Part shown: positions 1-64,000 of the stretch, piece by piece
Numbering within the stretch: position 1 is the stretch's first letter
Layout of the letters: every line of letters starts with the position of its first letter
Assembly (NCBI GenBank): GCA_047495785.1
Contig: JBLDXI010000018.1
Span: 1-64,000 of the forward strand
Direction of reading: 5' to 3'
DNA: 64,000 bases
Source: Lepidodermella squamata
Lineage: Eukaryota; Animalia; Gastrotricha
Translations under genes and position numbers: made by a program
Notes under the pieces: generated by a model
Database searches by the model: none
The model's input: the letters and a program-made list of their open reading frames with translations, nothing else
What the model was told of the DNA's origin: nothing

Positions 1-384
1 CATCTCGTGAGAGTGTCGCAAGAATTTACTATACAAACCGACTTTTTCTGTCGGTGATTGTGTTAGAATTAGTCGTGTAAAGGATTTATTTCACAAAGAA
101 GGAGATTTCATTTTTACTGAAGAATATTTTTTTATCGACCGCATAGATACTTGTACCATCCCCGACAAGTATTATCTCCGTGATACTCTGAATAAGCGTA
201 TTCAAGGTAGTTTTTACGATTGGCAGCTTCAGATAGCACATCGCAAGAAACATATTTAATAGAAAAAGTTCTGAAGCATCGCACTATAAATGGCAAGAAA
301 CAGGCTCTTGTGAAATGGCAAAACTGGCCGATTGAAGCCGCTAGTTGGATTGATGCAAACGAGATCAAAACCTTGGCCTCATGA
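1..384 (+). pseudogene. Maverick retroviral-like integrase, C-terminal region plus chromodomain (frameshifted; truncated by the window edge)
   Basis: Frame 2 from 35: KPTFSVGDCVRISRVKDLFHKEGDFIFTEEYF...YYLRDTLNKRIQGSFYDWQLQ, matching the Maverick integrase C-terminal FxVGDxVRIS...GxFY..LQ pattern. After a frameshift near 235-245, frame 1 gives ETYLIEKVLKHRTINGKKQALVKWQNWPIEAASWIDANEI (chromodomain), stop 382-384. Confidence 0.85.
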
Positions 385-578
385 ATAGAGTTCCTACGAC
401 TCCACTCTTAGCTTTCCTACAAAAGCCATCTGTGCGTGTAGGGGGCCTACATTTTTTTCCTTCTAATAACCGTTTGGCTTATAGAAATTTCAAACTATTT
501 ATTCAAAAACTAAGCTCCCCCCTTTTGGCAACAGCGCAATCCTTACTTTAGAAAAGATAGATAAGGATAACATAACAA

Positions 579-1798
579 ATGCTTAGCATCCAGGAGGACT
601 TCTTTATTTATTTACCCTCGAATGCCTCATATTCTCAACATCCGGCGAATACTCCGTCGGATTATCAAGTTGCTCTCCCTGTCCCAATTTGCGTACCCGA
701 TTGCCGTGCTTATGAAGTAGCCCTACTTTGAGGCTACAATTCCTGTTAGGTGGAGTAGCATTGATCGTCATACAGTCTATGTGCTTGATTGTAACTGGCT
801 GAAATCTTTTAAAAACGACATTATTGCTAATTATTTAACAAATCCTGGCTCTTTGCACATCGGATGAAAAGTTTCAACAATCCATGGGAAACTGCTTTAT
901 TAACAAAGTAAATTTCGGAGGTGAATATTTTGCGAATATAACCAAACTAATCGATCACTTAATGAAAAAATATCCATCTCAAGTAGTAATGGCTCTATTT
1001 TTGCTCATTATGATTCAGTCAACAAAAAAACTAAAATTACCTGTAAATGGCCATATTCTATGTTTATACCTTCAGATTCTGCTGGCCTCTTAGGTTTTGT
1101 GTCTCCAATAGAACAGAATACACCGTCTGGAGTTTTCATTTTTCCCAAGGCCCCAAAAAATGACGAGCCAGAATTTAATGAAGTTTCCACTTTTGATATA
1201 AAGTCAACGTATGCCTTGGCATATGCGTGGGAATATGAGCCACCAAATTCGTGAAAATCCACACATTTTATTCAACTCAGTTGGGATTGTTAGGCTTTCT
1301 AGCAGACCAAAACTTAAGGAGGATGCAAATAATGAGACAGCGGCGGTAGAAAATCAAGAAGGCGTAAATTCAGCACAGCACTTTGATTTTTCTGAGCAAA
1401 CAGTAATCACCAAAGATAATGATTTACCGCCTGCCTTTATTTATGCATGCTATGAAGAAAGTGCTACAGCTCAATACAACATTCAGTTGAATTATGGCAA
1501 TAACTCACTGTTCATTTACTGCTCAGTTGCAGCGGATGTTTTTGTTGGAGATTGCCAAGCTAGCCTCCTTCGAATGATAACCTATTCTACGATGGCTTCT
1601 GCTACGGCAAATTCAGACTTGTCATCACATTTTACAGTGATTTATAACTCGGGCCTATATTTACCTTTAAAAGCCAATTTTATAGATTCAATTCAAGTTC
1701 AAATCCGCCGCGATAACGGGGCATTGATCGATTTTGTGGATGGTAGCAAAGTTGTATTGCTACTTCATATTCGCCGAAAAACCGGAGCCTTATATTAA
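579..1798 (+). pseudogene. Maverick minor capsid (penton) protein, several frameshifts in this assembly
   Basis: ATG 579: MLSIQEDFFIYLPSNASYSQHPANTPSDYQVALPVPI...YEVAL (Polinton penton N-terminal motif). C-terminus LFIYCSVAADVFVGDCQASLLRMI...YLPLKANFIDSIQVQIRRDNGALIDFVDGSKVVLLLHIRRK. Frame breaks near 729, 865 and between about 1000 and 1260. Confidence 0.8.
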
Positions 1799-1836
1799 TA
1801 TAAGTGGCTGAGTTCTAATTATTAATATTACCGAAG

Positions 1837-2331
1837 ATGCCCCTAGCTTATTCTAACCAAAACGTTGACAAGTACCAGCAGTTTTTTCTCCGCCAACACT
1901 CCTCCCCGCTGATAGCAGGCTATGGAGCTGGAGCGGGTGCTAACCTGGACCATTTCCGTGGGGCAACAATTCAATTTCCATATCATTATAGGGGTCAGGG
2001 AATAGGAAATATATTAGGTGCCTTTTTCAGAAATTTCTTCCCAGTAATTGCTCCGTCTATTTTTCAACAAGCATTATCTACTGGCCAAAAAATATTAGGT
2101 GATATGCAACAACCTGAGGGCGCTAGACCTAGTTTTACCGAATCCCTTAAGCGTCATGGCACTTCAGGCGCCTTAAACATGGCTAAGGATATTGCTGAAA
2201 CGGCTTTGAAGCAACATCAAGGCGGTGGAGGTGGCCGTAAAAGGCGCCGTCGTCGTGGCCCTAGTAAAACTAGTAGTGTGACTGCAAAACGTAGGCGCCG
2301 TGCTTCTACTACAAAAAAGAAAGGCTTATAA
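1837..2331 (+). CDS. Maverick virion core-like protein with GxG putative adenain sites, amphipathic helix and Arg-rich tail
   Basis: 164-aa ORF between penton and MCP: AGYGAG, YRGQGIGNILGAFFRNFFPVI (amphipathic), QGGGGGRKRRRRR...KRRRR (basic). Confidence 0.8.
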   Translation: MPLAYSNQNVDKYQQFFLRQHSSPLIAGYGAGAGANLDHFRGATIQFPYHYRGQGIGNILGAFFRNFFPVIAPSIFQQALSTGQKILGDMQQPEGARPSFTESLKRHGTSGALNMAKDIAETALKQHQGGGGGRKRRRRRGPSKTSSVTAKRRRRASTTKKKGL

Positions 2332-2413
2332 AAGGAAAAGACGCGCAACAACTAAATCAGTGCTATTTGAAGCGTCTTGAGCCCATTGCTGCGTTTGATT
2401 CTTCAAATTTGTA

Positions 2414-3904
2414 ATGGAAGGCTTTGGAGATAATTTTGTTCACCCAGCCTCAGCCTCTTCAATAGTATTATCTTCAGATTTAGATTTATTTACTGTACCG
2501 CCTTCACAGCTTGCTGAAGAAAACCAAATAAGTATAGATGTTTACCCAATTGCCCCTCTTAATAGTTCACCGAACCTGATTGAGTTTCAAATCGGCCCGT
2601 ACAATGATTATTTGTGTCTGTCACGCATGCAACTGATGCTCAAGTGGAAAGTAGTTAGAACCCCTTCTGAAGCTCGGAAGAAAAATGCTGGCGAAGCTGA
2701 CGATGCATACAACGAGTATAAGGCTAGTCTTTCGGCTACAAATTTACAAAAAGCCCCGCTTTGTTTAGCCCACCACACAATGTTCAAAACATGCGAGATT
2801 TCACTAAATGGGCAACTTTTAAGTGAACAAAATTCATTATACGCTTATCGGGCCTATATTTCAACGCTTTTGTCTCATAATACTGATGCAAAAAACACGA
2901 TATTACAGACACAATTTTGGTATCCTGATACAGCTAAAAAACTGGATAATTTTGACAATTCAAACGAGGGATTTAAAAAACGGTTGGAAATTGTTCAGGG
3001 CGGGAAATCTGTGTGCACCCTGGGACGCCTGTTTGCAGATCCTATGCTGTGTAATAGGCTACTTCTACCTAATGTTGAAGTCCGCATCAAGCTCTATAGG
3101 GCATCTAACAATTTTGCTTTGGTTGGGCCGAGCACAGCTGATCCTCACTCAATCGTCATTGAATCTGCAAAAATTATTGCCCGGGCTGTTGTTGTGTCGC
3201 CGGACATAGTGATTGCTCATACGCGTGCGCTGGAAAAAACTAACGCCAAATATCCTATAATGAGAGTTCGAACAAGGCTTTTTCACATACCAAGTAGTGT
3301 TTTGAGTTACAGTGTAAGTTTGCTCATCGCGCGTTTCTAAGTCAATTTTTAAAACTCTAATGGTTTAACAGATACCACAATGTATTAATGGTAAGCTTCC
3401 AAGGCGTATGTTTTTCTGTTTTTTTGAAGATTCCGCCCTGAATGGAACGGCGGGTAAAAATCCATTGAATGCATTACACAGCCAGCTATCCCGAATATCG
3501 ATTTATTTGGGCAATGAACTACATCACTCAACAGCTCCCTTGGAAATGGATTTTGCAAATGGAGATGTCACCAGAGTCTATTTGGAGCTTCTCAATGCTA
3601 TCAACCCAGATAACCCTTTCAAGGCATCTACGTTAACTATGGATCAGTTTATTAATGGCTTCACAATTTTTGGTTTCGATTTATCGCGCAACTCCTCGTT
3701 GCAAAATTACTCAGTTATACGCACAGGTACCTGCAGAGTAGAGTTGAGTTTTGCTGTTCAAACAACAATTGTTACTCAGCTGTTAGTATTAACTGAAACT
3801 GATTCAGTTTTTGAGGTATCATCTTTTTTCATAAAATTAAAATTGCCTTAAAATTCAAATTTTTTAAGATCACACGAACGCGTGACGTAATTGTTGATTC
3901 TTAA
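2414..3904 (+). CDS. Maverick double jelly-roll major capsid protein, 3 exons (2414-3313, 3372-3815, 3869-3904), 459 aa
   Basis: SDLDLFTVPPSQ, IEFQI, FKTCEISLNG, YAYRAYI motifs. Removing intron 3314-3371 (GTAAGT..ACAG) gives SYS/IPQCINGKLPRRMFF...NGTAGKNP. Removing intron 3816-3868 (GTATCA..TAAG) gives the expected terminus SVFE/ITRTRDVIVDS*. Confidence 0.9.
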
Positions 3905-3914
3905 GCAGTTTTTC

Positions 3915-4478
3915 ATGTACAACAATGAATTGGAAGATTTCATCCGGATTGATCCAGTACTAAAAAAGTTTGACATTTTTGTTGTAGCCGCTGATCAGCT
4001 ACCACAGCAGCTTCCTATTGTGAAAAATAATCCACAATTGATTATCTGTAACACAGGAAATGTATACAATTCTACAGGAAAGCACTGGGTCACACTGTTT
4101 GTTCACAGCGCACAGCATCCTGATGAGCCCTGTGAGTTTTTCGATAGCCTTAACCTTTCCCCTTCCTATCATAACCTCTATATCGACAACTTTTTGAAAG
4201 CGAATAGCCAAACAGAAGTGCCGTACATTCATTGCAATAGGTCTTACCAGCATGTTTTTTCACAAATCTGCGGCTTATGGGCTCTATATTACAGCATGCT
4301 TCGAGCGCGAGGTAAAGACATGCACCAAATTTTGAGGCATTTTGATCAGCTTGGATCAAAGAACAATTTGCTTATAAAAGACTGTGTACTTTATCATAAA
4401 TTTAATACATTATATTCCCACTATGGTCTATCTATGAGACCACTTGAAAGAATAAAACCCTGTAACGTTAGATTATAA
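3915..4478 (+). CDS. Adenain-like cysteine maturation protease
   Basis: IICNT...GKHWVTLF...EFFDSL...YQHVFSQICGLWALYY supplies the His/Asp/Gln/Cys catalytic set; first ATG at 3915. Confidence 0.9.
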   Translation: MYNNELEDFIRIDPVLKKFDIFVVAADQLPQQLPIVKNNPQLIICNTGNVYNSTGKHWVTLFVHSAQHPDEPCEFFDSLNLSPSYHNLYIDNFLKANSQTEVPYIHCNRSYQHVFSQICGLWALYYSMLRARGKDMHQILRHFDQLGSKNNLLIKDCVLYHKFNTLYSHYGLSMRPLERIKPCNVRL

Positions 4479-4481
4479 AGG

Positions 4482-5325
4482 ATGAGTGATTTGCGCTGCT
4501 GCCCTGGCAACATAAATGAAGCTTTGCCTTTTGTTCACCCTAGCACAATTCTCATTGTTGGGCCGTAAGTGACGATGGAAATAAAAGTCAATATATTTTA
4601 GTGTAATTTACTCATCTTCAGGTCGGGGAGCGGTAAAACAAGTCTGGTGCTTCAAATCCTACAGGATGCATTCAGTTTTGAACTTCCTTTTGAGAGAATT
4701 GTCTATTTTTATTCTACTTTCCAACCCATTTACAATGACATAGCCGATGCTGCATTGCAAGTTCACAAAATTAAAGTTGAATTCGTAAATTTAGCAGACA
4801 CAAAAAACAGCAGTAGCGATAGCTTCAGCTTAAAAAATTATATCAACGACAATAACGAGACGCAGCCCCGCTGTTGCCTAGTATTTGATGACGTGTATCG
4901 CCTATTAACTGAAGACGAAACACTGGTACAGCTTTTTTTAGGAGGGCGGCACTTGAATACGACAACCATTCTCCTTCAACAAGTTTTGTTTACTCGAGCA
5001 AAAAATAGCAGGGAAATTCTGGTTTGCCTCAGAAAATTATTGTTTTTTCTTCTATGTATTTTCTATTCTATAGCAAAATGCAAACTATTTATTCTATTTT
5101 CGCTGCATTTCCGACTCTGCAAGCTTTAGATCATATGCACAACGGCGTTCCCCAATGGGCTGGCGAGGCCTTCTTGAAGCGTTGAACCAAGCAACTGCTG
5201 AATCATCTCACACGCCACTGCTACTGGATAATTGTGCAACTACTCCGGATAATCTCCGCATTCGTTCGAGCAATGGCTTCGGTAGTAAACCTGGTTACGC
5301 TTACATTTTAGTCTCAAAGAAATGA
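4482..5325 (+). CDS. Maverick A32/FtsK-like genome-packaging ATPase, 3 exons (4482-4564, 4622-5021, 5074-5325)
   Basis: Removing intron 4565-4621 rebuilds Walker A ILIVGP/SGSGKT; Walker B CLVFDD; GRHLN motif. Removing intron 5022-5073 gives SREIL/QNANYLFYF...LLLD...TPDNLRIRS. Confidence 0.9.
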
Positions 5326-5376
5326 TGATATGTACTATTATAAAAGGATTCATTGCCGCCCAATTTTCGTCGTTAA

Positions 5377-5790
5377 ATGAATAAAGTTATTACCTCAGCA
5401 ACGTCACCATCGTTCAGTCTTGATAAAAAACGGCGGCTTTTTCTTGCATTGAAATGGTTATTGCATGCTCACCCCGGTCAGCGTGCTGATATTTTAGCAA
5501 CTAGCTCTGTTAGCCTTATACGATTTCTTAGCCGTTGCGCCTTGTATTGGCTTCGCAGCACTAGTACTGTTCTGGCCCCTGATTTGGCTAAATTGAAACA
5601 AAAAGGTGTCAATTTGGTCGAGCACAACCGGCAAGTTTTTATTCGACACTGCCTTAATAGCAACAAGAACAATAGGCGAAATAAGGCTTCGAAAGCTTCC
5701 TTTTTTGCAGTTTTACCCACTGTATTGAAATCCTTTGCACCCAGGCTAAAGTTTGATTATTCAGAACTCAAGAGGCTTCTTCGAATCTAA
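5377..5790 (+). CDS. Small basic conserved-type Maverick protein of unknown function
   Basis: 137-aa ORF directly after the ATPase. LxxLxxxxxxQRxxILxxxxxxLIxxLxxC pattern resembles a small conserved Polinton protein. TATAAAAG lies just upstream. Confidence 0.6.
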   Translation: MNKVITSATSPSFSLDKKRRLFLALKWLLHAHPGQRADILATSSVSLIRFLSRCALYWLRSTSTVLAPDLAKLKQKGVNLVEHNRQVFIRHCLNSNKNNRRNKASKASFFAVLPTVLKSFAPRLKFDYSELKRLLRI

Positions 5791-5793
5791 ACT

Positions 5794-6945
5794 ATGCAGC
5801 GAAACTATGCACAGCGCATGACTATTGTTCCACTTGCGACACCTGGGCCAACTCCAGCACAACAACAACAACAACAACCAAACGCGAGCGACTTGATTGC
5901 TGCTAAAACATTGCTGAGCAATCCTCTGCTTTTCAAACTAGTGCAGCTATTACAGTCTTTAGACCGGGATGTGATAAACAACGCTAGTAGTAGTGATAAT
6001 TCAGCCGATTTAGTGCGAAAACGTAACGAACTCATGCATGAGATTATGAATTTGAAGAAGCTGGTAGTTTTACAAGGCAGTAGCCAGCCGCCAGCCGCTA
6101 TTCCAATGTCGCCTGCACCAGCAGATCGAGCAGAATCGAGGCCGCGCTCTCCTCCTCCTCCTCCTCCTCCTCCTCCTCCTCCTCCTCCGCTGCCGCCGCC
6201 GCCGCTTCCTTCTGCTTCTTCTCCTCCTCCTCCTCCTCCTCCAAAAAAACAGCAGCAACAACAACTTGCGCGCCAACAACCTACTAAATTAACATCTAGT
6301 AATTTTGGTCAAGCGGCCGGGCCTAGCTATAACAACTATAACAGAGATTCGGGTATTGGCGGCTTTCAGCAGCAGTTTTCACCTAATACAACGCCACGAC
6401 CTTCAACTGATAATAGCAGCAATTATGAATTTGATGATCTTCAAATGGATTTTCTATTCGCTGCCCCGCAAACATCATCGACTTCTAGCGCTGCAGCCAC
6501 GACCGTCCTCAGCCACGATGATGTTGTTGTTGATCGGCCTAATGATGAGCAGCTGCCTACGAGAGGAGGGACCCCCCGCGCGCGCACCCCCCAGGCCCCT
6601 CGAGACAGCAACACAACAGCAGGGTCGTCTTCGTTTAGCGGCGATGAGGACAGCAGCGGCAGCAATAGTGAAGAGCTGCAAGATGGTGCTGATAATGATG
6701 ATAATCAAGCAGAAAGGCAAGAAGAAGCCGCTGCCGCTGAACCGATGGAAATTGAGCTAGCTGGAGCAGCAACTGCAGCGGCAACGCCACGGAAGGGTCA
6801 AAAGCGCGGTAGAAAGCCACGTTCTATGACTGATCAAACACAAATATCACCACCTGGAAAACTTTTCCGAAGAACGTCACAGCGTAAGATAAATAAAATC
6901 AACAAGTTTCAAGCTGGCACAGGGTTTTGGAGTTTATTCATGTAA
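5794..6945 (+). CDS. Maverick low-complexity protein (helical N-terminus, poly-Pro, acidic tract, KRGRKPR, C-terminal QAGTGFW)
   Basis: 383-aa ORF packed 3 bp after the previous gene and ending 7 bp from the PolB stop. Confidence 0.7.
   Translation: MQRNYAQRMTIVPLATPGPTPAQQQQQQPNASDLIAAKTLLSNPLLFKLVQLLQSLDRDVINNASSSDNSADLVRKRNELMHEIMNLKKLVVLQGSSQPPAAIPMSPAPADRAESRPRSPPPPPPPPPPPPPLPPPPLPSASSPPPPPPPKKQQQQQLARQQPTKLTSSNFGQAAGPSYNNYNRDSGIGGFQQQFSPNTTPRPSTDNSSNYEFDDLQMDFLFAAPQTSSTSSAAATTVLSHDDVVVDRPNDEQLPTRGGTPRARTPQAPRDSNTTAGSSSFSGDEDSSGSNSEELQDGADNDDNQAERQEEAAAAEPMEIELAGAATAAATPRKGQKRGRKPRSMTDQTQISPPGKLFRRTSQRKINKINKFQAGTGFWSLFM
6148..6243 (+). repeat. (CCT)n/(CCG)n microsatellite encoding polyproline
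   Basis: Direct inspection of the tandem CCT runs. Confidence 0.9.
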
Positions 6946-6952
6946 TAATCGA

Positions 6953-9900
6953 TCATTGATCAGCGCTATATCCATGTGGATAAGTTAGAAAGGAAGCATC
7001 GCCGGGGCGTAGCCAACGTTTATCATAGGTTAAACGAATCTTTTTTGTTATATGAACACAATGAATTTCCGATAACGGAGTATGCACTTTTTTAAACTGA
7101 GTCTGATCCAATTCAGCGATGACGCTGTTTTTGTTGTTATCACCCCGGCCCCCGCTTCCGCTGGTTTCGTTATCGTGGAGACTTTGTATTACATGCTTGA
7201 TGAACAAGAAAAAATCGAGAAGACTGCGTGAATGAAAACTTTGACGTATTCCCTGCGCGTGACGTAAATAATAAAAAACAGAGGGCGTAACAACAAGTAG
7301 CAATTACCTTTAACATTAGCTTGGCTTTGCCGTCAGCAAAAAGTAGGGCATATGCCTTACAGCCCAGTACAACCATTGCAATGATGCGTTGCCCTGTATC
7401 AAGCTGATCCGCCAAGCCGCCAAGAACGGGTGTGAACTCAATTTTAGTAATTCCAGGCCCTTGAAGGCAAAAAATTGAATCCGTGTCTAAAACAAAAGAC
7501 AAAAAACGTAGAGATGTTGGTAGCATAAGCGGCGCTATTCTCTAACCGCTGTAGATAGCACTTTTTGGGCCGACTCGGTACAGCTCACGAGCCAGTTTCA
7601 CACGAGCATTAGCTGTTACGAAGGCCGCTGTTATAACTGAGGTGGATCCATTTGGAACGTCGGCATCTTTGGTTGGCCGTGTTACAATTCGCAAGCGAGA
7701 GACATCATCAGAGTTGATGAGTAAGCCTAGTGGTTGAATATCCACAATTTCCAAAGCTGGATTATTTAGCATTTGCTGAAGCAGAAACGGGGATTTGATA
7801 TAATCTGTTCTCTCTAGATTAGAATTCATAGCAAATCGACCAAAAAAGCTGTTCAAAACTAATTTGGCGATCGCGCGTAACCCAGGGTTCTTTTTATCCA
7901 ACTTGGTGCTATCAATCGTTATACCAATGCGTTCCCATTGCTCCAAATACTGTGCTTTTTGTTCACTAGTAGCACAGTTTGGCGGCCAGCCGGAGGATTC
8001 GGCCTTCAAAATGGTGAATCTTTTAATGAAATCTCTGAAAATTGTATTGCTCTTCTTGAACTCCCATATCTAAAAAAAATAACTTGATAGAAGCCATGCA
8101 TGAGTTGGCTAAACAAAATTATTAACCTCGTAGACTTCCAGCAATCTGTAGCCATGAACATCTGTAGCGTACTTCAGTTCCACAGAGCAATACGAACCAA
8201 TCCAGGACCTTTCATAATCAGAATGGGTGCATTCACGGCTTGAAACGCACAAGTTTGGATTTGCAGTCGACGAACAAGCATAGCAACATGAGAACACGAG
8301 CTTGTTTTGTTTACTACGAAAGCAGAGTACAGGTAGCCAGATGTTTTTCGGCGCTAATACCTAGCAAAATAATGTGGTGATGATGAAAGCAGGGAGACGA
8401 TATGTAGATGCGAAGAGCTTACGCGTGCTTGTACGACACCAAAAAAAGATTCCTTTGAATAAATCTCCTGCAGTTTCTCGTTGTTTAATCTGAGATCCAA
8501 GGTGGATACTTTAGGTGGTCCTATTGCATAGTAGCCATCCATCATACAGCTTGGATATAACGAGTTGAAGTCGGCGGAAATTATAGAATAATCGGGCGAT
8601 GGAAATAAGAAGTCCTTGGTTTGCATCCCGCTTTCCTTACAAATTTGAGCAATCTTTTCCAAATTTTGGTCGCCTGAAGTTGAGTGTGATTCGGCAATCA
8701 TAGCCATTAAACGAAAAGCTTCGACCCGCCCTAAAAAGTAGGCATGATGTTTTAATCCCGCGAAGATTAAATAGGGAAAACCTCCAGTTACCTCCAAAGA
8801 AAAACGAACGGCTCTCCATTACATTAGCTATTGTGAGATTATCATAAATCTCCTGTGCTCTCGGGTGTTGTTTGAAACTAGCTCTAATTTCATGCTCCCA
8901 AAAGCTTTGAAGAATGTAACCATTCGAGCGAAACAACTCTTCACGTTCCAAGGTTTGCTTGTAAACTACGCCGTTTGGTTGTCCAGATAGAAAATTTAGT
9001 TGTGAGGCCTCAAAGCATTGCAAGCAGCCATGGACAGCACAACCATGAACCTCGACAATCAGATCGGGTTCACTCGGAATTTTATCACGACGTGCAACAA
9101 AACCGTCGACGCGATAAGGATAACGGTGGCCAGGTATAGATATTCGAACTTCTTGACGTGAGTTCTGAGCGTGTTTCATTGAACCATAAGTTTCAGGGTC
9201 AGACTCCATCAGAAATTGAAGAAAAGCTATCGAGAGCCTGCTGTGTGAATCCTTGCCACAGTAGCCAGCGGTCGGGATGACAGGTAATGTATCCTTCGTA
9301 AGAAACAGCTTGCGGAAGCATGTGCTTGTGAGAGAAGCTAGTGTGATGCATTCTTTAAAGGCATCAGTAGAACACAACTCCAGCATTAGCGCCCGAAATT
9401 TGATTGACGCCTTTTCCAAAACTAGACAATCCTGTATGCAGTATTGCAGTAACGTGTGGCGAACACTGAACCGTTTCAGTTTGTTTTCGTTGTAGAAAGT
9501 TAGAAATTCTGCTCTTTCAGAAGGAGACATTTTGTCAGGCTCATAGTAGATCATATTAGGCAGCTGTGGGAATTCGAGATTGAAACTCGAAGGATTACAG
9601 CGAATTCAATCACAATAGCTCAAGAAGTTGATGATGTACTTACTTTTCTTTAGTGCATAAGACGTAAGGAAAGAAGGTTTTCTTGTCTGGGATTCCCATT
9701 GTTGCTGGTAAATCCCTGTTGTTGAACAAATACCTGTAAGCAATGTAGTTTCTTAGTGTTTCTTAGGTAACCTACCTTAATCTGCATTGAAAAAAGAGAT
9801 ATGAATCCAAAAATCTGATTTTTTGTTGTTTGAAATCAATGCATAGTAGAGATCCCTGCCTTTGAAGAATCTTCACTTTAGAACATCGTGTTTGAATTTC

Positions 9901-11808
9901 TTTCAGTAATAATAAGGAATCGAAATTGGCTGAGTTGTGAGCCAAATAAATCGACTGGTAATTCATAGGTAGAAGCACCCAGTTTACGAAATCCTCCAGA
10001 GGACGACTTCCATAAAAAATATGAAGTCCACAACTAGAATGGCATCGCTGAATCCTCGCTTCGATGCAGTGAGGTATGCATACGACCTTTGCAACGATAA
10101 GGCATACTTGGAACTCATTGTTGTTATCAGCAAGTGATGGCGAAAATGTCTCAGTGTCCCAAAAAACTAGGTTACGATAACGTTCCAGTTTATTCGCCGG
10201 TTTCAAGGGCTAAAAATACACCAACCACAGTATTTTGAAAAAAGCTGGACTGAAAAAAATGAGTATACCAAGGGAGTCATGAAGCAGAAGTGTGTGCCAT
10301 TTTCTTCGTCGCTGGCTTTCAAAGGCTCCTGACAAATGTGACAGCGCCGCCCGGGACACATAGCCTCATGCTTGAGAAAATGTACAAATTTCCTCCCGCA
10401 TTTAAAGCATGGATTCTTTTTAGCACATTTGTGGTTTTGCTTACAACGTTCGCTATACAAAACTAAAAACATAAAAAGAGCTGAATAATAATGAAAAGGT
10501 TAAAAACATCAGACCTGCACGACATTGCGGACACCGCGTGTAGTTTTGTTGGTCTGTGTTGGAAATCACACGGCAAATGCTCCCTGATACACCTAAAATA
10601 ATATTAATGATAAAAGAAGTGAAATTCAGGTTTTTCATGTAAAAATTACGGCAGGAAGAGCATGCCAACTTGCATCTGTGCACAGCCGTACTCGTTTTCG
10701 TCTGAAAGCAAGTGGGGCATATTCGTTGTGCATTGCTAAGAGTGGCCTTCATAAAGTTGAGATTCGCAATGACATGAAAATGATGACTGTTGGGCTGAGA
10801 GACGTCGTTGCGATAAACCAGTAGAACAACAGGAAGCAACCCAAGGCTTACGCGATGATCAAATTCTGGGATTTCCCTAATAACATCCTGTGATTCGTAC
10901 GAGTATACTACGAATCTGTAAGTATTATGTTCAGGATCGATAGCCGAACACAGGGCTGAGTAATGATCATCTAGATTGTAGGCTGGAAGGTTGAGAGGTA
11001 AGCCCGCTTTCTGATATAGCGCCGTGGCTTCGCGAAATTGACGATTGGTTCGCGTACTACGTATCGATTTGAAGGTTGCTTGAAGAGATGGATCCGTAGG
11101 ATTCGCCTTCATGTGAGCCAAAGCCACTCCAGTGATGAGAGCTCTGCCCATGCAAAGATTGTTCGTTTCATTCTTGCGCGCTCCGATTCTAACGATCGAT
11201 TTGGAGCGAAGAAAAAATTTGTCCAAAGTTTCGTTTATAGCCCGCTCTGCCCGAGAACCACCAACAATTTGACCTAGATCTGCATTGGGGTTATCAATGA
11301 CACAGAGACGAATTGTCCACCGACCAGCAAATGAGAGTTCTTCATTACTCTGTAATATTTTTCTCAGTTGATCAAAAATTGAAATTTCCAGCAACCGATC
11401 GCGTTTCATGAAGGGTAGGCTAAGAGGCATCTTCAAGTCGGGGTGGTACAGTGTTAGCCGGCAGAAGGAATTCACAGGTAAATCACGATGGATATTTACA
11501 ACAATATCGAACAGGAAGTTGGCCAGAATATTGAAGCGGGTCTCCAAATCAATATTAGCCACCTGGTCGGCTGGTACGTTCTGCACAAATGATCGAATAT
11601 TATCCAGTCGAGGTTCATCAGCGCCACCAGACAATTGAATCATCGGCCCAAGCGAACTAGAAGATTGGCCATATCTGTTGATGTAGGTTGAGGCAAAGTC
11701 GGATGTTACGGGCTGAATGAAGTACTCCACAGAAAACATTTTGAATTTTGTAGAATGAATCAGGCGATTACTTCGAATAAATGAGTATTGTAAACTATAG
11801 TTATCCAT
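6953..11808 (-). CDS. Protein-primed family B DNA polymerase (pPolB) with N-terminal terminal-protein/vOTU-like region, Cys-rich Zn fingers and an inserted Vsr-like nuclease; 11 exons, 1424 aa
   Basis: Introns (plus coordinates): 10593-10649, 10463-10514, 10210-10268, 9716-9775, 9586-9643, 8731-8791, 8361-8422, 8070-8126, 7487-7546, 7253-7307 (581 nt total; 4856-581=4275 nt=1425 codons). Spliced product has ExoI VFWDTET, ExoII AHNSANFD, ExoIII YCIQD, FFGG/RV, motif A DFNSLYPS, motif B KLVLNSFFGRF, motif C YS/DTDS, KAY, K/GI and YDKR. Confidence 0.93.
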
Positions 11809-11925
11809 AACAATCTAAGATTAAAAATTTAAAATTGATCGAATTTGGGAAGAGGTAAAACTTTATTACAAGGATAGATTGAAATAAATATTCAGTAAGT
11901 CATTTTAGTCAAGTTTTGTGTTAGC

Positions 11926-12447
11926 TTATTCATTGGCTGTTTCAATCATCGCTGCAACAGTTAACACCCCAGTTGCAAGGTCTTGAAACTGAGCTGCATC
12001 AAGAGAGACTCCTTGTCTTGAGGGTTGTTTATTTCCTAAAAAGTTAAATCATAAAAAGATTGCTATTACTGTAAATTTGAAGTAAATACCTTTAGCATCC
12101 AGATAAAACCTGCGTATATCTATAAGAATCGGTGAAAATGATGGCACAAAGACACAGACTTCAATTTTGCATTCATGCATCGAAAATTTAAAGCCTGTGT
12201 TGTGAGATAGCAGGGCAAGTTGAGCCTGAGCAACCCAAGCATCATTCGGCGGTCGAAAATAAGGAACGAACTGGCTAAGAAATTCGTCTTGTCTAAAGGC
12301 GAGTTTTTTAGGCTTATCGTTCTTATCTTTGCGATCAGTCATTATGTAGATGAGATTAGAATCCTGAGGATGCTGTTGAATGACCAAGTTACTAGACATG
12401 TGATGATTGACTGTCTGGTTAGCAGATTCTACTATCGCCTCAGCCAT
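11926..12447 (-). CDS. PC4/Sub1-like ssDNA-binding protein, 2 exons (intron 12036-12089)
   Basis: Spliced C-terminus IDIRRFYLDAK/GNKQPSRQGVSLDAAQFQDL matches the PC4 core IDIR.F....G...P...G.SL...Q...L. Confidence 0.8.
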
Positions 12448-12489
12448 GATTATTGAAAATTAAATCTAATGAAATAAGAATGTAAAACT

Positions 12490-12852
12490 TTAAGGGATGG
12501 GTTCTTTATATTGGCATAACTTTTCATGCCCAAAAATGAGGTCATAAGTTAGAGTAATGGGACAGCCTTTATCAGAATATTGGCATTTGTAAATCAAATT
12601 CGAGATAATGTTCGATAAAATTACAGGGGGTTTAACGAAATCTTTCCCTGTTAATGATTCGCGGCAAAGTGGACAGCAACATACTGTTCGAGCTGAATTT
12701 TGAAAAATAGCGAGAACACATTTAGTACAAAATAAATGGCCACAGGGGCGCGTTTGAATAGGATTAAGTAGGATAGATAAACAAATTGGACATTGCAAAG
12801 ATTCAGCGTCTAAAATCTGGCTGTTCGAGAGCACAAGTCTTGTTGGATCCAT
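12490..12852 (-). CDS. C3HC4 RING finger plus TRAF/SINA-type zinc finger protein (putative E3 ligase)
   Basis: CPICLSILLNPIQTRPCGHLFCTKC...CPLCR followed by CQYSDKGC...HEKLCQY. Confidence 0.85.
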   Translation of the reverse strand: MDPTRLVLSNSQILDAESLQCPICLSILLNPIQTRPCGHLFCTKCVLAIFQNSARTVCCCPLCRESLTGKDFVKPPVILSNIISNLIYKCQYSDKGCPITLTYDLIFGHEKLCQYKEPIP

Positions 12853-12862
12853 CAATGAGGAT

Positions 12863-13627
12863 TCAAGTCTGAGAGATTACAGGCGTGATAAGAGAGGCAA
12901 CATACTGAGAAGCTTGCTTTAGAACCTCAGAGGCATTCAAATTATCAGTGTCGATAACAAGCACGGGACATGGTAGGGATTTGTTTGTAGTCTCAACAGT
13001 ACACATTTTTTCATGAAACTCATGTACGAGGCGTAAATAATCCAGTGATAATAGCATTTCAGAACCCCGAGCTCTAGCTACGGCTCTTTGACAAGCTATT
13101 TGGGGAGAGGAGCGCAAGTAAATAATAGCTTCAGTTTTTACAAAATTCGGCTCGAAATTATCATACAAATTCATGAGAGCGTGATATTCGATAGAATTTA
13201 TGCGCTTGGATGCATACGCACATGGGATAAAGACGTTTTTAGAACAGAAGGGCGTTCGATCATGCAGAACGATAGTATGCGCCCCGTAGATTTCAGGTTT
13301 GTGGTTAGGGGCTGAATAAAGGCCGCACATATCACTCGTGGCTACAATTTGAAAGTTGAACGCATTTTTCATCTGATAGTAATCTTTCAAAATGTTAGTT
13401 TTATCGTCATCAGTAAAGGACTCCCAACGATGAACAGGCTCGCAAATTGGCCACGCGGTATATCCCTGAAGTTTACGGTTGAGTGAAGGTAGATTAGTGA
13501 GACCCTCGATTAAGGTTGATTTCCCGCTAAAACAAGAGACTTTAAATAGAATTCTATTCGGTGGAGTATATGAGACTTACGCCCCAATGTTGCCGACTAT
13601 GCCGAAATGGTAGACTTTAGGATGCAT
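12863..13627 (-). CDS. Deoxynucleoside kinase (dCK/dGK/TK2 family), 2 exons (intron 13527-13580)
   Basis: Spliced P-loop IVGNIGA/GKST; EPVHRW; FNFQ; DRT motif; IIYLRSSPQIACQRAVARARGSE; YLRLVHEFHE. Confidence 0.9.
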
Positions 13628-13813
13628 CCAGCTTGCTTCAAGAAATATGCTAAGTGTATTCTTGAAGCATCTCTCTTAAATAGTCTGAGTGATATTTCCA
13701 TAAAAGGAAAAAACAGGGAGATGTTTTGTTTGAATTGTTTAAGGTAATTACACCGTAAAGGGTAAAAAATCCTAATTGCTTTTTATTTTGATAAGTAAAA
13801 AATCGCATTGTTT

Positions 13814-13891
13814 AATTAGGGAGGATGTATAAGATTTATTGACATGATGTTTTCTTATTGAATTACCGACAGCAATTAAGGAGGATGTATA
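13814..13891. promoter_or_regulatory. Duplicated AATTARGGAGGATGTATA motif in the divergent dNK/dUTPase intergenic region
   Basis: aattagggaggatgtata at 13814 and aattaaggaggatgtata at 13874, in the longest intergenic gap of the element, between divergent genes. Function is inferred. Confidence 0.4.
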
Positions 13892-14061
13892 CAATACCAA
13901 GAATCTTTGATGAAAAGCATTAAAGCCAGCACTGAGGGGTCAACAGAGCTAAAGGCCCTAATGCATTTTTAAGGAAGATTGAATTACAAAAACAATATGC
14001 CTGAAAGGAGGTAGCCGCTCACATAAAAATCGAACCTCAGTAACAATATAAATTATAAAAT

Positions 14062-14565
14062 ATGAAGCTGAAGGTAGAGCTAACAAGTAACAAAGCTAAA
14101 GAACCGACAAAGCATACTAAAGGCTCTGTGGGTTGGGACATCTATTCAGCAGAAGAGACGACACTGCAACCTGGAACCAGGGGACTGATTCAAACTGATA
14201 TTAAAATCTGTTTACCACGAGGATATTATGGACAACTATTCAGTCGATCAGGAATGAGCATCAACCATGGAATCGATACGGTCGCTGGAGTAATAGGTAA
14301 GAAGCAAATAATAATGAAAATTACTAATGAATATCTGTATTTTTCATGAATTAAAGACGCCGACTACACCGGAAAAATCGTAGTCTGCCTTGCAAACAAC
14401 AGCAAAACACCTTACAAGATTAAAATAGGCGACCGTATTACCCAGTTGGTGTGTTTAAAATATGGTCGCTTAGAATCTGCAGTAACGGTAACGGGGCCAT
14501 TGAAAAACGCTCTAGCAGCAAATTCGACCCGTGGCGATAACGGATTCGGTTCATCTGGACGTTAA
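14062..14565 (+). CDS. dut: Trimeric dUTPase, 2 exons (intron 14297-14356)
   Basis: Motifs GWDIYS, SRSG, AGVI/DADYTG (Asp codon split by the intron), GDRITQL, RGDNGFGSSG; AATAAA at 14664. Confidence 0.92.
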
Positions 14566-14831
14566 CCCCTCCAATCAAGCCGCTACAAATCTCTGAACAA
14601 ATGAATAGAAAAACTGATAAGACTTATCCCAGCTATAAATTCATTGCTTGAAACGTTAAGACTAATAAAAAGTGTTTGTGTGAATGAAAAAGGGCTCTAT
14701 TGCAGCTGCACTAAAGAAGCAGTGTAAAAATGATTAGTTTAGCTCATAACAGGTGAAAAAACGAAGATTTGTTTATTTTAGTTAGGTGAAATCATAGCAG
14801 TGGGTTAAAACGAAGGTATATTGACAAGAAG

Positions 14832-15018
14832 CGGCTATAGTACAAATCGCCGTACTGCTATTACTCATCCCCAAATTGCGTATATTTATACCAAACGGGT
14901 ATAGTAAAAATCGCCGTACTGCCATTACTGATCGCAAATTGCGTATATTTATACCAAACGGCTATAGTAAAAATCGCCGTACTGCTATTACTGATCCAAA
15001 GTTCCCATCCTTACTACT
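14832..15018. repeat. Maverick right terminal region: about 2.6 tandem copies of a 63-64 bp unit followed by the ...TTACTACT terminus
   Basis: Units start at 14832, 14896 and 14959 (cggctatagta.aaatcgccgtactgc.attact...). Putative 6-bp target-site duplication TTCGTA at 15019-15024; its partner would be outside the window. Confidence 0.8.
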
Positions 15019-18000
15019 TTCGTATTTATTCTTTTGCTCAGAGAGGAGGCTGTGGGTCAGGCTCTAAACTGCCCCGCAGCGGTAGCTCAGCCTCAATATA
15101 CACTTATCGATGAGGCTTCTCGCGACACTAATTTCAACTTTTATCGCTCGGAAACGGTTGCAACAAATAGTAGCCTCACTCGACTTGCTTCTGATATTGC
15201 TGGAAATGCGATTTGGGCCAAAGCGGTTCGTTCATCAAATAATGAGATTCAAAGTTCGAAAATGACTTTTTCCTATTCAGCCTTTCTCATTAGATGATTT
15301 CTACGTCGAGGCTTCGGTCAAAGTGCAACCATCAAAAGAAAACATGACTTCCATCAGGGGTTTCACTTTAGCTCTGGCGAATGAGGCAGCAATAAAACGC
15401 AAGGCACCATATTATAGCATGTTCCCATCGATAATCACAATGCAGCATGTCGGTAAATTTAGCAAAAATACCAATACTTTGTTTGTTTCTTGAAGTTTGA
15501 AATATATGTTAAGGACTTGCAATTGTAATGTCTCCAATGGGCAATGGCGTAGGTGGCAGCTGGTTCCCGTCTGAAGCATACAGTAGCAAGTGGACATACT
15601 ACTGCCCATCGCACGATTCGTACTTTGGAAACCAAACATCGATATGGAAATTTAGACTTCAGACCAAAGCGCTAACTGTGGAGGTGTGTTCTAGCATCAA
15701 CTGCACGCGACTTTTCAATAACGTCAGCATACCCAAGTCCTTTCAATCAACATTCGGAAGCCTGCGATCCTACATTGGCATGTCAGGGAGTGCTTTAATT
15801 TCAGACGCTTTGATCGAGTTGGCATCATTCAAAGTCTGGGATTGTGCAATCTCGCCCCCGACCCTGGCACCAAATGTAGGTTTCCAGTTAATAAAGCTGT
15901 AGATACCTCATGTTTTCGTTCGCAGCTCATTTCTCGAAATCTGATGTGCCCGGGAGGAGCGTTTCAACCCCAGCTATCCTATCGATGTCAGATTTTAGCA
16001 GCAATTGGAATCTCTATCACTTATTACCATCGAGTGGGAGTGCCCCGCAGCAACAGCCAAACGCTGTGAAACTTCACTCAGTCGGGGTGTTATCTGGGTC
16101 TATGTGGAGCAAAAATGTAAGTAGGTGATTATTTTGAAAAGTCTTAGCCCACTTCGAACCCTATTTTAGCGCATCACGTCAAATGATTTCTACATTGAAT
16201 ACGTTGTTGACATTAGCAACGCAGAGTATTATCATGGCTTGCTCTTCTTAATAACTAATAACGCTTCTATCACTCGCGAAAATGGTTCGGTCAACTCAGC
16301 TTTTACTTACGGCGTCAAAGAATCGCTCCATACGGGTAAGTTATTCCAGAAACGAATTCGAGGAATTTTCATTGTTTAATTTCTCGAATAGGCCTATCGT
16401 TCTTACTACCGTCAACGCCATATATATTCTACCAGCTGAATTTAAACCTGTTGAGGAATGCCGGATCCCCTAAGTGGTGGGATTACTCTGTCTCGGATTT
16501 CACCAAAGCCTGCACGATAGTGTTCAGTGATTCCTACATCAACACGCGTTCATTGTGGCAAATTCGCTACCAAAACCGAATGATAACCATCGACGTTTGC
16601 CGATTGTGCTCGAGCTACTGCACCCGTGTTTTCAACACGTCGACTTTCGCTTCGTCCTTCAATTTCAGCAGTGGGGACATGCGGATCGGGATAGCTTCGA
16701 ATACTGACGATGATACATTTTCGCCTGGTATATCACAGTTTCATCCATAGCAGTTTGGGATTGCTCTGTTTCGAACTCAACAGTAGCTGAGTACTATTAT
16801 GAGCCAACGTGTTTGAACGATCCAACGACAACAACAACAACAACTACTACTACTACTACACCTACTACTACAACGACTAGAACAACAACGACAACTATTG
16901 TGCCCTCAATTGCAAGCTCAATTCAGACAGCCCTAACCCTAACTACAACCAGCCGAGCGACTACAAATCTAACATCAAGCAATGGCGTGACATCATTAAC
17001 AACCCAAAGCATTGTAACTAGCTCTCAAAGCCCATCTTCAAGCTACGAGACCACTCAAGCTTCGAGGTCCGAAAGTACTGCAACAAGCCCTAACGCCCAA
17101 ATATCAACCACTGGGATGGTTCAAAGCACGTCGACAACATCTCAAATTCAAGATTCCACTTTAACTTCATCTACAGCGGCGAAGACAACAAAAACGATAG
17201 ATGCTACCACTTTCAAGGGCACGAATGCTATTATCAGCCTGGCTTCGGCAAAGGCCGCAGATTTAACGGAGGGCGATGGATATCTCGCCAAATGGCTACC
17301 ACCAACATCAGGCTTATCCGCCAATATATGGTCAGCCTGCTCTACAAATTGCAGCATCGGAGTCCAATGGCGACTTACTTCGAATGGCTCGAAAGAATAT
17401 CAACAATGCAGTTCAACCACTCGGTGCGCAACTACGGCAGATGAAGCAACTCGGGGCGTCGATCTGCTTTACAAGCCTATGCCAACAGAGGCTACTTCAA
17501 AATCAGAGGCTCAATCAAAACCAAAGTTGCGACAAAACTGAACCCATTCTGCAGATCAAACTATGCGAAATGCTGCCCTGGTTATACGAACAACAAAACC
17601 CCGACTTCGAACTACGTCGAGGCTGATGAGCTGATCGATTCAAACTATGCGAACACGTCGAAGAAAGCAGATGGTTGTTGCTTCAGAATCACTTATGTCC
17701 TCAGCAAGACTTCGACTACCAAATTTTGCGAATCCTTTGGAGTGCTGAAGATTGCTGGCAATCCGGCTACAATTAGCCAGGCAGATTTCACAAAAGTGCT
17801 GGAAGAAAGCGAGCTGGATTTGAAGAGACTCATGTTGGCTGAGTTCGGCTTTACCGGAGTTTTCGACACCTGCCTGCCCACTGACAATCCATGTGTTAAC
17901 GAAGATGCCATAGCTGTTGGCGGAACGACTCTCAAGTCGAATTCTACCAGCACAGCAGCAACACCGGGTGGAAGCACTGGGATCATTGTTGGTTCAGTCA

Positions 18001-18110
18001 TCGCTGTAGTAGTTAGCCTCCTTTTAATCGGAATAATTGTCTATTGCTATTGCTGGGATTCAAAGCGCAATCGAAGAACCAGAATCGTTAAGTATAGCAT
18101 AGCAGTATAA
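15019..18110 (+). pseudogene. Host type I membrane receptor-like gene (two beta-rich lectin-like repeats, Thr-rich stalk, TSP1-like, SEA-like, TM); 5' end cut by the Maverick and at least 3 frameshifts
   Basis: Exon-by-exon paralog of 26644-30307 with shared intron positions (K(A)/PFSLDDFY, /GLAI). Introns 15226-15280, 15453-15513, 15876-15925 and others. Frameshifts near 15982, 16740 and 17488. WSACSTNCSIGVQWR; TM IIVGSVIAVVVSLLLIGIIVYCYC. Confidence 0.75.
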
Positions 18111-18182
18111 ACTGTAATCATAAAAATAAAATCACAAATTTAATGATATTTCATCTCAAGCATAACCAAAACAAGGCCTCCG

Positions 18183-19037
18183 CTAATTTTTATTTAACTT
18201 TAATTTCCCAGCATTGGTAGAGTAACAATGATTGTACACAGCTTCGCGGCATTCCTTGGCCGATGCTGCTTGATGAGCTTCGGTCGGCAGTACGTTCCAC
18301 CAGTCCGGCCCGCGATAGCTCAAGCTTAGCGTACCGCGTTCCTTTTTGAAAGTTGGTTTGAACATTGGTTCAGAGCGGCGAACATCGTAGGTACTGATTT
18401 CGTTTAGCCGGAACAATGTTTGCATCGCTACTGGTGCTTGATGGTGTAAGCAGCTCCAAATCAAAGTTGCAAGGTGAATAGCGTGTTTTTGATTGACGTC
18501 GACCCAACCAAGACGGCGTCTCAACGGTTCAGGGTCGGCCAAGGGATGTGCCCCGCAAATGGCACGCACGGCTCGGTCTTGTGTTGACTGACGTTTAGCT
18601 AGATTTGTCGGTGCTGCTTGGCCTAATGTGATGTCGCCGTAGTTCAAATGGCTGAATACCAATCCATTCGCCATCATTATTGCCGTTCTGCGATCCACAA
18701 ACTTCGTGGCTAATTTCAAAGCCTAGAGACCCCTCCTCGCCTTGCTTTTGATGTTTTTTATTTGCTTTTTGAATGTCAGTTTGTCATCGATTATAAATCC
18801 AAGGGTGACCATTTCACTTGAAGCTTTCACAACAGTATCTCCGATAGCGATAGCAAAGTTTGGTGTTGAAGGAATCGCGCATTTCATTATCAAAAACTGA
18901 GATTTCTTCCCGTTTACCATTAACGAGTTGTTTGCTAGCCAAGAACAGACACGATTCATTTCCTGTTGTAATACTGAGCGCAACTCATTGACGTTCTTGC
19001 TTGCAAAAAAGGTACTGAATGAAACGACTTGTGCCAT
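18183..19037 (-). mobile_element. 5'-truncated non-LTR retrotransposon (CR1/L2-group-like) RT C-terminal fragment, disrupted near 18720
   Basis: WLANNSLMVNGKKSQF, LGFIIDDKLTFKKQI, SHLNYG, QDRAVRAI, LGW, SLSYRGPDWWNVLP. Confidence 0.8.
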
Positions 19038-20415
19038 ACCTATTACTCACGAGAAATCATTGATGCTTTGTTGTTTTATGCCCTTTGTTTGAGAAATTTG
19101 TAATAAGTTACGTTCATATTATGGCCGAACCCTCGCCAATCACACGATCATCAACCGATTTACCGTTAGATTTATAAAATACCGCGTGCATAATATTCAG
19201 TCCGTCGTCCCCTGCTCGACCCCCATTTGTTGCATACAACATTGATCATGTGATCTGTAAAACTTTAATGGGTTTAGTTTAATGAAGTGTGTTCTCGTAG
19301 TGAAAAGATGGATATATGGATACATTCAACTGATCAATCAACCTGAAATCTCAAAATAGGTGTTTTCGTTGCGCAATACTATATGATGCAGGTTTCCCTC
19401 TACACCTTTGGGTGTAGTACATTGGGAGAAGTTCTGTTGAAAACATCGCCTTGAAAATATTATTGACAAATAAAGCGAAGTGCTGTAGGAAATCGTAGAG
19501 TACGAGTATTAAAATATGAGCAATGGAAGGGATGAAATGCGTGGCTCATTTCAGGTAGAAAAAGTAGGACTTGTCCGTGAACACTTGCCCGATTTATGAA
19601 GAAAAAAGCTGCTTTGAATTATTTTCCAATTGTTTGAAAGCAAGAAAAATCTGAGCAGTAGGTACTAATTGGCATAATTCAGATTTTGGCTTGAAAAATA
19701 TTGGTTGCGCGTCAGAAGTTCCAACGGTATCCAAATTGTTTGATTAAGTTATTCACTCACCTCTTCGCCAATTTGATGAATCCTTTATGGCGGCTACATC
19801 AGCGCCATCTTGAACATGAACATACTCAGATGAGAAAACAGATTTCGTGATTGCTGTTCTCCTTGTGTTCGTACGCTTGAGCCGAAGATCGACAGCAGTG
19901 TTTGATGAGTGTGATTGCAGGCTCGTAGCAACCTGGTCAATCAGAGCGCGGCTTGGAAAATTAAGTTTTAGGCTCTCGTCATCCAGGCTGCGATATTATA
20001 GCCTACTTCATTCGGTTTCAAAACTGGAGCAACATAGGCGAATCTGCCGCGAGCTTCTGCGCAATAGGCTTGTCGCGACTTGGCGACCTCATAATATGTA
20101 TACAGCTGGTAAACGTTTGCTATACAACTGATGAAATGCCAATCTTTCCGTAGATTCGTCAGAACTTTCGTTGATGATCATTTCAGCTGCTAATGCATCT
20201 GGCATTATCTGCAGCACACGCTGAATATCACTGTATATTCACCACTTATCAAATTATACAAAAATCTGAGAGCCTGAACTCAAACAAAAAATGATCAAAA
20301 CAGCAGCTGAATCGAAAACCGGTGCAAAATTCGACAACACAGAGGGAAGAAATGGCCCTCTTCTCAGGGGAACATCTACACCCCTCTCGCAATCCACTCT
20401 CACTATACCACATCA

Positions 20416-21181
20416 ATGGCTCATTGCAAGCTCGCAATCCTCCTGTTCTGCGTCGCCGCCTGCAGCGCCAGCCCCTTCGCCCGCCAAGAAAGCCCGGCTC
20501 CGTCTGTCGATGATTTTTCGGCTATCCTCGCAACTCTGCAACAGGCTCTGGAGACGTGCACAACCCAGGAAATCGAAGAAGCCGTTCAAACCCAGTAAGG
20601 GCCTTTCACTTGTTGGCTTCTGTCATTCATACTGTTGTACTTTGAAGGATGGACTTCACCCCTGTTGTCGAATGCGTTGCTGCCCACGCCGGGGAAGTTG
20701 TTGCCCACTTCGCTCAGGGTAAGTCCAATATCTCCTGGCTCTTATTCTCGGATAATAAGCCATGCATTAATTCACAGCCCAGAACACCGACAACGCCACT
20801 GTTGTCCAGTCCGTTGCTGGCGCCCTCAACGCCATTCTTTTCAACGGTTGCGACATCGACGCAATCGTTAGCACCCAGTGCCACCTGCCTGAAGATCCTG
20901 AGAACGAGGAGCAGGTCCTTGAATTTGTCGAGTGTGCTCGCGCTCTGTTCGCCGATGAGGATTTCGATGGCATGTTCCCCCAGTGCGTGCCCTTGAAAGA
21001 TGCTTTCAGTGTCGCCACTGCTAGGGCAGTGCTGACGTGTGACCCAACGAGCCCGTCGTGCGCCATACAAAATGCGGCGAACATGCAAATGACCGCTGTC
21101 GTTAATAGCATGCTGACCACTTATATTAGTAAAACCTATGGCCCCGCTTCGACTGTTAACAAGCTATTCCAAAGAGTTTAG
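20416..21181 (+). CDS. Secreted acidic Cys-containing protein of unknown family, 3 exons (20416-20594, 20648-20718, 20778-21181), 217 aa
   Basis: Signal peptide MAHCKLAILLFCVAACSA; introns 20595-20647 and 20719-20777 join three frames seamlessly; C-ending codon bias. Confidence 0.8.
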
Positions 21182-22922
21182 TCCCGCCGTTGCGCTGCCA
21201 GTTTCATCTGCAAACTTGAATGCCTTGAGAGACATTTATATTTAATCGCTAAATACTTAATATACTGGTGTTTGTTAGGAATATATCGGGCAATAAACTC
21301 ACCGCTAATTAAAGTTGCAAAAACTGAACTACGTGCAATGCATATATTCGCGTTCCCCTATTTGATTTCTCAGCATTTCAATCATCTTGAAACATATAGA
21401 GACCAGGCTCTACCATGAGGATGGGTACTTGAAGCGACGCTGAAAATGGAATATGTCACCAACATCTGAATAAAATTTGCTTGTGTTTGCAAAATTGCTT
21501 ATGTTAATTCTGCCGTAAATTCAGCAGCCGTTTTCTATGCTAGGGGCTGATGTCATTATTTCTCATGTCAGCTTTTGATTTGAAACTTTCAATCACGCTA
21601 GTTTTTCCAATCAGGATTCATTCGGGCGAATAAATATAGAATTTGTCATCCAGGCACCAACAGGCTACTGTTTTTCATTTAACTTCAAAAAGAATAACTG
21701 TGTAGTTACTATGCGGAGAATAACTGTGTAGTTATGAATATGTGAAGTCAGATTGATAAAGAAAGGCAAAATATATAAGACCACATTTTCGATTGAAAAC
21801 AAAAAGAAAACCATGCAGCCGTCAGAAATTTTCAAATTAAACTCATTCCGAGATGCATAGAGAATAGAGTTACTATTCTCTCTATTCTCTATTATCTATG
21901 CCGAACGAAGGAAGAAGGAATTTTCATCATTGGGTTGCAGAAACTTTGATGCATCATCCACAAGTAGAGAGATTCGTCAAATCGACGAAACTGTCAGTGG
22001 GCAAAGTTCGAATGCCGATTTCGTCCCTTCCGCCGTTAAAGGCTTAAGGTCAAATGCATTAGATTCGATCATGAAGTTTTGGTACCATCATTATTCTGGA
22101 AGGTCTATTTTATTCAGCTCGAAAGATGTTCACTGTGCTGCAACAGTTAATGAGCAGCGCCATTTAGCTATCAAATGAAAATGGTATCGACGCTAATCGC
22201 CTATATCTTGAATTCAAAGCTTCATCTTCGTAGCGCAGATTTATCAACCGTGTTGTATCAAGGTCTCATGCTGACAGTTTTCCCTGCACTACAGCTGAAT
22301 TCATTGATTAACTGAATTTTCCGATGATTTTCCGAGATCCAACGCGGAAATGTTTGGAGAGTCGACTTGTTAGTACCTCATTGTTTGTTGATCGCGCTCA
22401 AGTGCTCTCTCGCTCTACGCCGCAATAAAATATTCCATTAAAGCGCCAACGAATCGACAAGCTGCTAATAATTCATAAACCTTAGCCTATTATCAATAAA
22501 GCGGTCGCTTTAAGCCGCTCTCAAGGCGACGGCAAAAAGACAAAGCTGCAGTAGTAGTAGCAGTATAGAGTAGGACCTCCGTATATTTCATTGGGCTGCA
22601 AAATGTCACCGGGCGAGGATTTGAATGACGCTTCAACGGCACGTGCCGAGTCGTCGCGAGGTCCTCACAGCGCACAACCGGAAATCATAAGAGCCTCTGT
22701 TAATTACCGGCTCGCTGAGACTCCAGATAACACAGAACAGGAAACTAACAGTGAAATAAGCAGCATTTTTATTACTACGCGACAGAGCTCGTCTGTGTTC
22801 CACTCAAGACCTGGCATGGCCAGAACCGTAAGTCATTAATTTCTAGATTTTTTGACCACTCTCGAAAAATTCGACTGAAAGAGCAAGAGTATCTGATATC
22901 AGCAATCAGCTCGTTTTTTCTT

Positions 22923-24032
22923 ATGTCGATAAAGGTACTCGGAAGTGTGCTGCCGGTGGCGAAGGAGCGGTCCCCTCGGCGACCTAATAACAACGGCAAA
23001 GTCGGCGCGACACTTGCTTCAGATGACGTGACGCTATGGAAGCAGAAATTCCACCTTACGCCGCCTGAGAACAACCCCGCACCGTCTATAGTTGTCGCTG
23101 AGGCGGAAAAACCGACTCAACTACAGCCAATTGCTATCGTCGAGCCACCTCCTCCGCAACAAATGGCGGCTAACGACTCGAGTCAAGCTTTTAATAAATA
23201 CCCCGCCCCTGTTTTTGTGAAAACCGTCCTAATGTCAGCAAGGGCCGCTCAATTGAAACGAGGCCTGGCTGAGGGAGCTGCGAGACGGTCCAGGGTGAAT
23301 AACGACCTGCGCGAGGAATTGACTCGAATCATTCAATTCACAAACGAGCAACGTATAGCTCAACAACTATTAGAGCAGCAGCAGCAGGCGAGAAAAACTA
23401 CGCCAAGTAAAACTCCAGATCGAAATCGCAAGGGCATATCGCCCGAACTTATCAACACGCATCAAGTCACGATCGGTCCAGATGGCCAGCCGGATTACAC
23501 GGCAGAGATATGGGAATCTGCCTCTCCATCGAGAATTCGCCGTAGCCGGAAGGTAACTGACCACCGAAGTGAATCGAGACCTAAAAACGAATCGAGAGGG
23601 CCAAGGCTAGGAACTCCGCCAAACTCAGCAGCTGCGACGTGTTCTGGAGGTAATAGCATGGCTAACTACAGCATTCGAGATTGCGCAACTCCTAGGGCGA
23701 TCACACAACATCCGTTGAATTTCATCCCGAGTTCCAACCCGAGCACTCATCAGAGTCGAGCGAATACCCCAGGTGTGGGCAGGTTACTCCGGGGAGTTAC
23801 GCCATCTCGATCTCCTGGGCCGGTTCTAGGTGAGCCAACTCAACGCCCGACTTCGAGAAGACGGAGGTTTATCGCTTGTGTCGTCTCGCAGAATTTCGCG
23901 TTGAAATTGTTAGAAACTCCGCAGCCGTTAGAGCGTGCGAGGAATCGACACAGCCAGGGCGTTTTTCGGCGGAATCGGCTGAGCCAGTCACTAACTGCTC
24001 GGCCTGTCTTGAACGCAGCGATTCAGCTATAA
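22923..24032 (+). CDS. Disordered Pro/Ser/Arg-rich protein with short coiled-coil, unknown function (gene boundaries uncertain)
   Basis: 369-aa ORF with coding-like composition; no recognisable domain; possible upstream exon ending at a GTAAGT donor at 22828. Confidence 0.45.
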   Translation: MSIKVLGSVLPVAKERSPRRPNNNGKVGATLASDDVTLWKQKFHLTPPENNPAPSIVVAEAEKPTQLQPIAIVEPPPPQQMAANDSSQAFNKYPAPVFVKTVLMSARAAQLKRGLAEGAARRSRVNNDLREELTRIIQFTNEQRIAQQLLEQQQQARKTTPSKTPDRNRKGISPELINTHQVTIGPDGQPDYTAEIWESASPSRIRRSRKVTDHRSESRPKNESRGPRLGTPPNSAAATCSGGNSMANYSIRDCATPRAITQHPLNFIPSSNPSTHQSRANTPGVGRLLRGVTPSRSPGPVLGEPTQRPTSRRRRFIACVVSQNFALKLLETPQPLERARNRHSQGVFRRNRLSQSLTARPVLNAAIQL

Positions 24033-25382
24033 GAGCTTCACATTTGACTTTCGAAAATCGTGTTCCATAGCGTTAGTCTGATGACAAATAAAACTAATAA
24101 ATTGGTTTAATGATGGCTCATGTGATTATCGATGCCAGCGTAATTATGAAACCAGGGTTGGGAAAACGAATAACAACACTGAATATGTGAACTGCAATAC
24201 TCCCTCGATAAAAGCCATCGTGTGATCATTTATGAGCGTTCTAATATTTTCTCCGATCAAAATGCAAGTAATTTGGCAAGACGCATTTCCGTAGGGCTAT
24301 ATTTACGTTCGAGAAGAAATTGAGCCCCAGATGGTGCCAGCTGGTATTTTTCGTACGGTATTTCTGCTGTAGCATCAGCACAGTAACTAACACTATTACA
24401 AGATCATACGACAATCATACGACAAGGTTTTGGAATCATTTAGTTGCATTCCTGCAGCGAAGGCACAAGAAGCGGGGAAAGCGGCGAGCCACGACTGAAA
24501 GGCCATGTCTCACTAATCTCCGAACTGACACGGAAGCGGAATAAATTCAAGCAGTCCTCCGGTAGCCTGACGGATTCAGTTTTATTCGGAGTCAAATGCA
24601 GTCAACAGCGGCATTCCATTCAAGAAGCAATTCAACCAAATTGAATCAACAATGATATCAATTCCGATAATTTTATTCCATGGCCCCATCGGCATAAGGC
24701 ATTATAATATACCCTGTTGTAGTCATCCTTGTTTCCTTGTTCTGGGAAAAATGAGCAGAAACCAATCTGTCAACAAGGCGGAGCCAGTCTTAAGAGAACT
24801 GGGCATTTCAACTGCAGAAATGAGATCTTCTTTCATCAGCCATAATATTTCGATTACACTGGCGGTGAGCTCTATTTACCATTGACACATGTTATTCAAT
24901 AATCACCATGGTTTTAATTAATCAAGGCTAATACCAGTAATGACTAAAAAATGGTACATAGTATGTACCAGGTTCGGGATTACGTCAAGTTAAGCTGTTT
25001 ACATGATTATATACGGATCTTTTGCCAACTCGCATAGGAAAATACATCCCCGCTGGTGGGGACAGACTTCTGAACTGTATGGCCAGGCCAAATCTTCTTC
25101 ACTGATAACCCCGGTACTGCTTTACAGACGGATCAGCTGTTTCGTTTAATCAGCTGTGTTCTCATGTGCGTTATCGATGAGCGACGCACGGCTTGAGCTT
25201 GCACTTAAAAGGAACATATTTTTGTTCATTCTCTTTTATTCTCATAGAGTTCATGATCTTTAGTTGTTTACTCAACGCGCCGCTCATCGATACGCTCATG
25301 TGATCACAGCTGATCACACACAAATTTGGTTTGTTGCGAATATATGAACAGCAAGATATTAAGAAACTCGCATTATCAAAAA

Positions 25383-26036
25383 ATGCTGGCTTTAGAAATC
25401 TTTCTAATTCTATCCTTTGCAAGCTCAAGTTTAGCGGCTGGCGACCCTGCAGCTACGCTAGCCTGGGCCGACGAATATTGGGACTGTCTTTATGTGGATT
25501 GTTCAGTTCGTGTCCCAGCTGGAACGCCAGCGAATAACACATTCGAATGCGCAGAGTTTGTCGCCCGGTCTCTCGCAGCCGGCGGGTATTTCCCGGGTCT
25601 TGGACCGCTCGATTCCCTCAACTCGTACTGGAACTACAAGATCAATGGCGAAAAGTACTGCTTGACATGCCCGAGTAAGCACGGACCAAATTTCGTGACT
25701 GTGAAGAAAGGATTCGCCGAGGCTTTGTCTGCCCTCGGATGGCAGGTTTGCGAGGCCTGTCAGCCCGGCACTTGCGAGTATAACGTATCGCGTACGATGA
25801 TCAATGGCACGACTGTGATTGTCGATGAGTACTGCACTGGTCAAACTTGTGATTTCGCCGCTTCAGAGAGCTGCATCGATGTCGCGAGTGTGGTTCTTGT
25901 AGGTGGCATGAAGCATGTCGCAATCGGAGTTGGGCCTGGTCTTCTCAGTGCTCACAATGTGGCTAGGTACCACGTTGACTACAGCATCTACAAAAAGCGA
26001 GGCTACAACGTTGTTTTCAAGCCGCCAGCAAACTAA
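25383..26036 (+). CDS. Secreted Amidase_6/NlpC-P60-like papain-fold putative amidase, copy 1 (intronless)
   Basis: Signal peptide; WADEYW; ECAEFVARSLAAGGY (catalytic Cys); KHVAIGVGPGLLSAHN (His, His). Confidence 0.75.
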   Translation: MLALEIFLILSFASSSLAAGDPAATLAWADEYWDCLYVDCSVRVPAGTPANNTFECAEFVARSLAAGGYFPGLGPLDSLNSYWNYKINGEKYCLTCPSKHGPNFVTVKKGFAEALSALGWQVCEACQPGTCEYNVSRTMINGTTVIVDEYCTGQTCDFAASESCIDVASVVLVGGMKHVAIGVGPGLLSAHNVARYHVDYSIYKKRGYNVVFKPPAN

Positions 26037-26276
26037 TATGAGTTTCAAGACAATCGACAATCCATTATTATTATTATATAAAACAAGGATTGAGGTATTT
26101 GGATGGGATGGGTAAATTTGGATGGGAGTTAAAATTTAAGAATTCATTAAACTGGAATGATCGTTTGATGCCTTTTCACTTGTTCAAGTAATTTTGATCG
26201 ATTGGATTTGTTTTCCCAGCCTTTATTTCAATGCTAGTTGTTAGTCTTTCGAAATTCGAAAATTCAGCGAGCGTGA

Positions 26277-26416
26277 CAGTGCGCGAAGTAGGATCCCCGA
26301 ACTAGGGGGTATTTTCGGGCCCAAATTTCATGACCCCTGCGGTTTTTTTTATTTTTCCCTTTTGCCTTGCGAGCTGCAGGTAAGATACCATCCGTACTTC
26401 GCTACTTTGCGCACTG
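26277..26416. mobile_element. hAT-type MITE, 140 bp
   Basis: TIRs CAGTGCGCGAAGTAG / CTACTTTGCGCACTG; perfect 8-bp TSD GAGCGTGA (26269-26276 and 26417-26424). Confidence 0.85.
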
Positions 26417-26643
26417 GAGCGTGATCTGCGAAAGTGTTTACTTCAATGGTAACAGCATTTCATAGTCTCAACGAAAAGGCAACTGGCAGTTGACATCATT
26501 TGAAAATTTAACTTTCCTTTTTCAATTTCATCTTCAAGCTACTTAGCTTTTCGAGACCGCAGGCAAGGATGAATGAAGTTTGACTTTATTTTTCACAACA
26601 ATTTATGTTTGCTACTACATGGCACCTCAAACTTGCTTCTGTA

Positions 26644-29600
26644 TCACAATCCATTGTAAGGACTCTGAGCATTAATTGGATGATGACCACTAAATTGTAT
26701 CGGTCCGAGGTTCGAATTGGGACCTTTCGGATTCGCATACCAATTATTGGATCCAACTCCAACTGTCGAAGTCCGACGATGCATAGTAGCTCCATGCACA
26801 GGTGCTACTTTCTGCTGGCTTTTTGATTTCTTTTTCTTACAGCAACAGTAGGCTGTTACTCCAATCACAATGCCTAGAACTACAACACCTCCAACTACGG
26901 AACCAATGATAATTGTTGTTGTGGAGTCTGGAGTACCGCCATTATTGTTGTTGCTAGATGAAGTCTGTTCCACATAACCATCCTCGCCTAGGCAAGGGTT
27001 GTTTGATGGAATACAGCTATTCACATCGGCAGTGTAGCCCAAATCAGCAGATAGAGCCTTATCAAAATCTGGATCAGAAATGACTGAGCTGAAATCAGCC
27101 TGGCTTATCGAAACGCCTTCCGATGCAGCTCGTTTCCTCCTGGAAGATTTCATAACTCCGCCAGCCTCGCAAAATTTAGTGGACGATGATTTGTTGATAA
27201 CGATCGAAACCCTGAAACAGCAACCGTTTGCCTTCTTCGAAGTATTAGCGAAGTTTGAGTCAATCAAATCATCTGCATCGACGTAGATGAAGCTCGGAGA
27301 TTGTTGCATCGTGTAACCTGGGCAGCATTTCGAGTAATTCGCAGCGCATATCGTGTTGAGTCTCTTAGCCAGATTAACTTTGATGGCCTTCCTCGCCTTG
27401 AAATAGCCATCGATTGTTGGAACAGGGCTAAGGAGTAGCTCGACACCCTGTTTCATCTCGTCAGTTGTCGGAGTACATCGAATCCCGGTGCCACATTGTT
27501 GGTACTCTTTCGAACCATCAGATTTTATTCTCCACTGAAGCCCGATGCTACAATTTGAGGTACAGGGCGACCAGGTTAAGACTGACATACCGTTTGAGGG
27601 TGGCATGAGCTTTGTAAGATAGCTATCGCCGCCGGTGTATCTATCAATTGAACCAGTGGAAAGGTCCGTTAGAGATGAAGTGCCTTGGAAAGTTACACTT
27701 GTAGCTGCCGTGCAATTCCAAACGCCGACAGAGTAAACATCGACTGTCGGAGTGGCTGGGTTCGCTATGAAACCTGATGAAACTATGCCCAACAACATGT
27801 CCGAGCGTGTCAAGTCTAGATTATGGTTCTTTTTCAGGTTGAAAATGCGCGAGCAGATGTTTGTTCCGAATCTGCAAATGTCAATCTTGATTTCTCCTCC
27901 GCGGACTCTGATCTGCCATAGCGATTTAGTTCTCAGAAATGAAAGAACGAAAATCCGATCGCCGATGAAACATTCTTCTAGGCTATTGCCTGTCGGTAGG
28001 CATTGAGGAGGAGTATCAGGAGTTGCACTCAAAGATTCGTTAATGAAAGCTACATAGCCCACTGCATTTAGCGTATCCGAGAACGATAAAGATACAATCA
28101 ATCCTGAGAGTAGGCAAAATGAGATTGTTACAAGTCTTGTGACAGTTGAACCTAACCTCCTTTAGGAGCGACGGTCACTCCCGTAAAATATTCCGTGCCG
28201 GTCTGATACTTGCCAGAGCTATCAGGCCGAAAGATCGCTGCTCGTTTGGCCAGGTGGAACATGATGGCTCCTGGTGATGAGGTAACTGTTGCACTCACCA
28301 CAAACTCCACGTATAAATCATTCGAAGCCAAGATCTGGAAAAACAGAGTAAATTCATATGTGAAATGTTTCAGAATATCATACTTCGTTGGTCCATATTG
28401 CCCCAGTTCCCCATCCCGATGTGGTTAGTCTCAAAGCATCCTGGGTTGCGCTGTTGTATTCTTTATCTTGTTGAGTGTAGTAAGCCCAATAGCTCGTAAT
28501 ATCCGTCATTTTTTGAAATGACAACCTCGGAACAAAACCGCGATAGCACTGCAAATTCCGAGGCTGAATCTAAAAAAATAAAATTATTAATATATTTTTT
28601 TTAATTAATAAAATGAATCAATCAATAAAGGATTATTCTATAGCTAGCCATGATAGAGAAATGAAATTTCCCCCCGATCTGAAACCCCGAGCGAGTTTGG
28701 CGCAGCCAAACGAGTCGAGGGGATCAGAGAACAAATCTTTGCCTCGAAGAAGCCACTCAAATCGGTCGCCTTCCAGCTGGGTTCGCACAGAAATCAATGC
28801 ATCAACATCGCGACTGACTGAAGACTGACAATAATAGAAACCATCCGCTCGCTGCAACATGGTACCCAGGTCGCGGCGGAAAATAATCCAAGGATTTGGG
28901 TCAATTTTGCCGGTCGAAGATTCGCCGAGAAATCAGTCATTGTCGCCTCTAACGTTGCTATGGCTAGTCGCTGAATTTCTGTAGCTGCTCAAAGCCGCGA
29001 ATTCGAGGAGGAAACCGGATCTGCATCGCGACGGCTACCAGCAAGAGATTTCGACGACCTCGTTTTGCCTCATTTGTCAAATTGTTGTTTTTGCACGTGA
29101 AATTGCTTTCAAGTAAAATTGAGGTTTTTGCTTTTTCTGTGACTTTCCTACGATTCTCGAGAAAATAGGTTTTATGGGGGTTTTGAGGCTAATTCTGAGC
29201 AAAATGCTGCCCAAATTTATGGCAGTTTCATGCCATAGAGAAATTATTGGTTGTCATAGAGAAATTCATTGTAGCCATAGAGAAATCAAATTTCCCAGTG
29301 GCAAAATTTTACCATGCGCATGTTGGAATAATAGGAAAAATAGAAGGCCTCCCAGCTACTTTTTGAAATCATCGGCTCAAACTCACAGAAGAAGGAGCTG
29401 CAGTGGAAGTTTGCCCACAGCTCCACGTTTTGACAGAGATCAAATCAGTGTAAGCAAGACCTTGGAGTAAACTAGCAGAGATCGTCAGAAATGTATCCAA
29501 GCTACGAAACGCCGACTGAAATGAACTAGGCAGGGTGTTATTACTCCAAATTTGCTGGCATGTTGTTGTATTGACAACACAAGCTGCAAGTGATATGTTT

Positions 29601-30307
29601 CTCTGTTGAACTCGCAGTTTCCAAACAGAGACTTTGCCATTTATGTATGAGCTAACAAACGCATCGCCACCGACGTAACACCACTCGAATGAGCCGCATT
29701 TGCCGTCCGCAAACTGGCTCAGAATTTTGGCACTGTCAGTGTTCGGCGCGACCCAGCCTCCGAACACACGTCGAGCAGGCGGAGAAATGAAAATGGCCAA
29801 TCCTACGAAGGATACGCCAGATTTTAACGCTGACAAGTCGGGTGATCGGAATTACCTAGAAAAGAACCATCCTGTCCATAATATGCATCACTCTGTGGGG
29901 TGTTGGGGGTTATGAATATCGCGAATCCTTGATTAATCGTTGCATCGTTGAAAGCTCCAATAGAAAATGTTATCTCAGCATAAAAGTCATCCAGGATGAA
30001 AGGCTATATTGAGACGAATTCAATTTCTGTGTTCAAAACCTGGCTTCATTTCTGTTACCTTTTTGCCGAGGACAGTAGTCGCGCTTAAAACGCTCGAATT
30101 AGTGGTAAAAGTTACAGCGCCGCTGTTACGAGGGGAATTTGTGTAAGTTGCTCCAGGTCCTTGAACAACGCTCCAATCGCTTGCCGCAGAATTGAAGTCC
30201 GTAAAAGAGTACTGAGACTGGAAAACAGCGTTCGAGCATGTCGTGTCTTGTGAAATGACACTGGGCAAATGAAGAACTGATAGTATCGAGAGAATGAAAA
30301 ATGCCAT
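26644..30307 (-). CDS. Intact host type I membrane receptor-like protein (signal peptide, two beta-rich lectin-like repeats, TSP1-like, SEA-like with RRKR, TM, Cys-rich juxtamembrane, cytoplasmic tail); 6 exons
   Basis: ATG 30307 MAFFILSILSVLHLPSVISQ. Introns 30004-30058, 29803-29855, 28570-29386 and two short ones near 28335-28383 and 28104-28157 splice in frame. Long last exon contains WSPCTSNCSIGLQWR and TM IIIGSVVGGVVVLGIVIGVTAYCCCKKKK. Confidence 0.8.
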
Positions 30308-31386
30308 GCTCGAATGGTACTTTTGATTCTCATGCCCCCCAAATCTTCCAGATAGGTGGCTCATGTTCGGCTGCGTCTATAAGCGTAGTCCATCTGTTTT
30401 TATACAGCGTGTGATCAATAGGGCGCTATGCCTCTGCGAGCATTCGTTCGAGTATTCTTATCGCATTCTTCGTGTGCATTATTTATTACGTTGTATTCAA
30501 ACATTCTGATGCGCTGAAAAGTAACCAGGCGTTGTAGCAACGTTATGTAAACTTGCAACATTGAGCTGCCAAATTACAAGATCGCGGTAGAAGCACTCAG
30601 TCGAGGCTTCTCAGATACGAAAATACAGTATCTCACCCCAACCGTTAGCGGATTAATTGAAAACTCATACCACAGATTTCGACCACAGATTCATACAGGG
30701 ATCCTCGAGCTGCCAGGGATGGAAAAAAAATTCTGCTGTATTTACCAAAATTACTAGTTTTTTGGCGAATAACCGAGCGAAGCGAGAAAAGTTTCAGGAC
30801 TTTTCACTAAAACACGCGCCAGAACCTCTCACAATTGAAGAAAAAGTTTGATAAATTCTCATTTTGTCGGGGGGAATGAGAGTATCGTACCCCCAGTTCA
30901 CAAGGCGAAATTACCCCCCAGGTTCAAGGATCCTACTTCGCGCACTGGTCTGGCCCGGCCGAGCTGGGGGGATGATCCCCCCCATCCCCCCTGAAAGTCG
31001 CACACTGGATTCAACAATTGCAATGAACAATGAAAGTTGTTATTTTTCCTCCTCCATGGTTGGCTTGTGGTGGTGTTATTTAATTATTTAAATTGGCATA
31101 ATCGTTATACCGTTCGGTTTAGGGAGGGTGACGATCAGCGGTCGCGAGGGCAGCCGTTTATCACGTCTGTGAAGAGTCTGCTTTTAGCTGAAGATTCATA
31201 ATTTTCAATCGAATTCGCGAGCAAACGCCACTTGTCTCGATCTCGCGCAGCTGTAAGTGATATTTCCCAGTCATTTTCAGGTGTTAAGAACCATTGCATT
31301 CAGGATTTATTCATAATTCACAATTCACCGGTTAATCTAGAAACTTTCAGAGCAAAGTTCTTCCTTACCAACCTTTTGTCACTAAC

Positions 31387-32310
31387 TTAAAATGCCTTCC
31401 AGCTACCATTCCCGGCGCAAGTCAAATTCACAGCGATATTTACGTTTAAATTGTTCGGCCCCAGGAGAGAAACCGGGCAAGTAACATTCGCTCCAACTGG
31501 GAAATCACTGCCAATAAAACCAACAGGCGAAGAACACTGGAACCCGGCTAAAACTGGCAAGCCCTTACAACTAGTATTAGGCGCCGAAATCTGGAGCGAG
31601 GTGGATCGACACATCGGTTTCGAGGACCAAGTGCCAGCTGAAGAAGTGCAGAAAATCGGAGATTGACCAACAAGTGCAAAGCCGCCGAAACAGTAACATT
31701 GAACCGGCCAGCCTCGTCCACCAGCGAATTCATGCAGCAAACAATTCGCATTGTCCGGCATCGAATCAGGCCATGTTGGCTCGCAAGTGCCATTAGCGAT
31801 TTTAGGAATCGAATTTTTACAAGACAACGGGACTGGCATCGAATTGCGCTGGTTGCACGTGGAAGTATACGGATCGTCCTCGAGCGGAGGGGTTGTCATA
31901 GGAGTTGTTGTTGAATCAATTTGACGGCAAGTTGGCAATCGCGTCCAACTGCCGCTGGTCGATGTGCAAAATGCGTTGGCACCATAGGGCCCGTTTTCAA
32001 GCACGAACCCTTCAAAACAGCGGCATCTCACTGGCCAACCTCTTCCAGCTGCTATTTCGTGAAGAAGACAGTTGGCATTGTCTGGTTTGTCCGTCCACCA
32101 CGGCTCGCAAAGTCCTCCGACGATTTTAGGCAGAGTCTCTCTGCAAGCTTGAGGTACAGCCATTGAATTTTGCGGATTGCATAACGAGGCAGTAGTCGAT
32201 CGATAATTTTGGCGGTAAGTTGATGTTCTAGGAGTTGTATCCGTTGCTTGGCCTTTGATTTTTGACAGAGAAAGCAAAAGCAAAACGGTGACTTGCAAAA
32301 GGTGTATCAT
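31387..32310 (-). CDS. Secreted protein with two tandem Cys-rich sushi/CCP-like repeats and a partial third (intronless)
   Basis: Signal peptide; two copies of CN..NSM.VP..C...PKI..G.CEP.W...PDNANCLLHE.A.GRGWPV.C.CF.GF.L....FCTS..G.W...P.CR. Confidence 0.75.
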   Translation of the reverse strand: MIHLLQVTVLLLLSLSKIKGQATDTTPRTSTYRQNYRSTTASLCNPQNSMAVPQACRETLPKIVGGLCEPWWTDKPDNANCLLHEIAAGRGWPVRCRCFEGFVLENGPYGANAFCTSTSGSWTRLPTCRQIDSTTTPMTTPPLEDDPYTSTCNQRNSMPVPLSCKNSIPKIANGTCEPTWPDSMPDNANCLLHEFAGGRGWPVQCYCFGGFALVGQSPIFCTSSAGTWSSKPMCRSTSLQISAPNTSCKGLPVLAGFQCSSPVGFIGSDFPVGANVTCPVSLLGPNNLNVNIAVNLTCAGNGSWKAF

Positions 32311-33096
32311 GTTTATTTTTGTGTCTTGTGACGAGTGGCATCGTTTAATTGTCTTTCAGCCATGCCTGCCCACGAATCTACTCAACCGATCCTTCGAGGC
32401 CTAATACATATATGTGTCAGGTGAGAGCCAAAGGAGGAAAAAAGTATTTTGCGTTACGAGGTATAATATGTATATATAAAAGCATGGAGAAGAAATAACC
32501 ATGCGGCATCGTTTCAATAGCTACGAGAGAGTTTGCCACAGATTACAAGCCTTATTAAACAGAAAAAACATCGGAGCATGATTCATAGAAATAGGTGAGT
32601 CGGAAAGGTATCTATTTCTGAATGAAATGTTGATTCCTGTAAACCAGATCCGGCAAATGGAGCGAAACATGAACATGTAACATGGGACTGCTCTTTTTCA
32701 CAGCTTATACATAATTGTAATGTTTCTTCTACCTTTCACCTCCATGTTCTATCATCTCAAATGGCCTCATTTTAGGAACAGCTGCGTACGAATATCATTA
32801 AACAGCATTGCCTTATATGGTAATGTGAAACGTAGTCCGAAGTGCAATTTGCTCACGACAGCTGATTCTCGGAATCTAAATTGTGTGAGAACTTCACTGC
32901 TTTAACCGTTTACTTAGAAAAATCTCGACGCTTCATCGTATCATCTGATCAAATATCGCCGGATGATACGATGCAGATGCCTACGAAAATGACGCTATAT
33001 TCAACACTGTGGGCAAACAAATCACACTTTAATAATTGAACGATTTTTTTCGATTATATTCAATTTCAAGATTTACTTTTCGAGGAGTTTCCTAGG

Positions 33097-33759
33097 ATGA
33101 AATTCGTTCTTGGTTCAATCCTTGCAGCTGTATCTGCGGCAGTTAGCGATGCTCAGGGCGACCCATCGAAAGCACTGCAGTTCGCTCAAGGCTACTGGAA
33201 CTGCTTGACCTTGGATTGCCCGGAGAAAGTGCCTGAAAAGACGCCAGCGAGCGGCTCGCAAATTCAATGCGCCGAATTTGCTGCTCGTGCCCTTGCAAAT
33301 GGAGGCTACTTCCCTGGCCTCAGCGCTTTCGAAACCAACATGAACAAGTGGTGGTACTACAAAATCAACGGCACCGACCACAGCTTGACCAAGCCAAGCC
33401 GCCACGGTCCGAGTTCGAACAGCCCGAGAAACGGCCTGGCTGAAGCGCTGGCGAATCTCGGCTGGACCCTCTGCGATGCGTGCAAACCTGGAACCTGTCG
33501 GGCGAATGTTACAAGGACCAGCATGTTCAACGTAACTTTTGTCGACGATAACTACTGCACTGGTCAAACTTGCGATTTCGTCGGCGTTAAGAAGTGCATT
33601 GACATTGCGAGCGTTGTCTTCGTCGGTGGTCAACTGCGCCACGTTGCTATTGGCGTCGGTCCTGGTCGGTTGAGTGCCCACAACGGGGCACTGCAAGATG
33701 CCGATTACGGCGAATTCAAGAGCATCGGCTACAACGCTGTCTACATGCCACCGAAATAA
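33097..33759 (+). CDS. Secreted Amidase_6/NlpC-P60-like putative amidase, copy 2 (intronless)
   Basis: Signal peptide; QCAEFAARALANGGY; RHVAIGVGPGRLSAHN. Confidence 0.75.
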   Translation: MKFVLGSILAAVSAAVSDAQGDPSKALQFAQGYWNCLTLDCPEKVPEKTPASGSQIQCAEFAARALANGGYFPGLSAFETNMNKWWYYKINGTDHSLTKPSRHGPSSNSPRNGLAEALANLGWTLCDACKPGTCRANVTRTSMFNVTFVDDNYCTGQTCDFVGVKKCIDIASVVFVGGQLRHVAIGVGPGRLSAHNGALQDADYGEFKSIGYNAVYMPPK

Positions 33760-35512
33760 CCTGCACTTCGAATGTAACGCTTCACTTTAATTAACTTCAA
33801 GGTTCAAGGGGTAACTTGATTTACTCGTTTCCATTTGAGATTTCGGGTTCAAGTAATGCAATTATACCTAAATAAATAAATGGCAGGCTTTCTCTTCATT
33901 TTTCTGCCGTTTTGGTAAAATATTCTAAAAGCATGTTACATGAATCACGAGGATCAGAGAACTTTTGATATTTCACGCCCGAAATTCGAACATAATTTTC
34001 TTCGATTAAGTGGAGAAACGCAACGTTCTGACATTGAGAAAAATACTTCCGCGATACACACTTAGTCGCATCCCTTGTATGTTGATTTTCTTGAATATAA
34101 GAAAGTCGAAAGTGTCGGGTAAGCTAGTATAAGTATTTAAGGCTTTAAAAGATACCAGACGAAGGACGAAGTAATCTCTTTAGTATTGGGAGTGTGGTCA
34201 TGGTAATTTCTAGATTGCTGGAATCCTGAACTATGGAAAATGTTCGACAATATGTCAACCATTCAACGTTGGATCTCATTCAACCTGTTTAATGGCTTGG
34301 ATTCCGGTTTAGATCCAACCAAACAGGTTCTATTGGTTCTACAGGAAGAAATCCGCTGATGCTGCGGCTTTGAAATGTTCAGCGTAATCTATTTGTTTTA
34401 TTGATTCTGACGACGAGCCTTTATGCGTTATGCGTAGATTTTCATATCATCTACTACAGCCTATCGCAGTAAAACATATTTCAGCGTGGTTAACATCGTC
34501 AGAGCTACTCAAGTAGAATCAGCTGCCCGGCAACGGTTGAGATATTTCGAAAATAGGTTAAACAGGGAAATTAATTTATGGAGCAAACAATGAAAACACC
34601 CCGTCCCACATTAGGCCAGATGCCAGATTTGATATTCGGGACGAGGACGGTAGTAGTAGATGCTAAGTTAGGACAAGCTGCAGTTTCCTAATTTATATCA
34701 ATAATGATTTGAAACTTTGGCAACAGAGGGTTACTATTATATGCTCTATTCTATGAGCAGCTACGGACACCATCCTATTTAATTACGATTTACAGAAATG
34801 ATAAGAATTTCAATAAACCTTATCATTTTGTACGACTTTACCCTACCATATCCAAAAGTTGAAATACCGTATTTTTTCCTATAGCAGCCCGGGCTACTAA
34901 AATGTCAACCTCAAAATTTTGAAAATTTCAGAAAATAATTGGGGAATCGTTCGTTTTCGATGTTTTCGAACCGACTTGACCCCTCATCTCTGGGTTACTA
35001 TTAGTGGATGAGCTACTATTGGAACAAATACGGTATGTGGCGTCCTCAATGGCCGTTGTGCACCTTTGTAAGATATCACAAGCTATATTTCAGCACTGTG
35101 GTGACGAAATCATGTCAAACCGTTTGAAAGGAGGACGAATTCAAGCTTGATACGGTGGTTGCGGAAGGCAGTAACGGGACAGGGATCATTCAGTGTATAT
35201 AATTTGAATTTATTATTCACTTTCTTTACAGATGTCTCGAATGTTCTAGCAAATTCTTCAATATTATTTAACCTATTTCTCGAAATTTTACGGGCCCCTG
35301 GCCTAATTAAGGCAGCTGAATTTACTCTCAAATCGTAGGTGGAACACGACACGTAATTCAACGGCGCGAGCTAAAGTAAACCCATGTTTAGTTTCAAAAA
35401 CAGCTGAACACGCACATCAGTAACTTAACGAAGATAAGTACGCGATGTAATCATTATCAGCCAAATAAATAGCCGTCTCTTGAACTGTGAAATTCCATAT
35501 TTCTCCTTTACC

Positions 35513-36178
35513 ATGAACTATTTCGCTTCTCTCATTGCCATCGTCGCCCTCGTCGCATCTTGCAACGCAGGCGGTGATCCGGCCAAAACGGTCGAATTCG
35601 CCAACAACTACTGGAACTGCCTAAGTTTGGACTGCCCAACTCGAGTCCCGGAAGGCACACCCGCGAACGGATCAATCTTCCAATGCGCTGAATTCGTAGC
35701 TCGCTCCCTCGCAGCTGGCGGCTACCTGCCCGGTCTATCGCCGCTTGAGACCAACAACAACAAGTGGTGGTACTACAAAATCAACGGAATCGACCACAGT
35801 TTGACCAAGCCAAGCCGCCACGGTCCGAGCTCGAACAACTCCCGCAACGGTTTGGCTGAGGCTCTTGAGAATCTCGGTTGGAAACTGTGCGACGCTTGCA
35901 AGCCTGGCAACTGTGCAGCTAATGTCACCAGGACTAACAAGTTCAACGTTACCTTCGTCGATGCCTGGTACTGCACTGGCCAGACTTGCGACTACGCCAA
36001 TGTTCAGAAGTGCATTGACAAAGCGAGCGTCGCCTTTGTTGGTGGCCAGCTGCAACACGCCACGCTTGGTGTTGGACCCGGCAAGCTGAGTGCCCACAAC
36101 AACGCCCTGAGCAACGGCGACTACAGTAAGTTCAAGTCAATGGGCTACGACGCCGTTTACCTGCCTCCGACTGACTAA
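35513..36178 (+). CDS. Secreted Amidase_6/NlpC-P60-like putative amidase, copy 3 (intronless)
   Basis: Signal peptide MNYFASLIAIVALVASCNAG; QCAEFVARSLAAGGY; QHATLGVGPGKLSAHN. Confidence 0.75.
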   Translation: MNYFASLIAIVALVASCNAGGDPAKTVEFANNYWNCLSLDCPTRVPEGTPANGSIFQCAEFVARSLAAGGYLPGLSPLETNNNKWWYYKINGIDHSLTKPSRHGPSSNNSRNGLAEALENLGWKLCDACKPGNCAANVTRTNKFNVTFVDAWYCTGQTCDYANVQKCIDKASVAFVGGQLQHATLGVGPGKLSAHNNALSNGDYSKFKSMGYDAVYLPPTD

Positions 36179-36929
36179 GCGCTGAAATTCACGGCAAGAT
36201 TCGGTGAAGGCAAAAACAACTCATATACGATTCAACCTGTTTGGGAGGGTAAAACTTCTTGGGGAGTGTTTCACATGATATATGAGACTTGGGAGAATAA
36301 AATTCTGGTTTCAACTTGCAAGAATGTCGTTATATTTTTCGAAGTCCAATATCGCTCACGAAACCAGCTGATGAGAAAATATGGAAATAATCTCAAAGGT
36401 AGACCGTCGGGAGGTTTTTACTTTTTCTCTTTTTCAACTTTGAGAAGCGATAACTCGGTGACGGTGATGGGTAATTAGCTCAGGATATTTTCTGTGGATT
36501 TTTTGTTTTTATGCATTTTTAGGTAACCTTGAAGTAAGAAAGATGATCGCGCAAATTAACCCTGTAGCTTTCATGTTTCCTATTTGAACCTCATGAGCAT
36601 AAAACATACCAAAAATCTTGTTCGCCCCCCTGAACTTTGATATTTCCATTTCATACAGCTGACTTGGATGCCGCTCTACTCTGCAAACATGAAAGAGGTT
36701 TAAAATGTCTCCTGCTAACTTGCCTGGGATAACAGAGCCCTCCACGCCCTCCTACTCGAACTTACGTTCCATTATAAACATTCAGTGACAGAGTGCAGCT
36801 GAGCAAATTAAAACCCCGTGCCTCGGAGCTCTCATAATTAAAATACGATGAAATGTAAATAGAACTCAGATTTAAAGTCGAAAGCTGCGATCCATTTCCA
36901 TTAATTTTTCTCTAAATTCTGAAGATATC

Positions 36930-37595
36930 ATGCAGTTTTTCGCAAGTATTCTACTCTCAGGGATTTTCATGGGAACAATCACTGCTCAGGGTGATCCGGC
37001 TAAAGTTGTCGAGTATGCGCAGAACAACTGGGACTGTTTGACAGTCGATTGCCCTGTTCGCGTGAAGGAAGGAACGCCAGCGAACGCTACCCAAATCCAG
37101 TGCGCTGAATACGCTGCTCGAGCTCTGGCATATGCAGGATATTTCCCTGGCCTCAGTGCTACTGACAACGTAACGAAAATGTGGTACTACAAGATCAACA
37201 AGGTTAGCCACAGCTTGTCTATGCCCAGCAGGCATGGTCCAAGTGCTAGTGGTACGAAAAACGGCCTGGCTGAAGCGCTGGTGAATCTTGGCTGGAAGCT
37301 ATGCGATGCGTGCCAACCGGGAACTTGCCAGGCTAATATGACCAGGACTAATATGTTCAATTTCACATTTTTCGACGACAATTATTGCACTGGCCAATCG
37401 TGCGATTACGTCGGCGTAAAGAAGTGTATTGACAAAGCGAGTGTGGTGTTTGTTGGCTCACAGCTGCGTCATGTTGCAATTGGGGTAGGCCCGGGAAGGG
37501 TGAGCGCCCACAACGGGGCGGTGAATAATTCCGACTACAGCATCTTCAAAGGCATGGGATACACCGCCGTCTACACGCCGCCAGCTGCTAATTAA
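36930..37595 (+). CDS. Secreted Amidase_6/NlpC-P60-like putative amidase, copy 4 (intronless)
   Basis: Signal peptide; QCAEYAARALAYAGY; RHVAIGVGPGRVSAHN. Confidence 0.75.
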   Translation: MQFFASILLSGIFMGTITAQGDPAKVVEYAQNNWDCLTVDCPVRVKEGTPANATQIQCAEYAARALAYAGYFPGLSATDNVTKMWYYKINKVSHSLSMPSRHGPSASGTKNGLAEALVNLGWKLCDACQPGTCQANMTRTNMFNFTFFDDNYCTGQSCDYVGVKKCIDKASVVFVGSQLRHVAIGVGPGRVSAHNGAVNNSDYSIFKGMGYTAVYTPPAAN

Positions 37596-38531
37596 CTGAT
37601 CATGTACTATAACTATACTATATATGACTTATAGTAATGGGTTATCTATCTCTTAATTGATTCTATACAATTCTATGATTCTATGAGGTGGCGGTTTTTC
37701 GGCCCAAGGTCTATCGCTGAGTATCTGAGGTCTATAGCACAGTTGCGTGGAATCCGACGATTCAAGTGAACTCGCCGCCCCTAGATTGCTAATGCAAGGT
37801 TGAAATGCTGGTATCTAGAAATTAAACTCCCGAAAAAAGCAGATGAATGCAAATTGTTATGTGCCAATAGCCAATATAAGAGGCACATAGCTATGTGTCA
37901 ATAGCACACCGTAAAAATTATGAAAAAATAGGAAAAAAGGGGATTCGAACCCTGAGCTGTTGCCACTTGCCACTACACTATCATCCTGTCTAAGATTGGC
38001 TGAAAATGCTTATGTGTATGGTTCTATTGTTAGTCTGTAAATAGAAATGCCGGAAAAGGATGACTACAAGACCTAGCTCTGCTGCGCCGTGGTCTCGCCT
38101 CATGAACCGTCCAGTGCCTCATGGTAGAACACCAGACCAGCAACAAGATTGGTGAACAAAGTCGTGTATACCATTGGTTCACCGAAAATTCCTAATGAAA
38201 ATTGGTGGAGACCTCACCTCGTCATGTTGAGGCAAACAAAGGCGAATGCATCGATTTTCACTGCTGTTCACAAGAAATGTTTGTGGGCAAGGGTGAACAC
38301 GATGTCACCCCTTCGTTCGACAATCTTTGTGCCGCGCAAATGAAAGGAGGCCAATCCTCCATGGTGCCGGTATAGCTCACTATACAAATACTGCAATACA
38401 TCATGAAGGTTAAACACTAAAGTTTCTTTACTTATTAAAATTGCTAATAAAACATCGGCTATATAGGCAGCCCATTTAATTATGTTGCACGCCACAGCCA
38501 ATTAAGTTGGATCAACATTAAAGCTCTCCGC

Positions 38532-38697
38532 CAGTGTGCGAAGTAGGATCCGGGAGCTGAGGTGTTTTCTGCCTGTTTTCTAGGACCCAGCCGAATGAAG
38601 CAAAGGGTCCCCCCTGTGGTTTTTTCAGCTTTCCTCTGATTGGAGTCCCGGAGCTGGGGTGTCGCGACACCCCAGCACCCCTCTACTTCGCACCCTG
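38532..38697. mobile_element. hAT-type MITE, 166 bp (same family as 26277-26416)
   Basis: TIRs CAGTGTGCGAAGTAG / CTACTTCGCACCCTG; perfect 8-bp TSD CTCTCCGC. Confidence 0.88.
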
Positions 38698-38785
38698 CTC
38701 TCCGCCTAGGTTCGATTTGGATCGATTTTTGTTGATCGGCATGAGCTACCTGGTGAGAGCTACTATCGTTTTTAGGAGAAACGAT

Positions 38786-40996
38786 TTAAATCATTTGCTG
38801 TACATAATATGCGTCAACCCCCGCACTGAGGATAGCGACCAAGCTTGCAGCGCAAACATCCGCCAGCCTGACGTACGCTACAGATTTGTGATTTTCCAAT
38901 CTGTGAATCGACACAGAGTAAGCAATAAACTCATAAAAGCATAGAAAAAGCCCCATGGTAAATTTAAAAGCGATGATGTTGACAAGGTAAACCGTCTCTG
39001 AAGTCTTTGGTATGTTCTCGAACACCAGTGACAGCAGAACTGTAAACGATAGAACCAATGCGACGCTGGTACCAGCTCGATCTGGTGAATCCGGCGGTAA
39101 AACCAGCACGTACAACGAGATGACTGGGAGAAACAAATATGCGACGTAATACTCTGCTCGACGTTTGAATGTGATCGGTAAAATCATTCGAGGCACCGCA
39201 CCACCTCCGGTTTGATTCTCGTAATGAATGCGAGGTGTACCACAGCCCACAAATTTCCAGATATCTGTGTCTCCAATGAATGTCTCTCTAGACGCCAAAT
39301 CAACTTCGAAATGGGTGATGTTGTATGAGATACCAAGGTTGTCCTCGCCTTCGAAGACGATATTGCACTCGAGGGAATCAAATGGGAATTTAGTGAATGA
39401 AAATTCAGCGCAAACAGTTTCCAATCGATTTCTCACCCAAATCGATGATATTCCATTGTTAGCGAATGGCCATGTTATGACTTTTTCGTCGGGATCACTG
39501 GAAAATTACAATCCACAGTTTGGAAATTGAAATGAATGGTTATTCGAATTTGTGAACTTGGAATACTGTTATATTGCCGTGTCAGTTAGACCTCCCTCCC
39601 CACGGAAACTCAATGACTGTAAAACCCCTTTTTCGCAGTGACTTTGAATTCGCGGTCATGCCCTGTCAGGAGTTCGTGCGAGCGGATGCGTGAAATCAAC
39701 TCCAATAACCTAGCAAGTGGTTTTTAGTGAACTTAAGACCTCGCGCGCTGATCTCAATGGTGAATTTCGGATTGAACTGCCGGTTTTTACACCAAAATGA
39801 AGTTCTGGAAACGCTCCTTCCAGTGAATATAGATTCTCACTCTGAAATTGTGATGGTAAAAAGTTTGACGTTCGCAACAACTTTCTTCTTGCACAGCTGG
39901 CATTCGCGCAAAATTTAAGGTGGACGTACAACTTTCTCCCATTACATTTTTCGAGCGAGAAGCCTATATTAAATAGAAAAGCTGCCTGAATTTCATTCTG
40001 GAGTAAAAGCAGGCAAAATGTCGTCAATTTTCCTTTGCCATCAGCGCGCGCGGTCGAAATTCTGTCTCTGCTGTTTGCCAGAGCGCGCAGTTGCTGTTTT
40101 TGCGCGTTCCAATCAGCCAATTGGAGAATTGCAAGTCCATTGTTTTCAAACAACGGTCACAAATCACAGATCAAGACTGCGCGTAGCTTATTGTGTAATA
40201 CTCACAAGCGCGTTGCCGAACTAGCTCCGCCCGGATGGGGTCGAGGGATGCGGTTATCAAAAACGCAAGAATTCAGAGCAAAAAACGCTAACCATGATCT
40301 ACATGCGCTAGAAAACTTGTGTTAATATTTGCACGAATTCTTTCGGCATGAGCAAATTCTCGCTGGGTTTCACTTTTCGCGGATCTTAAATTCGTGGTCC
40401 CTTCATACCGCGAGAATAGCTATAACAATTTTTGGGTGATCTGCCTCAAGCGCCTCACTTGTTTTCCAAATTTTGAAGATTACCTACCTGAATACCGGAG
40501 TTGACATTTTCAGCGGGTTGACATGAACGAGCGGTGGGACCCATTGATACCTCACGGGCTTCACCACGGTCAACTGCTGCAAAAGTCGAGTCTCTATCAG
40601 ATCCCTGCAAAGTGTCTCGTTTTCGAATAGATCTTCGCAATTCGCAACTGGGCACGTCGTTCGCCATTTGGCTTCAATCCACACCAGCAGGGACAGGCTG
40701 TTCAATGTAAAAATTAAAAATCGATAATTAAGTCTTATGCTTATTGGCAAGCACTTACTCTTTACTTACCTTTGGTCGAGGTCATCGATTGCCATAAATC
40801 GAGAGAGGCTGAAAACTATTTCCACCGCGATGGGCCTTTTGCGATAGACCAGCCAATAGTTGGGCAAAGCTGGAGATGAAGCTTCAGGACAGAACTGATC
40901 ATAGGCTTTCTCTAATGAAATCTTGGATAGTTCGGGAGCATTTAAAGCTTCAGATGCGCATATGAATTCAAGAAGCATAAGCGCTGTCACTTTCAT
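38786..40996 (-). CDS. Divergent Cys-loop ligand-gated ion channel subunit, subfamily A copy 1 (3 exons; M1 shortened by about 5 aa)
   Basis: Exons 40996-40770, 40697-40488, 39497-38786; WVPPLVHVN; CAEFSFTKFPFDSLEC; FKRRAEYY; four TM helices; IPKTSE. Confidence 0.8.
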
Positions 40997-41789
40997 TTTC
41001 AAGCTGGGAAAGGCTCACTGACCCACTGATAGTTTTCGTTGCCACGATTTAAAGCTAACAATGTTGATTCTCAATGTCTTCAGTGGCTGCTTGCAGAGGA
41101 AAATTTTGACAAATCGTTAGCGGCGTTAAAAATATCGGATTTGGGCTCGTTTGCATCCATTCTAGGGTCTAGGTGACAAGTTAAAAAGTCTTTTGCGTTT
41201 GCCTATTCATTCAAATGAAAAAAAGCCGCTATTTACTTGTAACCCGTGACCTTAAAACGGATGTAAACAAGCCTGAATTCGCGTTACTCAACGTCGCGAA
41301 CGATATGTTTTCCGCGGCAGTTTGCAGAGCATTGATCTTCTCCTTTCATATCAATAAAGTAAACGCTGTGGGGAAGTCTGAACTACGAATGATTCGGAAG
41401 GTCGATTCCTTGGAACCCTTTTTTAAATGTTAATTTCTACCATGAAAAGAATACTCGACATAGACCGAATAGCTGTGTTACGACCCGAGTCCGAAAGCGA
41501 CCACATCGCTCTCTGGTCGACGGGCCTGCAATGTTTGTCGGGCTTCGGCTCGTAGGTTTCAATGGGCTCAAAATTAAGAACAATGGATCAAACATGCGCA
41601 CATGAGACAGAGCCCCGACTGCGTTTAATTTCAACTTTTTACTAATCGTTCTTTTTTTATTCAGTATTCGGGCTCGGTGGAAGCGAAGTATAAAATGTCT
41701 ATTACTAACTGAGCGGCCAATGCTTGAGTCACAAACAGCTAGGCGGAAACAAAAAACGCGAGACAGTTAAGGCGCGCTTAATATATATC

Positions 41790-43260
41790 ATTTATTTATT
41801 TAATTTAAAAACTGCAGTTTCGCGTTGCGCGTGTACACAGTGATTTGTTTTTATATACAGTTTTCAAATATTTACAGGCGTCTCACCGTCGACACACAAG
41901 TTTTTACAATTTCAGGCAACAAGTTTTGTAAAATATAATTTTTAAAAACAGTAATTGAACGAGAGTTAATTATGCATTCTGGTACCTTATTCCATACTTT
42001 GTTAATTCTGTTGCCAATACAAAATCTTCGGGGATCTGAGCGACATTTAGAAGGAACTATGCAGTGTTTCGCCTTTCTAGTGTTAGTAGAATTTTCGAAC
42101 AAAGATGAAAAAGAGACATCAACAAAATTGTGGTAAGCTTTGAAACAAAACAACAAGTCGCGTAAAATTCTACGATGTTCTAATCGTAGTGTACCAGAGT
42201 GTTTGCACGCATCATCGTAGCTCAAGGTTGGAAACACAGCTTTAAGAAATCTTTCTTGTATTTTTTCCAAGTTGTCGATCGTTGTGAGGAAATAGGGGCT
42301 ATACACAGTAGAACAGTAGTCCAGAATCGGCAAAACATAAGTTTTAAAAGCCATTATCTTTAATCGAATGCATCTGAAACTCTTTAAAATAGCAGAGCAT
42401 AGACTTGAGCACCGGTTCATAAGTGTGGCACAATGTTGCGTGAAGCTTAGATCCTTATCAACAACAACGCCTAGGTCTTTAGTAGACTGTACAACGCGAA
42501 TAGGTATGTTATTTATAGTATAGTCTGTCGAGATTTCATCGCTTGCTCCGATTCTCATTACACAACATTTTTCACAATTTATATCGAGACCATTTTCATT
42601 AAAACAAGAAATGATGTTGTCGAGATCTTTTTGCAAAACACATTTGTCTTCATTTTTCACAATCGGTCTGAACACTTTGTTGTCATCAGCGAAAAAAAAT
42701 AAGGGAGACTCGACTTTCGTGTCGATATCGATAGCTATAAGAAATATAATAAATAGAAGCGGGCCAAGAACTGAGCCCTGAGGCACACCTGAGTTCACAT
42801 TTCTCCAACCTGACATACTGTTACCTATTTTAGTTCGGGAATTGCGGTCTAAGAGGTACGACTTTAGCCACGCGAGTAGATTTCCGCATATGTTTAAACT
42901 CTTAAGAGCACTTATTAGCTTGAAAATAGGAACAGAGTCGAAGGCTTTCGCCAAATCAAGGTAGATTATGTCCACGGGTATATTATTATCTCGGTAGAAC
43001 GTGAATTTATTGAGACAGATTAAGAGCAATAGTTCAACATTTCGCTTTTCCAGGAAGCCGAACTGGTTAGGCGGTATCACATTATTTCTATTCAGATACT
43101 CAGTAAGAATATTTTTTATAATTTTTTCTTGCAATTTGCAGATGTTACTGGTAAGACTGATAGGCCGGTAATTTTTAGCTTCCAGCCGAGATCCGCTTTT
43201 CTTGTAGATAGGAATAACATCTGCCACCTTCCAAACGTCTGGTAGCTGACCTGAGAGCAT
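41790..43260 (-). mobile_element. 5'-truncated CR1/L2-group LINE with uninterrupted RT ORF (41872-43260) and (TAAA)n 3' tail
   Basis: NYRPISLTS, QFGF, YLDLAKAFDSV, SGVPQGSVLGPLLF, FADD, KDLGV; ATTTATTTATTT tail at about 41790-41801. Confidence 0.9.
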
Positions 43261-44747
43261 AGAAGAGTTTCATTCGACACGCATTCGACGACAGTGCGTG
43301 AGACATACAGCTTGTGGCTAACCAAAAAATGTTCGGCCATTAAACTCAGCCAATTAGCGCAGTCGGGCTCTGGCTCGCGCGCAAGGAGTGTGAGCAAGAG
43401 CACGGCGGAACACTGAGCTGATTACCGTACCTCGGTCGACACCTACGAACCGAAGCCCGGCAAAAGTGTTTGATACCGTATTCCCTTGCAAACTGTGGCA
43501 CTGCCGTTATACAAGAAGTGAGCTGGCATGCAACTATACCCCGGGGGACAATGGCATGCCTTTAACGGATGGGGTAAATTGGGAAAATTTGAAGTTTTCA
43601 ATTAAGATGATTAACGCTGTAATGGCACTCATTTTTACATTGCGATGCGCATTCTTCGTGGTTATGGCGTATTTCGAAGCTGATTGGAGACTTGCGCAAA
43701 TTCTGACTTTCGCCATTTATTTTTTTTAATTTTTCGACTAAAATTCGTAAATATATTTTAGTCATCTTCTACAACCGATATTTCTTTTAACTAATCAGAT
43801 TAACTAATCAAAGTAAATTTTTGGCTTTTGCATTCGCGCATCAAAATAGATAAAATCACAATTTTAATCCTACTTCGCTTATTATACCAGTCCCTTTCGG
43901 TTAGTGGCACTGCCATACTTAATGAGGGATTTCGATAGTCAATTTTTGATGTGCCAGCGTTTATATTGGCTGCCACAGTTTGCAAGGGAATACGGTAAGA
44001 GAGATTGCAGGCCCGTCGCATCCCGTTCGACCAGAGCGCAACGTAATAATCGACTACGGCCACGTGGGGGTTGTTATATCCTACTCTCCTCTACTTTGAT
44101 AGAGCGGAGGCTATCATGATTTTACTAGGCTGAGATGAAATGGATGATCACAGATATTCTAAATAGCTAGTGTTCCTAGCCGATGGCCCCAATTGGCAAT
44201 TATAAAATGCTGTTATAGCCTTTTTTTGCCATCCATAGTGATTTCACCTAAAAAGCGAGCGAACAGAGAGCACTGTGAAGATTTTCCACTGAAACATGCT
44301 CCAAAACTTTTCAAAATCGAAAAAACAGTTGGATAAACTCACATTTTGTTTTTGGTCTTGCCCCCATCCCCCATCCCCTGGCATTGAATGGCCGCTTGAA
44401 TACCTGCTTCGCCTAAGTCAACTAATTTATATGTATACAGCCGAAGGTCGGTTATTTGAGACGAATCAGGTTGAATTAGCTACCCGGAATCATTTGTTGG
44501 TTGCTTTAATTTGGCCGTGCTTCTTATAGATCTCGGATCTGGCCACACACGCTGCCAAAAAAAAATTTGCTATCAATGAATCGTTCAGGCACACATTAAC
44601 ATTGCCAGATATATTTAATATTCTATTAATTTTCAGGGCGATCGTTCTTTACTTCCACAGTATCAGAATTACTTCAAATTAAATTGAACGTACGTTATAG
44701 AAATGAAATAAATGTATAAGCTACGTTCCTCGAAAGCTTTGAGCCCA

Positions 44748-46590
44748 CTAATAACCGACAACCATCTTTTGCACGTAATAAGCATCAACCGCCGCACTGA
44801 CTATAATAACGAAACTTGCAAAAAAGACGTCGGAAATTCTCACCATCCTCAGAGATACTTTCTTCTCCAACAAACGAATAGCCACAGCGTACGTGATGAA
44901 TTCATAAAAGCTTAGAACAAGCCCCATGACAAATTTAAATGCTACAACGTTTACGATGTAAACAGTTTCAGATGTCTTAGGAATGTTCTGGAAAGCCAGA
45001 GAAAGCAACACGGAAAAGACTATTACCAAGGCCACGCCGATGTTCGCTCTATCAGGGGAATCCGGAGGTGTCACTAGTGAAGCAATCTGGAGTATATACA
45101 GCGAAATTACGGGTAAGAATAGGTTTGCGGCATAGTACTCGGCCCGGCGTTTGAATTTGACAGGGAAAGCCATGCGCAAAACAGCCGTGTCACCCGATAG
45201 ATTACTCAGTTTCAGATAAGCCGGGCTGCAACCGGCGAAATTCCAAATATCCGTATCGCTGATGAATGTGTCCCTCGCAGATAAGTCCACTTCGAATCTT
45301 GTGACATTGAATAAAATGTAGCCGATATCTTCCTCGCTGTCGATGAAAATGTTGCACTCAAGGGTGTCGAAAGGAAATCTGGCGAAATTAAACTCAGCAC
45401 ACACAGAGTCAAAGCGGGTAGTCATCCATGTCTGTAGAATGCCGTCGTTGAAGAATGGCCAGATGGAGATTTGGTTTCGTAAATCGCTAAAAATAAAAAA
45501 TGCTTCTAATAAGAACTTCCACTTCCGTGGCCGATCACAAGCTTATATACAGCTTTGGGGTTTATATACAGTGCTCCCTCGATAACTGCTCAGGGTCGGA
45601 GTCCAGAACCCAGACCCGAGACCCGAGATATTATCGAGGGAAACAGTTATCAAGGGTCAAGGGATTTACGTTTTTTGCTTTAACATGCGCAACATATTAT
45701 GGTGCCACGCGGCAGGTGGCAGCTTTGATTCTCAAAAAGTGTTGTATTTATTAGAGAGGGTATGCTGATGAAAGGGGTGCAGTTATCGAGGGAGCACTGT
45801 ATAGATTGCTGTATAGATCGCAAGAATTCGAGTCATCTCCCTCAATCTTCAATTTCTCGTCACTGGCCGTGAACATTTATATATAATCTTGTAATATTGA
45901 GCTTGTTTAAAAGATCATGGTCGCGGTGAAATGGGAAATCGTCATAGAAATTTGAATTGATTATTTTACCCTTTCATGTTTCCTGGCCGAATTCAAATTC
46001 ATCAAATTCAAATTACCGTGAATTTTAAAAGACTAAATTCCGAAATCGTCCTCATGGCCCCATGAAAGGGTTACAGCATACCTGAACAAGGGCGCAGACT
46101 GTCTTAGCGGATTCGCGTGAATTATTGGCGGAATCCAATGATTCTTAACTGGTTTCGCAACTTTCATCTGCATTAAAGTGTCGTTTCCTGTCAACGTTCG
46201 GCAGAGCGTTTCATTGTTGATGAGGTCGCTGCAACTTGCGACTGGGCAGGTCGTTCGCCACGTGGCAGTCACAGCGGCAAATATAGATAGGCTTAATGAG
46301 TTTAAAAAGCGAGCATTGTCATACAACGTAATGCTTGTTGAGGCCTACCTCTGTTCTAGATCATTTATTCCCATGAATCGATAGAGAGTGAATTCGATTC
46401 CAACTTCAATCGGCCGGTTTCGATTGAAGAGCCAGTAGTTAGGCAGCGCATTGGATGAAGCTTCCGGGCAGAATTGGTCATAAGCTTCTTCAATTGAAAT
46501 CTTAACCATTGAATTTTTTACTGGCTCAAGCCTTGCTTCTGAATGGTAGCGTAATGGAAGGCTCAGCAATACAAGAAAAACACTTGACAT
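44748..46590 (-). CDS. Divergent Cys-loop LGIC subunit, subfamily A copy 2 (3 exons)
   Basis: Signal peptide; YDQFCPEASS; WIPPIIHAN; CAEFNFARFPFDTLEC; M1-M4 all in the last exon. Confidence 0.85.
45569..45799. mobile_element. Tc1/mariner(pogo)-type MITE in intron 2 of LGIC copy 2
   Basis: Perfect 21-bp TIRs CAGTGCTCCCTCGATAACTGC flanked by TA on both sides. Confidence 0.88.
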
Positions 46591-47660
46591 TCGTGCAGCT
46601 GGCTGATTACCGGCTGAATTGACAGCATCCGAAGCTCAAACACACGTTTCGGCTGCTATAGAATCACCAGTTGAAGTTGAACATGCCTGTGTAGGCATTC
46701 GAGTCAATTTTGTTGCGCGCTGCTGCCGGTAGAATCAACATTGCAAAATTACACCTAGCTGATCCCTGTTGATTTTAATCAGCATCGAATTCCGGGAGTA
46801 AGCCCCGCTTTTTAGTGTTTTCTCGTCATATATGTTGTACGCCTATAAGGGATTTAAGCCTTATCATATCATAGAGTCTTGAAACTTCCGATAAAACTGC
46901 ATTTCGTATTGGTGAAGCGGGAGACATGCAATCATTCGTCCAAAACATGAATTCTGATTAAAATAAAAAAGGCTATAATGGTTTTCGAGATAATTCGGCG
47001 TGTTTTAGTGGAAAGTCTCCAAAATTTTCTCGCTTCGCTCTGTTATTAGCCCAAATGACCCGTCATCTTGGCAAAAACCGCAAACTATTTGTTGCGATCC
47101 ATAACACTCCTAGCTTCAACTTCAACCGTTAGCCGTTGTTCCAACTTATTACGTGAGTCTCGGAAAGATTGCAGACATTCTTTCAACTTTCACTACCAAT
47201 CTGGCGATACGAAAACGAAAAGAGATTGCTTGCATGGGCATAGGCAGTCATTCCACCCTCCAATATGGGCCAGCGGGAAGTTTTGAAGGCATTTCCGAGC
47301 TGCTTTTTGAAAGTTTATCGCCTGAAGCTTGTTTTTGTCTCCGTGGAATGATCAGCTTTTTTATATCCGTCTATTTCGATCGAGAGGTTTTCAATCTGTC
47401 CCTTTTTCAACTTTTAGCAGCGATGGCTAGGCAACACTGTGGAGTGTGGAATTAGCTCGTGAGATTTTGTGAGCTTACTCAGTAAAATAATTCTTGAAAC
47501 TTCCTTGTAGCAATGCGTTATTTTCACCAAACTAAACAGACAAATTAGTGTTTCAGTGCTTTTGTTATGAAAACATTATAGACAATGAATCATAGCATCA
47601 TAGCATTATAGATAATTAAAATGCATTCATCAATATCCAGATCTCACTTTGGGCGGCCCA

Positions 47661-49480
47661 CTAATAACCCACAACCATCTTCTGCAAGTAGTAAGCATCT
47701 ACCGCTGTACTGACGATGACAACAAGGCTTGCAAAAAAAACGTCTGTCACTCTCACCATCGCCAAAGATGCTTCTCTTTCCAACAGATGACATGACAAAG
47801 CGTATGTGATGAATTCATAAAAGCTTAGAACAAGCCCCATGACAAATTTAAATGCGACAACGTTCACGAAGTAAACAGTTTCAGATGTTTTAGGAATGTT
47901 GTCGAATACCAGAGAAAGCAACAAGCAAAATGATATTACCAAAGCTACGCCGATGTTCGCTCGATCAGGGGAATCCGGCGGCGTCACAAGTGTAGCAATC
48001 TGGAGTATATACAGCGAAATTACGGGTAAGAATAGGTTTGCGGCGTAGTACTCGGCCCGGCGTTTGAATTTGACCGGGAAAACCATGCGTAAAACATCTG
48101 AACTGCCCGATAGATTAGATAGCTTAACATAAGCCGTACCGCAACCGGCGAATTCCCAAATATCCGTATCGCCGATAAATGTGACCCGCGCAGATGTGTC
48201 GACTTCGAAATTTGTAATATTGAACATAATGTAGCCGTAATCTTCATCGCTGTCGAGGAAAATGTTGCATTCAAGGGTGTCGAATGGAAATCTGGCGAAG
48301 GAAAATTCGGCGCATAATGAGTCCAAACGGGTAGTCTCCCATGTCTGCAGAATGCCCTCTTTATAGAGGGGGTTGATGGAGATGTGGCTTTTCTGATGAT
48401 CCCTAAATGAAAGAGGACGTCAAATGACAACGTTGTATACCGCGATACTAAGCCATCTCTAAGCTACTTAAACTAACAACTGACTCTTACTAACAGTCGT
48501 TAAACTAGAACTAGAAAAACTAAACCATAGAAAAAATACTGAAAAGTAGAAAAATTCGGCTAATCGATTTATCTCGTTTTGTCGACTTTTTCGGCAGCAC
48601 TTTTTCCGCAGCGACGATGCACCGGAAATGTGAAAATCATCCAGCAGCGAAGACTTTCAATTAGAAATTACGGCGGTACCGGCAGAGAGCGAAGCACCAC
48701 TACCATTGGAACTGGTAATGATGGCGGGGATCATCCCTACCACTCCCAATGGCCCGAAGGGGGAGCTCAGTCAGTAACCAAAGGGGGCCCTTATGTCGAT
48801 TATTGTTATCCCTCCTAGTTCTGCGCGGTTCTACTTCGCTCATGCGGTACAGTAACACCCAGCTCGAGAGACAAGAAGACCAGACAAGAAAGTTCGAAAA
48901 AGCCACAGGATCCTATTTCGCACACTGATCATCGCGAATTTGTAAACAGTCATCTATTCTTCAAAGTTTACCTGAAAAAGGGTGGAGGCTCTCTCAGTGG
49001 ATTCGCGTGAATGATTGGTGGAACCCAGTGTTTCTCGAGAGGTTTATATATTACCAGCTGCTCTAAAATGTTGTTACTTTCCAAAGATCGGCAGAGCGTA
49101 TCATTTCCGATGAGTTCAGTGCACTTCGCTATTGGACAAGTCGTTTGCCACGTGGCAACCACAGCGGTAAATAGAGACAAGCTTGAGTTTTTCGAAAAGC
49201 AAGTATTGTCATACAACGTACTGCCCGTTTAGGCCTACCTCTGTTCTAGATCATTTATTCCCATGAATCGATAGAGAAGTAATTCGATTTCAACTTCAAT
49301 CGGTCGGTTACGATTTATCAGCCAGTAGTTAGGTAGCGCATTGGATGAAGCTTCCGGGCAGAACTGGTCATAGGCTTCTTCAAAAGAACTATTAACGATT
49401 GACTTATCTGGCTCATGCATTGCTCCTGAAGGGTAGCATGATATCAGAAGATTCAGCAAGCTAAGGGTAACTTTTGACAT
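47661..49480 (-). CDS. Divergent Cys-loop LGIC subunit, subfamily A copy 3 (3 exons; close paralog of copy 2)
   Basis: CAEFSFARFPFDTLEC; TM region nearly identical to 44748-45425. Confidence 0.85.
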
Positions 49481-50206
49481 TTGCGCTGCTTATCGGCTGA
49501 ATATGCAGCATTCGAATAGAACTTAAACACACGTTTCAGCTTACATAGAATCAATAGTTGAACATAGCGCCGCAGCCAGTTGGATCAGCACTACGAAATG
49601 CCAGTTGATTGCTGTTGATTTTAATCGTGATCAAATATCCGGGTGATTCGCATTTTGGTTGTTTTCTTTTTTTTCCATTTCGTAGAGTATCTTGTCAGCC
49701 AAAAACAGTGTGCGAAGTCTGATCCGGGAGCTGAGGCGTGTTACAGCACCCATCCGAAAAACCCAAAGGGTTCCCCTTGTTTGGAATCCCTAATAAGATG
49801 AGGTGTCGTAACACCCTAGCACCCCTGAATTTCGAAACCTTTTGGCCCAAAATCATTGGGCAGTATATAAATGTATTTGTGATTTGAGGAGTAACCACAC
49901 ACAGTGCGCACTATTATCAACTTTAACGCTCGGTTGCAGTTGTGGTCATCGTTCAATCAATCTTTCTTTAATTGTTCTTCCAATCTTTGTGTGTTCCAAC
50001 AGCCTACCGAACGAAAAGCTCTTTATTTTGTCCTTTTTTCCAGATAAAACGAACGAAAATGTACAATTTGGAAGGTAAGAAAAAAGGCGCAGGCACATCA
50101 CGAAAAGGCGCTTGTCCGGGACAGTGCGCCACTCATAACATCGGACGCGCACATACTGAAATTATCGCAAGGAGCGGAATTATCAGACACAGCAGAAGAC
50201 AGAAGG

Positions 50207-50810
50207 CTAGTGATTAGTGGTAGGACACTGGACGGCTTGTAAGTGCGAGGACAGACTGGGCAGGCGACAGCGCTGCTCCAGCGCACTAACACGAACGCGA
50301 TCATCGAGACGGACATGGAGAATGGCGCGCAGACAGTTATTCTGAAGCACGTCTAGGCGGCGGAGCTGTGTCTTCGCAGCAGACGCAAAGGAAACGAAGC
50401 CGAAGGTGGCGATGGAACGGACGAGCGCCAGGTAGGCGGTGCGGCGCCACCGGAAAGACAGCCCTGGCCGGCTAACAACCGAGCGGAACCACGACAAATT
50501 TTTCCCACAGCGATGGAGCACATGGTCGATATGGGGCTTCCAGGTCAACTTCTCATCGAACAGAATGCCCAGAATTCGAAGTACAGAGACTTGCGGGATG
50601 ACAGCGCCTCCAAGCACGAGCCTCACACCGGGGGGGGGGGGGGGGCGACGGGAGAATGCGACAACCTCTTGGCGGCGTTGATTTGCTGCCGCCACAGGCA
50701 CGCCCAAGCGGCGACGCGATCGACTTCCGCCTGAGCACACAGCTCAGCTTCGGGGAACGAGGCACCAGAACCGACAACCGTCAGGTCATCAGCATAGGCA
50801 TCCAAGTCAC
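50207..50810 (-). mobile_element. Degenerate GC-rich non-LTR retrotransposon RT fragment
   Basis: AYADDL; LGILFDEKLTWKPHI; YLALVRS; LDVLQNNCLRAI; frameshifted. Confidence 0.8.
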
Positions 50811-51244
50811 AGCCAGGGGCACTGGGGGTCCTACCATGATGTGTGTTGACAATTTGTTGTTTGACTATTATGTACCAAGTACCACATGAACGATAAAACT
50901 CACTTATATTTATTTGCCAGTGATCCCAGTGATGGGAACTCCCTGTTGTCGTGGGTCTTCTTCGTTTCGTGTGAATGTACGTTAAGGAGGATATGAGTGC
51001 CCTCTAAAAAAATGGAGAGTTCTCCCTCCACTGTCAAAGACAAAGGCCGACAGTGGCAATTCAATTCACTGAATTGCTAAATAATTGTAAAGATTCATAT
51101 TCATACTTCTGCTGCGTACACTATTTCCGATTTTTAGCACGATGGGCATTTCGTAGTTTTATTATAATGGGCCTTTCGACGTTAAAATAAAATAACACAA
51201 ATGGGAATCTCGGTCAGAAGTTTTTAACAATGAGTGTTTTTGCA

Positions 51245-51812
51245 TATCGTTGGTATCGCGAGTTAAGGTGCCAAGTGACATTTTTTCGGAAAACGTTTTT
51301 ATGATGGATTCTTACTAATGTTGATACGGCCGATCGAATGGTGACCTCCGTTTCTCAAAATACCCTTCGGAAGTCAAAGGTGCCAAGTGCAAATTTCATC
51401 CGAATTACAAAACTTTTACACCAAAATGATCGTATTAGCCTTCTGAATCGAACTATGTAAAAAATTCATCGCGAAATCATAAAATAACGGTCGAATTCAT
51501 GCTGGAAACTAACTAAAAATGAGCAAATTTATTGCATTCGAGTTTTAAATTTTTTTTTAGTGTGTGATGCATTGTTGCGTCATCGTTTTGTGCATGCGTA
51601 TTTTGGTTAAAGGTGCCAAGTACACCTTATCTCACGCGGGAGCAATTTTCACGTGAAACGAACCATGCCATCGCATTTCTCGCCCCGTAATACCCCCGGG
51701 TTCCAAGCCATGAGAAAAAATACCGGATCAATTTGGAATAAACACGTTTTTTTCGTCTCCTGGAAAATTATGAAAAATGCACTTGGCACCTTTACTCGCG
51801 ATACCAACGATA
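51245..51812. mobile_element. TIR MITE (about 570 bp) with repeated AAGGTGCCAAGT motif
   Basis: tatcgttggtatcgcgagttaaggtgccaagtg at 51245 and its inverted copy ending at 51812; internal copies of the motif near 51377 and 51610. Confidence 0.75.
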
Positions 51813-52274
51813 TATTTATATATTTTTTTTTTCGCTTTGTTGTTTCCTTTGGGTAGAAAAGGAAAGGAAAGATTCGTTGGCAGATTCGATGCAGATTTGG
51901 CACTGACGAAAAGGAGGCTAATTTCAGGGCTCAAGGTGTATCATCTGAAAGACCGAAGGCAGGGATCAGCTCAGATGAAAACCTTTCGTTTTTTGGCTAG
52001 GTAAATATTGCATTTACTTCCCTCTCTGTATAGCGATATCTTTGCTTTCTGATTTGATTGGAAAGGCATGGTGAGTCATGTGATGTAATAAAGCGAACCA
52101 TTTTCAAACTCGTAGATAAAAAATTTGGCAGTAAAATCAATTTCCGGCGAATGTTCGCCCGAAGTATCACTGCAGAAAAATATTTTGATCGATGATTGTT
52201 TGAGCCCTCATCGGCCGACTAAAAACATATAAAGGATTCCATCAGTTATAGTTTCATCAAGCGCGCAAATAATT

Positions 52275-53627
52275 ATGCGGATTTCTGAAGCTCTCATAGT
52301 TTTTGCTTGTATGTTAACTGTCCTCACATATCAAGTGTCCAGCAAAAACTACGAACCCGCTGCCATGAGGAAGCTTTTCTTCAAGCTGTGCCCTATTGCT
52401 CTTGCTGAAAATCTACCCGCGGAACATCACCAGCTGATTGGTGATCTGTCAACGCCGATAAACAGCTACCTACAATCGAGTCTCCTTTACATTGAGGATG
52501 TTAGCGATCTTGATATGAGGTATAGGGTGGACAAAATGGATTTATATTTCTCCAGTCTTGAAAACTAGTTAGACTTGTTGTCTTATGATCTGCAAAATCG
52601 GGCATTTTAACTAGAGCTCGCATGTAGAACCGTTCATATATTTGTCTAGTGTGACTGCGATGATGTCAATTCGGATTTTTTGGGAAATTCCGTGCGATCG
52701 TGATATCAGAAACGAGTTGTGGCCTGACTACCAAAAACTCAACAGTACTCACCTGGCAAGAGTTCAATTCGAAGTTCCAGTCGATCGAGTTTGGTGGCCT
52801 GATATGCAGCACTTGAACGCCATTGGCGAATCTCGGCCATTAAGAAAGTAAGTGGCTAACTTTACCAACAAATGAATGCTTATCGCATCCCTTTCAGTGA
52901 GAGATTAATCAAAGTTCGGCCGTTTGTTGGTCCGAAACCAAGGTTTCTGATCTACGCAGTGCGTCCGTTCAAAACTACCTGCTTCTTTTTCAAGTATACA
53001 AAATTTCCCTTCGATGCCTCAACTTGCACGTTCGAGTTTGAGAATGAGAATTTGGCGAATGAAGTAGACTTGAAAGTTGAGTTAATAACGTATGTTGTTC
53101 GTTATTCTCCTCTCCGCAACAACGAAATTTGGGAGTTCGTCGACTTTAACGGATCGCTTTCAAATGTGACGGGCTTTCCACATGCCACGATCAACCTGAC
53201 ACTGAAGAGAAAGCCTCAGTACTACGTTGCGAATGTATTTGTCCCTTCTTCGACTCTGTTTATTTTGCAAATTTCAGCCTTGATCATGGACCCACGACAC
53301 CCTGATCGGCCTAACTTCTGCATAACCGTCAACCTGGCGACTTCAGTCCTTCTTGCACTGGTTGACTCGCTCATCCCACGGACCGCCGATGAAGTTTACC
53401 TGATCAACATCTTAATAAGCTCCAATGTTATCTGCGTCCTGATAACTATTTACGCCTTGGTAACTCTAACTCTCAGCGAGCAGAAACTCGGTAAAATTCG
53501 TCTAAGGAAAGGGAATGATTCAAAAGGTGTGAGACTCTTGAGAATTATCGATGCACTGGTAGCCACTAGCGCTTTTCTTATTTTTTTGGCGATCGTTGTA
53601 TATTATGGTTGCAAGATGCTGGAATGA
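52275..53627 (+). CDS. Divergent Cys-loop LGIC subunit, subfamily B copy 1 (3 exons)
   Basis: Signal peptide; IEDVSDLDMR; WWPDMQHLNA; CFFFKYTKFPFDASTC; LKRKPQYY; four TMs; IPRTAD. Confidence 0.85.
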
Positions 53628-53778
53628 GTCTGTAGCAAGAACATAATTATCTTGTATCTTTCATCGCCAGACCAGTGTATAATAGCTTTAACTTTGTTTT
53701 CAGCTCTCACAAAAAATTGGCAAATATGACAAATGAAATATTGAAAATACTCATAATTTACTGATAATTAGTAGGGAA

Positions 53779-55144
53779 TCAAATCATTTTTTGTACATAA
53801 TATGCGTCGACCAAAGCAGTTATAATAACGACCAAACTCGCAGCGCAAACATCCGCAACTCTGAGATACTCAACAGATTTGTGATTTTCCGATCTGTGTA
53901 GCGACACAGTGAACGTAATAAACTCATAGAAGCATATGACAAGCCCCATGATGAATTTGAAAGTGACGATTCAGACAAGGTAAACTGTCTCTGAAGTCTT
54001 TGGTATGTTCTCGAACACCAATGACAGCATAACAGCAAACGTTAAAACCAAAGCGACGCTGACACCAGGTCGATCCGGTAAATCCGGCGGTAAAACCAGT
54101 GTTGTAGCTTGAAGTATGTACAGCGAGATAACCGGCAGAAATAAATATGCGACGTAATATTCTGCTCGACGTTTGAATGTAACCGGGAAAAACATTCGAG
54201 TAGTTCCTCCCTCCCCGTAACCAATACGGGTCGTACCACAGCCCACGAATGCCCAGAGATCTGTGTCCCCGATGAATGTCAGCCTGAAAGTCGATTCAAG
54301 GTCAAAATTTGTGATATTATATGAGACGTATTCGTGGACTTCTTCGTTCTCCAAGACAATATTGCACTCGAAAGAATCGAATGGGAATTTGGCGAATGAA
54401 AATTCAGCGCACACAAGCGATTTGTCGCCAAAATCAATGATATGCCATCGTGAAGGAATGGCCAGGTTGTTACTTTTTTGCCAGGATCGCTAAAAAGTTG
54501 AAAATACACAACTATACATATAAATGTCTTTGAATATTGATGAATTGCGTGATTAATATCAAATTTTCGATTTTAACATTATTTCACTTTCTCGTGACAG
54601 TTACGCCTCAATAACTCAACATATTTTGCTTCAAAATTGTGAAGAATTACCTGAATAGCGCTGGAGATGTTTTCAGAGGGTTGACATGAACGAGCGATGG
54701 GACCCATTGATACATTCCCAGCTTCATTACTGTCAGCTGTGTCAGCTTTTGTGTCTCTATTAAATCTTTGCATAGTGTTTCGTTTTGAATTAGGTCTTCG
54801 CAACTCGCGACTGGACAAGTGGATCGCCAAGATGCCATCATTGACACGAGCAAGGACAAGCTATAATACTCGACAATTTATGAATCAACTATGATTTCCT
54901 TAAATTATTACCTTTGATCAAGGTCATCGACCGACATGAATCGATAAATTCGAAAGTCTATTTGCACCTCAAGTGGTCGATTGCGGTAGATTATCCAATA
55001 GTTGGGTAAATCTGGGGAAGAAGCTTCAGGGCAGAACTCATCGTAAGCTTTCCCTAGCGAAACCTTGGATAGTTCTGGAGCGTCTGAAGCTTCGGAAACA
55101 CAGATAAAATTTAAAAGGTTCAGCAGTAGCGCTCTCCCTTTCAT
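53779..55144 (-). pseudogene. Cys-loop LGIC subfamily A copy 4 with a single in-frame TGA (53971-53973) at the start of M3
   Basis: ETVYLV*IVTFKFIMGLVICFYEFI...DAYYVQKMI*; the frame is conserved beyond the stop. Confidence 0.75.
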
Positions 55145-55588
55145 TTTCTAAATGGATGACTCGACTCGACAAAGACTCGAGATCGCTGTCTATTTCGATA
55201 CATGTTTTCAGTGGCTCTTTACAGAGCATTGATCTTCGCCTACCATTTCAATTTATTGACGGTGTGCTTGTGGTAAAATTTGATCTTTCATTCGCTTAGT
55301 ATACCAATAGAGCTTGTTGACATTTGACATTTTTATCCGGATGTGTTTTGTTCTTTCCATGCCTTAAACAATTCAACATTGAATTATACTAGAAGCAGCT
55401 AGCTGATTTTATTTAGAGTGGTCTGCAAATCGATACATTCAAAAAAAGAACGTGAGAAATGGATGAAACGGCATGAATCATGACTAACAAGAATTATCGC
55501 CTCCTAAAAACTTGCTTCATGTAATTTTAAAGAATCCGCTGAATAGAATACAGAATGACAGATACACAGAACACATAATTTTCATGCT

Positions 55589-56906
55589 TCATGGTCCGTG
55601 AACGATTTTAACCATGTAGTACGCATCGACCGAAGCGCTTAACACAATGACGCTGCTTGCAAAGCAAATATCTGCTATTCTCACGCAGCCGATGGGCCTT
55701 TGATTGGCCAATCGGTGTACAGAAATTGTGTGGGTAATGAACTCATAGAGGCAGAGAACAAGCCCCGTCGTGAATTTGAACGTGACTATGTTGACCAGGT
55801 AAACAGTTTCCGAGGTTTTCGGTATGTTTTCGAATACCAAGGACAGCAGAACTGAGAATGATAGCACTAGGGCGACGCCAATACCAGCTCGATCTGGAGA
55901 ATCAGGCGGCATAATCAGGGTTGAAATTTGAAGGCTAAATAGCGAGATCACCGGCAGAAATAGATTAGCTGCGTAGAACTCGGCTCGTCGTTTGAACTTG
56001 ACCGGGTAAACCAGTCGCGAAGTAACGAAATCGCCTGTTTGATTCGTGAAATTCAAATACGGACTTCCGCAACCCAGAAAACTCCAGACATCTGTATCGC
56101 CGATGAAACTGTCCCGCGACGATACATCGACTCCAAAGATAGGATCAATTGCAAATGTTACGTAGTTGATGCCGTCGTCGCTTTCGAATATTATGTTGCA
56201 TTCCAGCGTGTCGAATGGAAATCTCGCGAAGACGAATTCGGCACAATTCGATTCAAGTCGAAGGGTGATCCAAGCTTCTACGTTATACCCATCTGCAGCA
56301 AACGGGTACATTGTGATCGTGTTATCGAGATCCCTAGTGGAATGGTAAAAGTTGGAAAGTAGACAGGAAAAACGGACGCAGCGTGAATATGATAAGCTGA
56401 AATACCTAAAGAATGCTGGTGAATTTTTCAGTGCGTTGACGTGAGATATGGGCGGAACCCAGAGTGACTTGGTTGGCTTAACCAGCTTCAAATGCTCCAA
56501 ATAGCCTTGCTCTTCTAATGATTCGCATAGTGCTACGTCGCTAAATAGATCATTGCAGTTAGGCACAGGGCAAGTTGTGCTCCACCTCGTCAGTATTAAC
56601 ACTGAAAGTGATAAGCTAAAACGCAGGGAATGAATGATTCCTAATGATACTAATTATCAAGTCGCACCTTTGTTCAAGATCATTGATGCCCATAAAACGA
56701 TAGAGGGTGAATGCGAAAGATACTTCAATGGGTTTTTTTCGCTTGATCAGCCAAAAGTTCGGCAGATTCTCAGAGGAAGCCTCGGGGCAAAATTTGCTGT
56801 AAGCTTCCTCTAGCCACCCGTCATCCCCGGATTTTTCAAACGTTTCCGCACAACCAGAATGGAAGACAAGCGCAAGCAATAAGTTGGGATAAGATAAGAT
56901 TGTCAT
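55589..56906 (-). CDS. Divergent Cys-loop LGIC subunit, subfamily A copy 5 (3 exons; intron 56334-56405 is in-frame and stop-free, so the ORF track reads through it)
   Basis: WVPPISHVNA; CAEFVFARFPFDTLEC; M1-M4. Confidence 0.85.
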
Positions 56907-57423
56907 CGAACAAAAATATATGCACCTGACAACAATATGTCTCCTATAATATCATAATTGAATAACTTCGAAGTATAACACAATTTTCTGAATGCTTGCA
57001 TAGCATTGATTTAAAATCAAGAATATACATGGGGAAGTAACCCATCGCAATTTCGCTGCTGAAATGCACACGTATATTTACTTCAATGATAGCATTTCAA
57101 ATTTGCCTGGAGGAACTAGATAATGACAAGTGAACGAGTCAACTTCACTGTTTATTTCAGTGAAAGTCGGCCGATAAATATTGACCTGGCTAATGCTCGC
57201 CTCTGACCTCTGAGGATTTTCAAGACCAAAAGACCAGTCCCACTCTGATTACAAACACCGTCTGAGTTGGGAAACTTGAGAAATTCGAAAAAAATAAGAT
57301 GGAATGTTCTTTCATTATCAAAGAATGATTTCAAAGAATGTCCGTATCAGGTTTATTAGGGAAAACATATTACTTTAAGTAACAACAGTACACTGATTCA
57401 CCGTTTCACATTATATCAATGCA

Positions 57424-60115
57424 CTAGTTGATCATTTTTTCAAAGAAATATCCATCAACAACGATGCTGACAAAAATAACACAGCCTGAGAAAACAACAT
57501 CAGCCAAGCGTACAAATTTCATCGTATTTTTATGTTTGATGAAATGAGCAGCCATCGCGAAGGTAGCCAACTCGTAGAAACTCAAAACAAGCCCCATCGT
57601 AAATTTGAAAGTGACAATATTAACAAGGGGTACGTTTCTTTATCTCCAACAGAGATGAAATTATTAACAAAACAAGCCATAAACAGACCATTTCTTTATT
57701 TTTGTTGAAATTATTAGTTCAACAAGAACGCATTTCTTTACTCGGGTTATTGTTAAAGCTACAAACAAAATCAAGTGGCGTTTCCTTCATTAAACATGTT
57801 TTTTGCCCGAAATTACCAACCACTCGCCGAGTCGTTTTTGGAGCGATTTTTCTAAGTCCTACCCAGCCCAGCGACGGCAAAAAAAAGATAATGACCTAAT
57901 TTTTTGGTAATTTTCTCCAAGTCATGCTTGATGATTCATTATACCAAACAGCAAACCTATTAATTCATGGGCGTGCGACATTTCAGCAGGGGACAAAACC
58001 GCAGGCATTTTTTTTGATATGATGCGATTATGTGACAAATTATGTGACTCGTAATTGAGAATAGTACGAGTGCGAAATAGTGCGAAATCGGTATTCGGCG
58101 ACATTTTCGCAGGCGACATATCCGCAAGGGACAGATCAGCCTTATTGACAGTCGAAATGCGAGCTCAGTTTTAATAAAAATTCGGATCAAATGTTGATGA
58201 AAATTTCGGCAAAATTGCTTCACTGTTGCCAGCTGAAATGTCCTCGAATGAACGATAACTTTTGCAAAAGATTAATTAGTTTTAGCGTCCAAAAATAATT
58301 TCGTCCTTAACATCGTGGACTTGATTTGAGTGATTTGGAGTGATTTGACGGAGCTGAAATAACGGGGAATCAGGTGGGATTAATGCAAGCGATGCCGTCG
58401 GTAAAGATTCGGACCGTAGTGACAACATTATAATAAGTGGGGCTGTATTGCTTATTTGTCACCTGCAAAAATGTCGCCAAAAAGAGAAACGTTTTATTGC
58501 GAGAGAGCTGTCTCCCCCTTTGAGTCTGAAAAATGTTCTGATTTGACAAAGCTCTTAACATCGGGCTGATTTGACCCGGCTGAAATGACGGCACTCAATA
58601 TCACACGCTAACAGCGCTGGTTTGCAATATTTCCCGCTGATTTCCTATTTGAAGTTTTGAAAATTTAACTGTTTGAAACTTAACGACCCTCATCAATACC
58701 GACTGAAATTTCAGTTGGCCATAGGCCAAATTATGCAACCCGTCAAAATATTACCGATTCATTGTAATATTCATTGACTTCTCGGGTCGCCAGAGCAGTT
58801 ACACAGCTAACCATTTCTTTATTGATTTAATCTAATAACAAAATCCGAGTGTTTCATTTGATAAACGAGATTTTGTTAATGCAAAAAATCGAATAAAGAA
58901 ATGCCTCTGATTATTGTTTTTGCAACTAACAAAATCAGAATAAAGAAATAGTCACTGGTGGTTGTTTTTAACATAAATGGATAAAGAAATGGTCTCTGTT
59001 TTTTGCCTTGTTTTCAACAAAATCTGTTGAGAATAAAGAAACGTACCCAAGGTAAACCGATTCTGAAGTTTTCGGAATATTTTCGAAAACTAATGATAAG
59101 ATTACTGAAAAGGCGAGCACCAAAGTCACGCCGATGCTTGCTCGATCAGGTACATCAGGTGTCATGATCAGCACGGAGATTTGTAGTAAATACAGCGAGA
59201 TAACAGGCAGAAAAATATTGGCGAAGAAGTAGTCAGCTCTTCGCTTAAATTTGACAGGGAAAATGAGCCTCGGAATGCCATCGTCTGTAGATTGCTTAGA
59301 AATTAATGTTTGGGCCGTGCCGCAGCCTTCGAAAGCCCAAACATCAGTGTCACCAATAAAATTAGCTCCTGCATCCACTTCGAACAGGGTGATATTGTAT
59401 TCAACAAGATTTATGTTGTCATCTCCATCGAAGATGATAGAGCATTCCAGCGTATCGAAGGGAAATTTCGCGAACGAAAATGTATCACAGGCCGTGTCCA
59501 AGCGGAACAGGTCGAACGCTACGAATTTGCTATCCCAAAATGGGTAAATGTAAACCTTCTGCTGCGGGCCCCTACTGAAAATGTAAACAACGAATCCTCA
59601 TTTTCGAAATTTTACTCACGATAAAACAGGCCGAGGGTTGCTCAGAGCATTGACGTGGGTTAATTGAGGCAACCACGAGGATTCAACGGGGCGCTGAATT
59701 TTAGCTTGCATCTGATTGGGACGACTGCGAAAGATAGCACATAGCGTTTCATTGTGATACAGATCGAAGCAAGTCGGGTTTGGACATGTGGCCTTCCAAT
59801 AAACGGTTATTTGAGCCATCATTGATAGACTGCAGAATAAGTAGTAAAGAGATGACTAATTTTAGTGGAAATCATTGTTCACCTTTGTGACGGATCATCA
59901 ATGCCCATGAAGCGGAAAAGCGAAAATTCAACTTGAACTGGCATAGGCTGGCCTCGTTTCACAAGCCATTCGGTTGGCAGTGAAGTTGACGCAGCTTCGG
60001 GGCAAAATGAGTCGAATGTTCGCTCGAGGTTTTTATCGTAAATGGAGTATTCATCAGCCACAGATCGTGACAAGAAAGCCACCTCTATCGCGATCACAGC
60101 CGACAGCAAAACCAT
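57424..60115 (-). pseudogene. Cys-loop LGIC subfamily A copy 6, last exon interrupted by a 1.4-kb TIR element
   Basis: CDTFSFAKFPFDTLEC...IPKTSESVYL up to 59049, resuming as LVNIVTFKFTMGLVLSFYE...EKMIN* at 57627-57424. Confidence 0.8.
57628..59048. mobile_element. Non-autonomous TIR DNA transposon (1421 bp, 3-bp TSD; PIF/Harbinger-like ends)
   Basis: TIRs GGGTACGTTTCTTTAT... with extended imperfect inverted similarity; TSD AAG at 57625-57627 and 59049-59051. Removing the element and one TSD copy restores VYLVNIVTFK. Confidence 0.85.
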
Positions 60116-60539
60116 GTATCCCGTTCTGAATTTTATACTGAGAGATCGATGCTTCTCCTTGATGTATTGGAAAATCATGCGGCATCCTGAATCCCGTTGC
60201 GGTATTGCGTCAACCGGATGACTGGTAATCTAGCTTGTGTACCTACCATGCGAATGATTAAATCATCGCACTAGTCCAAGTGAGCCTCCCAAGTAAAAAC
60301 CAGCATAAATATTAGCTAACAATATCCACCAGATAAGTTTATTTGAATTTCTCATTTCGAATTTCAACAGTAAAACTAACAGTTTTTAATTTCGGCGATG
60401 CGACTTTCTACCGCAAATATTCATACAATGGAAAAACATGTTAGTTTTAGCTCGTAGCTCGTTGATCTACTCTCATCTCTTATCGTTTCATTTTCAACAG
60501 GAAAGTTAAGTTGAACAGGTTTTGAATTCCAGTTACGAA

Positions 60540-62115
60540 ATGTGCGGCATCAGCGCTGTTGTGGCTGTAACACTGATAGTAGCGCAGTTCGTCGAATGCG
60601 AGGGGTACGAGCCGAACGAGATGAGTAAGCGCTTCTTCGAGTTATGTCCCATTGCGTTGGAAAGAAATCTACCCGCGGCGTATCACCAGTTGACGGGGAA
60701 TTATTCGCAGCCCATCAAGAGTTATCTCCAATCAACGCTTCTATACATAATGGATGTCAGCGACCTTGACATGAGGTGAGATTATCAATCCTAACCCCCT
60801 TTAATTTCGTTCAGAGATCATGGCAGGCGTAGGGAAGAACAATTCAATCTGTTGCTGGTCCTTGGCCATATGTCCTACTTTTCAAGGGGGCCCAGAAAAC
60901 AAAAAACGATTAATTAAAATCAGAGCTGGAAAACCAGCAGGATATCCTGCGCCATTTCCAACTACCATTTCCTTCATGTTTTGGCTGGTTCCTAAGTTAA
61001 AATCTCCTAATTTTCTCAAATTTTCTCACGCACCTCATTTCTGCAAGCTTTCCATAGCTCTGATCAAAAGCGAAAAAATCATCAATCGTTAATCGTGATA
61101 TTACATTCAATTGAATTATCCTCTCGCAGCGTGACTGCGGCGATGGCACTCCGCATATTTTGGGAAATTCCATGTGGCCGCGACATCAGAAGCGAGCTAT
61201 TGCCTAGGTATGAAAACGTCAGCGAAAATCACCTGAAGCGAGTTCAGTTCGAAATCCCAGCCGATCAAATATGGTGGCCGGATTTTCAACATTTAAACGC
61301 AATCGGTGAATCTCGGCCTCTGAGAGAGTACAGTCCGATTTGAGAAATTTAATTTGTACTAATGAATTTATATTTTTCTTTCCAGTGAAAAGCTGATCAA
61401 AGTTCGACCGATTGTTGGCTCGCTTCCAAGATTTCTCATCTACACTGTAAGACCGTTCACAACTAGCTGTTACTATTTCAAGTACACGAAATTTCCATTT
61501 GATACCTCGACCTGCACGTTCGAGTTCGAAACTGAAAATCTTGCAAACGAATTGGACATTCAAATCGATAGCATATCATTTTCTAGAGTCTATTCTCCAC
61601 TTCGCAACAACGAAATCTGGGAGTACATCAACTTCAACGGCTCGCTTCACAACCCAGGCTCTTATCTGCATGTCACGATAAACCTGGTTCTGAAACGAAA
61701 ATACCAGTACTATGTGGGGAATGTTTTCGTCCCATCGTTAACTGTATTCATCCTTCAGCTCTCAGCTTTGATCATGGACCCTAGCCACGCAGATCGGCCA
61801 AATTTCTGCATCACCGTCAATCTAGCAGCTGCCGTCCTTCTGGGACTGGTTTTTTCGTTGATTCCTCGAACTGCTGATGAAGTTTATCTCATCAATATCC
61901 TGGTCAGCTTTACGGTGATATGCGCTCTGCTTACTATCTATTCGATTATCATGCTCACCCTAAGCGAGTCTCGCATTGGCGGCAAGTGGTTTTGCAAAAT
62001 CAATGGATGGAAAGGCATCAAACTGATCCGATTCATTGACGCAAGTGTGGCTGTTTGCAGCTTCTTGACTGGCATGTCGATGCTTTTGTATTATGGTCAG
62101 AAAATGCTGGAATGA
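60540..62115 (+). CDS. Divergent Cys-loop LGIC subunit, subfamily B copy 2 (3 exons)
   Basis: Paralog of 52275-53627: IMDVSDLDMR; WWPDFQHLNA; CYYFKYTKFPFDTSTC; LKRKYQYY; four TMs. Confidence 0.85.
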
Positions 62116-62379
62116 AACTGGGCATTTGAGATGTGAGGTTATTTCCATACCGGAATAATTCAAATTTATTGTAAATCCTTTATACTTGGTGGAGTTTTGT
62201 GAGTTTTGAGAGTCGCTTAGTCAAACAATTGTAAATAAATAATTGTTAAAGTTGCTTGACCGACAATTTTGTATTCGGAAAGGATTGCGAAAGGTAAAAT
62301 TGAAGGCAACGGAAAGGTGGTAATACTGATTTAGGAACCATGAAGCTCAAACAATTCCTAGGCTCAACGCAATTCAAAG

Positions 62380-63888
62380 AGGATAAACCATAGCCTGCAC
62401 ATAGTAAGCATCGACTATGGCTGTTGTGATAACTAGAAATGTCGGCAATACGAACATTTTTCATAGATCCTTTCTTTTTAAGGAGGTGCAATGATGCAGT
62501 GTACGTGATGAACACATAGAAGCACAAAACAAGCCCTGCTACATATTTGAACGCCACAACATGAACGATGTAAACAGCCTCGGATGTTTGGGGTATGCTT
62601 TCATAGACCATGGAAAGCAACATGGAGAACGACAGCACCAAAGCTACGCCAATTGCAGCTCGGCCCGGCGAATCCGGCGGCAAAACTAGGGTTGTGGCTT
62701 GAAGGGTGTACAGCGAAATTAAGGGAAGGAAAAAATTAACAGCGTAATACTCCACGCGGCGTTTAAATTTTTAAATTAAACGCGGGATAGCACCATCAAA
62801 AGTTTGATTTGTCACATTTACATACGCACAACCACAGCCCAGAAACGTCCAGATTTCTGTGTCGCCAACGAATAAATCCCTTGCGGATAGATCGACCTCG
62901 GATGCTCGGAATCGACCTCGAATGCGATGCTGCATTCGTTAGTATCAAAGGGGAATCTGGCGAACGAAAAGTCGCAAGTGTTGTCTAATCGAAGAGTCAC
63001 CCAGGTATGCAGGCCGCCGTCGTAATAGAATGGCCATATGCTGATTTTTCCGTCAGGATTACTAGAAAAAAATAGGTACTGCAATGCCACGTATTCCTTT
63101 GGGATGAATTAAGAGTTTGGTGGGATTTCACCTTAATCATAATAAAAAGCTAAAATGAAAGCGGTTTTTTCGACTAATGTCCTCCTAGGTTCCAGGTCGA
63201 CTAGAGACACCCTGTGGGACAGTCTTCTTACTATAGCAACGAAAGCGTACAGTGAGATTCATTAGGTTTTAGTTTTATGAAGTCAATTGCTAAATTTGTC
63301 ACTAAGGTATAAACCTTTAGCAGTCACACACCTGAACAGCGGCGGTGATGTTATGAAAGCGTTCAGGTGGTATATTGGTGGAACCCAGTGTGCCCTCACA
63401 GGTTTTACCACTTCCAAATCCGGCAGAACGCCATTTTCAGCCAGTATCGTACAAAGTGTTTCGTTGTGAAGCAGGTCTTCGCAGGTCGGTGGTGGGCACG
63501 TTGTGTACCAAGAAGCCATGACTGTACCGAAAAGCGACATGCTAGAAGAACAAGTACGGAAACTGATCACAAAAAAGGCCAAATGTTCAGCTCTATTACC
63601 TCTGTTCAAGTTCATTTTATGCCCATGAATCGATCGAGAATTAGTGACACTTCAACTTCTATAGGAAGATTCTGCTTGATCAGCCAGTAATTGGGCAGAG
63701 TTGGGGATGATGCTTCAGGCTTCAGGGCAGAACTGGGCATAAGTTTCTTGAAGCGAAAAGTCATCACTGGGAATCAACGGGTAATTTGAAGCTTTCGTCG
63801 GAGCTATTAGAGATGTAAAGCTCAGCAATACAATGATTATCATTCCAACGGCTGCTGAAAGATATCCCCAGCGTTTTGCGTGACGCAT
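62380..63888 (-). pseudogene. Cys-loop LGIC subfamily A copy 7, multiply frameshifted
   Basis: 7-bp duplication GCTTCAG at 63712-63725 breaks FCPEASS; further frame breaks near 62890, 62770 and 62440; CDFSFARFPFDTNEC retained. 3' boundary approximate. Confidence 0.75.
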
Positions 63889-64000
63889 TTGAACATTTCA
63901 TCGTAGCAATAGTTCTACATGACTGTTTGCTTAGCATTGATTTTAGGGTTCAGTTATGCTCTATTTAAGCTGCCACTAGGAAAAAAACTAGGTTTATTAG

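Follow-up and report, generated by a model that had tools for sequence, protein, structure and literature searches.

The first part of the window analysed in this study (the whole stretch of 64,000 nucleotides, positions 1 to 64,000 of contig JBLDXI010000018.1 from the gastrotrich Lepidodermella squamata) contains the right-hand 15 kb of what is very probably an integrated animal Maverick/Polinton that carries 17 short GT-AG introns and belongs to a likely young, recently copied family needing the host spliceosome. The window does not reach the left end or left junction of the element, and so takes in neither the 6-bp target-site duplication expected of a Maverick nor the integrase core. An initial annotation of this DNA had described 17 GT...AG segments of 52-62 nt whose removal restores the reading frame; all 17 were located at exactly the coordinates given (Table 1), and the distribution among genes was upheld, with two introns in the major capsid protein (MCP), two in the packaging ATPase, ten in the protein-primed DNA polymerase B (pPolB), and one each in the PC4-like, deoxynucleoside kinase (dNK) and dUTPase genes. 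The spliced coding sequences measure 4275 nt for pPolB (1424 aa plus stop), 1380 nt for MCP (459 aa plus stop) and 735 nt for the ATPase (244 aa plus stop); exon-by-exon translation gave no internal stops, and all three products are collinear with their homologues. Retention would shift the frame or add a stop for 16 of the 17 introns. The core genes MCP, ATPase and pPolB hold 14 introns, 11 of which were seen spliced, and none of the three is a single intronless ORF.

Table 1. Features of the element and its right end, in window coordinates
Feature	Coordinates	Strand	Remarks
Likely integrase, C-terminal end with chromodomain	1..384	+	cut by window start; frameshifted in this copy
Minor capsid (penton), likely	576..1798	+	several frames in this copy
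Arg/Gly-rich ORF, possible core protein	1837..2331	+	weak match (E 0.002) to ORF at equivalent place in L038
MCP, 459 aa, 3 exons	2414..3904	+	profile, Atlas, Foldseek
MCP intron 1	3314..3371	+	58 nt, phase 0; homology only
MCP intron 2	3816..3868	+	53 nt, phase 0; skipped in X2
Adenain-type maturation protease	3915..4478	+	no intron found
Packaging ATPase, 244 aa, 3 exons	4482..5325	+	Pfam and profile
ATPase intron 1	4565..4621	+	57 nt, phase 2, splits Walker A motif; sequence and homology only
ATPase intron 2	5022..5073	+	52 nt, phase 0; homology only
Basic ORF, 137 aa	5377..5790	+	no Pfam match
Pro/Gln/Ser-rich ORF, 383 aa	5794..6945	+	no Pfam match
pPolB, 1424 aa, 11 exons	6953..11808	-
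pPolB intron 10	7253..7307	-	55 nt; skipped in X2 and X3
pPolB intron 9	7487..7546	-	60 nt; skipped in X2 and X3
pPolB intron 8	8070..8126	-	57 nt; skipped in X2 and X3
pPolB intron 7	8361..8422	-	62 nt; skipped in X2
pPolB intron 6	8731..8791	-	61 nt; skipped in X2
pPolB intron 5	9586..9643	-	58 nt; skipped in X2
pPolB intron 4	9716..9775	-	60 nt; skipped in X2
pPolB intron 3	10210..10268	-	59 nt; skipped in X2
pPolB intron 2	10463..10514	-	52 nt; skipped in X2
pPolB intron 1	10593..10649	-	57 nt; sole in-frame, stop-free intron; skipped in X2
PC4-like ssDNA-binding protein, weak assignment, 2 exons	11926..12447	-
PC4-like intron	12036..12089	-	54 nt; skipped in X2 and X3
RING-finger protein	12490..12852	-	Pfam zf-C3HC4 E 4e-7; no intron found
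dNK, 2 exons	12863..13627	-	Pfam dNK E 1e-21
dNK intron	13527..13580	-	54 nt, splits P-loop; skipped in X2 and X3
dUTPase, 2 exons	14062..14565	+	Pfam dUTPase: exon 1 = profile 2-68, exon 2 = 69-129
dUTPase intron	14297..14356	+	60 nt; skipped in X2
Right end of element	14829..15018	.	subterminal tandem repeats, terminal (ACT)2; likely terminal inverted repeat

Splicing was assessed in assembled contigs throughout, from a DNA-like run (X1), an RNA-like run (X2, whose label "RNA?" is a guess) and an unlabelled run from another study (X3). Among the 15 joints listed, X2 contigs exactly skip at least 14 of the 17 introns, X3 contigs skip at least five of these as well, and X1 contigs skip none, a pattern that is more than chance. 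One X2 contig spanning 6398-11709 is 4731 nt long, exactly the length left when the ten pPolB introns, 581 nt in total, are taken out of this 5312-nt interval. No skip of 3314-3371, 4565-4621 or 5022-5073 occurs among the joints listed for the X1-X3 contigs, so the evidence for these three junctions is homology, with profile columns continuing across each. The spliced pPolB, MCP and ATPase align collinearly with homologue profiles, and columns are contiguous at all ten pPolB and all four MCP/ATPase junctions; for example, the ATPase alignment leaves exon 2 at profile column 141 and resumes in exon 3 at column 144 (E 4e-11). A joint between 11721 and 11812 on opposite strands was taken as a library chimera. 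The introns have U2-type ends, with GT-AG in all 17, a GTAAGT-like donor (A at +3 in 13, G at +5 in 10) and a T-rich 3' end (T at -6 and -5 in 13 of 17), and they are richer in AT than the exons (70% versus 57.5%). Their density is approximately 1.1 per kb of visible element and 2.1 per kb across the six coding sequences. Ten of 11 host introns, inferred by homology only, fall in the range of 45-72 nt, a size that the element introns appear to match. Ab initio scoring of GT-AG pairs yielded many false candidates and was excluded as evidence.

The likely integrase end matches Pfam Chromo (E 2.7e-8), and both of its pieces match the ORF that precedes the capsid module in Polinton loci L004, L038 and L048 (E 1e-5 to 2e-6). 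Pieces of the likely minor capsid gene match an ORF between integrase and MCP in L004 and L038 (E 1e-7 to 2e-3), and the nearest named Atlas cluster is Sputnik minor capsid V18/19 (score 0.94, low recognition). The MCP is predicted, from its sequence and a structural model, to be a double jelly-roll major capsid protein: the profile match has an E value of 3e-78, Atlas scores for DJR-like clusters are 0.96-0.97, and the exon 1 model (pLDDT 60) resembles PBCV-1, iridovirus, Sputnik and PRD1 capsids, with the PBCV-1 capsid as the top Foldseek match (E 2.6e-5). A single-sequence fold of the same exon reached a pLDDT of 32 and was unusable. The protease matches protease ORFs adjoining the MCP in L042 (E 7e-11) and L004 (E 2e-10) and, weakly, Pfam Peptidase_C48 (E 0.034), while the ATPase, with matches to Pfam Pox_A32 (E 1.3e-6, above cut-off) and its profile (E 7e-57), is predicted to be an A32/FtsK-like packaging ATPase. 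Three pPolB exons match Pfam DNA_pol_B_2 (PF03175), and the spliced protein matches a profile of 58 homologues with an E value of 2e-232 over columns 50-1254 of 1256. Exon 2 of the PC4-like gene matches Pfam PC4 at E 0.33 (profile 33-49); a Colicin_Pyocin match on the PC4-like exon (E 0.03) was taken as chance. Pfam gave no match for the MCP exons, the ORFs beginning at 5377 and 5794, or the N-terminal exon of pPolB.

Several observations bear on mobility. The (ACT)2 at 15013-15018 matches the Maverick terminal motif (PMC8097293); Maverick ends are terminal inverted repeats with (AGT)2//(ACT)2 or (AG)3//(CT)3. Contigs fitting the right end in both X1 and X2 continue into other, non-window sequence at 14879-14986, with depth falling beyond, which suggests further insertion sites, and loose ends near the right terminus hint that the terminal stretch is present a second time. 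In one X1 contig the match starts at 15019 and different sequence precedes it, as expected of an empty allele, and an empty-site allele of the insertion seems to be present. Depth in X1 is 1533-2186 over the element compared to 77-174 in two flank bins, approximately 10-fold, where contig depth is not equivalent to copy number. X1 contigs of 1.1-1.5 kb cross introns with no other letters, and 39 of the 40 variants listed fall in the flank, with a single one inside the element. Given the (ACT)2 end, the depth excess, the near absence of variants and the seeming empty-site allele, it is likely that the introns predate recent copying, and the element is likely a young, recently copied family. The window copy itself looks frameshifted over 1-2330 (integrase end and minor capsid) and may be defective; the X1 majority form over this interval differs from it by nine single-base indels.

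No close relatives were found in viral contigs or in metagenome contigs searched with the window's own exon. Identity of pPolB to its nearest homologues is only 25-30%, its branch is long (0.9-1.8 changes per column), and it falls in no well-supported group of the tree. Since each of the ten pPolB intron positions lies inside one open frame in 90-99% of covering loci (46/51 to 66/67), these introns appear to have been gained rather than inherited from an ancestor. Among the best-scoring 80 metagenome loci, a ranking that favours intronless genes, five pPolB loci bear a total of 10 clean introns inferred by homology only, none at a position shared with the ten in the window. Treating the intron-bearing loci as one clade was rejected (p-AU 2e-54), and L016 carries an intron absent from its close sister L055; repeated, separate intron gain across pPolB branches is therefore likely on the available alignments. 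Loci L010, L021, L028, L044, L048, L050, L054, L071 and L077, which have 40-200 nt of excess at a break and no convincing intron, were left uncounted. The earlier proposal of one lineage with host-like spliced genes thus stands as regards a spliced Maverick, which contigs, homology and fold all favour, but not as regards a single lineage, as other branches seem to have gained introns separately.

In the proposed cycle, host Pol II would transcribe the provirus, the U2 spliceosome would excise introns sized like the host's own short introns, spliced pPolB would replicate the element by protein-primed DNA synthesis, and the resulting copies would be inserted by the integrase. As such a cycle lacks a reverse-transcription step, introns would be copied along with the genome and rarely purged, and would thus pile up singly over long residence in one host lineage. 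This build-up may be a largely neutral ratchet, and the same ratchet likely ran separately in several other Polinton branches. To our knowledge, Mavericks encode no RNA polymerase, so nuclear Pol II would already have been in use and the introns would add dependence on the spliceosome; of the initial suggestion that introns tie the element to both, the spliceosome half is retained and the Pol II half is not. A bolder view, to which we give slightly less than an even chance, is that invertebrates carry hidden, repeatedly evolved, active spliceosome-dependent polintoviruses, with this element live, transposing and possibly forming particles despite a polymerase that requires ten splicing events and a capsid and ATPase that require two each, tied by its mini-introns to hosts able to splice introns of 52-62 nt, and with the class scored as fossils by ORF censuses.

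Other explanations can account for parts of these data. If the introns are real and the depth reflects unintegrated, replicating viral DNA in the sampled animals, as episomes or virions, alongside one or few integrated copies rather than many young insertions, the 10-fold excess over the flank and near-identical copies would be expected, as would a complete morphogenesis module that is transcribed and spliced, and either free viral DNA or amplification bias could yield an equal excess. However, contigs passing the right end enter non-window sequence in X1 and X2, and expression of this element in two other studies is what an inherited family would show. Free ends would not be visible in contigs, and we regard this explanation as unlikely. 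Long residence, indicated by the long branch and mutually unrelated introns, together with the frameshifted left part of the window copy, would also suit a single old provirus that was domesticated or stranded, later gained introns like a host gene cluster, and is now immobile, yet the intact terminal motif, likely empty allele, depth excess, near-identical copies and full viral gene set in viral order make this quite improbable. It is hardly credible that X2 and X3 represent DNA with an intronless processed sister copy and that the segments are insertions in a decayed window copy: although neither run is on record as RNA, X2 has poly-A loose ends at 5737 and 14830, the host flank is uncovered by X2 and X3 contigs, the joined form is absent in X1 among the joints listed, and skips fall exactly at GT-AG on the coding strand in genes of both strands.

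The origin and role of the introns also admit alternatives. Introner transposon insertions, as in dinoflagellate eupolintoviruses (PMC12166617), would have precedent and would fit the narrow size range, and one intron pair shares a 14-nt AT-rich stretch, a result reached in 5 of 200 shuffles. The 136 intron pairs otherwise show no family similarity, no copies occur elsewhere in the window, terminal inverted repeats are lacking and boundary repeats are only 0-3 nt, so that this source is very improbable here, while very old, decayed introners may have contributed. It has further been proposed that the introns are adaptive, with host-like mRNA evading the silencing of intronless transcripts or gating latent versus productive expression. 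Transcription in two studies is compatible with such a role, but the introns are spread alike over replication, capsid and accessory genes, RNA contigs also cover the protease and RING genes, in which no intron was found, and no alternative splice form was seen among the 15 joints listed; an adaptive role is accordingly doubtful. The reading of a young, mobile Maverick family with largely neutral introns is preferred.

Adenoviruses and cut-and-paste DNA transposons are nuclear DNA elements that also use host splicing, with adenovirus splicing mostly joining leaders and alternative ends and transposase genes holding few introns; we know of neither an adenovirus nor a cut-and-paste transposon with anything like ten constitutive mini-introns through pPolB. 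Compared to animal Mavericks of vertebrates (PMC8097293) and nematodes (10.1101/2022.07.12.499685, PMC10748475) and to adintoviruses (PMC8502044), the element has in common pPolB, a double jelly-roll MCP, the protease, an A32-like ATPase and two oppositely oriented gene modules, together with a likely integrase end bearing a chromodomain, a likely minor capsid gene and (ACT)2 at the right terminus, but differs in its 14 core-gene introns and in its dNK, dUTPase, RING and PC4-like accessories; Mavericks are described as intronless in the available parts of the literature. In the accessible text of PMC8097293, intact elements are defined by intronless ORFs and Genewise "introns" are treated as insertions, and in that of PMC10120064 the choice of a prokaryotic gene caller is explained by the statement that such viruses "do not contain introns". 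Surveys of this kind would cause spliced Mavericks to drop out or count as decayed, in agreement with the initial annotation's claim that ORF-based surveys would miscall the element as decayed. Being compact and having homologous relatives that are dated and intronless, such a viral genome offers a clean system for introner-free intron birth; it could also be used to ask if introns restrict horizontal transfer or alter silencing. Dinoflagellate introners and intron-rich mirusviruses come closest as precedents. The introner-invaded eupolintoviruses (PMC12166617) are likewise Polinton-type elements with intron-forming sequence, but theirs are young, repeated transposon families in a protist host, mostly post-integration and mostly noncoding (approximately 25% coding), whereas the introns here are unique, old-looking, in coding frames, spliced and common to amplified copies. 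Mirusviruses (PMC12768974) and punuivirus (10.64898/2026.10.09.758095) are functional dsDNA viruses with GT-AG introns that use the host spliceosome, and ratchet-like intron gain has been proposed for them (same sources); however, they are other viral groups with giant genomes and protist or algal hosts, whereas the present case is an animal element of approximately 15-20 kb with no intron-encoded endonucleases. It also brings evidence at the transcript level from two studies, along with indications that the element moved recently.

All 17 of the GT...AG segments reported in the genes of this Maverick/Polinton by the initial annotation were present, at 52-62 nt each (pPolB 10, MCP 2, ATPase 2, PC4-like 1, dNK 1, dUTPase 1), and translation of the exons gave proteins without internal stops, as had been claimed for pPolB (1424 aa) and MCP (459 aa) and as was also the case for the ATPase (244 aa). 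The introns were 70% AT, compared to 57.5% for the exons, with phases distributed 7/6/4, and retention would break the reading frame for 16 of the 17. One intron splits the Walker A motif of the ATPase, the dNK intron interrupts the P-loop, and the dUTPase intron separates position 68 of the Pfam profile from position 69. The additional non-coding segments in the table may, judging from sequence, be UTR introns, in which case the total may exceed 17.

Removal of the segments also restored homology across the junctions. Spliced pPolB, with X at each junction, was aligned to a profile built from 58 homologues, each 1000 aa or longer, out of 120 fetched (E 2e-232), and all ten junctions fell on adjacent columns. 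The same held for the junctions of MCP and the ATPase when the spliced proteins were aligned to their homologues in Polinton loci (5 for MCP, 11 for the ATPase). On an independent ATPase profile (31 of 46 matches), exons 1, 2 and 3 occupied columns 7-22, 24-141 and 144-208, respectively. A structure model of MCP exon 1 (7-row alignment, pLDDT 60) matches the capsid proteins of PBCV-1, iridovirus, Sputnik and PRD1.

Splicing was examined by comparing assembled contigs from four public runs with window positions 1-16500, including X1 (DNA-like), X2 (RNA-like, although its RNA nature is a guessed label) and X3 (unlabelled, from a separate study). Among the joint matches listed (15 of 32), 14 correspond to X2 contigs that omit precisely a predicted intron; five of these introns are skipped in X3 as well, and none in X1. 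Thus 14 of the 17 proposed junctions were borne out by X2 contigs, with no skip of MCP intron 1 or either ATPase intron among those matches. X2 also contains poly-A loose ends and one further loose end, presumably a cDNA adaptor. The organism label of X2 differs from that of X1 and X3; the substitution at 6717 shared by X2 and X3 despite these labels could reflect a label difference, a close relative or transfer.

Features of the element and its host flank
Feature	Positions	Observation
Integrase end, minor capsid, basic ORF	1-2330	Appears frameshifted in window copy
X2 poly-A loose ends	5737; 14830	
X2 contig	6398-11709	4731 nt, the span minus ten pPolB introns (581 nt)
Substitution	6717	Common to X2 and X3, versus window and X1
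Well-scoring non-coding GT-AG segments, 55-58 nt	11815-11869 (-); 12466-12520 (-); 13762-13819 (+); 14724-14781 (+)	12466-12520 kept unspliced in one X2 contig
Subterminal tandem repeats, ~60 nt	14829-14990	Adjoin element end
Element terminus	15013-15018	(ACT)2
Mucin-like membrane proteins	15000-18100; 26600-29900	
Non-LTR retrotransposon reverse-transcriptase relics	18183-19046; 41872-43269; 50207-50743	
Four paralogous single-exon genes	25300-37600	Secreted Cys-rich proteins, ~220 aa; no Pfam match for one searched
Tandem array of Cys-loop-type ligand-gated channel genes	38700-63800	About nine, divergent, some broken
MITE-like short elements	43474-43997; 45565-45803; 51244-51813	25-41-nt bounding inverted repeats

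The plus strand encodes, in order, the integrase end, a likely minor capsid protein, a basic ORF, MCP, protease, ATPase and two ORFs without assigned role (the first five in the same order in metagenome locus L038), followed by dNK, RING, PC4-like and pPolB on the minus strand, then dUTPase and the element end. The terminal motif is the most frequent one in vertebrate elements (PMC8097293). X1 depth was 1533-3108 across positions 1-15400, then dropped to 174 and 77 in the final two bins; since contig depth is not copy number, a young multicopy family is only inferred, with free viral DNA as a rival explanation. Long X1 element contigs had 0 other letters, and 39 of the 40 variants listed fall in the flank. 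An X1 contig beginning at the first flank base, 15019, with different upstream sequence is likely an empty allele, and the insertion may therefore be polymorphic or heterozygous. Over the frameshifted region the X1 majority form differs from the window by nine single-base indels, with none listed within 2414-14565, and X1 also departs from the window before position 17; the frameshifts are either private damage or assembly error. The Cys-loop channel and sushi-domain genes of the flank (weak to moderate E-values) mark the host as an animal, and the channel array is possibly an expanded chemoreceptor-like family.

A metagenome scan matched at least 509 stretches, of which 445 were confirmed and the best 80 retained; pPolB matched in one frame in 35 of these and was broken in 45. 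Among the 14 loci whose break had 40-200 nt excess, five (L009, L016, L066, L069, L073) were intron-bearing, with ten predicted introns in all (56-132 nt, clean, AT-rich and GT-AG), none of them at the window's positions; the test misses in-frame stop-free introns, and the ranking favours intronless genes. One intron is common to L066 and L069. The L016 intron is missing in its close sister L055. On a tree of 42 polymerases, hand-picked from 129 after a first tree, with the intron-bearing group fixed beforehand by the intron test, the six intron-bearing polymerases require six changes, and a single clade is rejected (p-AU 2e-54). Five introns (L016:3551, L066:1525, L069:1407, L073:525, L009:2898) cluster in a stretch of ~13 codons around the polymerase 'LNS' motif, where they occupy four distinct sites, possibly a gain hotspot or sliding.

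At the window's pPolB intron positions, a single open frame spans each in 46/51 to 66/67 (90-99%) of covering metagenome loci, which places intron gain in the element's own lineage; the dNK, dUTPase and PC4-like introns could instead have arrived with captured host genes. Of 11 host introns inferred from the paralogous channel genes, ten are 45-72 nt long and the remaining one is 161 nt. The introns do not resemble introners (intron-forming transposons): 136 intron pairs gave one 14-nt AT-rich match, equalled in 5/200 shuffles, the 17 introns had no inverted ends and boundary repeats of only 0-3 nt, and no intron copies were found elsewhere within the window.

The intron-rich Maverick is well supported as real, and is surprising compared to the literature, yet not unique in nature. 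Core genes are stated to be intron-free in PMC8097293, 10.1101/2022.07.12.499685, PMC10120064 and PMC8547959, and the passages covered of PMC12220804 report group I introns only. No publication describing spliceosomal introns through core genes of an animal Maverick was found in the passages covered, which come mainly from openly accessible papers and include PMC10748475, PMC11296320, PMC8502044, 10.1101/2024.03.25.586562, PMC6431247, PMC12721341 and PMC12166617; individual spliced Polintons may therefore already be on record.

The element shows transcription-like cover, splicing and intact frames. Mavericks are not known to encode an RNA polymerase, and their replication is protein-primed, with DNA copied directly into DNA. 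The element mRNAs would be produced by Pol II and the U2 spliceosome of the host, and gained introns would be copied along with the DNA and seldom lost, because the cycle has no reverse transcription, thereby forming a ratchet. The amplified form carries the introns, which were therefore already present before the most recent copying of the element. Less probably, the introns could be adaptive, in silencing or latency, a role with a precedent in punuivirus (10.64898/2026.10.09.758095). A ratchet of this type has been put forward for mirusviruses (PMC12768974).

Follow-up and report, generated by a model that had tools for sequence, protein, structure and literature searches.

Four putatively secreted Amidase_6-like paralogs with a six-cysteine insert on a gastrotrich contig

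A paralog cluster interleaved with animal genes

The window analyzed here, a 64-kb stretch (64,000 nucleotides) of a Lepidodermella squamata contig, contains four paralogous genes (W1 to W4) and, on the opposite strand, two neighboring host features:

25383..26036, + strand: W1, 217 aa, putative signal peptide at aa 1-18 (ORF, alignment, tree)
26644..30364, - strand: unrelated multi-exon host gene between W1 and W2 (ORF pieces)
33097..33759, + strand: W2, 220 aa, putative signal peptide at aa 1-19 (ORF, alignment, AF2 model)
35513..36178, + strand: W3, 221 aa, putative signal peptide at aa 1-19 (ORF, alignment)
36930..37595, + strand: W4, 221 aa, putative signal peptide at aa 1-19 (ORF, alignment)
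38786..39436, - strand: Cys-loop ligand-gated channel exon (1.2 kb downstream of W4)

A tblastn search of the window returned these four copies alone, without any fragment of the family. All four ORFs extend from ATG to stop without interruption on one strand, confirming the coordinates and reading frames of a preliminary description that had reported four intact same-strand paralogs of about 217-221 aa. Pairwise amino-acid identity ranges from 53 to 74%, DNA similarity is restricted to the coding regions, and W1, which carries two additional cysteines (YCLTCP), is the earliest-branching paralog in the tree. The alignment also recovered the motifs and the cysteine-rich insert noted earlier, with CAE[FY]xAR[AS]LA, H..(I/L)GVGPG..SAHN and the insert pattern invariant in the four copies. 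The N-termini are hydrophobic, with small residues at positions -3 and -1 followed by a conserved x-GDP (putative cleavage sites across the four paralogs: SLA/A, SDA/Q, CNA/G and ITA/Q). Judged by eye, all four are signal-peptide-like, as previously proposed, suggesting that W1-W4 are secreted.

The host gene between W1 and W2 comprises ORF pieces at 30020-30364 (encoding a signal peptide), 29369-29836 and 26644-28101 (encoding a TM segment), linked putatively as exons on the basis of similar ORF pieces. This opposite-strand gene separates W1 from W2 and shows that host genes are interspersed with the paralogs. The channel exon downstream of W4 begins mid-protein after a ...ttttccag acceptor, and the contig also carries intron-containing animal genes (pLGICs and a Sushi-like gene) and a retroelement, so that the intron-containing neighbors called for in the preliminary description are present on the same contig. 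The GC content is unremarkable, and poly(A) signals are found downstream.

Constraint and probable transcription

Estimates of dN/dS for W1-W4 were 0.13-0.14, with synonymous sites saturated in the remaining pairs, and indicate strong purifying selection on the coding sequences. The entire stretch is also represented in the DNA run X1, as a haplotype or strain diverged by 2-3%; in W3, the differences listed between X1 and the window comprise 13 synonymous and 2 nonsynonymous changes.

Contigs from a further run, X2, fall on gene bodies only, a restriction that supports the guess, made by the analysis tool, that X2 is an RNA run. One of these contigs outlines a minimum transcript for W2:

32977..33823, + strand: W2 minimum transcript (X2 contig; unspliced, 0 differences, no gap)

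The transcript includes a 5' UTR of at least 120 nt and a 3' UTR of at least 64 nt, and an AATAAA hexamer lies 112 nt past the W2 stop codon. W1 sequence is read by the loose end of one X2 contig, and X2 contig pieces are located within 35644-36211 for W3 and within 36974-37655 for W4; all four genes are apparently transcribed. The gapless colinear contig supports an intronless W2 and, with the four uninterrupted ORFs, agrees with the earlier claim that these genes lack introns. The analysis supports the amplification and putatively secreted architecture outlined in that description: the genes form a set under constraint, are probably expressed and lie in the genome of an animal.

Fold and family assignment

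The AF2 model of mature W2 (pLDDT 92.2, pTM 0.90) presents a papain-like alpha+beta fold, with the putative nucleophile helix on an antiparallel sheet. Among solved structures, the best 30 matches to this model consist entirely of peptidoglycan hydrolases of the NlpC/P60 or CHAP type (Z 8-12.1, rmsd 2.2-2.7 A, ~105-122 residues aligned), and Foldseek listed the same families. The model hence indicates that W1-W4 adopt the papain-like NlpC/P60-CHAP fold (Pfam clan Peptidase_CA), bearing out the initial fold assignment.

Several comparisons point to Amidase_6 (PF12671) as the closest family. ESM features led to Amidase_6 clusters at 0.92, and the Atlas shape search ranked Amidase_6 first (TM 0.56), aligning 131 residues versus 108 for NLPC_P60. 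The hhalign comparison of the window profile with the bacterial Amidase_6 clade yielded a 99.5% probability (E 4.2e-22) over 156 columns that take in the candidate catalytic Cys and both His residues, indicating homology to bona fide PF12671 members across the whole domain. A profile search identified 106 relatives of W1-W4, with Amidase_6 members matched at E 1e-9 to 1e-7 and some relatives fused to PG_binding_1, PG_binding_3, LysM or SH3_3. The bacterial relatives from this set exceed the Pfam Amidase_6 gathering cut-off of 23.2 bits (23.9-30.8 bits), and the relatives P0004 and P0049 score 15 and 22.4 bits. None of W1-W4 reaches this cut-off: the Amidase_6 model returned no match to them at E values up to 1, and the CHAP and NLPC_P60 models, included in the checks first proposed, gave no direct match. 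The Amidase_6 link put forward in the preliminary description is therefore backed by profile, feature and structure comparisons, but not by a direct Pfam match. Because the Pfam model does not match them directly, we designate W1-W4 a divergent sister group of Amidase_6, their apparent closest family, which is itself only a 'putative amidase' family.

Candidate active site and six-cysteine insert

Across 68 sequences there is little or no variation at Cys39, His163, His176 and Asn177 (numbered as in mature W2), and the Cys, His and His of the candidate triad are kept in all four paralogs:

W1, + strand: Cys56/His178/His191 (alignment)
W2, + strand: Cys58 (nt 33268-33270), His182 (33640-33642), His195 (33679-33681) (alignment)
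W3, + strand: Cys58/His182/His195 (alignment)
W4, + strand: Cys58/His181/His194 (alignment)

In the W2 model, Cys39 starts helix 39-49 and His163 starts strand 163-169 (mature numbering), in line with a Cys at the helix N-terminus, a sheet His and a third polar residue. Conservation and spacing suggest that W2 Cys58, at the N-terminus of the core helix, would act as the nucleophile, His182 would serve as the general base and His195 would orient it. The predicted Cys-His-His arrangement and the His-His spacing of 13 residues are those of canonical NlpC/P60 enzymes.

The cysteine-rich insert maps to the following positions:

W1 insert, + strand: aa 123-164, nt 25749-25874 (alignment)
W2 insert, + strand: nt 33472-33597 (alignment and AF2 model)
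W3 insert, + strand: nt 35888-36013 (alignment)
W4 insert, + strand: nt 37302-37427 (alignment)

In every copy the insert spans 42 aa, conforms to the pattern C[DE]ACxPGxC...YCTGQxCD...C-ID and contains six cysteines and two conserved N-x-S/T sequons. It is located after the helix that follows the Cys helix and before the core strand preceding the first catalytic His candidate, and in the W2 model it forms a small beta-rich sub-domain (mature residues ~104-150, pLDDT 82-84). No six-cysteine insert was present in the 100+ homologues examined, and two metagenome scans returned no insert-bearing relatives, indicating that the insert is a lineage-specific sub-domain. The sequons suggest that W1-W4 are probably N-glycosylated. 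Following signal peptide-mediated entry into the secretory pathway, about four disulfides (five in W1) would stabilize the protein extracellularly, and we speculate that the insert, predicted to adjoin the core sheet, may reshape or extend the substrate groove.

Phylogeny and origin

The tree separates bacteria from the window and eukaryote-type sequences with 100/100 support, all sampled bacteria (Streptomyces, Streptacidiphilus and Tengunoibacter) forming one clade without W1-W4. Named eukaryotic relatives comprise the amoebozoans Clastostelium, Stenamoeba and Phalansterium and the jakobid Andalucia (ANDGO_06110). The eukaryote-type clade also holds many soil metatranscriptome contigs; environmental contigs make up most of its membership, and at least one of them (L016) is prokaryotic-looking. 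One relative is intron-bearing and others lie on eukaryote-like contigs. The ML sister of the window clade is P0015 (95/67), an intronless gene on an animal-derived scaffold with an NK2-class homeobox gene (Nkx2.1, E 5e-30) and an LSM gene as neighbors. Window and eukaryote-type proteins have in common the second Cys of WNC..C, the GVG motif, a C-terminal PP and a gap at the site of extra residues in bacteria, and the eukaryotic homologues already bear signal peptides. These results suggest that W1-W4 fall within, or form the sister group of, a secreted eukaryotic homologue clade. The phylogenetic check outlined in the preliminary description accordingly separates W1-W4 from the sampled bacteria and groups them with eukaryotic homologues, with a placement either inside or beside their clade: the stem of the window clade is very long (1.34), its position within the eukaryotic clade has moderate support and a position outside is not rejected (AU p 0.38).

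The eukaryotic clade as a whole would be sister to the Actinomycetota/Chloroflexota Amidase_6 enzymes, a relationship from which the ultimate origin of W1-W4 is probably bacterial. The preliminary description had gone further, proposing an independent transfer from bacteria. A direct and separate transfer into the animal lineage, followed by acquisition of the signal peptide and insert and by tandem amplification, would fit the intronless genes and the long stem, and the AU test does not reject a window clade attached to the branch that joins bacteria to the eukaryote-type sequences. However, W1-W4 are nested in no sampled bacterial lineage, the derived characters are common to eukaryotic homologues that already carry signal peptides, the ML sister is a gene on an animal contig, and the best profile matches are eukaryote-type (E 1e-20 to 1e-16), with the best bacterial match at E 1e-9 and others weaker. 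We consequently regard direct bacterial transfer as unlikely. Since the nearest relatives are amoebal, jakobid and animal, a transfer private to this animal from bacteria explains the data less well, and descent from a eukaryotic lineage appears more likely, either vertically with many losses or through eukaryote-to-eukaryote transfer, followed by ancient duplication and retention under purifying selection. As the AU test does not reject a placement immediately beyond the eukaryotic clade, the genes may instead derive from an independent transfer whose donor lies outside the sampling.

Inferred function

As judged from their relatives, W1-W4 would most likely act on the stem peptide of bacterial peptidoglycan, cleaving one of its amide or peptide bonds, and bacteria would be killed or digested extracellularly or in the gut. 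We infer this peptidoglycan hydrolase function from the fold, the relatives and the wall-binding fusions of those relatives. The same fold could instead serve a protease, a transglutaminase-like enzyme or an acyl-transferase/amidase whose targets would be host or dietary molecules or a different microbial polymer. The clan includes glutathionylspermidine amidases, transglutaminases and deamidase toxins, which appear lower in the structure list (Z 6-7), and the large lineage-specific insert could alter specificity; yet wall hydrolases account for all of the best 30 structural matches, fusions to peptidoglycan-binding modules recur among the sequence relatives and the candidate catalytic residues are kept, making a different substrate rather improbable. 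It is more doubtful still, to the point of being very improbable, that W1-W4 are non-catalytic binding or pattern-recognition proteins retaining only the fold, given that the Cys and both His are unchanged across the four paralogs even though their synonymous divergence is saturated. Contamination or mis-assembly of microbial DNA, suggested only by intronlessness and the absence of close relatives from the databases, is effectively refuted by the interleaved multi-exon animal genes and the coverage of the whole stretch in the independent run X1, with the GC content and poly(A) signals also counting against it.

Overall, we consider it reasonably probable that W1-W4 are secreted, disulfide-rich Amidase_6-like hydrolases, probably glycosylated, of or sister to a eukaryotic homologue lineage. 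More tentatively, and with somewhat less confidence than doubt, we propose that they represent an undescribed secreted Amidase_6-like family common to animals (or one animal lineage) and deep protists, which would stem from a single Actinomycetota/Chloroflexota-like entry and have moved or persisted among bacterivores as a bacteria-lysing tool, acquiring here a new disulfide-locked, glycosylated retargeting sub-domain and a multigene expansion for defense or digestion.

Bacterial wall-degrading enzymes borrowed by eukaryotes form a small, influential set, illustrating cross-kingdom gene flow in immunity and feeding. The W1-W4 locus adds a different, Amidase_6-like enzyme family, and we found no description in the literature of its eukaryote-type secreted clade. 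It also adds a different history, in which animal genes with amoebal, jakobid and animal homologues point to an older or eukaryote-to-eukaryote route, to our knowledge rarely documented. The six-cysteine insert, with its predicted glycosylation, provides a testable candidate for enzyme retargeting after domestication. Were lytic activity to hold, the four diverged paralogs would constitute a natural series for specificity studies and a source of stable secreted lysins, and the shared-family reading, if true, would place another independent class of 'domesticated' wall hydrolases alongside Dae, LytFM and TvNlpC.

Comparison with known systems

W1-W4 are homologous to PF12671 Amidase_6 proteins (Actinomycetota, Bacillota, Chloroflexota), with which they share the N-terminal helix, the C-A-E-F nucleophile motif and the His...D/S-A-H-N motif. 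Unlike them, they present the six-cysteine insert, an extra disulfide pair, GVG and the C-terminal PP, and they are missing a short insertion seen in the bacterial proteins; they are putatively secreted single-domain proteins, whereas bacterial Amidase_6 proteins are often membrane-anchored or carry wall-binding modules. The combination of signal peptide and single domain is found, with common derived characters, in the eukaryote-type clade, for no member of which did we find enzymatic evidence in the literature. Identity to this clade is 26-38%, and W1-W4 differ from it in their long stem and in the Cys-rich insert, which the relatives lack.

Dae proteins, such as tick Dae2, are animal-encoded papain-like peptidoglycan amidases with a signal sequence and antibacterial activity, whose catalytic-channel loops diverged post-domestication (10.1101/2020.04.10.036376). 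The analogy with Dae drawn in the preliminary description is a fair one: the concept is the same, assuming an antibacterial role for W1-W4, but the family is different. Neither the A3 family profile (E up to 10) nor the A4 bacterial profile (E up to 1) matched a Tae chain in the PDB, and Tse1/Tae1, Tae3 (Z 10.2) and Tae4 (Z 6.7) are generic structural matches only. Furthermore, Dae genes are nested within bacterial tae diversity, whereas W1-W4 fall outside the sampled bacteria (100/100).

Eukaryote-encoded wall hydrolases of bacterial ancestry also include the dust-mite LytFM, an NlpC/P60-superfamily enzyme whose gene is intronless in one mite species (PMC4600878), and the NlpC/P60 enzymes of Trichomonas vaginalis (10.1101/320382). 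No sequence match of W1-W4 to LytFM or TvNlpC was found, and TvNlpC structures (PDB 6bim, 8ev5) match the W2 model at Z 10.2-10.7. LytFM and TvNlpC are canonical PF00877 NLPC_P60 enzymes, whereas W1-W4 lie nearer to Amidase_6 in the Atlas search.

Four intact, predicted secreted paralogs and their genomic setting

Exactly four homologous ORFs were identified in the window, all intact and on the forward strand. These paralogs (W1-W4), with their motifs and a cysteine-rich insert, are present as the preliminary description had them, interleaved with unrelated genes on the opposite strand.

Features of the window
25383-26036, +, W1, ORF of 217 aa
26644-30364, -, three same-strand ORF pieces, no family match
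31387-32310, -, secreted Cys-rich ORF of 307 aa between W1 and W2, weak Sushi-like match only
33097-33759, +, W2, ORF of 220 aa
35513-36178, +, W3, ORF of 221 aa
36930-37595, +, W4, ORF of 221 aa
38786-40153 (-), 52872-53627 (+), 55589-56602 (-), 58968-59501 (-) and 62246-62755 (-), pieces of Cys-loop ligand-gated ion-channel genes, weak Neur_chan_memb/Neur_chan_LBD matches
41872-43260, -, ORF of 462 aa, RVT_1 reverse-transcriptase match (E 4.5e-31)

The four proteins share 53-74% amino acid identity in pairwise comparisons, and their similarity at the DNA level (63-77%) ends at the ORF borders. All of them present a hydrophobic N-terminus with small residues at -3/-1 followed by a conserved x-GDP, the motifs CAE[FY] and H..(I/L)GVGPG..SAHN, and a 42-aa insert with six cysteines and two conserved N-x-S/T sequons. 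The mature proteins contain nine cysteines in W2-W4 and 11 in W1. The GC content of the coding DNA is 51-55%, versus about 44% locally, and poly(A) signals are located 110-226 nt downstream of the stop codons.

The dN/dS ratio was 0.13-0.14 for the paralog pairs with estimable dS; the remaining pairs are saturated at synonymous sites, indicating that the duplications are old. A DNA sequencing run (X1) spans the entire 5.1-kb stretch under comparison with a divergence of 2-3%, corresponding to a haplotype or strain, and 13 of the 15 differences listed for W3 are synonymous. Contigs of a second run (X2), which is RNA according to a tool's guess ('RNA?'), map to gene bodies only (32977-33823, pieces within 35644-36211 and pieces within 36974-37655), leaving the intergenic DNA uncovered, and the W1 sequence is read by the loose end of one such contig. 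The X2 contig over W2 is colinear with the genome and has no gap, and W2 is hence free of introns.

A Cys-loop channel exon starts after a canonical acceptor site 1.2 kb downstream of W4, and further pLGIC exons, the reverse transcriptase and the Sushi-like ORF lie near the cluster. Given this exon, these other elements and the interleaving with unrelated genes, contamination is not a credible source of W1-W4, and it was ruled out on these grounds together with the X1 and X2 coverage.

All the Neur_chan_memb and Neur_chan_LBD matches in the window fall under Pfam's cut-off, and the channel gene pieces, which form a cluster of their own, are apparently multi-exon and divergent. The RVT_1 ORF indicates a retroelement downstream of W1-W4. 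The Sushi-like ORF encompasses two internal repeats of ~115 aa (C..P..C..LPKI..G.CEP.W.D..PDNANCLLHE.A.GRGWPV.C.CF.GF.L). The first of the pieces at 26644-30364 carries a signal peptide, the middle one contains cysteines and the last has a transmembrane segment followed by a KKKK stop-transfer; together they resemble a single multi-exon gene whose product would be a large protein, either secreted or membrane-bound. Two short stretches, 34781-35122 between paralogs and 37688-38000 after the last of them, have X1 contig depths in the thousands and many alternative joints, versus a depth of about 90 in the surrounding DNA. Both are dispersed, high-copy repeats and probably small transposon fragments.

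A divergent sister family of Amidase_6

Pfam and NCBIfam scans of the W1-W4 proteins did not return any meaningful direct match, and a word-indexed homologue search with W2 as query returned no matches at all, W2 itself included; the same type of search with the family alignment yielded at least seven. An exhaustive profile search identified 106 distant relatives, with a best E-value of 3.7e-20 and none below 1e-30. Among the best 60 of these 106 are ten matches to Amidase_6 and three to CHAP, and others bear PG_binding_1, PG_binding_3, LysM or SH3_3 domains. The bacterial-looking relatives exceed the curated cut-off of Amidase_6. Alignment of W1-W4 against 20 bacterial proteins of the Amidase_6 clade with hhalign (99.5%, E 4.2e-22) included the N-terminal helix, the cysteine and both histidines, leaving the Cys-rich block as an insertion. 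Amidase_6 clusters also came first in the ESM Atlas feature ranking (0.92), and sequence searches of the PDB with three profiles returned no informative match to the catalytic domain. The link to Amidase_6 proposed in the preliminary description is thus upheld by hhalign, profile and ESM Atlas results, but direct Pfam membership is not, and the data place W1-W4 in a divergent group that is sister to Amidase_6, not among the Pfam members.

The candidate catalytic residues Cys39, His163 and His176, together with Asn177 (mature W2 numbering), show no or almost no variation across the family in a 68-sequence alignment. The two histidines are 13 residues apart, and this spacing in the sequence is consistent with the Cys-His-His arrangement of canonical NlpC/P60 enzymes. 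According to a published classification, which groups Tae3 with Amidase_6, the full triad may be dispensable in this family (PMC10318531). The identity with Dae3 that this grouping raised was rejected, as the family profiles do not detect the Tae3 sequence.

Predicted structure and the cysteine-rich insert

An AlphaFold model built from the 68-sequence domain alignment reached a pLDDT of 92.2 and a pTM of 0.90; an earlier AF2 run on the four sequences only (pLDDT 54) was discarded. In a structural search of all against representatives, the 30 highest-ranking matches were without exception peptidoglycan hydrolases of the NlpC/P60 or CHAP type, including the CHAP endolysin 8tw1 (Z 12.1), 8er5 (Z 11.1), Trichomonas NlpC1 6bim (Z 10.7) and, with Z about 10, CwlO, LytE, SagA and Tae3. 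Foldseek returned the same families with weak E-values, and the ESM Atlas shape ranking placed Amidase_6 first (TM 0.56), with 131 residues aligned versus 108 for NLPC_P60. The model and the structural search bear out the papain-like NlpC/P60-CHAP fold suggested earlier, and the prediction that W1-W4 function as secreted peptidoglycan hydrolases is well founded.

The 42-aa six-cysteine block is present in none of the more than 100 relatives, and two metagenome scans detected neither insert-bearing nor close relatives. In the model, the insert folds into a small beta-rich sub-domain (pLDDT 82-84, informed by four sequences only), flanked by the helix that follows the nucleophile helix and by the core strand before the first histidine. 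In the tick Dae2, divergence of the loops next to the catalytic channel after domestication was shown to have widened the substrate range (10.1101/2020.04.10.036376). By analogy, one may speculate that the insert plays a similar role.

Relatives and origin of the family

The named bacterial relatives are from Streptomyces, Kitasatospora and Streptacidiphilus (Actinomycetota) and Tengunoibacter (Chloroflexota), and the named eukaryotic ones from the amoebozoans Clastostelium, Stenamoeba and Phalansterium and the jakobid Andalucia. The gene for P0007, another relative (L002:2229-2841, +), is interrupted within its hydrolase domain by a short intron, with exon 1 ending in HKHDGK and exon 2 starting with YDLCWVSSKQG, which the automatic gene call read through; its contig is GC-rich, with a Translin gene further upstream. 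Other relatives are also found on eukaryote-like contigs. P0049 was dropped as intron-bearing because its contig shows a single ORF.

P0015 (171 aa) is a single ORF consisting of a signal peptide and a single domain, with no insert. On its metagenome scaffold (L019, ENA ERZ23486787; 12.6 kb, GC about 40%; features at 1048-2121 (-) and 5001-5516 (+)) it lies between an SmD-like LSM gene and an NK2-class homeobox gene, the homeodomain of which matches Nkx2.1 (E 5e-30) and vnd (E 1.6e-29), with other classes at 1e-17 or weaker. NK2-class homeobox genes are animal genes, so the scaffold is animal DNA and the hydrolase family is present in a second animal-derived genome.

A careful IQ-TREE search on 78 rows, from which long branches had been removed, separated the 25 bacterial rows from everything else with 100/100 support. 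W1-W4 form one clade (100/100; stem length 1.34), sister to P0015 (95/67) and then to P0049 and P0028 (93/75), near the base of a eukaryote-type clade. A quick tree that had placed the window clade deep in the eukaryotic clade was deemed unreliable and discarded, since a later constrained alternative had a higher likelihood. P0028, from the group nearest the window clade (Logan SRR22315509, contig of 2891 nt; 437 aa), combines the hydrolase domain with TSP1-type repeats and a hydrophobic tail at the C-terminus, a membrane- or GPI-anchored architecture that is eukaryotic and possibly animal. On the eukaryote-type side, P0067 (456 aa; L016, Logan SRR11558094, gene at 303-1673) has a very long branch, and its contig looks prokaryotic or viral given its 63% GC and abutting or overlapping genes; it may represent bacteria closely related to the eukaryotic clade and is a possible clue to the donor.

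The window and eukaryote-type proteins have in common the second cysteine of WNC..C, GVG after the first histidine and a C-terminal PP, and both lack a short insertion seen in the bacterial proteins; these discrete sequence characters agree with the placement in the tree. We conclude that W1-W4 do not descend from any of the bacterial lineages sampled, and the independent transfer from bacteria proposed at the outset is unsupported as stated, with the bacterial split excluding the window genes at 100/100. A separate transfer from an unsampled donor is possible; an AU test did not reject a tree in which all other eukaryote-type sequences exclude the window clade (delta lnL 3.8, p 0.38). W1-W4 are thus either members or the sister group of a eukaryotic family of secreted proteins with a patchy distribution.

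Comparison with known systems

Dae, LytFM (PMC4600878) and Trichomonas NlpC/P60 (10.1101/320382) enzymes are known examples of the same concept, but W1-W4 are of a different family. We found no published description of animal or protist enzymes of the Amidase_6 type; also new are the insert and the grouping with a eukaryote-type clade instead of nesting in bacteria.
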